Part shown: positions 1-64,000 of the stretch, piece by piece
Layout of the letters: each line of letters opens with the position of its first letter
Numbering within the stretch: the stretch's first letter is position 1
Assembly (NCBI GenBank): GCA_000388065.2
Contig: KB932204.1
Strand: one strand, 5' to 3'
Length of the DNA stretch: 64,000 bases
From: Fonticula alba ATCC 38817
Taxonomy: Eukaryota; Protista; Nucleariida
Translations under genes and position numbers: made by a program
Notes under the pieces: model-generated
Seen by the model: the letters and a program-made list of their open reading frames with translations, nothing else
What the model was told of the DNA's origin: nothing
The model's database searches: none

Positions 1-677
1 GTGAACTCTCTCCCTTGCCCGACTCATGCATCATGCCTGCTCTCCCACGCTCCCCCTCTCCCCGGGCACCACCGGATCCCGGTGGCCGGCAGGCAGCAGC
101 CCTGATGATCGCCACCGTGATTGCTCTTCCTGGTGTCTCCGGGCCCGTCAGCCTCGGGCCTCGGTCTGTGCCGGCCCCCGGAGAGGGGGCAAGACCTTCG
201 GCGACGTGTCACCGCGCGCACCCGCACGCGCGACGAGATGATGGCCAGCTGCCCCCTGCCTGTTGGATCTTGACGCGGCTCGATGCTATCGGCCGGATAA
301 AACCCCCACGTGACGGCACCACGCCAAGGTCAGCCCGATTGACCAGGCACCGCGCGCGTATGCAGTCCCCCCACCCCCGGTCTCGCTCCTTGGCCTTGGC
401 TGGCTCTCGCCTCTGCCATGTGCCCACCATGCGCCGGTACGGCGGGCCGACGCGTCGGGGGTCGCCCGTCTCGTGTCCTGTCTCTGCCCCTCGTCGCAGG
501 GCGTGCACACGCTGGGGCCTCTCTTGCTCGCCAATCCCTTCGCATACTTTCTTCTTTTTTTTCTTTTGCCTCCTCTTCTTCTCCTTGTCTCTCTTTCTCT
601 CTCTCTCCCTCTCCTTCTCAGGCACGCATGCGACCGGGGTGTTGGACCTGCGGGATCAGCAATCGGATGACTTGTGA
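1..677 (+). CDS. 3' end of a spliced host gene of unknown function (exons <1-357 and 622-677; 5' part lies outside the window)
   Basis: Open frame to a GTATGC donor at 358, a pyrimidine-rich intron ending TTCTCAG at 621, phase 1 matched, stop TGA at 675-677. No recognisable domain. Confidence 0.45.
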   Translation, partial: ELSPLPDSCIMPALPRSPSPRAPPDPGGRQAAALMIATVIALPGVSGPVSLGPRSVPAPGEGARPSATCHRAHPHARRDDGQLPPACWILTRLDAIGRIKPPRDGTTPRSARLTRHRARMQSPHPRSRSLALAGSRLCHVPTMRRYGGPTRRGSPVSCPVSAPRRRACTRWGLSCSPIPSHTFFFFFFCLLFFSLSLFLSLSLSFSGTHATGVLDLRDQQSDDL

Positions 678-1117
678 AGACGATCCCACTTGAACGCAAG
701 CAGCCCCCCCCCCCCCCGGAGAGGGCCATCTCCCTTTTAATAATTGAACTCCGTCGCTTCTTGGGTCATTGTCACGGATGGCGGCGGCGGCGATGACACG
801 CGCCACGCCCCTGCGTTCACACCTGCCCGTATGATTGCACGCATGTGCACTTGCGCACCCATCCCCGACCATTCACCTGCAGACCTGCGTGCAGCCTTGC
901 ACGCTTGCATGCTTGCACGTCTGCACGCACACTTACCCCATGACCACGCACACAAACAAAAGTGCTTCCCCGTCTCCTACCCAGGCAAGCAAGCCATAAC
1001 CATAACCACCTTGCCCCATAACCCCACACCCTACCGCGGTCCAGCGCGAATCAAGGCCCTAAAGAGGCATTGCTGTACATAAGACAAATGGAATGCCTGA
1101 GAAACAACGCCACATGC

Positions 1118-1122
<5 letters not shown>

Positions 1123-1162
<40 letters not shown>
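1123..1162. repeat. (CA)20 microsatellite
   Basis: Seen directly. Confidence 0.95.
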
Positions 1163-1163
<1 letters not shown>

Positions 1164-1357
1164 CCTGCCCCCTCCACATGTGTCCATGCATCCGCCCGCG
1201 CCCGGGGGGGAGAATGTCCCGTTAGCACACTGATATCTCCACAAAATGTGCCACTTGTGTGCCCCTGCAACGCCCAGTGCCCCTCCTTCCCCCTCTCTCC
1301 TCCCGCCCAGACACAGCATGCAAGACCACACAACCACAACCATAAAGCTGTTTATCT

Positions 1358-3342
1358 CTACTCAAAGCAAATATAGGGCCGGGCATCGTAGACAGGATTT
1401 ATCGTCAAGTCATCGGCAGAAGCACATAATTCGAGGACGGATGCGCCGGGATGTGCCATCATCGCCTGCTCCACTTGAAAGGCCCGTGCGGCCGCGTGTC
1501 GCATGAAGTCCGGGGCCATAAACCGGACGCCCTGTCGAGCAGCGTGCAGTCGCAGCGAATTCACCACCTGCGGCAGGGCGCAGCCCAGGTCCGCCGCCAC
1601 CTGGTGCAGCACCGGCCGCGGGTATTTCCCCTCCACCGCCGCCAGCAGGTCGGCCAGCTTCCCCTCCGGCACGTACATCCCCCCCGGCCCGGACCCGGCC
1701 CCCGGGCCCAGCGCCAGGAAGAAGTACTCCGGCGCATACCGGTACAGCATGCCGAACAGCACATCCGGCTGCTGGCCCAGATGGACGGCCAGCTCCCGCA
1801 CCGTGAAGCGCATCCGCCGGCCGGACGGGTGCACCTGCTTCGCCAGCCGCCGCAGCCGCCGGATGTCCTCATCCGCCAGGGCGTACTTCCGGAATGACGG
1901 ACGCGAATCCCAAAAGCCCTCGGGCCATCCGAAGGAAGACACCATCTGCTTGAAAGTTCCAGTCGAGGATATGCCCAAGTATTCACCTATTTCCACCTCT
2001 GCCAGCATGGGCCGCAGTCCAGCCAGACCCCGCATCTCGGCTTCCAGGTTCTGACTCAGCCCCGGCGCCAACAGCTGCACATTCGTCCCCGGGCCGGACC
2101 CATGCGCCCGGGGGTCGAAGTATGCGAGCTGACGATGCGCCGATACCCGGACCAGCGCATGGGTCCCTTCGCCCGCCGGCGACCCTTCGCCCGGGGGGGC
2201 CTGGTGCACCGGCGAAGTGGCCGGCAGGAAGCGCCGCGTGTACTCGCCCAGCGTCAGCCGGCCCAAACCCTCCGGCCGGGCAAGTTGCCGCACGGGCTGC
2301 CCGTCGGAATAGGGTAGCACCACCCCCGGCTCGTAGTACCTGATGTACCAGCGGAGTTGAGCGGCCGACATCGCCAACTGCCTGCCCATGTCCCGGAGAC
2401 TGTGCCGACGTTCTTGCAACAGCTCTCGCATGCGGGCCACCTTCTCCGCCGGCATCGGCCCCCGCAGATGGATCATGTACTCCGGGCATAGGTCCGGTCC
2501 GTGCCGGATGATCGACGTTTTAACCACACCTGACGATTTGCGGATCATCACCAGTGAGGGCACCGGCGACTGTTGTAGCCCTGCCACCAATGCCTCTCGC
2601 AGGGCTTCCATCTTTGCGCCTGGCAAATGCGACACCACCACATCTCCATGCTCCGGGAAGTGCCTGTCGATGGCCTTCGACAAGGATACCGAGCCGGTCG
2701 AAAGGAGCAACGCCATTGTCACTCTTGACAGGGGAGGATCCACGGTCAGCAGGTGCCCCAGCCGGCCGAGGCANNNNNNNNNNNNNNNNNNNNNNNNNNN
2801 NNNNNNNNNNNNNNNNNNNNNNNNNNNNNNNNNNNNNNNNNNNNNNNNNNNNNNNNNNNNNNNNNNNNNNNNNNNNNNNNNNNNNNNNNNNNNNNNNNNN
2901 NNNNNNNNNNNNNNNNNNNNNNNNNNNNNNNNNNNNNNNNNNNNNNNNNNNNNNNNNNNNNNNNNNNNNNNNNNNNNNNNNNNNNNNNNNNNNNNNNNNN
3001 NNNNNNNNNNNNNNNNNNNNNNNNNNNNNNNNNNNNNNNNNNNNNNNNNNNNNNNNNNNNNNNNNNNNNNNNNNNNNNNNNNNNNNNNNNNNNNNNNNNN
3101 NNNNNNNNNNNNNNNNNNNNNNNNGGCCGATTTGCCCGGGGGTCCCCGACAAGCCGCAGGAACAGCCGGAAGTGCGCCACATCGTCGAACCCCTGCGGCA
3201 GGGGCTCCTCCCCGGCCTCGATGGCCCGGCAGAGCCGCGCCCCGGCGCACTCGGCATCGTAAAGCTCATGCGCCGCCCCGGCCGCCGCGGCGACCGAGGA
3301 AAACTCTCGCACAGGCTGCAACGACATGCCCCCGGGAGCCAT
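1358..3342 (-). CDS. Protein with about four HTH-like segments; interrupted by N gap 2774-3124; possible mitochondrial presequence
   Basis: ORF 1358-2773 has host-like codon usage. HTH-like segments: SLRDMGRQLAMSAAQLRWY, EVEIGEYLGISS, FTVRELAVHLGQQPDVL, LHQVAADLGCALPQVV. Upstream of the gap an open frame starts at ATG 3342 or 3327 (MSLQPVREFSSVAAA). Linking across the gap is inferred. Confidence 0.65.
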
Positions 3343-6300
3343 GATGATGGCCCGGCACGCTGTCGCACACACATCCCGGTGGATGGCCAGGGGGGAAACC
3401 TGGGCCCGGGCGGCCGGGGACCATACACCGGCCAGAGACCAGCCCCGTCGGGCCGCCACCGCCGTCGCCAATGCCGGCGAGCCCCACGCACGCAGGGCTC
3501 GCACGGCCGTCCTTGAAACCAACATACGATGAGAGGGGTCGAGGGAGAAGGCGAGAAGAAGAGAAAGGCGCGTGCACACGCACAGAGAGAGAGGAAGGGG
3601 GAGGGGAGGGGGGAAAACGGAGGTTGCCATGTGCCCCAGGCCCCCCGCGCATGCGCGCCCCACGCCCACAAATAGATCCCCACACACAGCCCCTCCGCAA
3701 AGAGCAGCCCCCCGGAGGGAGCCCGGCCCCAGCGAGCANNNNNNNNNNCCCGCGCATGCGCGCCCCACGCCCACAAATAGATCCCCACACACAGCCCCTC
3801 CGCAAAGAGCAGCCCCCCGGAGGGAGCCCGGCCCCAGCGAGCACGAGCGCATACACACAAGGAGATCGCACGCCGCTGCACAGGACACCGCAAACACAAA
3901 CCCGAGGAGGGCCTCCCATCCAGCAACCCGTCCGTTGGCTGTCCGGCTCGCATTATCAAATGATATGAATTCGCATTTTCCTTTGAAGAAAGACATTATT
4001 GGCTAAGGCTCGCACATGATGTGCTAGAGCCACGTGCCCAGCACATGCCCATCCGCCTTGCCATCCGCCAGGACGGGAGGCATGGCGCCGCGCGCTCCCG
4101 CCAACCTGGCGCCCCCCGGCGCAGCCCTTCCCCATGTGCCCCCTCGTCACAGAGGGGCGGCCCTCCCTCAGCCTCCACCATGGCCGGCTGCCGGAGATGG
4201 CGAATGGCCCCCCCCCCTTTGCGCCAGGACAATCCGCATGCTCTGATGCATACAGCCTGTCTTCTTCGCCGCCGCTCCCTCGCTCGCCCCCAACTCCTGC
4301 ACTCGCCTCCTGCTGGCCCCACGGTCAGCGGCGCGCACCACGCACCTCATGGGCCCGGCAGTGCGGCGCAGCGCGCCGCCCCCCGCTCGTCTGGCCCCGC
4401 GCGGCCGACTGTCGGCCCCTCCGACAAGCGAAGGCGCAGCATCGGCCTTCGCCGCAGGACGGTCCACCCTCCGCCGGCACACGGCCGCCGGAAACATGGC
4501 TCCCCTTTTTCCCCCCTCTCCCGGCAGGGCAGCCTCTCCCGGGCGCCGAGAAGCGCCCCCTCTGTCTTTGGCAATCCCGGAAGGAGACCTGCTTGCCCCC
4601 ACACGGTGCGTGTGTGCCAAGTGTGCCCGGCACCCGATCATGGGGCTCCTTTGTTTGTCCGCCCTCCCGACGGTCGCCGCGCGCAGCATCGGCCATGGAC
4701 GCGATAGAAGTGCGTGTGCGCGCGCGCACACGGTACGCGTCTGGCGCCCGGATGCCCGCCGAATGGCTTGCCTCTCCAAGTCCCCCTCTCGCCGCCAGCC
4801 AGTCCACCACATCGCGTGGGGCCTTGTTGCTCGGGCCGGGCCGATGGTTAGGGCCAGCACCGAGCCGATGCCTCGCCGCCTGCTTGCCCAACTCATCCGG
4901 CGCTGGGAACTCGCGCGCATGCCGCGCACCATAGCCCCATCCTCCCAAAGCGGACCCCCTCGCCATCGACCCATGTGCGCGAGGGGGAAAGGCCCGCAGC
5001 TGCGCACCCATACCAGCGCGGGGGCGGGAGTCGGCCTGCGCGCATGCCACCACCGAGCGACATGCCGACCGGCGGCCAGGAGGGCAAAGGGGAGCGCCAC
5101 AGCCGGCAAGACGCAAGACACAGGGCATGAGATGCTTGGCGACGCACGCAGGACATCGGGGATGCGCCTCGGATCGCGGGCAAGATGCACCGCGCCATGT
5201 CGCTCCAGCAGCCGCCGCCGCCGCCGCCGCCTCGCGCGACGCACCTGCACATGGTGCCACCTCCTCCTCCGTCCGCCCGGCCGGGCGGACGCCCGAACGC
5301 ACACCGGCACACCCGATGGCACGGCCATGCACATGTGCAGACACAGATATATATATGTGCGCACGCACAAAGGCCCCTGGCCAGGCGGAGGCAGGGGCCC
5401 CGCCCGAACGGCGCCCTCACGAACAGGCCCCCCCCCCCCCCTCACTCCGACCCACCCTTCGCCACGATGGGGCCCGGCCCGCTGCCTCTTCCTCCCCGCC
5501 GGGCAGGCGCCGCCGCCCATCACTCCATCGCCTCATCGGCCCGCCAAGGCCCCTGGTCAGGCTCGACGCAGCCCCCCCGCCACAGGCAGTGCATGCCCCC
5601 TTCATGCCGGGGCCCCAAGGGCGCCCAGGGTCCACGGGGCCGCGCGACAACCGACGCGCAAGAACACACGGCCACGTAGAGACACGCGCGCCTCCGACGA
5701 CAGCCCCGTCGCCCGGGGGGCCTCTCCGCGCACATGCCCCTGCGCGTGGCGGTCGCTCCCAGGACACAGCCATGGCCGCGCGCCGCCGAGCGGCCCTGCC
5801 CGGTCGCGCGTCGACCACCCGCAGATGGCCGCCGTCGTCCGCCAACAACCGGCTGCTCGCCGCCTCACCGAGAGCACCACCATGCCGGGGCCGCGCGGCC
5901 GGCCCATTCCACGCGCCGACTGCACAACCCCACACCGGTCCCCATTCCCCCCTTGCTCATTGTCGGGTCTTCCCGCACGCGAGCAGGGATGCGTCCGTGT
6001 TGCCCGGTCGGCCCTCTCGGCATGAGGACGCGGCCAACAACCACCCGTAGGCCCACGCCGCCCCCCGCCCCAAGGGGAGGGGGCCACCAGGGCCGGGCAG
6101 GCTCTTGCGCTTGCCCCGGCCCGTGGTCGGCACCTTCTTTGTCCTGCCTCCTGGGCCCTGCCCCTTGTCCTCCCCGGCCCCCTGGCTCCGAGGCGCGCCG
6201 CTGGTCCTTCGATCTGCGTGCCCTCCCTCCGCCCTTCGCGGCTGCCCTCGCCCTCGACACCGAGGCATACCAAATGCGAGTGCATCTGCCCGAACTCTCG

Positions 6301-9300
6301 GCCCCTGGACTACGGCTTTCCCCCCCTGGCTGACACTTGCCTTGGCCGGGCGGCCACCACGGCCAGCCTGTGCCCCGTATCCCATGGTTGCCCCATGGCG
6401 CCCCCCCCCCTCGGCTCCTGCCACGTTCGCTGCTCCTCCCGGCCGTGGCCAGGCCTCCCCCCCCCGGCGGGGCGCTACACCAGACTGGATCTCCTCCTCT
6501 GCCGGACGACTGATCTCTCGCCGCGGCCTGCACTCTGACGATGCTACCGGGACCGCTGCCGGCGGCGACCACGCACGGCGAGCCCGGCCCGCCGTTTGGA
6601 GGTGCCCCCCCCCCTCCCCGGAACCCCGGCCGGGCCTCGCGTGCCTCGGGAAAGCGCGCGTGCCCGGCCCCGGGAACCATAAGCCCGGCCTGTCTCGCGC
6701 CGAAATCCGCCCCTCGGCCGGCATCGCTTGGTCTGAGTCTCGGCCACGGTGGCCTCGGCCGTCGTCGGGCACACCATCGCGGCGGGCCGGTCGAGCACCG
6801 GCGCCGTCGCACGGCGCCCGCCCAGTCCGTCACCACGCCGCCACATGCGCCCGTCCCTCGGCCACAAGACGCTTCCCGATGTGCGCGCGTGACGCCCCGC
6901 CTGCCGGCGGCTCAAGCACGATGCGCCCCGCGACAATCCCCGCATCCCCCCCCCCGCGGCCCCCCGCCTCCCTCCCCGCACGAGCGCCACGCATCTGACC
7001 TGGGCCCGGCGTTGCTTGTGTTGCCTGCCACAGCCGCTGCCCCTCTGTGTCATCCTGTGCTGGCGCAGGCCGCCCCAGGGCCCTGTGGTTCCGACCAAAA
7101 AGGCCCCCCTCCCACCCGATCGGCATCGTCACCGGTCCTTCGTGTCCACACACACACACACGCTGCTGCCCCATGTCTTCCTGACGATGGGCTGCTTGAG
7201 CACCCCCACCCAGGCTCCCCAGCACCTGCGGACAGACCACCAGCCAAATTCTGCCGCGCGCACGCACGCGTACACCCCGACGATCCGCCCACCCGGTACG
7301 CCACATGGCATGGCACACATCCCCGAGCCCGCGAGACCCGCCGCGTTATAAAATACACACCAATAGGCACGTCGACCGGCTCTTCCCGGCCACGGCGGCC
7401 TCTGTGCAGCCCGACGCCGGCCGAACGGCCCCCAGGGGCTTCCCGGTGCTCACGGCGGACACAATGCCCATCTTGTTTGAGTCACGCCCGGCACGGCGTT
7501 TGCCCACCACCGGCCTGGCCGACATACCGGGCCCACGCATCCGAGCCGGGGTCATGCTCCTTGCCCCGAGCAGCCCCCCGTGCCAGGTCCCTGCCCCGGG
7601 GGCGCCCTCACCTTCGCACGGACACTCCCGTCAAGCCGCGTATGATGCTTCGACCACGCCACGCGACGTCACGGCCCCCACGGATGCCGCTCGCACGGTG
7701 GGGCATCATTGCCCCCGGGGACCGGCACCGCCCCCGAGCCAGGCGCATCGGCCCCCGGGCGAGCTCATGCGCCGCCCTCGCGCAGCGTCCCCCACGGGCC
7801 CGCCACCTCCTGGCCCCGCGGTCTCTCATACACACACACGCAAGCACATGTGCCCATCTCAATGGACCACCCCGCGTGCGATCCCATGGCGATGCAGTTG
7901 CCCGGGAGCAGCGTGCGCCCCCTGCCTGCCCGGTGTGCGGACACAGTCAGACACGCGAAGAGATGCCACCGAGGGCCGGCCCTCTCGACCGGCACCGTCG
8001 GCAGCGACAGCCGCCTGCGGCCCCGGCTGGCGCCTCGCTCCGCCCGGTGCTCAGCTGGCCACAGCCAAGGCCGACAGCACCCTGCCCCGGAGGGGACAGC
8101 AGCGAGGCGCCGCCCCGGCCTGCAGGCTCCGCATCGCCTCGCGGACGACGCCCCCCCGCCATGTGGCACAAACGGCTGCCCCTCGCGGTGTGGGCACCAC
8201 CCGCCGAGCACCGCCGGTCGTGCGGGCTCGCTCCACCGGCGCCGGGGAACATCCACAGGGAGCGCCAGCCAGATCCCGGCGACTCGAAGATGACCCCCCA
8301 TCCGCACTCACGGGACGGCGGCGACGACGCGGGTCGGGCCGGGCCCCCTCGGCGACACGCGCCTGCCACTTTTCCTTTCGACCCGGCACGCGCGAAGAGA
8401 CACACGCACGAAGCCACGCCACAACCACAGCCGCCCCGGTCACCTGCTTGCCAGAACGCGGCAGGCCCCCGGCAACAGCACAGTCACCAGCAGCCCTCGC
8501 CCCATAACGACCACGGCCACAACACCGGCCCGGGAGGTGGCCCATTCAAGGCACCGGCCCCAGCACCGCCGCACACCCGCCCGGCAGCCTTTTGCCCACA
8601 TCGAGGGAGGGCAGCACGAGGCCCACGCTCTCGATCGGCACCACCGCGCACTCGCCCCCTCCCGCCTGGACCTCCTCCTCCCCCGCGCCAGCGTGACCCA
8701 CTCGGCCCGCCAGATCCCCTTCAGTCGCTCATCTTCCAGGAGCGGCGCCGGCGTGGCCCCCCCCCCTCCACACACACAGACACGCGGCTCGGTGGCCGCC
8801 TGGCCTGCTTCGCCAGCAGGCCTGCCTGCATGGGGTCGCGCAGGCGAAAACACGCGCCCCCCCGCCTCCGCCCCATAGCCATAACAACCGTCGCCGGACG
8901 ACACACAGCCATTGACCCCATTGCCCAAAAGGCCATGGCTCTCTCTCTCCCAAGCGTGCCCTGGCGCGCGCGCACACAGGGAGAAAAAAGATCCGACCGT
9001 ACTTGCCCGGGGAATTGCTCGACACCAGGGCCACCATGGCCGGAGGGGCCCGCCTGCCCCGGCAGTCGGCGCGGTTCGCCAAACAGCCCCCTGGCTGGCC
9101 GCCGAGCGCCAGCCTCCCCCGGGAGAGGAGGCGCCGCAGCATCGAGAGGGGGAAAGGGAAATGCCGACCCGCCACCGTGGCGACGTCTTGCCGTCCGGAA
9201 AACCCGGACCGGTGCAAGGGCCTCGCACAGGATGCCTCCACCAGGTCGGCTTGCGCCGATTCCACCCCCGGGTGTCCACAAAGGCGCAACAGAACATCAG

Positions 9301-12300
9301 GCGATGGAAAGCCGCAGGCCAGCCACACCCCATAACCACCAGGGACCAGGGTGGGCGGCGGACTCCCGAGGGCAGGCCGGAGCAGCGAGAGGGGCAGAGA
9401 GAAAAATACAGCCTCCCTCCCCCCGGCCGGAGGGCACCCACCAGGCACAGGGAGGACCTCGCACAGCAGAGAGAGAAGAACCCCCGGCCCGCAAGACGAA
9501 CCCGACGGGGGGAGCCAGGACACACGAGAGGACGCCACGGAGCATCGGTCAGCCACACACGCGGCAACACCCGCGCGCCCGGGCGCCGGGAGGGGGAGAG
9601 CAGGCCCGGGCCCTTGGCCAAGCCCCAGGCGCGCGCCCGTGGGCACATGTGCACGCGCGCCCGTGTCGCCCGCCAGCCCCGCCCGCCTCCCCGCGAGCAG
9701 CACCCTTCGCCGGACATGTATGCGCGCATACCCCGGCACAACCAGCGGCCCAAGGGGCGAAGAGCCGGAAGAACAACACACACACATGCACACTCGAGCA
9801 GGAGAACAAAAAGAACGGCCCCGCACGCGTTGCGGGCACATGCCAAGTCACGCCCGAGCAAGCCGAGGAAAAAAGCCGGGAGTAGCGCGCCCCAGGGGCA
9901 CATGCGCCGGCCGCGAGCCGGCAGACAGCCCGCCCGATCGCCGGGCCCGCCACTCGGGCCAGCTCGACCGGCAGCAGGGGGGGGATGCCACACGCACGTC
10001 CGTTCGCGGACAACCGAGAGAGGAGGCTGGGGGCAGGAAAAACGGGAGAGGAGGAAGGGGAGGCCACATGTCTGGCCCGCCCGCCGCCCCCGGGGGAGAC
10101 ACACCGCCCCGGCACATCAATCCCCATGGCCACGGCTCATTGGGGGGCAGGGAGCCGCAGACCGAGAAACACCCCCCGGCCGCGACACACACACGCCTGG
10201 CGGGGACGCGGCCGCACGTGCCACCCGCACAGGGCCCCGCCCAGCAACCGATCCGTTGGCAGACGCGCGTCCGTTGGACCCTGGCGCCCGCCCGGGACAG
10301 AATCCGCCCCCCGCCGGTCCAGGCCGCCAAGGGGGGGCGCGCACGCGGCAGTCCCGGTCGGATCTCCCACCCGGCCCCCCGAGAGGGCCAGCCCCCCCGC
10401 ACGCCACCGCCCCCCCCCCCCGCCCGCCGGTCGATCTGGCCCACCCTCCCGCCGGCGAAGGCGCTGCCAGGCGGCCCTCCGCCCGAGGCCGATCGGCACG
10501 ACCACGCGCATCCGCCAGCGCCGGGCCTTCGACACCCCCTCTCGCCCTGCTCGTGGCCACCGCCTCGTGGCCAGCCCCGAGCATGCAAAGCGCGCTGCCA
10601 GGCCAGACCCACGCCCCTCCCCCTGCCTCCAAGGGGGCGGCGTGACAGGTGCAAGGGCGGGAGGCATCCCAACGCCCGGTCCTGCCCTGGCTGGGCTGCG
10701 GCGCCGGCTCGGCCCCGACGAAGACATCGCCGGCGCCGCCATACCACCGGCTCCGGACCGATGGCCAGGCGCCTCGCCCTCCTGGCCCAGGCTCGCCGGA
10801 GGGCTGCTCTGGCCCCGGGGCCACGCCCAGGGCACGGGCATCCCCTCCTGGCTGCCCTCGCCGCGCCGGGACGCCCGCCGATGCCGCCCAGGCCGCCGCC
10901 ACATCCCGGGTCATTACCCCCCCCCCAGGCGGGGCCACGCCCATGCCGGGCCCGGGCGCGTACACCAGGCACCCTACTCCACGCTGCGCATATAGATGCA
11001 CCGGGGCACGCGCCTGCGCGCACAAACACACATGGCCGCCCGTGGACCTTCACCTCCCTGTGCACGCACGCCCACATCCATGGCCGGGCCCAGTGCGTCA
11101 CCCGGCAGGGCGCCCAAGCCAGGGGCACTCGCGCCCGAGGGAAATGCCCGGCCCTGTCCGCAGCGCCACCCGGCCAACCCCCGACAAGGGAACCGGCCCG
11201 TCTCGACGACCCTTTCGCAGCCACCCCCTCCCCCCAGGGGAGCCTCCTGCGCCCGCCACAGCCACATGCGACCCGCGCCAGGGCGGCCCGCATGGGGACA
11301 ATCCACAAACCCGGGAGACCGACGCTCCTCCCGGCCGGGGAGGGCCCAGCACCCGGTGCCTGGCACTGAGGGACCCGCACCGGCCACGTACGCCATGCAA
11401 CAGCGAAGTGTGCCCGCAGGCAGGCACGCGCATGCCCGGAGCACAGGAGGCCAGAATTCCGCCCAGCCCCTCGGCAATCCGGCCCCGAGATGGGCGGCGA
11501 GCGGCCACGGGCCACACAGGCCACGCCGTGTGACGGGACGCTTGCTGGCTTTTCGGCCGGGCCCCCTGGCGATCCCGGACCCAGTGCACTCGCGCCGCGC
11601 ATTGTCGATCGCCGCACACCCGCGACCGAGTCCCTCCCACCACCGGTGCCATCTGCCGGCAGGGGGGAAGGCGCGCCGCCCCGACACGGCCCCCGCCCGG
11701 GCGAGGCACAGGGACACCCTCTCGCCACGCGGCCATAAAGTCGCGCGGCCGAGAGCGAGCGCACAAACACTCAACCTTTCACATGCGTGGCATCCCCCCG
11801 TTCACCCCCCTGCAAAAGAGCCGCGGGCATTCAATTCTTTCCCTGGTATACGCGAGGGGCCTCGACATCAGGGGCGGCACGCAGACACCCCCGGGAGCGC
11901 TTTTCCAATCAGAGGATTAATAGACCCCCCCTCCTATGGCAGGCGGTCGTGACCGGGGGGCAGCGACACGGAAAGGTCGGCCACAGGGGCAGGCACCCGG
12001 CGATGGAAACGCAAGCCCCACAACGCGGGCGGCACGAGGAGGGAAGGATACCCGACAATGGCCGACCATCACTGGATAGCCGGCTAGCCGCCACTGCGTA
12101 CACGCTCGTTGGCCGTGGTGGGGACAATAACCAGCCAGGGCTCAACCGACCGCTGGTGATGCGCCACCCACCTCGGCCCAGGTGCCCAGGGACAAGAGAC
12201 CCGGGCGGGGCGCGAGCGAGTGGGCGTCGGCAGCGATGCGCCCCAATCTTGGTGCGGGGCTCGCAGCAAGAAGGACGAGGGACGCCAACCGGAGCCCCAT

Positions 12301-13390
12301 TCGGAGCCCGCACACTCCCCAGCACGACGCGAAGACCCGCCGACGGGCCGAGAGCGGCGGACACGTAGCAGCGAGCCCATGGAGGCACGAGGGACCAGAG
12401 TCCCACAAGCAGCAATCGCGGGCCCAGCGGGGCGGCAGGCAGCCGCCGCGACACAGTCACCCCCGGAAGGGGGCACAGCGCAGGGCACGGACAGAACAAG
12501 AACATCCAACCGCCATGATGGCACCCGGGGATCCTTCCCAGCAAGGCGATGGCTTTGGCGATGGCGGCACTAGCGAGGCGCCACGGCCGGCCCGAGCATC
12601 ACCCCGAACGGACGACCAGTCACAACCAACCGCACCAGGGCGCTCCCCTTTCCCGCGGGGACCACCGACGACGGGCCGCGGCCGGGGATAGCCTCCCGGA
12701 CCGCGTAAAACCGAAAGACAGCAAAGAGAGGCATGGCGACATGTCAACAAGCCCGGCAGGAGCGAGAGGCCCGGCGCGGCCGGCCCTGGTCGGGACGAAC
12801 AGAGGCAGCCTCAGCCGGCAGGTGCATGCAGAGAGAGAGATCAGGTCCCGCAGACCGAATCACGCAGGGCACCAAGTGGGAAGGGCAATCGAGGAGTACC
12901 GGCCCCATGGAGGACAGCCCGCGGCAGGGCCGGAATAGCACTCTTCCACAACTCTCCATGCACATGCCGAGGATCGGCCTCGGGACACACTCTCCCGGCC
13001 GGGGGATGATGACAGACCAAAGAAGGGAATCCCAACCACCACGGACATCAGACGAGAAAAGTCCACACTGACCACGAAAAAAAGGCACACAAGCGCGAGT
13101 ACGAGTCCAGACGTGTGAGTGCAAGCCAAGGGACCCGTCACGCCGACCGATAAAGCCAGCCCGGGCACGGGGCACACACATGCCATGCACACACCGCGGC
13201 AGGGCCAGGCCGACCAAACGAGACGGGCACAGAGACGACACAACGAACCACGCCACAGGCGATGCCATCGCACATGCGAGCCCGTGGCCGCGCCCGGCGG
13301 ACAAGCCCCGTACACACCGTCGTTCGTTCGGGCAGCCGGCACCGCCCAAGCGAATCACCAGAGGAGAGGCAGGAGCAAAGACAGCAATGT

Positions 13391-13457
13391 GAGCAGGAGC
13401 AAAATCCGGGAGCGAGCAGGAGCAAAATCCGGGAGCGAGCAGGAGCAAAATCCGGGA
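13391..13457 (+). repeat. 23-bp tandem repeat GAGCAGGAGCAAAATCCGGGAGC, about 3 copies
   Basis: Copies at 13391, 13414 and 13437 (partial). Confidence 0.9.
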
Positions 13458-14854
13458 AGTGGAGGGGGCCGGCCGGCCGGCCGCCGAGGAGAGAAGGGGC
13501 GAGGCAGGGGAGAGGGATAGAGGGGCGAGAGCGTCGGATCCCTGGCCACGGGGGCGCGTCAAGAAAGGCATCGGCCGCAGGCGGACTGTGGTTCTTTAGC
13601 GTCGAACGACGGCCGCCTCGCACTCGTCGGCGCATTCGGTCGCGGCGGACACCGCAGAGAACCCCCTCAGCAAATTGAGTCACTCTCCAGGGTGGGAAGC
13701 CACACGCGCTCTTGATGCACTTGGTTACAACGAACTCCATTCCTTCGAAGGGAGAACACACCGAGGAAGGCACGGCATGGGGCCCACCGGGCTCGGCCCA
13801 TGCGGGGGGCCCAAGCGGGGAAGGGAGATGCGACCATGCGCTGGGTCTTCGAATTGGGCCTCCAGCCCAGATCAGGATCACAAAACACACCTCGTGCTGG
13901 CCACCGGCTCGGCTCGATGAGTCCCCCTCGGCAGTCCTATGCCATCCAAGAGCGTGGCTGAAACACCAGTTGGGCCGTCTCCAGGGCTTCCTCCCGGACC
14001 CGGCTCGAACATGGCTCGACACTCATTCCTGTGTGAGTGTCGGCCAACCTATCGACGGCCGGGCAGCCCGCCTCAACCAGCTGGATGTGACATATGCCCG
14101 GGACCTACAAACAGGCGATGCATACACAGAGAGCTCATCGGGCAAGGACGCTTCACCGGGAAAGCATCTCTCAACGTTTCACTCCAGAGAGGGAGTGATG
14201 GATACATAAGACCTAGTGGGGCAGGCACTCCACACATGATGACTGGCAGGGGCCCAGTGTAGTTGTAGTCATAACGAAAAGACTGCCAACGATTGGTCCC
14301 CGGAAGTCCCGGCGCATTTGACCAACCACTAACCTAGTTTCCCGGTTGGTTAGTCAGATAATTCTTAAACTGACACCCCCATGTTGCGGCGTAGCATGGA
14401 CGAAGAGAGCTCACCAGACGACGGTCATTTTGTTTCCAGGATCCATTTCATTAAATGTTTATTACTCCAGGGCTTCTACGGGCGAATATATTCCCTGAGA
14501 CCAACGCACATGTGTCCATGCCATATCATTGGCAACACGTGGATGCCTGGAAACGAGGGCATCTCCGAAACCCGACCCGTATCGCCGATGGTCTTCGATC
14601 GTACTTATGAGTCGTGGGATCATCATAATAATCGTTGCTTTTTTATATTCATCATCATCATCATCATCGCATACAGGTGTTGTGCCTTGTGTGTTGAACG
14701 ACTAGCCTCAGAGTGCTTTGGGAGACGATGGATGCAAGTAGTTCATAAACGCACACATATCGAGTGGGTGTCGAGATGCAAGGGCCAAGTAAGGATCGTG
14801 GCGAATAGGGACGGATGAGGTACAGACCAAGGTCAGATGTCAGGGCTGCAGGGG

Positions 14855-14953
14855 TATAAAAGGAGGCACGATTGAGGACAGGTCAAAACATAAAAGGGGC
14901 ATCTTCCTCTCATTCCCCTCATTCCCCTCATTTCCCTCATTTCCCTCATTCCC
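14855..14953 (+). promoter_or_regulatory. Putative Pol II promoter: TATAAAAG (14855-14862), CATAAAAG (14889-14896) and five tandem 9-mers CTCATT(C/T)CC (14909-14953)
   Basis: Seen directly upstream of the PIN nuclease gene. Each 9-mer fits the YYANWYY initiator consensus. A candidate 5'-UTR intron lies at 15010-15142 (GTAACA...GACTAAC...TTACAG). Confidence 0.5.
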
Positions 14954-15158
14954 CCACTCCCTAAGTCAGAAATAATTCGTCTTCTTCAAATCCATCAAGG
15001 ATAGTCTAGGTAACATTTCTGAAGATAAACACACAATCCCATCCGCCCACAATATTCTTACTCCTGACTTGGAACTTGTCTTTGGCCTGGTTGCGATGGT
15101 CCATCTTTCGGAACACGACTAACGTACTGTCATATATTACAGCAAGGCCACCCCGAAG

Positions 15159-18100
15159 ATGGGAATTCCCTTTCTACACTCTCTCCTTGATGATTCGGAC
15201 AAAGCTAAAACGACCCTGAAAGAACACCTACGATTGACGGCCAACCCGAGCAATGGTGAGTCCCCAAAAAAAGAATCGAATGTTAAAGAATCTTCGGAAA
15301 GTTTAATGTGGCCACTTCCAGTGGACGTGAGCAATATTTCTTATTCAATCATGGAGCATAAATTCAAAAAGGGGAATGAGCTTATTAAATTAGGCAGATG
15401 TCCTCATCTGATTGAGAAGTTTATCTTGTCTTTCATCGATTTTCTTTCAAAAGATAATGTATGTAATCAGCATTCTCCACTTCGAATGTCCTATCGGTTA
15501 TGATATTTGCTAAACCACAGTCTTATTTCAAGTTTCATCCCATTTTCGTGACCGACGGCTTGCGTCCTAAGAGCAAAATGAATAGTGACCCTCGGATCGA
15601 CAAGAGCAATGACACATATTCGTTGTGTGAAGATGGGAAATATAAATCGCCAGAAAGGTACTCGCGTATCCCCAATATGTATCAACCCAACATGATTACA
15701 TTGATCAAGGCTTAATTACCAATTTGAACTGACTCTCCCAAATTAATTACAACTAAGCGGAAGCACGTCAAGGGCCATTGTAGGTGAACCTGCCTCGGAA
15801 GATCCCCCTCCGTCTTCTTCGAAGCCGATAAAACTAGGACAGGGTCCATCGGACGAAGATCTTAATCAATTGGCTTCCTTAAAAAATGGGATGCCTCATT
15901 TGATAAGAATTATTATTTGGCACCTCTCGACCAAAGAGCAACTGTTCCCAAAAAAGTTAACATTCGTCAATTCAGCAGTCGAAGCTGATGATTTATTGAC
16001 GGAGCTGAGTCTAGATTTCGGCATTCCTGTTTTAAGGTCCGTGAACTCGCGTTTTTCCATTGATGGAGGCCATTGTTTGAATCAATCAGCGTCTGACTCT
16101 CATGAATCATTAATTGGTTTATCAGCGGTGATACGGATTTCTTGATCCGCGGTGAAGGCTTCATACCTATGAGTTCCATTTTGCAAAAGGTCGTATTGGA
16201 TGAGAATGAGCAGTTTAATTTCAACGCCTCCTCGATATTGGACATGGATTGCTATTCAACGAAAAAGGTCTTTTCGCAAGGTGCGCTATGAAACCGAGAG
16301 AATGGCTTCGCTGTTTAGTCGAGATTCTCAACTAACATATTAAAAGAGTTGAGCCGGAAGACCCCATGGATTCCCTTGTTTCTTGGAAGCGACCATGGAC
16401 CGCCAGATCCTTTGGTCATTGAGTCGACAATTGGATTGATCTTAAAACAGGTGGTTGAGTCGGTTAAGAACAAACACACGACATCTACGTGTAAATCGAC
16501 TGATGATTCGATCGAAGAAACAATTCTACATGTGATCGATTTAACACGACAAAAAATTACGAACATTAAAACAGATACCAAAAAAAAGTTAAAGGAGAAA
16601 CAGTCGGAAGCAAGAAAAAGGGGATTTGGTGTGGCATTGACATACTTAGAAGGTAAACCTAATGGCGAAATCAAAACCGATACTCAAGGCAATAATGAGT
16701 CGGCCAAGACGCCATTGGGAGAGGCAATCAAACTTATAAGCAACAAGATTATCATGCTTTTGGTTGAAAGCCATATGGAATCATTTAAGAAAGAATTAGG
16801 CAGTCTAGTGAGAAATAAGTATTGTGGGGCGATAAAAGCGGCAGAGATAAATAATCAGCCCTGTAAATATGTCAAGGCAGCAATCGAGCCTTCAATCGAA
16901 GAAGGAGTCCTAGCTGGGATCAATTGGTTAAAGCATGAACTATGCTCTTCTATAAAACCCGAAGAAATTGCAGACGCGATCTATCGTGAGATCATGCACC
17001 AGACGGATGTCAGCAGAAAGAGTGGCTGTGAAGCAATGACAAGGGAGCTCGGAGTGGCAATCAGAGATACAGTCGATGAAATGGTTGATGATATTATTGG
17101 GTTAGGCCAGTTGGGAGATCACTTAAAAAATGCAAAAGAATGTTACGACGCCCCAGATGGAGACTATGTCAAAGCCAAACCAAAGGCGAGGTATGGTCGG
17201 AAGCATCCTGGATTCAACCTCGATTATCTCTCCATAATCCTTCATCGGCTCCCATATTTCTCAAGCAATTACGGTGGCTTGGAAAAAGACAAACTTTCCG
17301 CGGATTCTCGAAGTGAAAACATAATCATTGTGGATGATAACCATCGGCAAAATATCTCAAACCACCTGAGCGGTCTCCTGGGGCATAAAATTATGGACAG
17401 AATCCTGGCCGGGAGACGCTCGGATCCCCTAAAAATGAACAAAGAACAACAAACCAAGAAAATCCGTGAAGGGCATTGTAATGATTGCCTTCAGCTTCAG
17501 TTTTTAAGACCTGAACAATCCATCCCACGAGATATTAACCTGGAACTGACGTCGTCAATTTGTATTTACTATTCAGCTCTTAAATTATACATTCGTAGCT
17601 TGTTTGACAATAGTCGCTACTCGACTCTGGAAATTATGAAAAAGGTTCATAAGTTATGGCTGACCGAAATACAGATGTTGAAAGCACAATTGATCATAGC
17701 TTTAAAAACACAGAGCGGAAGTATTAATTTCCAAAGAAATGGCTCCATTTCGGAGATTGATTTTGATAGGCGCATAACCGCGATTGAACACTTTGTCCGG
17801 GAGGGCAATCCTTTAAGTTATGTATGCGACAATGTATCACGGAATGAGCATCGGCGGATTTTGTTTGCAGTCATCTATGTTTGCGATTTCATGATTGAGA
17901 CAGTTGCATTATCTGTGTGTGTGGTCTTGGGATTATATGGATACCAACAGTCTGCGAGAGTTGAAGCAGTAAAGTCAGGATTAAATGAAACTCTTACTAA
18001 TATTACCTATGCTTTAGCAAAGGTATCCTACGTCTTTCAACAACAATTTACGTTTAAGTATAACCGGAGTGTCCACAGTCAGATCTGGACTCTTCAATTT

Positions 18101-19957
18101 AAAATCTCTTCGGGCAACCTTCTCCAATGGATAGACGAAAAAGACTACCAGGCTATGTATTCCGAGGTTTCTGCGGTCTCCATGGATCAAAATAAAGCAC
18201 CATCAATCGTTATGAGCAATGTCTCAAATCGCAGTCTTGCGTCAAACGATAAATGTAAAACGTGTGTGTTTATTAGAAACAATATCCCAAGGGAGAAAAC
18301 TCATATGCTGTGGGCTCCTAATAATTCTGACAATGGAGATGGTCCGACCATCTGGGATCCTACTCGGCTATCACGCTTCCTTTCTTATTTGGTCTGGTCA
18401 ATCAACGAGTTTTTTCCCGTGACACATGTGGAAATGCACCAATTCCATGCGGACTCGGAGAAAAGGATTGTCTACAATATTTTCAATCGTAGTTGTATGT
18501 CGATTGGCGACTATGATTCGATGAAAAAGAATGAAATTTATTCCAAGACTATCGAAAATCGCAAGTTTTTTTCTGCGCTTGGCAATAATGATAAAGAACT
18601 AGGAGTTGCCTCATGTCTCGAGAGAAACTGGAAAGAACTGGACGAGATGTCATGGGAAAGAACAAATGCCAACTGTAAGGATATGAACTTTTCAACCCAA
18701 GACCGTGATATCTTAAACAACAGTTTACGTGATATGGAATCAGAGTGGTTTATGATGAGTGTTCCAAAGGATCGCCAAACTCATCCTGATTATCCGGCTA
18801 ATATGCTTTGTTATACTCTGATAAATTTCTTGCTTCAGAATCAAGGTCAAACGATCGATCGTATTCATCTGGCATTCATCATCATGCCATATCTCAACAA
18901 TATCAGTCTGCTCAAAATTAAAAACAGACTTGTGAAACTTAAATTGAGGCAAAAAGAAGATGGCCAACTTTCTATCCGTTTCTCTTCAAATCCTTATGCC
19001 CATGAGAAAATTATCACACACCCAGATGCCAAATCCGTTCTCAGCATTTACAATATGGTGATTCTTATTTGTTTAATGAGGGGGAATTCGACCGACAACA
19101 CATTGACTCTAAAGTCATTTCTCAAGGAGGTAAATCTCACCGGCCCAGTTCTAAATTCAGCTGTCGCGTTATTGGAAAATCCAGATTGGCTAAAGCTCTC
19201 TGACGGAGACTATCAGAGTGACTTGGATGTGGTTCTCACTTGGTGCCTACGGAATGTGGAAAGAGAATTCATTGATGGTAGGATCACAAGAATTGGCCGC
19301 CTCTCTCGGGGCGGATTCATTAACAACCATTTCCCGGACCTCATAAGCACTTACCAGAGTCTGAATCTCAACCAAGAACATAATGTGCTCAATGATGAAT
19401 CCAAGCCCGACTGCCCCTCTAATGTAACCATCATTTCTGATTTCGACCGTTTATATAAATCCATCTTGACATCCGAGTCTCCCTTATCAGATCAAGTTAA
19501 ATCCTCTTTTAACAAGATTACAACTAGAATGCTAAATTTTCCTACCATTGAGGAAAATCTTTCAATCTCTCGCCAGGCTCTTTCCCTTATGTCTACCAAC
19601 AAAGACACTATCAACATGACGGACTGTTCCAAGGAGCTCTTGCGACCTTTTTTATCATCATTAGCAGAATATGTTCTCGGGATCAAGGATATGGGGTCGA
19701 AAAACCATCAATTCTCATTTGATCAATATTACCTCGGTCTGCAGTATGCCCTCGATATACCCGTTGACCAAAGAGATCGGCGCGACAAAGAGCGGCTTAT
19801 CACTGGTCTGTCATTGGCGTCCGCCACGTTGTCTTCATGGATGGATATTCATTCAGCGCTTGTTGGTCGTTGGCGGGCTTTGAATCGGACTAACGCACAA
19901 CCTACTTCCTGGGTTGCTCGTCGTCTCATTCACTTTATGAGCAAGTGGTCCTTCTAG
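15159..19957 (+). CDS. Asteroid-like (XPG/FEN1-family PIN) nuclease with a very long C-terminal extension, about 1,488 aa; exons 15159-15458, 15521-15657, 15773-16036, 16126-16280, 16347-19957
   Basis: Introns: GTATGT..GCTAAAC..CACAG, GTACTC..ACTAAG..AAG, GTCCGT..TTTATCAG, GTGCGC..ACTAAC..AAG. All phases close (4,467 nt). The spliced product gives MGIPFL, LPVDVSN, PIFVTDGLRPKSK, EADDLLTELSLDFGIPVLSGDTDFLI (spans intron 3) and LFLGSD. The exon-3 acceptor could alternatively be 15758. Confidence 0.85.
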
Positions 19958-21149
19958 GTTTTCCATCCCCTTTTTATTTTCCAGCTTTTTCTCCCAATCC
20001 TATTCTTGCCCCTTCTTCATCTACTTTTCCCCGCTTTCCCCGTTTCTTCCCTCTGTCGCCGCACTTAGCAGGCCTTGTTCTTTCCCTCCTTTTCTTTTAT
20101 CTTTTTCGCTCATTCTCTCCCATTTTTCCTCCTTTTCTCCAATGCACCCACAACCATGTCAATTGCCAGCGTATTTCCTTTTTGCCTTGCACATTGCTGT
20201 CCCCTTCATGTACTTAGCGCATTGAGACGAGTGGATGAGGGCAATGTTTTGGATGGGCATTATGTCTTTCCTTACGCATGTCTTTTATTTGAGTCTATGG
20301 CCTATCTATCCGGTTGATTATTTCGCAATTGAGTGACAGCTGAGACGGCCCCTCTGTGCCAGTGTGCCTGATAGGGTGGTGATTATCCTTTGGGGAATAT
20401 CTCAACATGGGTTGTATTTGAATCTGTCACGCGGCACTGTCCCATTCCCTGCTCCTTGAAACATCGGCTGCCATAATGTGCATCGCATCTTGGTTTCCCC
20501 GTCGGCCGGGAATGGCCGCCCCTTCCCATCCATCTCACAGCTGCAGATTGCCCGGCCAGATAGTTGTTCCCCGCTGAGACGAGACACGTTCCCACCAGGC
20601 AATAAGGGCCCGCCCCCCCCCCTCCCCCCATAGCCCGTTAGCAGTGCCAAGTCCCTGTAGAGGACGTGTCCAACATCGATCTCTGCCCCGACAGGCCACA
20701 ATCCACCGAGTCGATACGCCATGTGAGCTCTTCGATCGTGGCACAGGTCCGTAGACTCGGCGTCGTCATGAACGTCACTGACAGACTCCTTTCAAGAACA
20801 TACCGGGGGTACCTTCCTTTGCTCGCTGCCCAGGAACGTTCCTAGCGTGCCATACAGTAAATGATGCATGATACCGTGCTTATTCTTTTTACAACCCAAC
20901 ATGGCACAATGTAATGGCAGCGACATGACCACGCACCACCAGGGGGTACCGAAATTTGTCACTGCGTACTCGGCGGGGAGACGTTTATTGCAAGGCTCCC
21001 GATCTAAATGTGTACTCGATCAGTGAATTAGTTGGGGCTTGCAGCACGGAATGCCTATGGGTGTGTGGGCTGTCCGGATATAGGAATTGCACGACCTCAT
21101 ACCGCGAGACGCAGGACTGCACCACCTTGGAGTCCCTGCCCGCACCCCG

Positions 21150-22200
21150 AACATGACCAAGTTCGTGTTGTCACCATGGATGGTCGTCACTGTTGTGGGA
21201 TCGCAGCATCTAAACATGCCGGACGATCATCGCCCTTGATGATACAAGTATGGTCCCTGAAAGAAGTCCCCAAGGCATTGGGCTCATCGGGAAGGACTCT
21301 GATCGATACCATAACCGTCCTAGCCCGATGAGAAGCGCTATTCACGAAAGAGGCAAGAGACTACCGGCATCTTGTGGAACAAGCAACATTACCGACAAGT
21401 CGAATGCTGTGCAAACGTTCCTTCCATAACCATAGCTGGCATGCATCTTGACGCGCAGGCTCCCGATTCTAGATCGTCCTGCCGCTATCTGCCCACGCGA
21501 GCCACCACGAAGATGTTGCGTCGCCCGGGGAATCTCTACCTTCTCCCGGACTTAGGAGATTACGAAGATTCACTCAGGGTCGCCATCGCGGATCAGCTCC
21601 ATGACTCTCGCTAAACGTGCTTGGTACTCGTACAATCATGCACCCGGCGGCGCTGTCCAGATCCGTCACCTTGGAGGCGACAGTCGCAAAGCAAAAACGG
21701 CAGCTCGCTGCACATCGTTCATGGGCTTAGTGCGCCATGCGCCGGGCTGAGGAGTAGCCTGCAAACGCGAGGACCGCCCGGTCGACAGCGGCGTCTACCA
21801 CTCACGTCCTTGGTCTTGTATCATGCTTCCAATGGCGAGCAACACCTTGGCCATCCATCCGCACTGGGCATACCCTTGAAAGACAATGACCAATAATACC
21901 CTCCTCGAGCAGAAGATACTCCTCCCTGAGAACGATTCTCCAGTGATATATACTCTTCCGATCCCGGGAGACAGACACAAGGGAACCACACACCCGCTCC
22001 CGATGTATCTGGGGGCCTCAGTCATGTCCCACCATCGCGGGGGGCACACTCTTCCTATACAAGATCTGATTTGCCTCGGGATGCATCCGCTACACTTGAA
22101 AGCGACTGACCACGCTCTGCTGTTGACTGTGCCTCCGACTCGGAGTAGAGCATTTGGATTGAGGGACATCCAGGGGGGGGAGTCGCCAACCTTTCGGGAC
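21150..22200 (+). pseudogene. Decayed paralog of the 40.1-47.6 kb orphan gene
   Basis: Short ORFs in changing frames with stops at 21329, 21612 and 21894. Collinear motifs: TMDGRH~HVDGRQ, CRYLPT~LRLLPS, HLGHPSALGIP~LLIHPSTIDALGSP, LPMYLGASV~LPPLGAGV, DLICLGMH~DHILLGVH. Alignment by eye only. Confidence 0.5.
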
Positions 22201-23084
22201 TCCGGGCTTCTTTCTTGGTGGCAGAGCATGCGGCGCAGCATCGACGGACCGGGCACAGTGCTTCGCCGCGGCCACTGTTTGCGAACAGAATGTGCAACCT
22301 GGGCCTGGCGACAGACAGGAATCGCTCCTTTTGTCGAGCTGCGAGGCGGGCAGCATCGGCCTTCCGACGGGCCGGAATGAGGATGCCGGGCAGGCGTCAT
22401 CCCCTACAGTCGGAGGTCTCGAAAGAGAATCGGTACACAAGAGGGCATTCGCCACGAGAGGTCCGTCCTGCGCGGACGTCGACCCCCAAGCCTGGCAGTC
22501 GCCACGCATAGTGCGCCATGATCTGCTCGGGCAATCGGCCCCTCGTCCAGGGCGGAGCGCACACACTCATTGCACAAGGAAACGCCCCTTCGCCATCTCG
22601 GCGCCGACCCGAGTGCCGGGGAAGCACGCCCTTGGTCCATGGGATCCCGATCACCGAGACGGCATTTCAGATGGGCGGCCCCCAGTGTGGCCCCGCTGCC
22701 ATGTCCGATCCCGGACGGGGGCACCCGGCCGTGGCGCCGCACGTCCCCTTCGGCCAGGGTGCCCTTGCCTGCCTTGCAGCAAAACACCCCCGCAGGGACA
22801 TGCTCGCGCCGAGCTTGGCTGCACGGCGCCCGTTTCCCCCAAGTCAACCATCATGCCTGCCGGGCCAGGGACCGGGAGCATCCATACACCGGCCCGCCTC
22901 GCCCGGCGTCCGTCGCAGGGCCACCTCCCATGCCCATACTGCCCGCCGCATGTCCCGTTCCGATCTGCTCGGGGCGGGCCGGCACCTGGCACGGCACACG
23001 TGTGCCCCCACCCAAGATCCTGGGCCCAATGACTCCCCCAGGTGCGCCACGAATGACGCCGACCCGCCCTGACCTGCCCCAAGC

Positions 23085-24541
23085 CACCCGCGCCTGCCCG
23101 TCCTGCAGCAACGAACCCGGTGCCAGTGCGCTGGATCGCCGCGTTCACAAATGGCCCCCTCGGCGGGACAGAGCAGCCGCATGGGCCCATCGCACACCCC
23201 GCCTCCCAGGCACGTCGGGAGAAGGGGTCCCGGCTTCGGCGAAGCCCCTGCGCCCCGTCGGGCGACACGTGGCCCGCGTGGCAGGCAGATGGCCTTCGAG
23301 GGGGCCCACGCCCCCTGGCGACTCGTTCGCCAAGGATGCTCGCCGGGGCGCAGGGGCTTCGCCGAAGCTGGGACCCCTTCTCCCGACTTGCCCGGGCGAT
23401 CGACCGCCGGGGCCACCTCGGGGAATCCTCGCAAACACTTGCCCTATCCCCGCCCACCCGCTTCACATCCGGCCCAATATACTCAAACCAGCCCACACGG
23501 ATGTCAAGCCCGAAAGCCCCCTCGGCCCACGCGCTGATGTCCTCAGCCGGCACCACGGACCACCGACAGGCGACCCGTGTGCCGCCATGGGCTTAGTCGC
23601 TCCCGGGGGGGAACACCAGCATCAGAGGCCCCCACTTGCGCACACACACAGGGGGACGCCCCACGTGGCGCCCGATGCCGAGACCACCCCAGCTGGGCTT
23701 TTGTTATTGTTTGACGCACTCGGCGATGGCGAACATTCGCCCGAGTAAGAAACATTGGCTGCTCGGGCCCAGATGGCCCATGGTCGCTTCCCATGGCGCA
23801 ACTAAAATCACCCTCGCCATTCGCCCACCTTCTCTGACCCCGTTCAACCAACATGCGCCGAGTCGACTCCCATCGCGAAATAATCCGATTAAATAATCCT
23901 GATATTCATCGGCCGGCCCGGGGTGGCACTCCGCCGAGCGTTGGCAATCGGGGAATCATGGCACGGTCGCGGCAGTGTGGCTTTGCAGATGCCTCCCCGG
24001 TCGGCGGCCTTTCGTCGCTTCCCAGTGAGCCCTCTCCTCCTCGCCGCCGGGATGTCCCCCGTCTCATGGCACGGCATCCCCGAGAAATGGGTCTTCCTGC
24101 CGGTCGATGCGCCGATGGCGACGCAAGCCCCCTGGCTTCGAGAGGGCACTGCTGAGCCTGCCCGCGCGGTTTGTCCCATTTCCCCCCGGCCACCCACATC
24201 GTCCCGCATGGACCACCCCTGGTGGACACTCACCAGCCCCGGCCCGGTGGGTCCGTGCCCTGCCGTGACCTACCTCCCGAGCTCTCCGCGCCCGGGGCAG
24301 CCCGACTTGCCACAGCACCCAGGCAGAGACGGGATCCCGCTGACGACCAGGCGTGGCACGCCTCCCACGGTGTCCGCGGTGCCACCTCCTCAGCATCAGT
24401 CGGAGCTCGGTCCGGCTCTTCCTCGGCCTCGGCCGGCGGGAATCCCAGAGCCAGGGCCATGACCTCGACCATCCAGTGCCGTGCGCGCTGGCCCATGCCC
24501 CGGGGCTGGGATCCGAGCTCCGCGAAGGGGAGAGGGCCAAA
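23085..24541 (+). repeat. Copy 1 of a 1.45-kb GC-rich direct repeat (cut by gap 24542-24551); contains a 44-bp inverted repeat at 23214-23257 / 23344-23387
   Basis: Near-identical sequence recurs from 29438 and from 29975 to 31408. Confidence 0.9.
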
Positions 24542-24687
24542 NNNNNNNNNNTCGTCGAGGGCGTGACCAGATATGGCGGGGAGGCGACAGCAGGGGAAAA
24601 CAGAGCAGGGCGAGGCGAGGCAGGTGCGGAGAAGGTGAGCTGAGCGAAGTTCCGACGCAGCGTCGGGGGTGACATTATGGTTACAAG

Positions 24688-24854
24688 ATACAATCTCAGC
24701 GCCTGTGGGACTTTTTTAAGTCCATGTCTTCGAGCTGAGACCCAAGAGCGTTTAAGGATCCCAGGCAGGGCTTGTCAAAAATACGATCTCAGCGCCTCTG
24801 GGACTTATTCAAGCTAATGTCCTGGACCCGAGACCCAAGAGTGTTGACGGGATC
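24688..24854 (+). repeat. Two imperfect copies of a ~73-bp unit (24688-24760 and 24781-24854; period 93)
   Basis: ATACAATCTCAGCGCCTGTGGGACTT...GAGACCCAAGAGCGTT versus ATACGATCTCAGCGCCTCTGGGACTT...GAGACCCAAGAGTGTT. Confidence 0.85.
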
Positions 24855-25583
24855 GGATTCCTGATTTCATAGAATAAAAGTTTGACATCAGAGCCATTTG
24901 TTTGCAGAATAAAATTAAGGGCATAACAGCACCTCTCGTTAGTTATGAAAGATGAAAACTCTGCTACAAACCGCTAACAGGTGACGCACATCGTGTGGCT
25001 TCGTATCAGCCACATTCGTCTTGGCAGCTCTAATCTCTTTCTGGGTAGCTGTAGCCATAACCATAACCATAATGTAAGCATATAATTCGCATCCAGAAAC
25101 AAAGAATCTGTGGCAATTCTATGAGAAGCAAGATTTAATTTGCGAACGTACAAGCTCGAGGAACGAGCAGCAATACCGTATGATCCTTATAATATATGTG
25201 TCAATAATGTCAATACCACAAAAAAAGGAGAATCGGCTCAAAGGCCGACAAACATGCATAGGGTCACGGCAAAAGCAAATGTGGCCCGAGGAAGAAAAAA
25301 GGCCTCCTCATCAAGCTAGACAAAAAGAAAGGACAACAGGGCTGAGTCATAGATGCGCACAGGCCAGGCTGCCTTCGCGCAGGCGATGGTCCTGAAGCAG
25401 GAATATTCTTTCGGCTCAGAGTAGGCACACGCCAAAGCGATGTCGTCGTTGCCATGAGTGGGCGAGACCAAGACAAAAAGGACTGAGAACCGCATTCATT
25501 AATAAACTCACACATTATGGCCGCAAAAATGCTGCACATGCTTTCAGGTAGTCATAACCATACCATCCATAGCCTCCTCCACA

Positions 25584-26943
25584 TCAAGCAAAAAGTGCGT
25601 CTTTCAAAAAAGAGTGGTCCTGTCAGATCATTGACAATCAAAGGAAAACACGCGAACCGCAGCATGAAAAATCCATAGTTGCTGGCAATGATCACAGTTC
25701 ATCCCATCACCACGGTTTAGGACGCACATAACCATCACTTTGCTCAAGCGATTGATCTCTTGGGCCAGCAGCAGGGTGAGTAGAGGTTCCCGGATTGCCA
25801 TCGGAGCCGCGATGGTGGGAATAATGGAAGATGAGATGGTGCCTCTGCTTGCTATAACACAATGAATCACACTTGTGCTCGAGCACATCAGAGAGCTGGA
25901 CAATCTTTGAATTATAGAATTTAACGTGCTCTGCGCCAGGATTGACACATTGAGCTGACAAAAAGGGACGCATCGGTTAGCCATAATGGAATAGAACTAC
26001 TGTGAGAGGGATGGGAAAAAATAGCTGCAAAGACTCTCGTACTCTTGCTAAAGACGCGGTTTCTCAAAAGGCCCGGGTTATTTTTTTCGAATTTCTCGTC
26101 TTCAGCAACCACTATGAAGCAAAGAAGGAAAAGTCGGTTGTAGGTAAATAATGACGTCTGATCAGTACGCTTGCTCCCCAAATTTCGGACTATTTGGGAT
26201 ACTTCGATGCCTTTTACCATAAGAATTGCCCCCGGGATGACGTACCGAGCTTCCAGCACCACTCCACAGGAGTAAGTCCCTAGTCAATTAGAAAAGAGTA
26301 AATCGAAGTTAGTGATTATTGACCACTTTAATGGACTTGCTTGCACCCGGTGAGCATGAACAACCAGAGCAGTGCTTCATAAAATGAACAGCCATAAGAG
26401 ATGTGATCAAGAATGTGCCCACTCGGGGCGCTGATAAACGCACTGGCTTCGCCAAAATTGCTTCCTCAATAGTTTTGCATGGGTACTCCACAGACGCGTC
26501 ATTATGACTCTCTCCAAAGAGAGGCGAAAAGTGCGAATATGCTGAGACAAACACACAATTAGGTTAGTACCACCCACCGACCTGGGAATTCAAACAGACT
26601 ATCGAGAGAGCCTGTCTCGGATATGGAGAACAAATAGAAAAGTAGACTCATACGCACCATTAAGATCCTGCGAGGTATCGGACTTGCCATCACGCTTGGA
26701 GGCCGCTTTCTTTTTCGCAGGATCGACATTGTTCTCGGTTTTCTTGGAAGATGGCTTCTTCTTGTTACTATTATTCTTAACGTAGAAATAACGTGCTTTG
26801 TTTTCTAAACAGCCATGAAGGTCAGTTGTGGTTATGGAGCGCATGGCAAGAAGGCCAATGTTTTTCAATTCCATGCGCTGATATGGGGCATCGGCTGTGT
26901 TTAGGCGCTTCATCATAATACTGAGCGTACCATCGGTGGTCAT
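25584..26943 (-). CDS. Spliced orphan protein, about 307 aa; exons 26943-26658, 26541-26347, 26279-26169, 26111-26043, 25954-25728, 25619-25584
   Basis: Donors GTGCGT, GTGCAA (or GCAAGT), GTACTG, GTACGA, GTGCGT. Branch points TACTAAC, CACTAAC and GCTAAC precede three acceptors. Phases close (924 nt). Lys-rich patch KKKPSSKK...KKKAASKR and a HCSGCSC motif. Last exon uncertain. Confidence 0.65.
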
Positions 26944-27094
26944 GGTGTCTTGGTTTGATCGAGAAGGTCGTGGTCAAGGGCAAGAAAGAGGAAAGGGACA
27001 AAATGAGCTGTTTTGAGCAACAGGTAATTTTTATCACTACACTGTCATTCAGGCAATGCCTCGGGTACGTCCTACCTGTCTCACACCGAGCCGT

Positions 27095-27102
27095 CTTTTA
27101 TA
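27095..27102 (-). promoter_or_regulatory. TATAAAAG box about 150 nt upstream of the island-2 gene
   Basis: Plus strand CTTTTATA at 27095-27102, followed on the minus strand by a CT-rich leader before ATG 26943. Confidence 0.45.
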
Positions 27103-29437
27103 GAAACCCACACAGGAGACGACGTACCCCTCTCGTATTTGCACAATCCCGGAACTGCTGTCCTTCAGGATTGGTTGAATTGGCCAGGATAGTTAGAGCG
27201 CAAATCATCTCTCAGCGCACAATACCCCCCAGTCCCAACCATAACTATAACGAGGAGCGTCTTTATTTCCTGGAGCCTGTGCGCTCTGAGCTAGCTGCTT
27301 TTCGACACCCCAAGCGCTCTGGATACGTTCGGTCTTGAGGATTACAAATATTCTCAGGACTGATGGTTCTTAGAAAAAGGGAGGTACTTTCCCCGTTGCG
27401 GTCGATAAGATTCCTGAGCCTTAAACTGAGTGCCATTTGCCGCACAGAGTTTGTTCATTTCCCCGGCGAAAGGGCATCTGTAGAGCTCTCTTCTCAAGGG
27501 CTATTTTCCTCGCGCTTCGCCGTTCCTGCGGCTAGATTGGCAGCTTGCTGCGCTACTTTCCCCTAATTAGCCATAATAGCAAACTTTATATCTCCCGATA
27601 TGTGATGCAGTCGTCGGTCCAGTTTGACCCTCTCAAAGGGAGTAGCACGAGTATAGGACATCGATGTGCCGTAATGACCTCTGAACGCCCATCCCGAGAT
27701 ACTTCATCACGATGGCAAGAATAGCTCACGTCTCCACCACTATGTCAGTATTAGACTCAGGAAGGAATAATGCTCGAACAAAACTTTTTCACTTCTCATC
27801 AATACATTAGACCTAAGCACGTACCCGAACAAAGGTTTACTCATACACACACATACACACTGATGGACATTTAGGTGCGCACGCGTACTTATGCCGTCTG
27901 CTAAGAGGTCGCTGAGGCGTCAACATCCAAGTCAGAGTATCAAGCGCAAGAAAAACCTGACATGAACAAGAGCCTGGCATGTTGTCTAAAACTCCGAGAG
28001 AACAACAAACTACAAGAGCGGAAACTCTATCTCTTCTGGGCTTTTTCACGGCATCACCGGTATGGCCCACTCGGAAGGGCGCAGCTTGCATAAGCTGATG
28101 TCCCATACGCACCTCAGAGGGGCTTTAATAATGAAAAATGAAAACTTATAACACTGCTTTCGTGCATGCTTTTTACCTTCTCTCTACCCCTCCCACCCTC
28201 CCTCCCCCGCCGCGTGGGCGAGCACCTGCGTATACCAGATGTCGCTAGACGTATAGACGATGTGTTGTGCTGCCGGTCCGAGAGCCCCTTTAGAACCCCG
28301 GCCATTTGAGCTAGGTCGTTCTTGTTCAGGGGTTGTGGTCGGGTAGGTGGTGGGGAAGAAGGGGGCTGGACTCCAGTCCGCACCACTCCTTACCAACGCA
28401 CGACCACCCCGTCGAATCCATAACGAATGCCAGCGCCACAACACCTTCCTATGGATTCGTAGACATATGCATGATGGACCTTCAGACAAGTTACAGGCCA
28501 CCCTCAGGCGCCTCACTAACACACCATGCACATTTGCAGATGTTTTCCTCTAACATCGTCACGCATGCGCCACTGTTATGAGAAATGATACAACAGCCTC
28601 CTCCTTCTTTCCAAGTAGTCGGCGGTTCCCAAAACTTCATCAATGGAGGCTTTACTCTCCGCTGGAAGGCGATGTGACTATGTCAACCACTAGCTAAAAC
28701 ACGACCACGCGTAGGCTGACAAGCTGTACGCTGCACGAAACAGAATTTCACCACCTCGCCCAAGCGCGGCTTACCTCCTCTCCCAGCGCCTCCTCTTTTG
28801 AAGCGAGAACGCTGGAAAAGTGCGGCCGTCATGGGGCGGTCGGGCCTCTTCAAGTGACTGACTCTTCATTACCCCGACCCTCACAAATGGCCATCACTTC
28901 ACGCGCTCAAAGCTCGTTTGTCCGCTTGACCCCACATTTCGTACTCCCTCGAGTTTGGAGGCCATCACTTGGCTCGAGGCTGAGGCAATCCGGAAAGATT
29001 AAAGCCCACCACAACATGCCGTCAGAACTCAAAGCACAGCCAAAGACTGGCTTCCCAGAAGCCCCTCCCCCAACCCAATAGTATAACAACTCGACATGTC
29101 GGGCGAATGCCCCTTAGGGTCCTCCTTAAAATACCCCGTAAGCCCTGCACGATTCTTTCCCACACTTTTATCCATATTTCCAGAAAGCCCATGTTAGGCT
29201 CATCCACTACCCACCTCGAGTCCGGGCACGTTATGACACTCCCATGGATTCCTCGATTGAGATTTCCCATTGCTCACACTTTGTCACCCTAAATGTTGGA
29301 ACAATGTGCGGGCCAGGACCCTCTCTGTCAAGCCATCATCACCCTGTCGCTCCAACCACAAAGTGGCAGAGCTACCAAGATTTCTGCAATCCTCTCTTTC
29401 ACAATCTAGTGTCACGCTTTGCCGACTCACTCCGAGT

Positions 29438-31408
29438 CACCCGCGCCTGCCCGCCCTGGAGCAACGAACCCGGTGCCAGTGCGCTGGATCGCCGCGTTCA
29501 CATATGGGGCCCCCTCAGCGGGACAGAGCGGCTGCATGGGCCCATCGCACACCCCGCCTCCCAGGCACGTCGGGAGAAGGGGTCCCGGCTTCGGCGAAGC
29601 CTCTGCGCCCCGTCGGGCGACACTGGGCCCACGTGGCAGGCAGATGGCCTTCGTGTGGTCCCCGCCCCCTGGCGGGTCGTTCGCCAAGGATGCTCGCCGG
29701 GGCGCAGGGGCTTCGCCGAAGCTGGGACCCCTTCTCCCGACTTGCCCGGGCGATCGACCGCCGGGGCCACCTCGGGGAATCCTCGCAAACACTTGCCCTA
29801 TCCCCGCCCACCCGCTTCACATCCGGCCCAATATACTCAAACCAGCCCACACGGATGTCAAGCCCGAAAGCCCCCTCGGCCCACGCGCTGATGTCCTCAG
29901 CCGGCACCACGGACCACCGACAGGCGACCCGTGTGCCGCCATGGGCTTAGTCGCTCCCGGGGGGNNNNNNNNNNAGCAACGAACCCGGTGCCAGTGCGCT
30001 GGATCGCCGCGTTCACAAATGGCCCCCTCGGCGGGACAGAGCAGCCGCATGGGCCCATCGCACACCCCGCCTCCCAGGCACGTCGGGAGAAGGGGTCCCG
30101 GCTTCGGCGAAGCCCCTGCGCCCCGTCGGGCGACACGTGGCCCGCGTGGCAGGCAGATGGCCTTCGAGGGGGCCCACGCCCCCTGGCGACTCGTTCGCCA
30201 AGGATGCTCGCCGGGGCGCAGGGGCTTCGCCGAAGCTGGGACCCCTTCTCCCGACTTGCCCGGGCGACCAAACTGCCAGGGCTACCCCGGGAACTCCCCG
30301 CAAACACTCCCCCCATCACCCCGTTCACCCGCTTCACATCCGGCCCAATACACTCAAGCTAGCCCACACAGATGCCAAGCCCCAAGTCCCCCCGGCCCAC
30401 GCGCTCATTTCCTCAGCCGGCACCACTGGCCGCCGGCAGGCGACCCGTGTGCCACCATGGGCTTGTTCCTTCCCAGAAGGGAACACCAGCATCAGAGGCC
30501 CCCGCTTGCACACACACAGAGGGACGCCCCACGTGGCGCCCGATGCCGAGACCACCCCAGCTGGGCTTTTGTTATTGTTTGACGCACTCGGCGATGGCGA
30601 ACATTCGCCCGAGTAAGAAACATTGGCTGCTCGGGCCCAGATGGCCCATGGTCGCTTCCCATGGCGCAACTAAAATCACCCTCGCCATTCGCCCACCTTC
30701 TCTGACCCCGTTCAACCAACATGCGCCGAGTCGACTCCCATCGCGAAATAATCCGATTAAATAATCCTGATATTCATCGGCCGGCCCGGGGTGGCACTCC
30801 GCCGAGCGTTGGCAATCGGGGAATCATGGCACGGTCGCGGCAGTGTGGCTTTGCAGATGCCTCCCCGGTCGGCGGCCTTTCGTCGCTTCCCAGTGAGCCC
30901 TCTCCTCCTCGCCGCCGGGATGTCCCCCGTCTCATGGCACGGCATCCCCGAGAAATGGGTCTTCCTGCCGGTCGATGCGCCGATGGCGACGCAAGCCCCC
31001 TGGCTTCGAGAGGGCACTGCTGAGCCTGCCCGCGCGGTTTGTCCCTTTTCCCCCCGGCCGCCCACATCGTCCCGCATGGGCCACCCCTGGTGGACACTCG
31101 CCAGCCCCTGTCCGGTGGATCCGTGCCCTGCCGTGACCTACCTCCCGAGCTCTCCGCGCCCGGGGCAGCCCGACTTGCCACAGCACCCAGGCAGAGACGG
31201 GATCCCGCTGACGACCAGGCGTGGCACGCCTCCCACGGTGTCCGCGGTGCCACCTCCTCAGCATCAGTCGGAGCTCGGTCCGGCTCTTCCTCGGCCTCGG
31301 CCGGCGGGAATCCCAGAGCCAGGGCCATGACTTCGGCCATCCAGTGCCGTGCGCGCTGGCCCATGCCCCGGGGCTGGGATCCGAGCTCCGCGAAGGGGAG
31401 AGGGCCAA
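29438..31408 (+). repeat. Copy 2 (29438-29964, partial) and copy 3 (29975-31408) of the 1.45-kb repeat, separated by a 10-N gap
   Basis: Direct match to 23085-24541. The 44-bp inverted repeat recurs at 29569-29612 / 29698-29741 and 30082-30125 / 30212-30255. Confidence 0.9.
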
Positions 31409-33845
31409 AGGAATCCACCCTCCTGCATGGCCTCGCCCCTCCGCTGCGCGGTCTTGCCTCTGCGCCTCCGCCGAGGAACCGCCCGGCCGGGATCACGCGC
31501 GCTGCATTAGATCCGGCCATTTCCCCCCAGGGACCGCATACCTGGCAAGTGCATGGCGCAGGGCCGGCAAGTCGCGGTCGCGGTCGGTCACCCGCAGCCC
31601 GCGTGGCGGGCGACCGATGGGGGCCCAGTCGCCGTTTGCGAAGTGGACACCTCCCAGCCTCGGGAGATGCCACCTGGCGGGAGGGAGCTTCCGCCTGCAC
31701 CCTGGATGGGTGTGAGCGCGTCGGAAAGGCTCGGACCCAGTCAGGGTGCCTGCATTGCCATGCCTCTTTCTTCTGTGGCTGCCCCGGGAAAAACACCCGC
31801 GAGCCGGGGAGGAGCACGACGCCGCGCGTGTCCGGCGCTCCCGGCGGTGCATGCCGGCCCGCGCGCACCCAATGACAGGGATCTTCTCGCGTCAAGACCT
31901 GGCCGCTCCTCTCGGCCACATGGAGGGCAGGAGCTAGACCCCACTGCAAGGCAACACAAGGAAGAACAGAGGAGGTGAGGAGAAAGGGCCGATAGAGGGT
32001 GTGCGTGGGCCCAGTGACCACACGATAACAAGGAACAAACCTGAGACAGGGATACAGCCAGGTGGAATGGGCCACACACACACAGATCTCAAGATGCTAC
32101 GCACACATGCTGACTGGCGGCTTCTCCCACGAGAGGACAAGCCTGCCCGGGACGCCGGACACACGGGGAAGCACCTGCGCCTTTCTCGCCGTCCGGGCTT
32201 GGCGCCGGGTGGGATGCCCCGCTCCCCTTGCGGGCACGTACCTCCAGGGCCATGTCCCCTCTCCCCTGCCCCCCCCTTTCTGCCGCCCTCTCCTCCCCCC
32301 CGAGGCGCAGGCGCCTGAGGGCTCGGCCCTCTGTGTGCACGCAAACACACGTGTGGGACACGGCCGCGGCGCACCCCGCCGACCCGGCCGGCAGATGGGC
32401 CACGCGATGCGCGCCTTTCAGCAGCCTGGCATTGTGACGCCGGCCGGCGCATGCCCACCCCCTGCGGCGGTGGTATGTTGGCAAGATCCCCCGAGCTCGG
32501 AGGCCTCCGGCTCCCGACATGGCCCCCGTCCGTGGCCGCGCACGAGCCGGAGACCAGCCCAGCGCTTGGTGCGGCGAGCGCATGGCCCGCCCGGAGGGCG
32601 AGGGCCGAGACGGAAAGCCCACAGGCACGCCCGCCGGCCATGACCTCGTGTGTCGCCCTGCGCCTGGGACTGGCCCGAGCCTCGGCCGCCCTCTGCGGCA
32701 ATCTCTTCGCGCACCGACATACCCTCGGTGAGGCGGCCCCGGCCATGCCCGGACGAACGGACACCACCACATGGGGCGCTCGCCGACAAAACCGACCGGC
32801 AGCCACACCCATGTGCCGCCCCGCAGCATCCCGCCGCGCGGCAGTGCCAGAACGAAATAAAGAGGGGCCGAGGCCGTCCGCCGCGCAGCTCTTGGATGGA
32901 CACACACCGCCGGGGAGATCGGCCAAAAGGCGGGGCGGTGCAGCAGACCATCCAGCATTCGACCCGCGTCCGGATGCGGAGGCCCACCACAGCCTCATCA
33001 CCGGCTGACAGACCCCCCCCGGCAGGCAGGCCGCCAGAGGAACAGCCAAGCACCTCAGCGGGCCCGCCCGCGAGAGCACCCTCGCCGTGTGCCCCCGCAA
33101 CACCCGGCCGGCAGACGAGGCGCCCACGCGTTGTGCCGGCGGGTCCTCGGTAGATGCCCCGGCTCGAACGCCCGGTCGGCCGAATGTGGCCCAGGCCCGC
33201 CGCCACCTGGAGGGACAGTGACGCCGGGCGCTGGCCGGCCGCCCGACACAAGCACCCGGGCCCCGCTCCCGGAGTCTCCTTAGGCAAGGCCCCCGGTAGC
33301 CGGTGGCACAGCAGGCAGCAGACGCGCGAGGACAGCCCGCCCGCCACCCGGACAAGCCGCCCGAGTTCGAAGCACCCAGAAACGCCCCCACGTCGGGCCG
33401 GCCAGCTGCTCGCCCCCCAGGGAGGCGCCAGGCGGCCGACATGCAGCTTCCCAGACCCGGGTCTTGGATCGCGGCCTCCAGCCCATGCACCGGCGACCTT
33501 GCCGGCAAAAAAAAGCGCCTCGCCTCCTCCGACCGGCGGCAGGGAAGGGAGGCCGGGCTGTGAAGTCCGCCCCGGTGCGAGAGGTCACGGCCCGGGGTGC
33601 CCGGACGGCCGCGCCGCTCCGGGGGACACGGCTCACGCCGGAGTCGTGCGCCTGCCGCGAATGGGCCCCGGGCAGCCGACGCGCATCCGCCGCCCGCAGC
33701 CACACCGCCTCCTGGCGGCCGGCACAGCCCCGCATGTGCACCCCGATGCGCCATGGCGCAGCCACCACGGTCGCCAGCTGCCCCGGCCGCCCGGAGAAGC
33801 AACGCGCAAGTAAACCAAAAGGTATGAGTGGCTCGCCGGGGAACA

Positions 33846-36110
33846 CGCACCGGCTTCGCCCGGGCGGCCATAACCCCATAGCAGCCGAGAGCACGATCCC
33901 CCTGCCCCCCAAGCCCAGCCCCAGTGATGACCGGGGAAGATGACCGGCACACGCATCCACGAGGATCTCCGGGAATGTCCTCGTGCACCGGTGCCGGCGT
34001 GCCGATACCATGGCCCGGTGCGCGAGTGCAGTGAAAGAGCGGAAAAACCCGGCGAAGGGGCGTCCGATGGCCAGCACGCGGATCAGCACCAGCGGGGGCA
34101 GATCGAGGGGCTGGCCTGTGTCACCAGCCTGCCCGCCTCCGCCGAGGGCGTGAACTTCGGCCACGGGCAAGAGAGGGAGAACCCCACCTGGCTCCATTTT
34201 TTCGGGGCGAGGAGGCCGAGTGACTAGTTTTGGCGTCGGTCTTGTCAGGTGCCTGGCACGGCCACAGCCGAGACCCACTGCCTCGCAAGGACATGCACAG
34301 AGGAAGGCTGGGAGAGAAGCAAGCACCACGAGCCAGCCGGCCAAGGGAGGCCCAGGCCAAAAGGTGGCACTCGCGAAAAGACGAACCCAAGGGCCAGGGA
34401 CGGAGGAGCGAGCGGGGACCGCACCCATGATGAGGAGGGAGAGAGAGAGAGAGAGAGACCCGGCACGACTTCAGCGCACCCTCCCCTTGCCAGAAGACAG
34501 GATTTGGCTGCTGCTTTTCCTCCCGCAGAAACCCACAGGACAATCATGCTCCCGGCGCCGCCAAACCACCGCACGCCGTCGCACCGGCCCACGACCAGGA
34601 GAGCTGCCTCGCGCAACAGGCAGTCCCCCCCCAACTCGGCGGGGATGCAAAAGAAAATGCCCCCCGCACACGCACACAGAAACACCCAACACCATACTCG
34701 GGAGAAGGGGTTCCGCCGGCTATCCGGAGAATTGCCCGGGGCCAGGGCCGGCGCGGCTCGGGATGCGCCTTCCCCGCTCGCCATCGGACACCAACGGCCC
34801 CCGGGGAGGAAGTGTCGAGAGGGGCAACGTGGGGGCCACGACGGATCGCAATAACACACCACCGCAACATCTGTCCGCCTTCCGAAAGGCCAGGAGAGAC
34901 CCTCACGGGGAAAAGCCACGCCGTGTTGGCCCGCCCTGCGGTGAGACGGGCCGCGCGAAGCTTTTGCAAAGTGCCCCGCGTATTTGTGAATGGCAAACGG
35001 ACAACCGGTGGCCACCGCCCGCCAGGACGGGAACCCCCCGAACCCGCAGACCATCTTCCCCGCCACCGGGGGCCAGGGAAATTGGCCGGATCCCGACAGC
35101 CGATCGGCGCACCACAGGGGACATCGCGACCCCGCGGCCAGGGAACCAAGTGCCAGGGGGGGACCCCGCACAGGGACGGACACGGTGAAGAGACAAACAC
35201 ACCCGGCCCGAGGAACCAACAGCAGGGGGGCTTCTCCCGCGCGTGTCGGCGTGATGCCCTCCCCCTGCGGCCGTGGGTCGGCCCCCCACCGGCAGAGACG
35301 ACGCAGACACCGTATCCACTCTCGCCCCCCCCCCCCCCCCCCCCCCCCCCCCGCAAAGGGCACCCCTTTCACCGCACACGCATGTGTGTACCTTCCCAGG
35401 GACAGAGAGCCGGGGAACCGGCAGACCCACACGCCGANNNNNNNNNNNNNNNNNNNNNNNNNNNNNNNNNNNNNNNNNNNNNNNNNNNNNNNNNNNNNNN
35501 NNNNNNNNNNNNNNNNNNNNNNNNNCGCACCGGCTTCGCCCGGGCGGCCATAACCCCATAGCAGCCGAGAGCACGATCCCCCTGCCCCCCAAGCCCAGCC
35601 CCAGTGATGACCGGGGAAGATGACCGGCACACGCATCCACGAGGATCTCCGGGAATGTCCTCGTGCACGCGTGGACCAGGCATCCGCACGCCGGCCGCAT
35701 TGGCGGAAAAGAGCACCGGTGCCGGCGTGCCATGACCGGCACGCGGCTCCGCACGAGCGGGGGGAGATCAAGGGGCTGGCCTGGGTGACTTGCCCTCCTC
35801 CCCCGAGGGCGCGAACGTCGGCCCGGGACAAGAGAGAGAGACCCCACCGGTCCACATCCTCCCGGAGCGAGAGGGCCGACTGGCCGGTCCCTCGCAAGGA
35901 CATGCACAGAGGAAGGCCAGGCCGAAAGGTGGCGCCCGCAAAAAGACCAACCGAATGGGCCAGCAGCGGAGGGGCGAGGGAGAGGAACCCGGCACGACGT
36001 TCAGCGCACCCTCCCCCTTGTGTCCGACGCACGCCAGAAGACAGGTTTCGGCTGCTGCCTTTCTTCCCGCGGAAACCCAAAGGACAGCCATGCTGCCGCG
36101 CCGATGCACC
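33846..36110 (+). repeat. Diverged duplication, period about 1.6-1.7 kb (33846-~34620 versus 35526-~36110)
   Basis: About 142 bp identical (33846-33987 = 35526-35667), followed by patchy matches such as CTCGCAAGGACATGCACAGAGGAAGG and TCAGCGCACCCTCCCC. Confidence 0.8.
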
Positions 36111-38038
36111 ACGCCCACTGGCAGCCGATCGGAGATCGCCGCCCGGTGGGCTCCCTGGCGCAGCACCCCGAGCCCGGCGAGGAGGCACGGCAAACCATTG
36201 CCACCCGCAGACACGCGGAGACCCCATCGCAGGACGAGCCGCCGGTGGATCCACAGGCAGCCAGAGCGGGCCGCGGGAGTCCGGCCGAAAAAAAGGGACA
36301 AGGTGCTCCCAGGCGTGCCCCGGCACACGCCGACAGATCCAGAGCCATGCCCGAAAAGAGATCCCTCCAGCTGCCCAAGCGAACTCCCCTCGGCCAGGAC
36401 TCCCAGCGCCCTCGCAGCCTGTCGGCCTCGCGAAGTCCGAGCGGTGCCCCGGACGCCTGCAAATGCAGCGAGGACCATCTGGCCACGGCGTCCCGGCGGC
36501 AGAAAGCCGTCAAAGCCATATCCCAGGAGAGCAAAGAGAGAGAGAAGGCAGCCGGCTCCTCCCGCAGGGGGCATCCTTCGTCGCGCATGCGCGTGAGTCC
36601 CCGGAAGACCCCCAGCACCCGAGAAGAAAGAGCGCCGGAGACATGGCATATACACGGAGGCATCCCGGAAGATCGAAGGCCACAGCCGCGGATGGCCTCG
36701 TGGTCCCCGAGCATGCGCCGGGGCCAGAGCCGGCAGCCGGGCCACCGCAGCCAGGCCCTGTCCAGCGAGGCGCCCTGGGGCGGCGCACGGCCGTCCCCGC
36801 CGGTCCCGCCACTCGGGCCAGCTCGACCGCCAAGCCGCGGGACCCACACGCACATGCGCGCCCGTGCACAGCACAGAGAGGAGGGAGGGGGAGCGCATGG
36901 GTAGGAGCAATGGCGCAATGGGGGAGGAGGGGGGGAGGATGCTCCGCGCGGATGGGCCGCCTCCATGCGCCGCACCCGGAGAAATACATCGACACAGCCG
37001 CAGCCAGCCCCAAGGAAGGACAGAAGGGGCGGAAAAAAGGCGGCCGGGACACATCCAACTCCAGGCGGGGCCGGACCGGCCGGCAGCGCCCGGGCTATCG
37101 CGCTCACACAATAGCACAATTTAAAACGACTTTTTCATTACCGGCGAGACACATTTGCCAGACCCCGCGCATGATACATGCTCCACGTGGGCCGATGTTC
37201 CTCCAGGCCCTTTCGGTCCTGCACCTCCCGACGCCGCCCCCGAGGCGATGTGTTTGTCCTCCCTCATCGCACCGGCCCCCCCCGCCTCCCGGGTCCATGT
37301 CACCCGTCCGACAAGGCTGCCCCTGCTGCCGATCTTCCTCCGCGTTGCCCGCCACCCGGCCTGCCCTCTCCTCGCCCCGACCGTCCAATGCATGCGCCCC
37401 GGCGCGCGTCCACGCCCTCCTGGGGTCCCGGCCGCCTGCCTGGGCCGGGAGCACCACCGCCCGAGTCGCCGCCCTGGCGCCGCCCCCACGCGCGGCCCAG
37501 GGCTCTTCTGGCGCGAGAGCAAGAGACAACGCGCAGCTCGATCGCGCCCTGTCGCTGACCGGCACGTGGGCGCGCGTGCGTTCGCCCCTCCCCCGGCGCC
37601 TCCCAGCCCATCCCTTGCCCGGCCCCCCCCCCCCCCCCCNNNNNNNNNNNNNNNNNNNNNNNNNNNNNNNNNNNNNNNNCCCCCCCGCCCCGCGCCCCTC
37701 GCAATCATCTCGGTCCATCCTTGGGTGCACCCTCCGCGGGAGTCCGCGTCTGCCCGGGGCCGGGGACACCCCCCTCCATGCCTCCGGCGATCGTCCGCCA
37801 TTCGACCTCGCCCGCCAACAGCCCGGGACCATTGCTTTCGGGCCCGGAGGGCCACGCCCTGGCGGCAATGCGTGGGGAATTTATTTGGGATGTAAGCCCC
37901 TCTGCATGGGAACGCACGCCCGCCTCCGGCTCGTGGCATCCGAAAAGGGACAAAAAAAACCCAGCAACAACATAACAGCACGCCATGACTGCCATCTTGC
38001 CCGGGATTGTGGCGCCAAAAAGCAGAAGCGGGGCAGTC

Positions 38039-38109
38039 TGCGTCGACCGGGAATCGAACCCGGGTCTACCGCGTGGCAGGCGGCAATTCTACCACTAAAC
38101 CATCGACGC
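38039..38109 (-). tRNA. tRNA-Gly(GCC)
   Basis: GCGTCGA/TCGACGC acceptor stem, anticodon loop CTGCCAC, GTTCGATTC T-loop, T5 terminator at 38017-38021. Confidence 0.97.
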
Positions 38110-38187
38110 TGGACACCGGAGGTCCGACGGACCGAGGGCCATTTGAAGTGAAGGCCTGACCCTCCTCCCCGAGGAGCAAAAGGGAAT

Positions 38188-38260
38188 TTCCCATACCGGG
38201 ACTCGAACCCGGGTCTCGTGGGTGAGAGCCACGTATCCTAACCACCTAGACTATATGGGA
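38188..38260 (-). tRNA. tRNA-Glu(CTC)
   Basis: TCCCATA/TATGGGA stem, loop CTCTCAC, GTTCGAGTC T-loop, T4 at 38178-38181. Confidence 0.97.
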
Positions 38261-39429
38261 GATCTTGCTGGGGCCCACGCCTCGTGCGCTGAAATCCCGG
38301 AAGCCGGCCACCGCCGGACACGCGCCCACGGCCGGCTTGCCCCCCCCCTCCCGGCTCGGCCGCGCCCCGGCTCCCGGGCGCACATCGGGCACCCCTGGCC
38401 CAGGGATCTCACGCCCTCGCGGGGACCGGAGAGCCCGAGGCCTGCCGGGCCGTCGGGGCCCGTGGGACGCTGCCGCGCGTGGGCCCCCGCGCCGCCGCCT
38501 TTGCCGGGGGACGGCGGAGCGCATCAACACCCCCTCGCGCAATGCCACCTCTCGGCCGCAGGTGGGCGCGGCGCTCGCGGCACACGACCCGGCCGTGCTG
38601 CCGCATGTCGGCCCCCGAGCCGACTCGCGGTCCGTGGCCTGGGATCTGGCCGGCCGGCCGCCCGGGTCCCGGTACCCCAGCCGATGATCGCATCCTCTCC
38701 GACTCCCCCCTCTGCCTTGGCCAATGGCCATCTCATGCTCCGCGCTTGGCTTCCGACGCGGCTCGGTGCCGGGACCGCGCCTTCCGGGTCGCTGCGAGAA
38801 GGACCCTCGGCCAGCGCTCCGCCCCCCCCCCCTGTGGGTCCAGATTCTCCCTCAACGTCGGCCGCTTCAGGGGTCTCGGCGGCACGCGAGGGTCGACCCA
38901 TCGCCCGGGGCCGGCACCCTCCCGCAGACCGATGCACGCGGCGCTCTGGGCAGGGCGGCCGCGCGTGCGTGCTCCTGGCCCGGACCCGGGCACATGGCCA
39001 CAAGGCCAACCGCACGTCCACCCGCACCGGCCTCCCCCTGCCCGTCGTGCTCCACCACGCTCGCCTGGGCCCGGGCCCGACTGTGTCCTCGGCCCTCCTC
39101 CCGAGCAGGGCACATCTGTCCGGGCTGCAGGACTCATGAAAAAGCCCCGGCCGCCCCGGGGACCGCCCACCCCCGGCGGGCCACCACGACTCGGCCGCAC
39201 GCCGGACGCCCCTCCAGCCTCGCACGGCACAACACCCCCCTCCCTTGGCGCCAACCCCCCGGCACCCCGATCGGCCATTTGATCGGGGGAAAATACCCCC
39301 CTCCCCCTCGAAGGGGGGGCGGCGGGCCCCCCGTTGCTGTCTTTTCTCCCCATGCCGGCCGCCCCCGCCGGGCCCTTCTCCACCCCCCGCCCCTGCCTGC
39401 CTCTCGCGGCGCGTGCAAAAAGGACGATG

Positions 39430-39511
39430 CATCACCGGCAGGATTTGAACCTACGCGGGCAGAGCCCATCCGATTTCTAATCGGACTCCTTAACCACTCG
39501 GACACGGTGAT
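39430..39511 (-). tRNA. tRNA-Ser(AGA)
   Basis: ATCACCG/CGGTGAT stem with G73, loop TTAGAAA, long variable arm GGGCTCTGCCC, GTTCAAATC T-loop, T5 at 39417-39421. Confidence 0.96.
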
Positions 39512-40140
39512 CTGCCGCCTGCACGCCTTTTCCCATACTTGATTTCCTCCATCCGGATCTTCGGCTCGGGCCCCCGGTCCGGGGGCCGGACGCGCAGAAA
39601 ACGGGGGCGTCGTGCGAACGAGTGGCCGGGGGGGGGGGGGGGGTGAAAAGAGCCCCCAACTGGGGGAGTCCCCCCTCCTTCGCCCCCTCCTTCCCCCCGT
39701 GGAGAAGGCGTGCCTGGCCATGGGGCCGGCCGCCGTCCCCGAGCGAGGGGGAGGCGCAGCCACCCCAACAGCCAGCGCACTCCCCGCCAAGGGAGTGCCC
39801 CTTTTTGGTGGGCTGGCAGCATCTTCGCCTGGGGGCAGGGCAAGGGACCACGCCCCGATCTGGCGCGGCACCTCCGGCGGCCGAGGAGGCCCCCAAAGGG
39901 GCAGCAAGAGCGAACAACCCTCGCGGGGCACCCTTCCCGGGCGCACCACCACCTCCACGCTCCTTCCCTGCGGCGGGGGCCGGGAAAAAAAGGCTCTCCC
40001 CGAGAATCCGGTTCCCAGGCCGGGCACCCATGTACAAGAGGCCGCCTCGTGCGCTCGTCCACCGGCGGCGCCCTCCCGGCTGTTTCCCGCGTCCCCCCCT
40101 CCCCCATTAACACACACACAGAGACTTTCTTTCTTGACCC

Positions 40141-43100
40141 ATGACCCATAAGCCCCTGCTCTACTTCTGGGCCGTGGTGGCCGGTGCCCCGACCACGGTC
40201 GACCAGGTTGACGCCCCCATCCCCGACTACCAGTGCCTCGAGGAGCACATGAGGTCCACCCGGGCAACCTTCATCCAAGGCCAGGTGCTTCCGCTCGGGC
40301 CGATTGCCCCACCCCGCCGCCAAACACCTCGCCATCCAGCAACTCACCTGCCCCCGGCCTTCCTCCCCGGGCCGATGCACCGCCCGGCCGGCTCAGGAAA
40401 CCCTCTACCTGCCGGGCGTTATCCTCCGGCCCAGGGCTCTTGTCGGCGAATGTGGCAGATTGATGGCTGGCGCCGTCACGCCCGATACGGTCATCGCCTT
40501 GGAAGGGGCCACTCCCGCCATCGATCAGGCCCTCAATGGGCCCAACCTTTTGCGGTGTGCCCTGCCCGGTCTGGAGCTGCCTCTCCCCGTGGGCGAGCAC
40601 TTCGTTTCTCCGGCCGGCTTCAGTTCCTTTGCCAACATCCCCACAGCCCCGGTGGTCTTTCGCGTGGTGCCCGCCATCTTTGCGGCCCTCTTCGCTCCGC
40701 TCTCCGGCAGCAACCCCACAGCTGTCGGCTTCCGCACCGTCTCCCCCCAAGCTCTCGATGTGCTTTTTCTGTGCGCCCTGAGCCCCCCCGGCGGGCAGCC
40801 AGCCACCCTCCTTCTCCGAGCTTCGTCCTTCTTCCCCCCCCCCTCTCTTGTCCTTTGGCCACATGCCCGTATGCTCACCGGGAATCTTGCCCCATGTCTT
40901 GATTCGCCCCCCCTCCCCCCTTCACTCACACGCGCATACTCATCTGCAAATGCCCCGCCCCGGGGCCTTCATCACTCCGGACGTCTCCAAGCCCCGATAC
41001 CCATTTCGCTTTCCGGTCTGGACCCTGCGCACTGACGTTTGCCGAGGAACTGCAGCGTCTATTTGGCGACCAGGCATCCTTGCGCTTGCTTCCCATGTCG
41101 CATCCCCCGCCCTTCCTACATTCGGCCTACCTCAGGCAGGTCCCCGCTGACGACATTTCCCTGCTCAATTACTCGTCATTCCGCAGCGCCAGCTCTCTGT
41201 TTGAGTTGGGCATGCGCCTGCTATTCAAGGGCCAGGTGCGCCGGGCTTCCCGGGCCACGGGTCTTGGAGGGTGCTGCCCATGCCGCTGACAACCATCTCT
41301 CTCTCACTCCCGCACCCCCCTTCGGGCGTTCTCTTCCCGGGCCACCCACCCCTCCGCCCATCTCGCCCTCGTCGCTTCCCGGTCCTGGGGGCGGGGGTCT
41401 TCTTCCGAACACACTGGCACCCGGCCCCCTGAATGGCGCTTCCCCCCCCCCCCCCAGGCACATGTGGATGGCCGCCAGTTTGTGCACCTCCTGGATCACC
41501 AGCTCCAGGATGTACCCTACGGTCTTGTCCATGAAGACACATGGGTGTCCCCCAAGCTCCTCCGGCTGCCCGATGTTCAGCTCCTCGGCCAGAAGCAAGA
41601 CTTGCAGCTGCGTCTGTTGCCCAGTGTCCTCGCCCCCCCGGGCATGGTCATCATGTCCGACCGGGCTTCCGCGCGGCTTGGCCTCCCGCCCGAGCCCTGT
41701 CGAGCGGCATTCCGCACGAAGGATGCCTCCCTGCTCCGGGTGATTGTCCTGTCGTACGGTCCTCCACATGTGCCTCCCTCTGGCCATCCCCCCCTTTCGG
41801 GTGCACTCACCCTTCACCTTGTTCCCTCTCGCCGCCGCCGCCGCCGCCTCGTTCCCTGCTCGTCGCGACCCCGCACACCATCATCAATGCGTGCCTCTGT
41901 CACGCCGCATCAGGTCGGCAATGGCCAGCCTCGGCGCCAAGGTCCTCCTGCCGGTTCGCTTCTCATCCACCCGTCGACCATCGACGCCCTGGGCAGTCCA
42001 GACGCCGAGGTGTTCCTCGGTCCGGACGACCATCAGCCGATTGACCCGTCGGTGCTGGTCGCCGGTATGTCCGAATCCCGGCAGCTGGCTCGGGCTCGCC
42101 CGGCCACGGTCCACATCGACGGCCGCCCCTGGTCGTCGATGACGCTCCGGCTGGACCAACCCCTTCCGGCCTGCACTCCGGCCTGCACCATGGCCATCGG
42201 CCAGAAGCGGCCCACCGGCTCCGGCCACGCCTTCCACTATGTTCGCATGGGCCAAGGCCCTGCCATTGGTCTCACGTACGTCCCTTCGCTCGTGTGGCCG
42301 ACAGCCGCGCTCCCCGGCGGCATGGCAAGCTCCGGCGCACAGACCCTCGCCGAGCACCTGCGCAGGCCATTTCCCACACATACAAACACACACTCAGAGA
42401 AAGCGAGAGAGCGAGACCAGCTTTCTTGCCCCGGCCATCGACCGCCCTTCGGGCATCTGAACAGACCTCATCAAGCTGACCCCCCGCCCGCCCGCCCGCC
42501 CCCCCCCCCTTCCCTTGCACTTCCCACCGCGCAGATTCGATGACTCCCTTCCCGAGGGGGATATCAAGCTGTCGGCCGACCTCCTGTCTTGGGTGATGCT
42601 GCACGGCCCGCAGCAGTTGGAGCTCCATGTCCTCGCCCTGGACGCGCCCCTCGCTGCCATTGCCATTGGCGGCAGTCCGCCCGGCACGCACACCGCCGGC
42701 CCTGCCGGGGGTCGGCCCGCTGCGAGCCTCCACGCCACAGGGTCCTCCGGCCCGACGACCGGCTCCCCGGCTTCCCAGGTGCGTCCTGGGCACATGGTGC
42801 GAACGCGCGTCCGGACCATGCCTGACCCATGGCGGCTGTCCTCCTTCCTGCCCTGCCCCCCCCGCCCGCCCCCGCGCGCGCCTATTCCATGACCGGCGCC
42901 TTGCCGCCGCTCGGTGCCGGGGTTCAGAATGGCAGCCACGCCACCCACCTCCAGAGCTCCAGCCGCCCGGCGCATGGTGATCACATCCTGCTGGGCGTTC
43001 ACGGGCAAATATTGCAGCATGCCACATTGCAGGAGGGGCTCACGCGCACATTGAGCCGCCCCTCGTCCCCCCTGCCCCACCGGCGTCTGCCCCATGAATG

Positions 43101-46100
43101 CCTCGTCTCCATCTCCCTCACCGAGCACTTCGTCGTCACCTCCCGAGTGGACCCCATCCCTCGGCACGGGATGCCGTGCATCTTCATGCACCCGCGAATC
43201 TGGCACTTTCTCCACGAGACCCTGGCCCCCACGCGGATGCATGAGACATCTCCCCCATTGGTGCTCTTCAGCCATGTCATCTGCGAACTCCAGTGCGTTT
43301 GGCCCCTTGTCGGCCTGCTCTCGGGCGAGGGCCTCCTGCCGCTCCAACCACCATCCCTTTCCCTGTCCGGCCTTGCGGCCCCACTCACTCGGCAAGCATG
43401 GCCACCAGTGTCTGGTCGGCGAGCTGCTCCCCGCCAGTGGGCCCCGACCCTGGCCAGGTCGACGTCCTCCTCCCGCCCACCATCATGCCTCGCGCCACCA
43501 AATACCCCAGCCAATCGATCAGCCCATCCCTGTTCCAGATCAAGATCCTCCATCCGGCCCGGGAGCTCGATGTCCATGTCCAGGCTCCGGGCTGGCCACT
43601 GCCCGAGGGCCACTCGCCCGCCTTCATGCAAGCCCTCGTCTCGTGCCTGCATTCTCACATGGCCGCCGTTCGGGCATTGAGCTCTCGCGTATGTCCATCG
43701 ACCCATCCACCCGCCTGCCCACGGGCCACGATCGCACCCGGCCCCAGGGTAGACCGCCGCTCGGCGCCCGGCGCCCCCTCTCCGGGTCTTGTGGCCCACA
43801 TCCCCCGCGCCCCCTGCGGGATAGGGTCGATCCCCGACGGCTACCCCGCCACTGGCCACATCTGGTGGACTTACGTTGCTCCTTCTTTTTAATCCCCCTC
43901 CCCCCTCCCCTCCGCTGGCCCCTTCGCCTCCTCGCAGTCCTACGTCCTCCCTGCCGGCACCATCCCAGGCTATCCGAATGTCGGTGAACTCTACTACAGC
44001 ATCCCTGCAGGACGAGCATTCGGCCCCGACGACAAGGAGCCCCGGGCCTTGGTCTACTCTTCGGACACCATGCTGAAGGTGGTTCTCGGCAAGCCGATGG
44101 TCCTCTTGGCAGAGGGGACCGCGCCCCCGACCCACACCCCGGCCCGACTCAAGTTCCTTGCGGTCGACATCCAGACGCCCACCGACCATCCTCTTGCACA
44201 CCAGCACCTGGAGTCCATGCTCAAGAGTCACATTGCCGCCCATCCAGGCCCCTGTCCCTTGGTACATTCCCCTTCCCCCCCCCCCCCCTGAGACGGGCCA
44301 ACTCGAGCTGCCTGTTGCTTGCTGCTTGCCTGCTGTGGCCTTGCATCTCGTCTTTGGCCTCGAATCTCCTCCTGCCCTGTCATCGCCCTCCCCCCCCTCT
44401 CCTACACACACACACACACCCACATGTACATATATTCACGCACACGCAAATAACAGACCGGCTCCATGGAAGACCCCACCAGTGGGCTCCCAGTGGCATT
44501 CCACATCAGGCTGCTGCTGACAGACCAAGGGGCCGCCACTCCAGGAGGACGCTTCGACCCGGGCTTTACGGCCATCCACTTCGGACCTCGACCGGGGTCC
44601 GGCGCCATCATCACCGACGCCCCAACGGTCTTCCTGCTTTCGTCGCCCAGCCGCCCCGGCCACATGGTGCCCTTCCAGGTGACACAGCCCCCTCGCCAGA
44701 GCCCCTTTTTGACGGACGCCTTCATCCTGCCCGAGCATTACCGCCAACTTGTGCACCTGGCCGCCGCACGGCAGCCCTGCACCCTGTCCCTCGGCGATGC
44801 CGACCGGCCACATATTCCCCCCCTGGCCTTGAGGTATGCCCCACATGGCCCCATGCGCTTCCCATGGCCACCCTCGGGCTTTTCCCTCCCCCTTTGCCCT
44901 TGCCATTGACGTCCCCCCCCCCCCCCCCTCGCCGAGTAAGAACTACCTTTGACAGCTTCTCCCGGGCCAATTGCGCAAGCACCTGCTCGACATGTCTGGA
45001 CCGCAAATTCATCAGCACTTGCTTTTCCTGGGAGTGCTGGTCCACGGCCTCGTTGCCGCACTCGGAGGAGGCGCCCTGGTGCCATGCCCACCAGGGGCCT
45101 CCCACCACGGCATGTGCCACCGAGCTGCAGCCCACCCAGTCCGGACTTCCGTCCTTGATCATTCCCCTTCAAAACATGGCCCAGTGGAATGTCCTCGGGT
45201 CGGTGAGGACATTCACCCTGCACGCCGCCGCCGACCCCACCACGGAGCCTCCTCAACCGCAGTCGGTGTGTCAGTCCACCGCCAAGGCCGTCTCGCGTCC
45301 TTCCTGGCGGCACACCCATCTTACACATGCCACCATGCCAGAGGACCACCCCCATCCCATGATCACAGAGCTCACTCAGACCCCCCTCCCCCCTCTCCCA
45401 TGATGGCACCTCTCTCTCTCTCTCTCCCGCTCGCCCGTTAGATCCCTCGCACGCATGGGCTCTCGCCGGCCGAAGCGTCAGGAGATGCCCCCCGCGACAC
45501 GGCAATCACCCTGCCTGGCCCCGAGGACCAGCTCCCGGACTCCGATACCCCGGGCCAGTCAGGCCCCGACCAAACGTGCGCACGCGTCTGGCCCCCGTTG
45601 CTCCAGGATGCCGCCTCTCCCTGACCCCACCCCTCTCGCCACCTCGGACGGGCTCCCCAAGTGTCGCCGTCATCTGCCTCATCCTGAGTGACTTCTCCGA
45701 GGGAGACTACCAACACATGAGTTGGACCCTGCGCCGGGTGCTGTCATTCCCCTCTCTCATCATCAGAGATCGGGTATGTGTCTCCTCCCCCCCCCCCCCC
45801 CCCCCCCCCCCCCCTGCCGCCTGCCCCGGCCCCCTGGCCACACATCTTCCCTCTCCCCGTCTCGCCAAGCCAGCCCTCGATTTCCCCATACGACACACTC
45901 ACAGCAAGATGGATGCCGGCCCTGGCCACTGCCCCCTTGGCAGGTGGCCCATGCATGCCAGCTGGCCGGCCTCCCGGCCAAGGACACGGTGCTGGCCGAC
46001 CCTCGCGGCCAGCCGATGGACCAGGGCCACGTCGACCCGCGCCAGACCATGATCGTCTTCTACTCGGCCGGTGGCCGGATCAACGGTCATCCGAGCATGC

Positions 46101-47284
46101 TTTGGATTGATACCTCGGGCCTTCCGGCCGGCCGGCACTTCTTTCTCCAGATCCTGCCCCATAGAAACAGCGATAGTCCCATGTCCATGTATGTCCCGCC
46201 GGCGGTCCATCGGGCTTTGCTCCAAGCAGCTCCCCCTCGCCCGCCCTCCCCGACGGCCGATGCACATGGCCATCGCACGCCCAGCCCGCCCATCTCCTCG
46301 AATGCTCGGACGCTCCTCAAGTTTTCGCCCCCTGCCGTCCAGTCTCCCGAGCACGCCATGCCCTTCTCGACTGCGGGCTCTCTGGCGCAAGGTGTCATGG
46401 ACATCGTCGCCCAGACGCCCCTCCACTTGAATGGCCTGGGCTATGTCCTTCAGTACGCCACGGCTCCCCCGGCTGCGCGCTGCCAACACTGGGAATCACC
46501 CCGACGGGCGATCCCCCCCCCCCCTCCCCACCATGCTCCCAGCTCGGCTTCTCTCCTGACTTCAATGCACATTCCTCCGCCACCCGTCGCCACATCCTCC
46601 CCTTCAGTGACCATGGCTCCCGGGATGTGTCCTGTTTGGTCCCCTGCCGCTGTTGTGGAGGCCATGCCCACATCCTGCTCTGCAAACACACACCGACGCA
46701 GTGTGTGCCCAACACGCCGGATGAGGCTGCCACATCGCCCAGCACTTTGCTCTGCACCGATGTGAACCACATCAAGATCGCACAGGACAATGCACTCGGC
46801 ACGGCGCCGGCCATCCTCCCGCAACCTCTTCGCCAGGGGGTCGCCATCATGCCATCGACATTTGCCCCCTTGTCCTTCTCCGGCTCCCTCATCCGCATGA
46901 CTCGCCATGTATCCAGCCCCAACGCCACAAACCCCCACGTGCCCATTCGACACCTGGTCATGGCTGTCTCCCTCGACCGCTCCACGATGACGAGCCATCA
47001 CCCGGATTACCTCGAGTTCCGCGCCCGGCTCTTCCTTACCAAGCACTTTTCCCACTGCACGCTCCACTTGCCAATGGTGCGTCATACATCAGCCGAACAT
47101 CCGCATGCCACGCCCTGGAGAGCACCTCGACTGCCTTCTTTCGCGGGAGAGCGACAACAAGAGCCAGATCACCCTTCCTCCTGCCCATCTGCCCGCCTTC
47201 TCTCGCCCATTAACATCCCACATGTCGATGTCCACGCCTTCGATCATCCTTTTGTGCCTCCTTGCCGGGGGCCGGCGACCTCTT

Positions 47285-47316
<32 letters not shown>

Positions 47317-47580
47317 GATGTACAGATGTTCCAGACTCCCTATCTCTCTTGTCGGGTCGCTGCCATGGTCGACGACCAGGGGACCTCCCTTCGCTCGGGC
47401 ATCTTCATTGGCCATGCCCCGCAAGAGGCGATAGTCGCCCAACATGCCACACCCCATCTTCATGGGCGCGCCCCGGCGGTACCAACTGGTACTCGGATTT
47501 CTTTCATCTGGCCAGGCGGTCGGCCAAGCACATATATCCGGAGGCCGATTAGAATCATTCCCATCCGTTACCGCGACTAG
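40141..47580 (+). CDS. Large multi-exon orphan host protein (roughly 15 exons, roughly 1,900 aa) with a recurring double-psi-barrel-like motif
   Basis: A chain of GC3-rich coding segments in changing frames, separated by GT(G/A)(C/T)G...YAG introns (for example 40285-40340). Final stop TAG at 47578-47580. Not all junctions resolved; it could be two genes. Confidence 0.65.
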
Positions 47581-50500
47581 CCTGCTCGCCACCCGTCGCC
47601 TCCCCCTCCCTTTCCTGCTGTTCGAGGAATAGATCATGCTCTTTCGGCCCATTGTTCTCGTCCCGGCGTGGTTTTTTGCTCCTCGGGCTCGGGTCGCCCG
47701 CGATGAATGCCTCCTGGTGTGGCCGTGCTTGCGTGCCCTGTCCGACTGATCCTCGCCTCTCCCTCCGCATGGAGCCCACTGCCATGCGAAGCTCACCTCT
47801 TTCCGGCGGCCTCCCTCTCCCATGGACGGCGTTCGCCGAAGCATGGCCCCGGTGTCGGCGAACCGCCTGGCCAGGGCCTGCTGATGGTCCCATGAATGGA
47901 CCCAAGCGCCCGCGCCGGGCACGTCCAGCCAAAGCCCCTCTCCCTTCATCGGGCGAGGGAGGCCCCGAGGATGTGCTCTGCTGACCTTGTGTCGGTCCAG
48001 CTCCGCGCGGCCAACCCCCCCCCCCCCTCCCAGCCACGGGCGGCAAACACAGCCACAGGAGCCTGGAATGGAAAAAGAAAAGACCACCCTTGCTGCTCCC
48101 TCGGCTGGACCCAGGCCGCCGGCAAGATTCCAGGCCCCGATGTCCTGGCGACATGGCTACTCAGGCGTGGGGCGGAGGGGGACAGCCAGCGCCGGGCTCT
48201 TGGCCTGTTGAAAGCCACGAGACAATATGGCGACCAGGGAGGGGGGGGGTCATCTTTTTCGCAGGCACTCCTCTTGTGGTGCGAGTGGCTGTGCATTTGG
48301 ATCTCCGGCCCTCTGCTTGCGGCTGCCCGAGGAGGAGCTGCCTCATTCGCTTCTCCCTCCTTTCTCTGATCTCATCGTCGGTCGCCATCGCCAGTCTTCG
48401 CGCGGGCCTCTGCTCTAAGGGGGCCGAAGTACGCACCCACCCACCCGTACACACACACACGCGCGCGCGTGGGCGCGCGCGCGCGCTCCCAGGCCCCAAA
48501 CGCCCCCTCTTGCGATACCTTCCCGCTCCCGGACCGGCGAAGGCGGCCTCCAAACGGGAGCCATCGGGCCGCGTGGGCCACACGTCCATTCGGGCATGCC
48601 GCTCGATGAGGGTCCCTGTAGGGGCGAAAGAACGCTCGAGCTACACCCAGCCCGCTGGCTTGACAGGCCGGCGGCCTTGGGCCAGGGAGAGCCTCACGGC
48701 ACCACATGCCTGGGCCCATCTCCAGGGGGCTGCCTTGTGCGATGACGGCGAGGAAAGTCCCTCTTGCCCGCCAGTCGGGGGTGCACCCCCCCCCCCCCCC
48801 GGAGCGAGTGTCAGTTCCCACCCCGGCCGCAGGGGCGGCCGAGTCGGCCCCCGCAGCGCCAGCCATGGAGGTCCGGCCCGTTTGCCGTTGCTGGTCGCGC
48901 AATCTCAGCGCCCTATGGCCGCCTCCTGACGCGGACCCGGCCCCACAGGCGGGCGTCGTCCATGCTCGCGGCCTGGCGCCCGAGCGGCGAAATGGGGCAT
49001 CCTGCCGCAGGCGTCCCTGAGGCCGCAACTCCGCTTGCATACCTCCACCTCCCGGGCCCGGCAGGGCGAGCATCTGACCCCCTCCAAGCCACGCCGGGCC
49101 CCCAGCGCCCGCCCTGTCCGGGGCTCGGGCGATGGCCGCACCCAGGCGCCAGAGCCGTCCCCATGCGCAGGGCGGCGGAGGACGCCACCGCCCGGGGCCC
49201 CTTGCCTGCAACCATGGCGGCCACATCCGCCCGGCGGGCTGGGGATGGCAGCCCTCGAGGACAACCACGGCTCTTTTCCATGGGAAGGGGGTGCCTGCAC
49301 CCCGCCGAACCTCGCGCCTTGAAGGAGACAGTCCCTGGGCGGCTGCACTCGCGTGTCGCACTTCAGGCACCCGGCCCAGCCCGCACGGCAGCCCACATGG
49401 ACAGAGCCCATTCCGAAGAACAGCCATGCGGCACTGCGTCTGGTCGATCCTGGTGACGCGGGCGGCAGGGAACACACCCGAGCCCCAAATGCCCAAGGGC
49501 AGCCCTACCAAAGCCCCGGAGCCCTGCTGCCTCCGGCCGGCCGGCCCTCCAGGGCCCCAACAAGAGGGACATGCCCAGGGCAAACCCGGCCCAGCGCCGA
49601 GACCCGTGCGGCCGGGTTGAGCGCCGGGCCGGCCGAGCTGCGCCGCACGCGTGCCTTGAAAGCGGGCGTCTGCTGCCGCGATTCGGCCACCGACGAGCCG
49701 GCACTGCAAGGCCGGACGGTCGCTCGCCAGGATGCCGGGGCGCATGGCGCGCGCAGGCGGCAACCGCTGCCAGCGGCGCACCCAGCCGGTGCCCGGCGAG
49801 AAGCATCCCGTCTCGAGATTGGCTCCAGTCTCGAGGTCCGGAGCAGGACAAGCACCCCCCAGGCAGGGACATCTATCCGCCCGGCAGTGTGGCCATCCTC
49901 GATGGCCAGTCTGTCGGCCGCCCGATGGCCCTGCTTGCCTGTGCTCCTGCGGGCCGCCCTCCCATCCCCCAAAGACCCTGCATCCCGGGGGCCCGGTGTG
50001 GGGTCATTCATCCGTGATCCTGCACGCAAGAAGGTGCACCGCGGCTGCCGGGAGATTGCGAAGCCGCGCCAGTGCCATCTCCCCGCCCCCCCTGCCCCCC
50101 TCCCGCCGGATGCGCGAGTGTCGAGTCGCCACACGCACCGGGGAAGATCGCAAACCGGGCCCAGCATGATGGCTAGGATCCTCCCCCCCTTCCTTCCGCC
50201 CGAGGCCCGCCAGCCATTTCAAAGAGACCACCCCCAGGGCGGGCCCCTGGGCCTATGACCGAGCCCGTGCAGGCTGCTTCACCGACATGCCTCCGGTCCA
50301 TCGGTCCCTCGACCGACAAAGGGCCAGGTGACAGACAGACAACTGCTCAGCCGCTCCCTTCCCTCCGGACGAGGCGACTCCCCAGCCCGGGCGGCCATGT
50401 GCAATGTGGCCGCCCTCGCCATCGGCCTGCATGCACATTGCTCGGTACCCCCGGCCCCAGGCAGTCGTCCCAGCCCGGTCGACCACCGTCACCCCGCAAC

Positions 50501-51379
50501 CCGGGCATGGCCCGTGAAGGGGTCCCTGCCACCGGATCACACGCCCTAGGGGGACACCTCCCCACCACCGGCCCGTGCATCTGGCGCCCAGCACCGGTCG
50601 CCGGTGGCCGGGCATGTTGCGTCCCCCCGCAGGCCAACCGATCGCCCGGGCACCAGTAAACCGTCCCACTGACGCCCGGGGCACCGGGAAGTCTCCCGTC
50701 GCCGGCCAGTGGCCATATACATGGCCCAGAGCCAGCCACCCTAGCGAGGGTGGCACACCCGGGAGCTGGTACATCGCTCGACCCGACCGGCGGCCGAGCC
50801 CCCCCCCCCCCCCCCCCCCCCNNNNNNNNNNCCCCCCCCCCCCCCCCCCCACGCCCCGTCGAAGTCGTCCATTTCCCAAGAAGGCCTGCGAGCCATGCCC
50901 TCGCGCCGATCTGCCCCTCTCCTGCTGGCACTTGTTGCCTCTCTCCAATGATGCAGCCACGGCAACCCCAGGGGGGCTCCCTCCACCTTGCCCTCGGGGA
51001 GTCCCGCCTCTCGGCGTCGAGGTCGGGGCCGGCGTCCAGCCGCCGGCCGCATGAAACGTCCCCCGGATTTACGCCGATTCCCTTTCCCCGACGAGGCACC
51101 ATGCGCCAGCTCCCAGCGTCGACTCGATTGCCTTCGGCCCGCCCATTGGCAGCTCGTGTTCCCCCCCCCCCCCCCTTTCCGAGGGCGGGCTGGCAAAATT
51201 AGCCCCGCACAAATACGGCCCCGATGACGGCAAACGAGCGTGCGTGGGCGGGGCAAGGGGATATATGGGGGGGGGGGGGGCAGGGAGTGTCGGACGAGAA
51301 GGGCGACAAAAAAAAGGACACAGAGAGAAGAGCAGCGGTCTATTAGGGAGGCTTCGAGGCAGGTGTCTTCCCCCGACGC

Positions 51380-52336
51380 TCAAATGTAGAAATGGACAAG
51401 ATCCTCCGGCCCGTCGGGCGTGTCATTCAGCTGGTCATCCTGATTGTCGGCAAAGAAGTTCAGGGAGAAGGTGCGGAACTTCTCCTCGCTGCTGCCGCCC
51501 GGGCCGAACACATTCGACCCGGAGGCCGAGATGGAGGCCTGCCACTCGCGCTGTACCCGGTCCAGGGTGAAGGGCTTCTGCGGCAGGGCCGGAATCGTCG
51601 GCTCGGTGGCGCCAGTCTCCGGCCCCTCGTCGGCCCCCTCCTCCAGGCCCTCCAGCGGGAAGTGCAGGATGGCCGCACAGCCGGTCAGCGCATCGAGACG
51701 CTCGCCGGCCGGGTGGGCCGACTTGAAGATGTGCACCCGACCGCCGGTCAGGGTCACTTGATTCATCAGCTCCGTGTACTGGTCCCGGTGGGCCTGAATC
51801 GCCTGGGCCAGGGCATTGACATCGTAAGCCGATCCCGGAGGGCCAGGCTCCAGGCTGACGTTCGTCCCACGGACCACGGTGTCCGTCACGAGCAGCACCT
51901 TCACAGCGCTCATGTAGGCCGCGGCCTGGACCTGGGGGAAGGCTGTATAAAAAGGGCCGACAGGAGGCGGCACCGCGGGGAGAGGGATGCAGAGGGAGGC
52001 GGGGAGAGAGAGAGGGAAAAAGACAGAAAGAAACAACGAGACAGAGAGGGAGGGCGAAAGAAAGAACACATGGGGTAAGCAGGGAGTCGCCCGGGAAAGA
52101 CCGGTCGCCCGGAAGGGAAGGAGGAAGACATGGGAAAAAAAAGGACCGGAGGCGAGGGGGCGAAACGCACAATACGTCGTGAGCATGGGATTGTTGTTGA
52201 GCGAAGAGAAAAACTCATCCAGCACAACAACATCCTTGGTCAAGGGCTCCTGCGCCAGGGCCCGCGAAATGTTCGGATCGGAGAAGATCTCTGCCAGGGA
52301 AGACACGTCAGCAGCAAGCACCACACCTCCCTGCCT

Positions 52337-52405
<69 letters not shown>

Positions 52406-53854
52406 ATGCCCCGCGATAAGGATGCCCCCGTCGCGTACCCGTGATGGCGCTCTTGTGGCCGCTGGAGCAATGCCCGACAATGATGTGGGGCAGCATCGCC
52501 CGAATGTCCTTTGTGTACTTATCGGCCGGGACCTTTCCGAGGAAGTCCACAAACTCCCGGGCAATGTACCCAGGACCGGCGATCACCAGGCGCTGGCTCT
52601 TGCTCACGACCATGTACCGGTCGATGGCATTCGAAACCGCCGTGAAAAACCTGCGCATCGGGTGTCAGCTTGGTGCACAGCAACCCAGACCGGCGTCTGG
52701 GGGAGAGGCAGAGAGAGAGAGAGAGAGGCAGAGAGAGAGAGGCAGAGAGAGAGGCAGAGAGAGAGGCAGAGAGAGAGAGAGGCAGAGAGAGAGGCAGAGA
52801 GAGAGGCAGAGAGAGAGAGAGGCAGAGAGAGAGGGAGAGAGAGAGAGAGGGAGAGAGAGAGAGAGGCAGAGAGAGAGAGGCAGAGGGAGAAGGGGGGGAG
52901 GAGGAGAAGGAGGAGTGCGCACTTTTGGGTGGCCTTTTCGACCTCCTCCGGGCGCCGGGCATTCTTCGGGATGGTTTGCTCGATGCGCGCATAGACCACC
53001 GTGATGTTGTTGGACACCGAGCAAACATGGGCCAGGCCAGAGTGCATGGCGATCACATTGACCGTCGAAGGGTGCACGGTCTTCTGGTTTCTGGACAGAT
53101 CGGGCGGCAAAGCCGGAGGAGGGGGAACGGAGAAGAGCCAGGTTAGACACCAGCCCGGCGGAGGGCGGACATGGGTGGCAAGGGAGCAAGGTCGTACTCC
53201 TTCAGGTGCTCCACATCCTCATGCTTCCAAATGTCCCGGCTCAGGGAGAAACTCGTGTTGGTGTCGATCTTATGCGTGAAGTGCGAAATGCTGTCCTGGG
53301 ACTGATGGCAGTCCGGGAGGAGGTGAGCACACACGGCCGGCGAAAGAGGCCCGACTCCGGGGCGTGCTTGGGGAGCCTTGCGCAAGACGCACATCACTGA
53401 AGTCCAGCGTATTCCCGCGGATACGTAGCATCTGAGCCAGCGGGTCAAAGTCGATGTGGGTCACCTGAATCGAGATGTGGATCGTATGGTGGACCACCAC
53501 CGTGCGGCCACTGGTCCGAGTGGAGGAGACATTGCTGCACAGGGGGGGGGAGAGAGACCCACGCACACACCGGCGCACACGCGCACGCCCACCCAATCAA
53601 GGGGGGGAGGGAGGGGCGAGGGGGGGGGGGGGGGGATTAGCAACACCCACAAACTGACACAGCCGGTCGGGAGGCGCAGGGGGAAGCCAAGGGAACGCCT
53701 CGACGCGGGAGGGCCTCACGCACTAGGAGCCCTGGGACCGGATAACATCATTCGGCTGGATGAAGTTGTAGAGAAACCACAGGTCCTCGATGCCGGATGT
53801 CTGGATGGAGATCGGGCCCGTGGACAGGGCATTGAGGTTGGCCTTGATAAGCAT
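51380..53854 (-). CDS. PELO: Pelota/Dom34 ribosome-rescue factor (eRF1 family), 479 aa; exons 53854-53724, 53534-53393, 53301-53198, 53090-52923, 52650-52439, 52290-52171, 51942-51380
   Basis: All seven phases close (1,440 nt). Motifs: EDLWFLYNFIQPND, IDFDPLAQMLRIRG, MHSGLAHVC, IAGPGY, HCSSGHKS, HPAGERLDALTGCAAILHFPL. Confidence 0.93.
52339..52885. repeat. (CA)31 at 52339-52400 and a compound GGCA(GA)n array at about 52704-52885, both inside pelota introns
   Basis: Seen directly; both fall within predicted introns. Confidence 0.9.
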
Positions 53855-54743
53855 GGCAGACCGGCTGCAGGCGACAAAGGTCGTGGGGGAGGGTGTCCAA
53901 GAAGAAGAGGGCCGACAGGGAGAGACAGAAAAAAGAGGCGAAGGAGGGAAAGAGGGCCGGAGAAAGGGGGGAGAGAGAGAGAGAGAGAGGGCCAAGAAGA
54001 AGCCAGCAAACTAAGGAGTAGGAGAAAGAGGAGGGCGCCGGGGGCCGAAGCCTGCTTCCTCTTGGGGCACGGCTCACCGGGCCACGGCATTTTGCTGGAC
54101 CACCCCGGCCGATCGGGGTTTTTGGTATTGCGTCATATGATCTCCCCTCTGGCCCCCTGACCATTCCCGGCCCCCCAACGCCGCACGCGTCTGATGCACA
54201 TGCCCAGACAGGGCCGGCCCTCGTGGGACCCTCGTCCCGCCCGCCCGCCCGCCCCCCGCACACACACACCCGGAAACAGACGGCCAGACGCAAGGAACCA
54301 AGATCGCAGGAAGCCCGACACAGGGCCAGGGGAACCGGCAACAAACAAAGAGAAAGAGGCTCACGAGCGTATTCTGTCATGTACGCCATATGCGTGCCCA
54401 CGACGTCGCGTGTGAAGGAGGGGGAGAGAGAGAGAGGGAGGGAGGGAGGGAGGGTCGCTCATACACAATTGCGCGCCATTTGGCGATGGCAGCGCCCTTC
54501 CCTGTGTTTACTGCAAGAGAAGAGGCGTGACGCTCTCGGGAGGTGTAAGAAAAAGAAGAGGTGTACAAGTCGGTGGAGAGTGGAAGGGCCCACCACCCGC
54601 GGGGGAGCACGAAGCGCAGCTGTACTGGCTGCGGTCCGCGCGCGCACGCCCCCCCTCCCTCCAAGAAGGATCCCGGTACCGGGATCTCCTCTCCGTCAGG
54701 CATGTGTGCACAGCAGCACAGGGGGGGAGGGAGCAGGCAGGCC

Positions 54744-57700
54744 TTATTTCTTGGCGACCTTCCGGGGGCGCTTCATGTACTTCTGGCGCTTCTTCTTGCT
54801 GGCCGAAAGCGGAGCGGCCACAATGACATCCTCATCCGGCCCGTCCGAGGGGCCACCCTGCTCGGGAGGATCCAGGGCCACACTGGCGACGCCGGCCGTC
54901 GCCGCAAGGACCATGGCCCGCCTGATGACGGACGACACCAGGGCCATGGCGACGGCCGCCGCCGCCGCCGCCGCATCCGTCGACTGGCCAATGGCCACAT
55001 CCGCGAAGTCCAGCACCGGCGCCCCGGCCAGCCAGGCATCCCCCCTGGCCGCCGGTGTACGGGCCGCCGCCGCCGCCGGGAGCCGCGCAGGCCGGCTCTC
55101 CTTCGGGCCCTTCGAAGTGTCCTTCAAACTGTCCTTCGAGCTGCCCTTGGAGCCGGCCCCTCCCGCCTTCGAGGGGACCCCCCGACAGGGGACATCCTTC
55201 GGCGCCGGCATGCCCTTGCCCGGGCTTGCTTCCCCCCTGGCGAGGGCCTTCCCCTTGCCGGCGGACGGCTTGGCATCCTTGATCGAGGGGCCAATGGCTG
55301 CCTTGTCGATGGCAACCACCGGCTCCGCCGGGGGGGGCGCATTCGCCCCGGCCACCGGCGGCACAAATGGTGTCACCGGCATGCCGGCCGAGAAGCACCT
55401 GACCGAGAAGGTGGTGAAGAGGAAGTCCGCCGGGCCAATCAGGGTCCCCGGCAGCGGGGCCGGATACAAGCTCGTATACTCGAGCGACACCTCGAGCTTG
55501 CGTTGCGTCAAGCGCCGATCGGTGCCGGCCAGCCGGTCCAGGAATTCGGCCGCCTGGTCGGTGTCCCGGTTCGAGGCAAAGGCCTCCGGGGGGAAGATAA
55601 CCGACACGGTGGCCTCCTCGGCCTGGCCGCCGGCGGCCGTCGCCGCCGCCGCCGCCGCCGCCGCCGCCTCCTCCGACGGTGTGGCTTCCGGCAGGCCGGT
55701 CATCAGCCGGAAATAGGCAGCCGCCTCCGACCGCCGGGCCTCACTCGACCACAGAGGATGGCTCCACTCCGGCTGCAGACGCCGATTCACCAGCAGCCCG
55801 GCCTTCTCGAGAATGCCCCAATACAACTGCCCGTCCCAGTAGTTGCTCTGGCAATTGGGGCAGTGGAAGAAGGCCCGCGGCGGGTGCGACGAGCAGACAA
55901 TGTGCGCCTGCGGCGGCTTCGGCAAGGTGCCCGCCTTCGCCAGCGGACACTCACGAAGGCTGTTGTTGTTGCACCGAGGGCAGAGGGTGAACACCTCGAA
56001 GGGCCGCACCCGCCGGTGCAGGGCCGCCACCGCCTCCGGCGCCAGGGGATCGTAATTCAACGGCCCGGGCTTCTTCGAGGGGTTCGGATGTCGATACTGC
56101 AGGGCCGACCCCTCCGGCGCCACGGCATACGAGCAATGGTCCAGCACCAAGGCCAGGCGCTGCGAGTGCGGGCCCGTATAGAGCAGGTGGAATTGCCATG
56201 CCTCCGGCGCCCGGCCCAGGAGCTTGGTGTATGCCGCGATGAAGGGCACCAGCCGTGGCCCGGTAGACAGGAGCACCCGCCCGGAGCAGTAAATGTACAT
56301 CGCAATTTCATCCGCCGTCAGGGAAAGGTCTTCGCCCGGAACATGCGACACGAGAGGCGTTAGCCGAGAACACCGAGCAGCCGCGAGGAACCCAAATGAG
56401 AGCCGACACGCGAGGGCGCACTCGGGGAGGAGGAAGTGGCAAAAGGGGAAGGAGGAAGAGGGAAAAAGAGAAAAAAAAACCAGGCAAGAACGCATGCCCC
56501 ATCGGGGAACACCCGACACCGGGCCACGCACCCAGCGACACGGTGTCGATGCCACACTCCCGCATGAAGGCCGCAAACACCCGGTTCGAGTGGTCCACCG
56601 CGAAGCGGAAGAGGTACGGCGATGTCGGGCACCGAGGCGCCCCGGGCAGCGGAAGCCCCACGGCCGGCACCCCACGCGCGACGACCTCCGGCGTGATGGG
56701 CGACAGCTCGGTCTGACGACGGCGATAATCCTCCACCGTTTGAAGGATCGGCCCGACGTGCCCGGTGGGAATCGGCTCCTCGGGCACTTGGGCATGCTGC
56801 TGCGTCAGCTGGGCCGCCTTCAGGGCGGCCTGCTTGCGGCTCTCGCGCTTGGTGACGCCATGCGGCGCATGGCCAGACTCGGTCCCGGGGTCGGCCCCCG
56901 GCGTGCATTTGGAGGCTGGTGCCGAACTCGCTGTCCGGCCCGCCCCCGGCCTCGGCTCTGGCTGCGGCTGCGGCTGCGGCTGCGGCTGCGGCTGCGGCTG
57001 CGGCTGCGACTCGGGCTCGGGCTCGGGCTCCAGCTCCAGCTCCGGATCCAGCTCCGGATCCGGCTCCGGATCCAGGGGCAGATCCGGCTCGGATCCGGAC
57101 TCCTGGTCCGAGGTGAGCTCCAGCTCGCTCGGCTCATCGAGGGCGCCATCCTCAGCCGCGGCCGGCTCGGCAGCGGCCTTGGCCACGGACCGGGCCACGG
57201 CCTCCGGGTTCGGCGCCACCGCGGCCCGGCTGGCGCCACGGGTGCCCGGCCGCGGCCCAACCACCGGCCCGGCTGCCAATGCCAATGCCAATGCCGAGGC
57301 CGAGGCCGACGCCGCGGCCTCCTTGTCTTGGGGCAGGAAGTTGACCGTCCGGCGCTTTTGCCGCATGATCCGGAAGAAGAGGTCCAGCAGGACGGTCGAA
57401 TCGGCCAGGGCATACTGCAACTGGCGCAGGGGCAGCGGCCGCTGGGTCCAGTTGCTCAATGTCACGGACTTGTCCAGGCCCACGCCAAGCAGCTGCAGGG
57501 CCAGGTCGGTCAGGCGCCGACGGTCGCTCGGACCGGTGACGGCAAACCGCAAGGTCGACAGCAAATTCGACAACGGCCGAACCAATGACACGCCCTGCAA
57601 ATCCCGGCTGCCAGTCATCTCCGTGATCTGGGCTATGTCCGCCCCAAACCCATGCCCAAGCCGGTGGAGGTGCGAGGCCGGCTGCCCGAGCAGACGCCGC

Positions 57701-58558
57701 AGCAGGGCCACCGCCCGCGGCGAATGGGCCTCGATGTCGGAGAAGTCGATGATCCGGAAGTCGGTGGTTCCCGTTTGCCGGGTGAAAGTCCGAGTCCCGC
57801 CGGACCCCGGGGGGCCGGCCGCCATGTGGCACCAGACCACCTGCATGACGGACACCTTGGTCTTGTGGAAGCGCCCGAAATTCGGCAACCACTCGCAATC
57901 AAACGCGGCCAGGGTCGAGAGCCGCCCATCGGGCGAAGGCGCCCGGAGCAGCTGCTCCACCAGCTGCTCCAGCTGATCCAAATCCCGCACCCAGAAGGAT
58001 TGCTGCTGCTGCTGCGACGGATTGGCCGCCAGGCGTTGGAGGAACTTCCTGGGCGGCAGGTAGATCGCCTGGCGCTGGAAGCCCAGCTGTCCCAGGGGCG
58101 ACTCGGGCCCAAGCATGTCGCCGGCGCCGGCCACCAGGGCCCGGCGCCGGTCGTGCGAAAGCGACAGCAACTCCCCGACCGTCATCTGGCCAAAGGGCAC
58201 GTCGGCCGGTAAACAACGCAAGTCCGAGATCGGGGCACCATGCTCTCGTAACTGGGCAATCGGCAACCGATAGTACAGGTAGTCCGTCACCAAACCCAAG
58301 TACGGGAGGGCACGCTCACACAGGAGAGCCAGTGACCGGAGCTCGGCGCTGCTCGGCTCCACCGACAAGCCCACCGCAAGGCCATACTGGTGGACGACCG
58401 ATTCGATCGGGCCGCGGGCCGCAGGCGGCTCGGCCGCCAGGGCATTGGCGATGGTAAAGGCAATGCCATTCAGGGTATCAACGATGAACCAAAAGGCATC
58501 GAGGACTGTCGTGACATCCCCACCCCCATGGCGCAAGGAGAAGCGTGAGTGTGCGAAG

Positions 58559-58594
<36 letters not shown>

Positions 58595-61287
58595 CCCAGC
58601 CGGGAGGAGCGGCGATGCATGGATCCGGCGCCCGTGCCCGGCCGACCGCCATAACCGGGCCAAAGGAGGTAGTCCAGAAAGGAAAAAAAGGAAAAGAGGG
58701 CCACCCCCGGGAAAGGCCAAGGGAGCCCGCAAACGACAAAGAGGTACCTTTCTCGCAGGAAGGGAAGTCCCCGAGGGCATCCGTCAGGACATACGCCGCT
58801 TGGCTGGGCGACGGCCGCGATCCCAGGTGCTGCCACTGATCGGTGGCGTCTTGGCCCAAGACAAAGTCCATGCATGCCCCGGGGCGCAGGGCAAAGAGCT
58901 CGGAGCAGCGGTCCACCCAGGTCCAATTCAATCGGCGAATGTCCCGCTGGAGGGTGTTGGAGCAAAGTTGCACCAGGCCGATCAATCGCGACTGGCCGAA
59001 AACTGCCCAAGACCCAGGAAGGAGGGGCGGTTAGTGGGGGGGGGGGGGCCGGCAGCGTGCATGGGCAAAGAGGACCGGTGCGGCGTCACCATGCCGGAGC
59101 GCGACAGGGGGGGCAAAAAGAGGAGAGCAGCGCCAGCACGCACACAAGGATGACGGCTGGTCAATGTGGCCCGTGGCCGGGGCCCCGGAGCGCTGCTGTG
59201 CCAGCCAGCTGGGCAGGAACACCCGGCCACGGGCTTCCAGGCACTGGAGGACCGTTCGCAGCATGCCAATCCGCTGGAAGGCCAGCAGCGCCAGCCGGTG
59301 GTGGTTGAACTGCTGCTGCAGCAGGTCCCCCGGGAAGTGGGCAAAGTGCCGCGCGGCCAGGGTGATATCGCGCGATGCGGCCACCTGGGCCTCAATCGCC
59401 TCGGCCACCAGGTGCTGCTGCTCGAGGTCCGACAGGCACCGGTCCAGCAGGGCCAGCAGCGGCAGGCCGGCCAGCAGCGGCCACACGCGCGCGGCGGTGG
59501 CAAACTCCAGCACCCGCACCGGATCCGCGGCCTGCCCGATGGCCAGCAAAAGCCCGGCTCGAAGGAACCCCATGAAAGCCAGGTGGGTGCGAAGGTTTTC
59601 CTCCAATTGCGGATTCGACGAGCACCGCAGCGAGTCACGCACATCGCCGCTCGAATAGAGCCGGTCCATGGCGCACTGGGCTGCCAGCAGGCTGCGCAGC
59701 AAGCCGGCCGGCACTCGTCCAGCCGAGGCCAGCAATGGCCGGCAGCTTCGAGCACAGGCCCTCTCGGCCGCCGGGTCCAGGCCGGCCCGCGACGCCAGGT
59801 ACCCAGCCAGCCGGGCCTCCAGCGGGACCTTCGAGCTTGGCCCGGCTCCCATGCACAGGGACCCGCACTTGGGGGACATCGGCATGCGTGCCACACTTGC
59901 CAGGGGGAAGGCCGGCTCCGTGGAGGAGCCGCCGGCTTCGGCCGTCGGAGCGCGCCAATCCTCCCCCAGGACCGGGCACTCGACCAGTTGCTCGGTCAGC
60001 ACCAGGTGCGCGGATTGCTTGCCGATCATCGCCAGCGCCGTCGGCCGGATGAAGGTACAAACCGCGAAGAAGGCCCCCATGCTGAGGCCATGGATGCGCA
60101 CTGGCGGGGGGGAGGGGGGAGCGGGGGAGGGACCATGAACAGGACAGGGCCGAGCGAAGGTCAGTATGCAAGCTCGCGTCTCGGCGCCACCCGGTGGGGG
60201 TGACCTCCGAGCCAGGAGGCGCAAGGAAGGGGGATCCACATACCGGCGTCCACCAGGAGCCTCTGCATGCCCAGGAAGAAGGCCTTCTTGGGCAGGTCAA
60301 TCAGGCAGGCAACACGCTGCGCCAACAGGCCGAAGGGGCTCGCGATGGCCGGCTGGCCCCAAGTACCCATCAACATGGAGCCGGGCCGAGTTTGGTGGCG
60401 ATCCGCCGCCAACAGCAGCGCCACGGCCATCGGCAGGGTGAGCATCTGGAGGCGGAAACACCCTGTGTCGTGCGATCGCGAATGGCGGATGTCAGCGCAT
60501 TGGCAGGGGCAGGTTTGGCGGGAAGAAAAAGAAGGGCAGCGGCGGCGGCGGCAGGGGGGGGGGGGGGGGAGGCGGAAACCCCATTCGCACCGGCATCATC
60601 GATCAATGTCGAGGAAAGATGCCCGGAGGAGGATGACGCGGAAGACCCCGGCCCTGGGGACGCGCGGCCCGGCGAAACAGGCGACTGGTCCCGGCGCGAG
60701 TGTGGCGTGCGATCCTGCGAAGCGAGAACCCGCAGTGAGGGCTCAAAGTGCTCGAATAGCTCGTCAAGCAGTTCATTCAGTTCATCAGCCGTGAGGTTCC
60801 TATATCGTTCGGGGATGGGGGGAGCCTGTTGCCACAGGGCGGGCTCCTCCGGCTGCTTCGGCTGCTTCGGCTGCTTGGGCTGCCTCGGCTGTGCGGGATG
60901 CTCGGGCTCCTCCGGCCGGGGCGGATGCTCGCATTCATCCTCATGCCCGGCGCTCGGGCCGTCGGGCTCGGGTGACGTCGCCCGGGGAGGGAGCTCGGAT
61001 GCGGCCTGGTCCGTGGCGGCCAGGCTGACGCTCGATGGGGATGGACTTGTCTGCGCACTGGTCGGCTCCCCGGCGCCAGGGGGGAAGAAAAGCCGCGCGA
61101 TGAAATCCAACACCATGTGCGAGGGAAGTGGGGCGTGCTCGGCGCCGATGGCCGGCGAGTCGGGCCAATCGAACGCCGCCGCCGACAGGGCCGACGGCGA
61201 GACAGCCTGCGAGGGCGCCGGCGGGGCATGGGGCGGAGGCGGGCCAAGGCCATCTGCCCCGGCAGCGGCAGCGGCCATCGGCGACAT
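54744..61287 (-). CDS. EXD3: EXD3/Mut-7/Nibbler-like 3'-5' exonuclease with Mut7-C (PIN-like plus Zn ribbon) domain, 1,895 aa; exons 61287-60591, 60462-60244, 60100-59144, 59002-58748, 58505-56532, 56329-54744
   Basis: All phases close (5,688 nt). DEDDy motifs AFDCEW, GHGFGADI, LDKSVTLSNWTQRPL and QYALADS. Mut7-C motifs RFAVD...RECGIDT, GRVLLST, FTLCPRCN and FHCPNCQSNYWDG. Confidence 0.9.
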
Positions 61288-62310
61288 GGCGAACGGGAGG
61301 GGAAGGCGCAAGGGAGGCGAGGGGGCAATCGGGCGGCGCGAGGGCGGGCAAGGAAGGAGGACGGGCTCCCGGGCGCCTGCGTCGAGAGCAGGAAAGCAAA
61401 AAGGGCGGCAGGGGGCGATCAGGCAAAAAGAAGGGGGGTCAGGGAGGGGATCAGATCGACTGATCTCGCGGATGGCCGCAACATCCACCGGAGACCGGGG
61501 CCCAGGCTGGGGCCACTTGACTGAGTGGCACCGCCCAGGTCCGGGGCCCCTGTTGGGCGGGGGGCACCAGCCCGGCCCCGGCCCCGGCCCAGGGGGAGAG
61601 AGGCAAGGCGGTCCATCGAAAACCTGCCGCCCACCACCACCACCTCCGACCACCCCCGGGGCCTGGGAACGCAGCCGGCCCCGGCGAGAGGGCGCCCCGC
61701 GAGGGGGGGGGGGGGGGAAAGGCGGCGAGACCGCGCCGACCCTTCCCAGGAAAATAGGACGGGGGCGCGGAATATTTGCAGGGCGACGGACCGGCGTGAA
61801 CGCCGGCTCCGTGGGTGTCGACGCCTGCCGATATCATGCGTGCGACTTCTGCCTCGGCGCGGCCTCCGGGGGCATGACGCCCCCACCCATGGTGCTGGGC
61901 CCCATCCCGGTGGGGCGCCCCCCGCCCCCCCCCCCGCTCCCAGGCCACCCCTTCGCCATGCCCGGGCCGCCCTGCGCCACTGCGGGGACACCACGGACGG
62001 CTGGCCCGGGCAGGTTTTTCTGTTCGCCGGAAAGAATCGTCAACAGCCTGCGGCCTTTGCCCGAGCCCAGGCGAGGCAGGGCGGCGGGGGCGAGATGGGA
62101 TTGAATGGAAAAGAATCGCCGGGAACAATCACGGGCGGTCAGGCGGCAGTGGAACTCCAAATTACGCAATCCCTCAGCGTGGCTGTTGGAAAGTTCCCCC
62201 GCGGATCACGTCCAGCTGCCCCCGAACACGCCGAGGGGGCGGGCTGACACAAATTCGACGAAAAACGGCATGTTAATGTGATCTCCGCCGCCGGGGAGCC
62301 TCATCAATCC

Positions 62311-62381
62311 GCGTCGATGGTTTAGTGGTAGAATTGCCGCCTGCCACGCGGTAGACCCGGGTTCGATTCCCGGTCGACGCA
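62311..62381 (+). tRNA. tRNA-Gly(GCC), identical to 38039-38109
   Basis: Same 71-nt sequence; T5 terminator at 62394-62398. Confidence 0.97.
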
Positions 62382-62941
62382 ATTGATCCCTCCTTTTTGC
62401 CCCACCGACCATACCCCCTCTCCCCGGCGAAAGGCCAATCGGGCCACTTGCGCCCGTGTGTCTCGAGAGCCTCTGATCATCTTGCGGAGAGCGCGGGGCC
62501 GAGGTAAGAGAGGCCGAGGGGCGGGGGAGGAAAAAAAAGGAAGCGAGGCGGCATCGACGGGGTGACAGGGGCGAACCGGGGCCCGCGCTGTTGCTGTTGT
62601 TGTTGTTTTTTCTTCCCCTTTTCGAAAAACAGTGAACATGTATATATTGGGGACAAAGGCCCTGGGGGGGGGTTTGATCAGTCTCTCCGCCGCCCGTCTC
62701 GCCCTGGGAGACGGTGGGCTCTCCACAGACGCACGGGCTTTCCTCTTGCGATGCTTCCCCTCGCACTACAGCGGGCTGTTCTAGAGAAGATGGTATTCAC
62801 CCAGAGCAGGGAGGAGGAGGAGGGCCATGCCGGCCCGCCCAGGGCACCGAAGAAGCAGACGGGAAGGGAGGGCACAGGCCGCGGGCAACCGCGAGCGGCG
62901 ACCGGGGGATGGGGAAGGACAAACGACCCGCAGCGGCGGGC

Positions 62942-63583
62942 TCAGTGCTTGGCAATGTAGCGGTTGACGTCGTTCTCGAAGCGCTTGGCCACCTGCTCGA
63001 AGGCCGGGATCTGGGTGAGGAAGCAGTCATCGGTGTCGCGGCCACCAACATGCTCGACGCAACGGGAAACCTCGTTCTGGTGCCGGAACCGAGAGGGCGA
63101 ACAGAGGACGGAGACATCAGTATAAGGAGGGGTGGGGGGGGGTGAGCCGGTGCCCGGAGACCGGGCAGGGCAGAGGGCAAACACAGGGACCGCGAGGAGG
63201 AGCGAGGGGAGGGACATGCGGGGCGTACAATCACGCGCTCCTGGCCGTGGGCGAGGACCTCCTCGAGCTTGCCAAAGTCATCGTTGACAGCGCTGATGCA
63301 GTTGAGGGCATCCTCCTGGCTGCGGTAGCGCTGGGTGTCATTCAGGCAGTCGAGCTCGAGCTGGGCCGAAACAATCNNNNNNNNNNNNNNNNNNNNNNNN
63401 NNNNNNNNNNNNNNNNNNNNNNNNNNNNNNNNNNNNNNNNNNNNNNNNNNNNNNNNNNNNNNNNNNNNNNNNNNNNGGGGGGGACCGGAAAAAACGCACG
63501 CTAGCACGGCGGAGGAGGTCCTGGAAGTGCTCCTGCTTCTGGGTGAAGTACTCGGTGAACTTGGCGGGCGGGTTGACGGACAT
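62942..63583 (-). CDS. Small Cys-containing helical protein, FAM136A/DUF842-like; spans N gap 63377-63476
   Basis: ATG 63583 (MSVNPPAKFTEYF). After the gap: LDCLNDTQRYRSQEDALNCISAV...QERVI|NEVSRCVEH...DCFLTQIP, joined by a GTACGC...CACCAG intron. Cys spacing resembles FAM136A (by-eye comparison). Confidence 0.6.
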
Positions 63584-64000
63584 CGTGACAGGAGAGGAGG
63601 GGAGGGGGAGGAGGGGCGGCAAAGGGGGCGAAGACGGCTGGAGAGGCGGTATGACAAACCCACGGAGTCACCCGTGGGGCCATCCACGCCACCGACACTT
63701 GAGAGCCAGGGCGCCCAGGTGCCAGGCCCAACAAGCCTGGCCTGCCTGGCGCAGGCCGGGGTGCGGCGTGTCCCCCCCCCCCCCCGGCCATCGGCCGGGT
63801 AGACGGCGCGTGGCGCGGCGTGGTCCGGGGGGGGCGGGGCGGGTGGGGGGGGGGGGGGGGTCGCCTGCCGGGCTGGGAAAACCCGGCCCGGCGAACACCA
63901 GCGTGGGCAGTCCCGGCGCCACGACGGCGCACGTTTATCTCGGGCGGTCCCGACCCCCGAGCCCTACCGCCCACCCCGGCCCCCCCTGCCCCCCGCCCGG

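What the first reader, a model, noticed from the sequence alone, without database searches (positions are those of the whole stretch)
15159..19957. Hidden ~1,488-aa Asteroid/XPG-family nuclease with an intact active site and ~1,150 aa of unknown C-terminus
Seen: the ORF track shows only an anonymous 1,202-aa ORF and three small ORFs. Four introns join them in frame and rebuild all acidic catalytic positions of the FEN1/XPG PIN fold: D at 15324 (VDVSN), D at 15554 (TDG), E and D at 15981-15989 (EAD), D-x-D at 16130-16138 (formed across intron 3) and D at 16391 (GSD). Established: MGI-x-x-L starts and the EAD-x13-VLS-x-D-x-DF spacing are typical of the Asteroid/ASTE1 branch; related FEN1-like PIN domains are also used by viruses (herpesvirus host-shutoff RNase, poxvirus G5). 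Inference: animal ASTE1 is about half this length, so the helical, CxxC-containing extension (HCNDC, KCKTC) may be a new architecture. Its low-GC setting suggests a mobile, selfish or defence-related nuclease rather than the housekeeping copy.
Basis: partly seen in the sequence, partly recalled or inferred. Interest (0 to 1): 0.8.

Follow-up and report, generated by a model that had tools for sequence, protein, structure and literature searches.

The report
Low-GC Asteroid-like nuclease gene, Fonticula
This is a real, spliced and transcribed gene of the slime mould Fonticula alba for a 1,489-residue FEN1/XPG-type nuclease; it is already in the public annotation and is one of nine copies of a family seen only in Fonticula, and its one oddity is being AT-rich in a very GC-rich genome.

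Summary
The window is Fonticula alba contig C4, and the gene is the public model H696_02547 (1,489 aa; UniRef calls it 'Asteroid domain-containing protein'). So it is not hidden.

- **Transcripts:** assembled contigs from four runs (two samples, one study) carry all four proposed GT..AG junctions, plus a fifth intron in the 5' UTR.
- **Profiles:** Pfam finds nothing in this protein. Three paralogs hit XPG_I_2, all below the cut-off.

The interpretation needs correcting in three places.

- **Not a lone gene:** the genome has eight more family loci, seven in tandem on contig C5 and one on C11. The three measured have 64-71% GC coding sequence. The paralogs share the nuclease domain, three intron positions with their phases, and the last ~550 residues of the 'unknown' C-terminus.
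- **No outside relatives:** a full HMMER search of 1.84 billion proteins found none.
- **No sign of mobility:** the locus is single copy, with no terminal repeats, no transposon domains in the flanks and no RIP signature.

The 42% GC island remains unexplained. In a 200-kb genome sample no 1-kb bin fell below 58% GC.

The parts
14918..15009 (+). 5' UTR exon. The transcript contigs begin at 14918-14927. It overlaps a 9-nt tandem repeat at 14904-14954.
15010..15142 (+). 5' UTR intron, 133 nt, GT..AG, with an ACTAAC branch-like box
15159..15458 (+). Coding exon 1 (aa 1-100): MGIPFL start and the first catalytic Asp, D56 (15324-15326)
15459..15532 (+). Intron 1, 74 nt, phase 0. Same alignment column and phase as in the GC-rich paralogs.
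15533..15657 (+). Coding exon 2: FVTDG with D108 (15554), and the family-invariant K115 and R121. These align with the conserved Lys and Arg that follow the VFDG motif in archaeal FEN1.
15658..15757 (+). Intron 2, 100 nt, in the variable arch insert. Not shared with the paralogs.
15758..16036 (+). Coding exon 3: the E217-A-D219 motif (15981-15989)
16037..16125 (+). Intron 3, 89 nt, phase 2. It splits a Ser codon AG|C, as in the paralogs examined.
16126..16280 (+). Coding exon 4: D237-T-D239 (16130-16138)
16281..16346 (+). Intron 4, 66 nt, phase 1. Equivalent position and phase in the paralogs.
16347..16522 (+). Start of exon 5 and end of the nuclease domain: LGSDHGPPD with D302 (16391) and D307. 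It aligns with the GTDY motif of archaeal FEN1.
16523..18316 (+). Residues ~346-943: middle region with no significant match to the paralogs and no Pfam hit. It holds HCNDC (17474-17488) and KCKTC (18251-18265). HCNDC aligns with a C-x-C pair in the paralogs.
18317..19957 (+). Residues 944-1489: the family's C-terminal domain (TIWDPTRLSRFLSYL, IDRIHLA, tail SSWMDIHSALVGRWRAL). Stop codon at 19955-19957.
19958..20162 (+). 3' UTR, as far as the transcript contigs reach (20061-20162)
14100..22200 (.). Low-GC island (core 14.4-20.5 kb at 0.38-0.47; shoulder to ~22.2 kb at 0.5-0.6). It is contiguous with GC-rich flanks and has no assembly gap.

Best explanation
The locus is an ordinary nuclear, spliceosomally processed and transcribed gene of Fonticula alba (H696_02547).

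Residues ~48-330 form a FEN1/XPG-type PIN nuclease domain. It keeps the full metal-binding acidic set (D56, D108, E217, D219, D237, D239, D302). It also keeps the Lys/Arg pair (K115, R121) that aligns with the conserved Lys and Arg after the VFDG motif of archaeal FEN1. The nearest subfamily is Asteroid/XPG_I_2.

The most likely mechanism, by inference, is two-metal-ion, structure-specific cleavage of nucleic-acid ends, flaps or overhangs. The family-specific C-terminal domain (residues ~944-1477) would serve as a substrate- or partner-binding platform.

The gene is the most divergent, compositionally aberrant member of a nine-locus family seen only in Fonticula (seven loci in tandem on C5, one on C11). 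It shares ancestry with the GC-rich copies, including three introns. It is not a transposon or virus cargo gene. Why it and its introns, UTRs and flanks sit at ~42% GC is unresolved. My leaning is long separate evolution as a dispersed paralog in a pocket that escaped the genome's GC drive.
For: Gene and expression: exact mapping of P0001 to the window. Intronless contigs in 4 runs carry all 5 junctions.

Subfamily: the top Atlas clusters by shape and by language-model features are both 'protein asteroid'. UniRef names the protein 'Asteroid domain-containing'. Paralogs hit XPG_I_2 at E 4.4e-4 and XPG_N at 0.026.

Motif register: the family profile finds only archaeal FEN1 in the PDB. It aligns FVxDG..K..R and LGxDxGPP to FEN1's VFDG..K..R and IGTDY.

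Family: the only 7 relatives among 1.84e9 proteins are Fonticula proteins, and a ninth locus was found in the genome. Catalytic residues are invariant across the family.

C-terminal homology: 37.3 bits, E 6.7e-11, against 5.5 bits for the best of 1000 shuffles.

Shared introns, by position and phase.

Not mobile: single copy, no terminal repeats, no TE domains in the flanks.
Against: Pfam gives no hit for this protein itself, and the paralog hits are below the gathering score.

Sequence matches to solved FEN1 are not significant alone (E ~1).

The model has mean pLDDT 56, and half of the residues are below 50.

No ASTE1, FAM120 or Mkt1 sequences could be brought in, so subfamily placement rests on weak profile hits and automatic cluster names.

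Nuclease activity and substrate are untested.

The extreme composition (none of the 1-kb bins sampled elsewhere falls below 0.58 GC) and a second low-GC island 4 kb away fit an imported segment at least as naturally as an in-situ pocket.
Confidence: 0.72

Rival explanations
1. The gene, with its ~8-15 kb low-GC segment, is a recent import from an AT-richer donor that carries the same gene family. The donor would be an unsampled relative of Fonticula, or a virus that had captured the host gene. The copy would then be a xenolog rather than an old in-situ paralog. Its function would still be a FEN-like nuclease.
For: GC is 0.42 in exons, introns and UTRs alike, and the non-coding parts are no closer to the host's GC. 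No sampled 1-kb bin elsewhere in the genome is below 0.58 GC. A second low-GC island lies 4 kb downstream. P0001 sits alone on a branch of 4.41 against a median of 0.93, outside all GC-rich copies. Giant viruses encode proteins named Asteroid-domain, and these appear among the structural neighbours.
Against: No relative outside Fonticula was found among 1.84e9 proteins, nor in the viral or metagenome contig scans. Three introns are shared in position and phase with the host paralogs, and the splice signals are host-like, which a viral route explains poorly. There are no insertion scars or terminal repeats. The tree placement of a long, compositionally deviant branch is unreliable.
Confidence: 0.2
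2. The PIN-like domain is not used as a nuclease. The protein would act as an RNA-binding or scaffold factor in post-transcriptional control, like Mkt1 or FAM120A.
For: The architecture, a PIN-like domain plus a long C-terminal half, is that of the Mkt1/ASTE1/FAM120 group, some of whose members act as RNA-associated scaffolds (PMC12345631). The weak language-model leads for the C-terminus are to MKT1_N/MKT1_C, FAM120A and XPG_I_2 clusters, at 0.77-0.85, below the tool's trust level.
Against: All seven acidic residues, plus K115 and R121, are kept in this copy. They are invariant or nearly so across the aligned family members; only one paralog has Gln for E217. That argues for retained catalysis. 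No MKT1 Pfam hit appears in any member.
Confidence: 0.12
3. This is the reader's view: a mobile, selfish or element-borne nuclease, the cargo of a transposon or integrated virus.
For: The low-GC island lies in a GC-rich genome. Repeat-flanked low-GC DNA lies next door, at 23.1-30.8 kb.
Against: The island is single copy at the DNA and protein level. No direct or inverted terminal repeats surround 14-22 kb. No RT, integrase, transposase or other Pfam domain is found in the flanking ORFs. The mRNA is normally spliced, with five host-type introns, three of them shared with the chromosomal paralogs. There is no RIP or CpG-decay signature.
Confidence: 0.05

Closest known systems
Asteroid / ASTE1 (Pfam XPG_I_2, PF12813; FEN-like group of the PIN superfamily, PMC5499597)
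   Same: It starts MGI..L, has a FEN-like PIN fold with 6-7 acidic residues, and has a non-catalytic C-terminal half. The top Atlas clusters by features and by shape are 'protein asteroid'. UniRef names it an Asteroid domain protein. Human ASTE1 is reported to be an endonuclease that trims 3' ssDNA overhangs with shieldin (PMC12599495, citing Zhao et al. 2021).
   Different: This protein gives no PF12813 hit, and the paralogs reach only 16-20 bits against a 24.2-bit cut-off. No ASTE1-type sequence appears among the HMMER hits. The C-terminal domain is shared only with Fonticula paralogs. The family has nine loci, not one.
FEN1 / XPG(Rad2) / EXO1 / GEN1 (Pfam XPG_N + XPG_I)
   Different: It gives no XPG_N or XPG_I profile hit. 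Fonticula has its own three canonical XPG_N/XPG_I genes elsewhere (C2, C3, C4:810 kb). The arch region is replaced by a long, poorly modelled insert (residues 112-184). No PCNA-box-type short C-terminus is evident; instead there are ~1,150 further residues.
Mkt1 / FAM120A-C
   Same: They have a PIN-like N-terminal domain plus a long C-terminal half, and are proposed to form one group with ASTE1 inside the Rad2/XPG family (PMC12345631). FAM120 proteins are of similar length to the paralogs, going by cluster sizes in the Atlas.
   Different: Only weak language-model leads link them (0.77-0.85). There is no MKT1_N/MKT1_C Pfam hit. The FAM120A model is absent from the library used.
Viral FEN-like nucleases (herpesvirus vhs, poxvirus G5R, giant-virus 'Asteroid domain' proteins)
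   Same: They share the general fold. They appear among the structural neighbours at the same weak level as cellular enzymes: ascovirus vhs-like E 3.7e-4, a Megaviridae Asteroid-domain protein E 2e-3, an Atlas vhs cluster TM 0.42.
   Different: There is no sequence-level relation. The Fonticula gene has spliceosomal introns shared with chromosomal paralogs.

Membership tests
FEN-like (structure-specific 5' nuclease) group of the PIN domain-like superfamily | PIN/FEN alpha-beta fold | tested here: met
FEN-like (structure-specific 5' nuclease) group of the PIN domain-like superfamily | Conserved acidic metal-binding residues (6-7) in the canonical order and spacing | tested here: met
   D56, D108, E217, D219, D237, D239 and D302 are present. 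They are invariant in the family alignments, except E217, which is Gln in one paralog, and D56, which is missing only from a truncated model. The register with FEN1 motifs is shown. Convergence of these residues in 3D was not inspected.
FEN-like (structure-specific 5' nuclease) group of the PIN domain-like superfamily | Helical arch between strand 2 and helix 3 bearing a conserved Lys/Arg | tested here: inconclusive
   K115 and R121 are family-invariant and align with the Lys and Arg that follow VFDG in archaeal FEN1. The arch segment 112-184 is modelled below pLDDT 50.
Asteroid / XPG_I_2 (PF12813) | Match to the Pfam model at or above its gathering score (24.2 bits) | tested here: not met
   P0001 gives no hit at E<=10. 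The paralogs reach 20.3 bits (E 4.4e-4) and 16.1 bits, and 3 of 8 members hit weakly. A six-frame search of the genome with PF12813 finds nothing (the control genomes were silent, so it is uninformative).
Asteroid / XPG_I_2 (PF12813) | Match to Asteroid_N (PF27698), or closest grouping with ASTE1 in a tree | not testable with these tools
   PF27698 and PF27242 are absent from the Pfam copy used. Support is indirect only: Atlas 'protein asteroid' clusters rank first by features (0.94, 200/256) and by shape (TM 0.43/0.51), and UniRef gives the Asteroid name.
Asteroid / XPG_I_2 (PF12813) | Endonuclease activity on 3' overhangs or other structured substrates | not testable with these tools
   Needs biochemistry. 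The activity is reported for human ASTE1 (PMC12599495, citing Zhao et al. 2021).
Mkt1 / ASTE1 / FAM120 architectural group | PIN-like N-terminal domain followed by a long C-terminal half | tested here: met
   The nuclease domain spans ~48-330 and is followed by ~1,150 residues. A C-terminal domain is conserved in the paralogs. The group is defined in PMC12345631.
Mkt1 / ASTE1 / FAM120 architectural group | Homology or shared fold of the C-terminal half | tested here: inconclusive
   Language-model leads of only 0.77-0.85 point to MKT1, FAM120A and XPG_I_2 clusters. The Atlas's own model of paralog P0003 has no structural neighbour above TM 0.25.
Transposon or virus cargo gene | Element boundaries (TIR/LTR, target duplication), multiple copies, or element genes alongside | tested here: not met
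   No repeats surround 14-22 kb. The locus is single copy. No Pfam domain is found in the flanking ORFs.

The most novel reading that the evidence does not exclude
The 42% GC segment holding this gene, and perhaps the neighbouring low-GC island up to 29.4 kb, is a recent eukaryote-to-eukaryote (or virus-mediated) import from an unsampled AT-rich relative that carries the same nuclease family. Fonticula would then have acquired a xenologous, intron-bearing, expressed copy of a rapidly expanding and possibly defence-related Asteroid-like nuclease.
Probability: 0.2. Interest if true: 0.6.

Novelty: new member of a known kind. Interest (0 to 1): 0.33.

Why it matters
The gene itself is ordinary: a FEN/XPG-superfamily nuclease of the Asteroid type, already present in the public annotation. 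Two points go beyond that.

First, Fonticula, a deep branch beside fungi, has expanded this little-understood nuclease type into nine fast-diverging loci with their own C-terminal domain. Seven lie in one tandem array, and the inserts vary between copies (acidic repeats, Cys-rich arch inserts). Such a pattern is often seen in conflict or surveillance genes. Asteroid-type nucleases have been linked to DNA-end trimming in humans and to antiviral or dsRNA responses in insects (PMC12599495, PMC10298989, PMC7598268).

Second, one expressed member sits in a gene-sized 42% GC island in a ~67% GC genome, yet shares introns with its GC-rich paralogs. That makes it a clean test case for how such compositional islands arise: escape from biased gene conversion, or import from a relative.

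Tried and rejected
- **Pfam:** scans of the separate exon ORFs, the full protein and residues 1-400 gave no nuclease family.
- **PDB by sequence:** phmmer of residues 1-400 returned only designed proteins at E~0.03, which is chance.
- **Word-index protein searches:** the 1,202-aa ORF found only itself. Residues 1-340 and the N-terminal family alignment found nothing. Their length window (about 190-600 aa) shut out full-length relatives, so these blanks say little.
- **Single-sequence AF2:** useless for residues 1-345 (pLDDT 33).
- **PF12813 in the genome:** the six-frame search was silent, and so were the controls. PF27698 and PF27242 are not in the library.
- **Viral and metagenome contig scans:** patterns matched but no confirmed relative was found; sensitivity was limited.
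- **The look-up of encoding contigs:** the protein is not on record there.
- **RIP-like or methylation-driven decay:** rejected as the cause of low GC. TpA/ApT is 0.56, (CpA+TpG)/(ApC+GpT) is 1.44 and CpG o/e is 0.87, all similar to the flanks apart from base content.
- **Assembly gap at the island edges:** rejected. There are no N runs between 3748 and 24542.
- **Island 2 as a decayed copy of the nuclease gene:** rejected. tblastn found no match there.
- **Rfam and tRNA scans of 12-31 kb:** nothing found.
- **One DNA self-search:** it was too long to be scored and was repeated on a shorter stretch.
Full report
**Identity of the locus.** The 1,202-aa ORF at 16349-19954 matches one public protein at 100% identity: P0001, NCBI 'hypothetical protein H696_02547 [Fonticula alba]', 1,489 aa. 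UniRef names it 'Asteroid domain-containing protein'. The window is contig C4:1-64000 of that genome. Exact mapping of P0001 onto the window, plus reading the sequence, gives these coding exons: 15159-15458, 15533-15657, 15758-16036, 16126-16280 and 16347-19957. All four introns are GT..AG. The gene is hidden only from a plain ORF list, not from the public annotation.

**Transcript evidence.** Four runs from 2012 (two samples, one study; recorded kind uncertain) each contain a single contig of 4.6-4.8 kb. These contigs lie on 14918-20162 with zero or one mismatch. Each skips exactly the four coding introns (74, 100, 89 and 66 nt). Three of the four also skip a fifth GT..AG intron of 133 nt in the 5' UTR (15010-15142); the fourth contig begins downstream of it. 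An intronless form of a gene whose genomic copy is single must come from RNA. So all four proposed junctions are confirmed and the gene is expressed. Contig depth cannot rank expression.

**Active-site residues.**
- D56 at 15324
- D108 at 15554
- E217 and D219 at 15981-15989
- D237 and D239 at 16130-16138
- D302 at 16391

Both Asp of the D-x-D motif lie in exon 4. It is the VL|SGDTDF motif that spans intron 3.

**Is it a FEN/XPG-type nuclease?** Sequence profiles alone do not show it.
- Pfam finds nothing in the pieces, in the whole protein or in residues 1-400, even at E<=10.
- phmmer against PDB sequences finds only chance hits.

The case rests on three other lines.

(a) *Relatives.* A full HMMER search of residues 1-1200 against 1.84 billion representatives found seven relatives (E 2.6e-13 to 1.4e-5). 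All are Fonticula alba proteins. Three of the eight family members give sub-threshold XPG_I_2 hits; the best is 20.3 bits, E 4.4e-4, against a cut-off of 24.2. One gives a weak XPG_N hit. No other family appears.

(b) *Structure.* A single-sequence AF2 model was useless (pLDDT 33). A model built on the eight-sequence family alignment has mean pLDDT 56, but 74-88 over the core (residues 50-110 and 190-275).
- Foldseek ranks FEN1, Rad2, GEN1 and XPG first, with probability 0.96-0.99 but E only 5e-3.

(c) *Motif register.* A family profile of the region from FVxDG to GPPD finds just four PDB sequences at E<=10. All four are archaeal FEN1 (E 1.3-1.6, not significant alone). The profile aligns the family's 'YPIFVaDGlkPkeKevtakeR' to FEN1's 'PIWVFDGEPPKLKEKTRKVR', and 'WlPLilGsDfGPP' to 'ILIGTDYNP'. 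So D108, K115, R121 and D302 fall on the FEN1 motif Asp, on the Lys and Arg after it, and on the downstream motif Asp.

Across the family alignments these residues are invariant: D108, G109, K115, R121, A218, D219, D237, D239, D302 and D307. E217 is Gln in one paralog only. D56 is missing only from one truncated gene model. I conclude that the N-terminal ~330 residues are a FEN-like PIN nuclease domain with a complete catalytic set. Catalysis itself is inferred, not shown.

**Subfamily.** Asteroid is the best-supported label, but it was not demonstrated.
- The ESM Atlas nearest cluster is 'protein asteroid' both by language-model features (0.94, 200 of 256 features) and by shape (TM 0.43/0.51). 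Asteroid_N, FAM120A and XPG_I_2 clusters follow.
- UniRef uses the Asteroid name.
- Against this, the defining Pfam model is not reached.
- The newer Asteroid_N and FAM120A models are not in the library at hand.
- I could bring in no ASTE1, FAM120 or Mkt1 sequences for a direct profile comparison or a tree. The word-index searches were blank, partly because their length window excluded full-length relatives.

Fonticula has three canonical XPG_N/XPG_I genes elsewhere. This gene is not one of them.

**A nine-locus family, not a lone gene.** A six-frame search of the genome with P0001 pointed to contig C5 at about 757-775 kb and to C11. Fetching C5:742-785 kb showed tandem genes on the minus strand. 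These are H696_03357, 03358, 03359, 03361, 03362 and 03363, plus a further copy at 777,751-782,505 that is interrupted by an assembly gap. With the C11 gene and the window gene, that makes nine loci.

Wherever the N-terminus is present, the loci begin MG[IV]..L and carry these motifs:
- LP[VI]D[LV]
- FV.DG..P..K.....R
- [EQ]AD[DE]
- .D.DF
- W[LI]PL..G.D.GPPD

The DNA of the C5 and C11 regions fetched is 58-77% GC per kb. For the three paralogs measured, CDS GC is 0.64-0.71, GC3 0.77-0.90 and intron GC 0.58-0.80. So the host does have GC-rich relatives of the window gene.

**The 'unknown' C-terminus.** MAFFT of the full-length proteins shows conserved islands far beyond the nuclease domain. In P0001 these are 'TIWDPTRLSRFLSYL' (954-968), 'IDRIHLA' (1123-1129) and the tail 'SSWMDIHSALVGRWRAL' (1449-1465).

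An HMM built from the seven paralogs' C-terminal parts scores P0001 residues 311-1489 at 37.3 bits (E 6.7e-11). The best of 1,000 shuffles scores 5.5 bits. The matched segments are 944-969 and 1201-1477. So the last ~550 residues are the family's own C-terminal domain.

The extra length of this copy (1,489 aa against 823-1,031 for most paralogs) lies mainly in residues ~345-940. That stretch has no significant match to the paralogs or to Pfam. Two cysteines do not make a zinc site, so I draw no conclusion from them.

No fold could be assigned to the C-terminal half:
- Language-model leads are weak (0.77-0.85) and point to MKT1, FAM120A and XPG_I_2 clusters.
- The Atlas's own model of paralog P0003 has no neighbour above TM 0.25.

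[quoted passage not shown] The general architecture is therefore not new.

**Shared gene structure.** Mapping the annotated paralogs to their DNA places three of their introns at the same alignment columns as introns 1, 3 and 4 of the window gene: column 119, column 314, and columns 398-409 across an alignment gap. The phases are the same too: 0, 2 and 1. Intron 3 splits a Ser codon as AG|C in the window gene and in the paralogs examined. The 5' splice sites and branch-like boxes are of the same general type. The window gene thus descends from the same intron-bearing ancestor as the GC-rich copies. It is not a retrocopy or a prokaryotic import, and a viral route would be hard to reconcile with this.

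**The compositional anomaly.**
- The coding sequence is 41.6% GC (GC3 44%). The introns are 36-43% and the UTRs 44%.
- FYMINK residues make up 31% of the protein, against 15-16% in the paralogs. GARP residues make up 18%, against 33-39%.
- The island core runs from ~14.4 to 20.5 kb, with a shoulder to ~22.2 kb. It is contiguous with the 62-75% GC flanks without any N gap.
- In a 200-kb sample (twenty 10-kb pieces from six contigs) no 1-kb bin is below 0.58 GC. Such islands are therefore rare.
- The only other one seen is 4 kb downstream in the same window, at 24.5-29.4 kb.
- RIP-type and CpG-decay signatures are absent.
- The island is single copy.
- It has no flanking direct or inverted repeats, and no Pfam domain in its flanking ORFs.
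- In a maximum-likelihood tree P0001 sits alone on a branch of 4.41 substitutions per site against a median of 0.93. Its composition is deviant, so its placement is not reliable.

The cause of the low GC is open. I lean towards an old dispersed paralog in a pocket that escaped the genome's GC drive. Import of the segment from an AT-rich relative carrying the same family is a live alternative, at about 0.2.

**Function.** Shown here: the gene is transcribed and spliced, it encodes a FEN-like fold, its catalytic residues are conserved, and it belongs to a tandemly expanded, fast-diverging family seen only in Fonticula.

Inferred: metal-dependent, structure-specific cleavage, with the C-terminal domain acting as a binding platform.

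The biological role is a guess. Human ASTE1 is reported to trim 3' overhangs with shieldin (PMC12599495, citing Zhao et al. 2021). A silkworm Asteroid limits baculovirus replication and is induced by dsRNA (PMC10298989). Lepidopteran REase, a relative of Asteroid, is studied as a dsRNA-degrading nuclease (PMC7598268). The tandem expansion and variable inserts fit a surveillance role better than a single housekeeping repair role, but nothing here tests that.

**Verdict.**
- Observation: confirmed.
- Interpretation: partly supported. The nuclease call is right. 'Hidden', 'new architecture' and 'mobile/selfish' are not supported.
- Novelty: a new member of a known kind, with a so far unexplained compositional island.

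**Earlier notes of this scan.** All three notes that came up overlap this same stretch. Two bore on this report:
- s1-066051 called the gene an orphan bracketed by DIRS-type relics. Within the genome it is not an orphan, and I found no element domains or repeats around it.
- s1-066174 noted two low-GC islands with host-type introns. That agrees with what I saw for island 1.

Noticed in passing
window 23107-30807: A second low-GC island (24.5-29.4 kb, GC 0.45-0.54) is flanked by direct repeats of about 830 bp (23107-23939 and 29975-30807, 99-100% identical), with an extra partial copy at 29462-29956. The repeats contain 59-nt inverted repeats. The interior has no long ORF, no Pfam hit and no other copy in the genome. 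N gaps at 24542-24551 and 29965-29974 make the assembly uncertain here. It could be a local duplication or the remains of a terminal-repeat element.
   Followed up: partly
window 24553-24686: A stretch of about 130 bp, directly after an assembly gap, recurs at 15 or more sites on many contigs at 78-95% identity. It has no Rfam family and no tRNA. It may be a short dispersed repeat or an undescribed small RNA gene. It is followed by two 73-nt repeat units at 24685-24757 and 24778-24850.
   Followed up: partly
G000:C5:743,247-782,505 (loci L012, L013, L015, L016, L018): A tandem array of seven Asteroid-like nuclease genes lies on the minus strand (H696_03357-03359, 03361-03363, and an extra copy at 777,751-782,505 broken by a 590-N gap). 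Some members carry a Cys-rich insert in the arch region. H696_03359 (2,063 aa) has a ~300-aa acidic insert after the MGIFML start, long acidic and lysine-rich low-complexity tracts further on, and Gln in place of the E217-equivalent.
   Followed up: partly
G000:C5:757,786-758,655 (H696_03359) and G000:C11 (protein P0008): Two public gene models look imperfect. H696_03359 carries about 26 extra residues before SNDKDF, where all paralogs splice directly from PVL to S.D.DF. The C11 'variant' protein starts at the DG of the FVxDG motif and so lacks the first exon with the MG..L start and the first catalytic Asp.
   Followed up: no
window 14904-14954 and 13391-13459: A 9-nt tandem repeat (TTCCCCTCA-like) sits at the start of the transcript contigs, in the 5' UTR. 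Three 23-nt tandem units lie 1.5 kb upstream, in the GC-rich flank.
   Followed up: no
Fold search viral library: Giant-virus proteins named 'Asteroid domain-containing protein' (a Megaviridae environmental sample) and 'asteroid-like' (Terrestrivirus) are among the structural neighbours. So Asteroid-type nucleases occur in low-GC giant viruses. No sequence-level link to the Fonticula gene was found.
   Followed up: no
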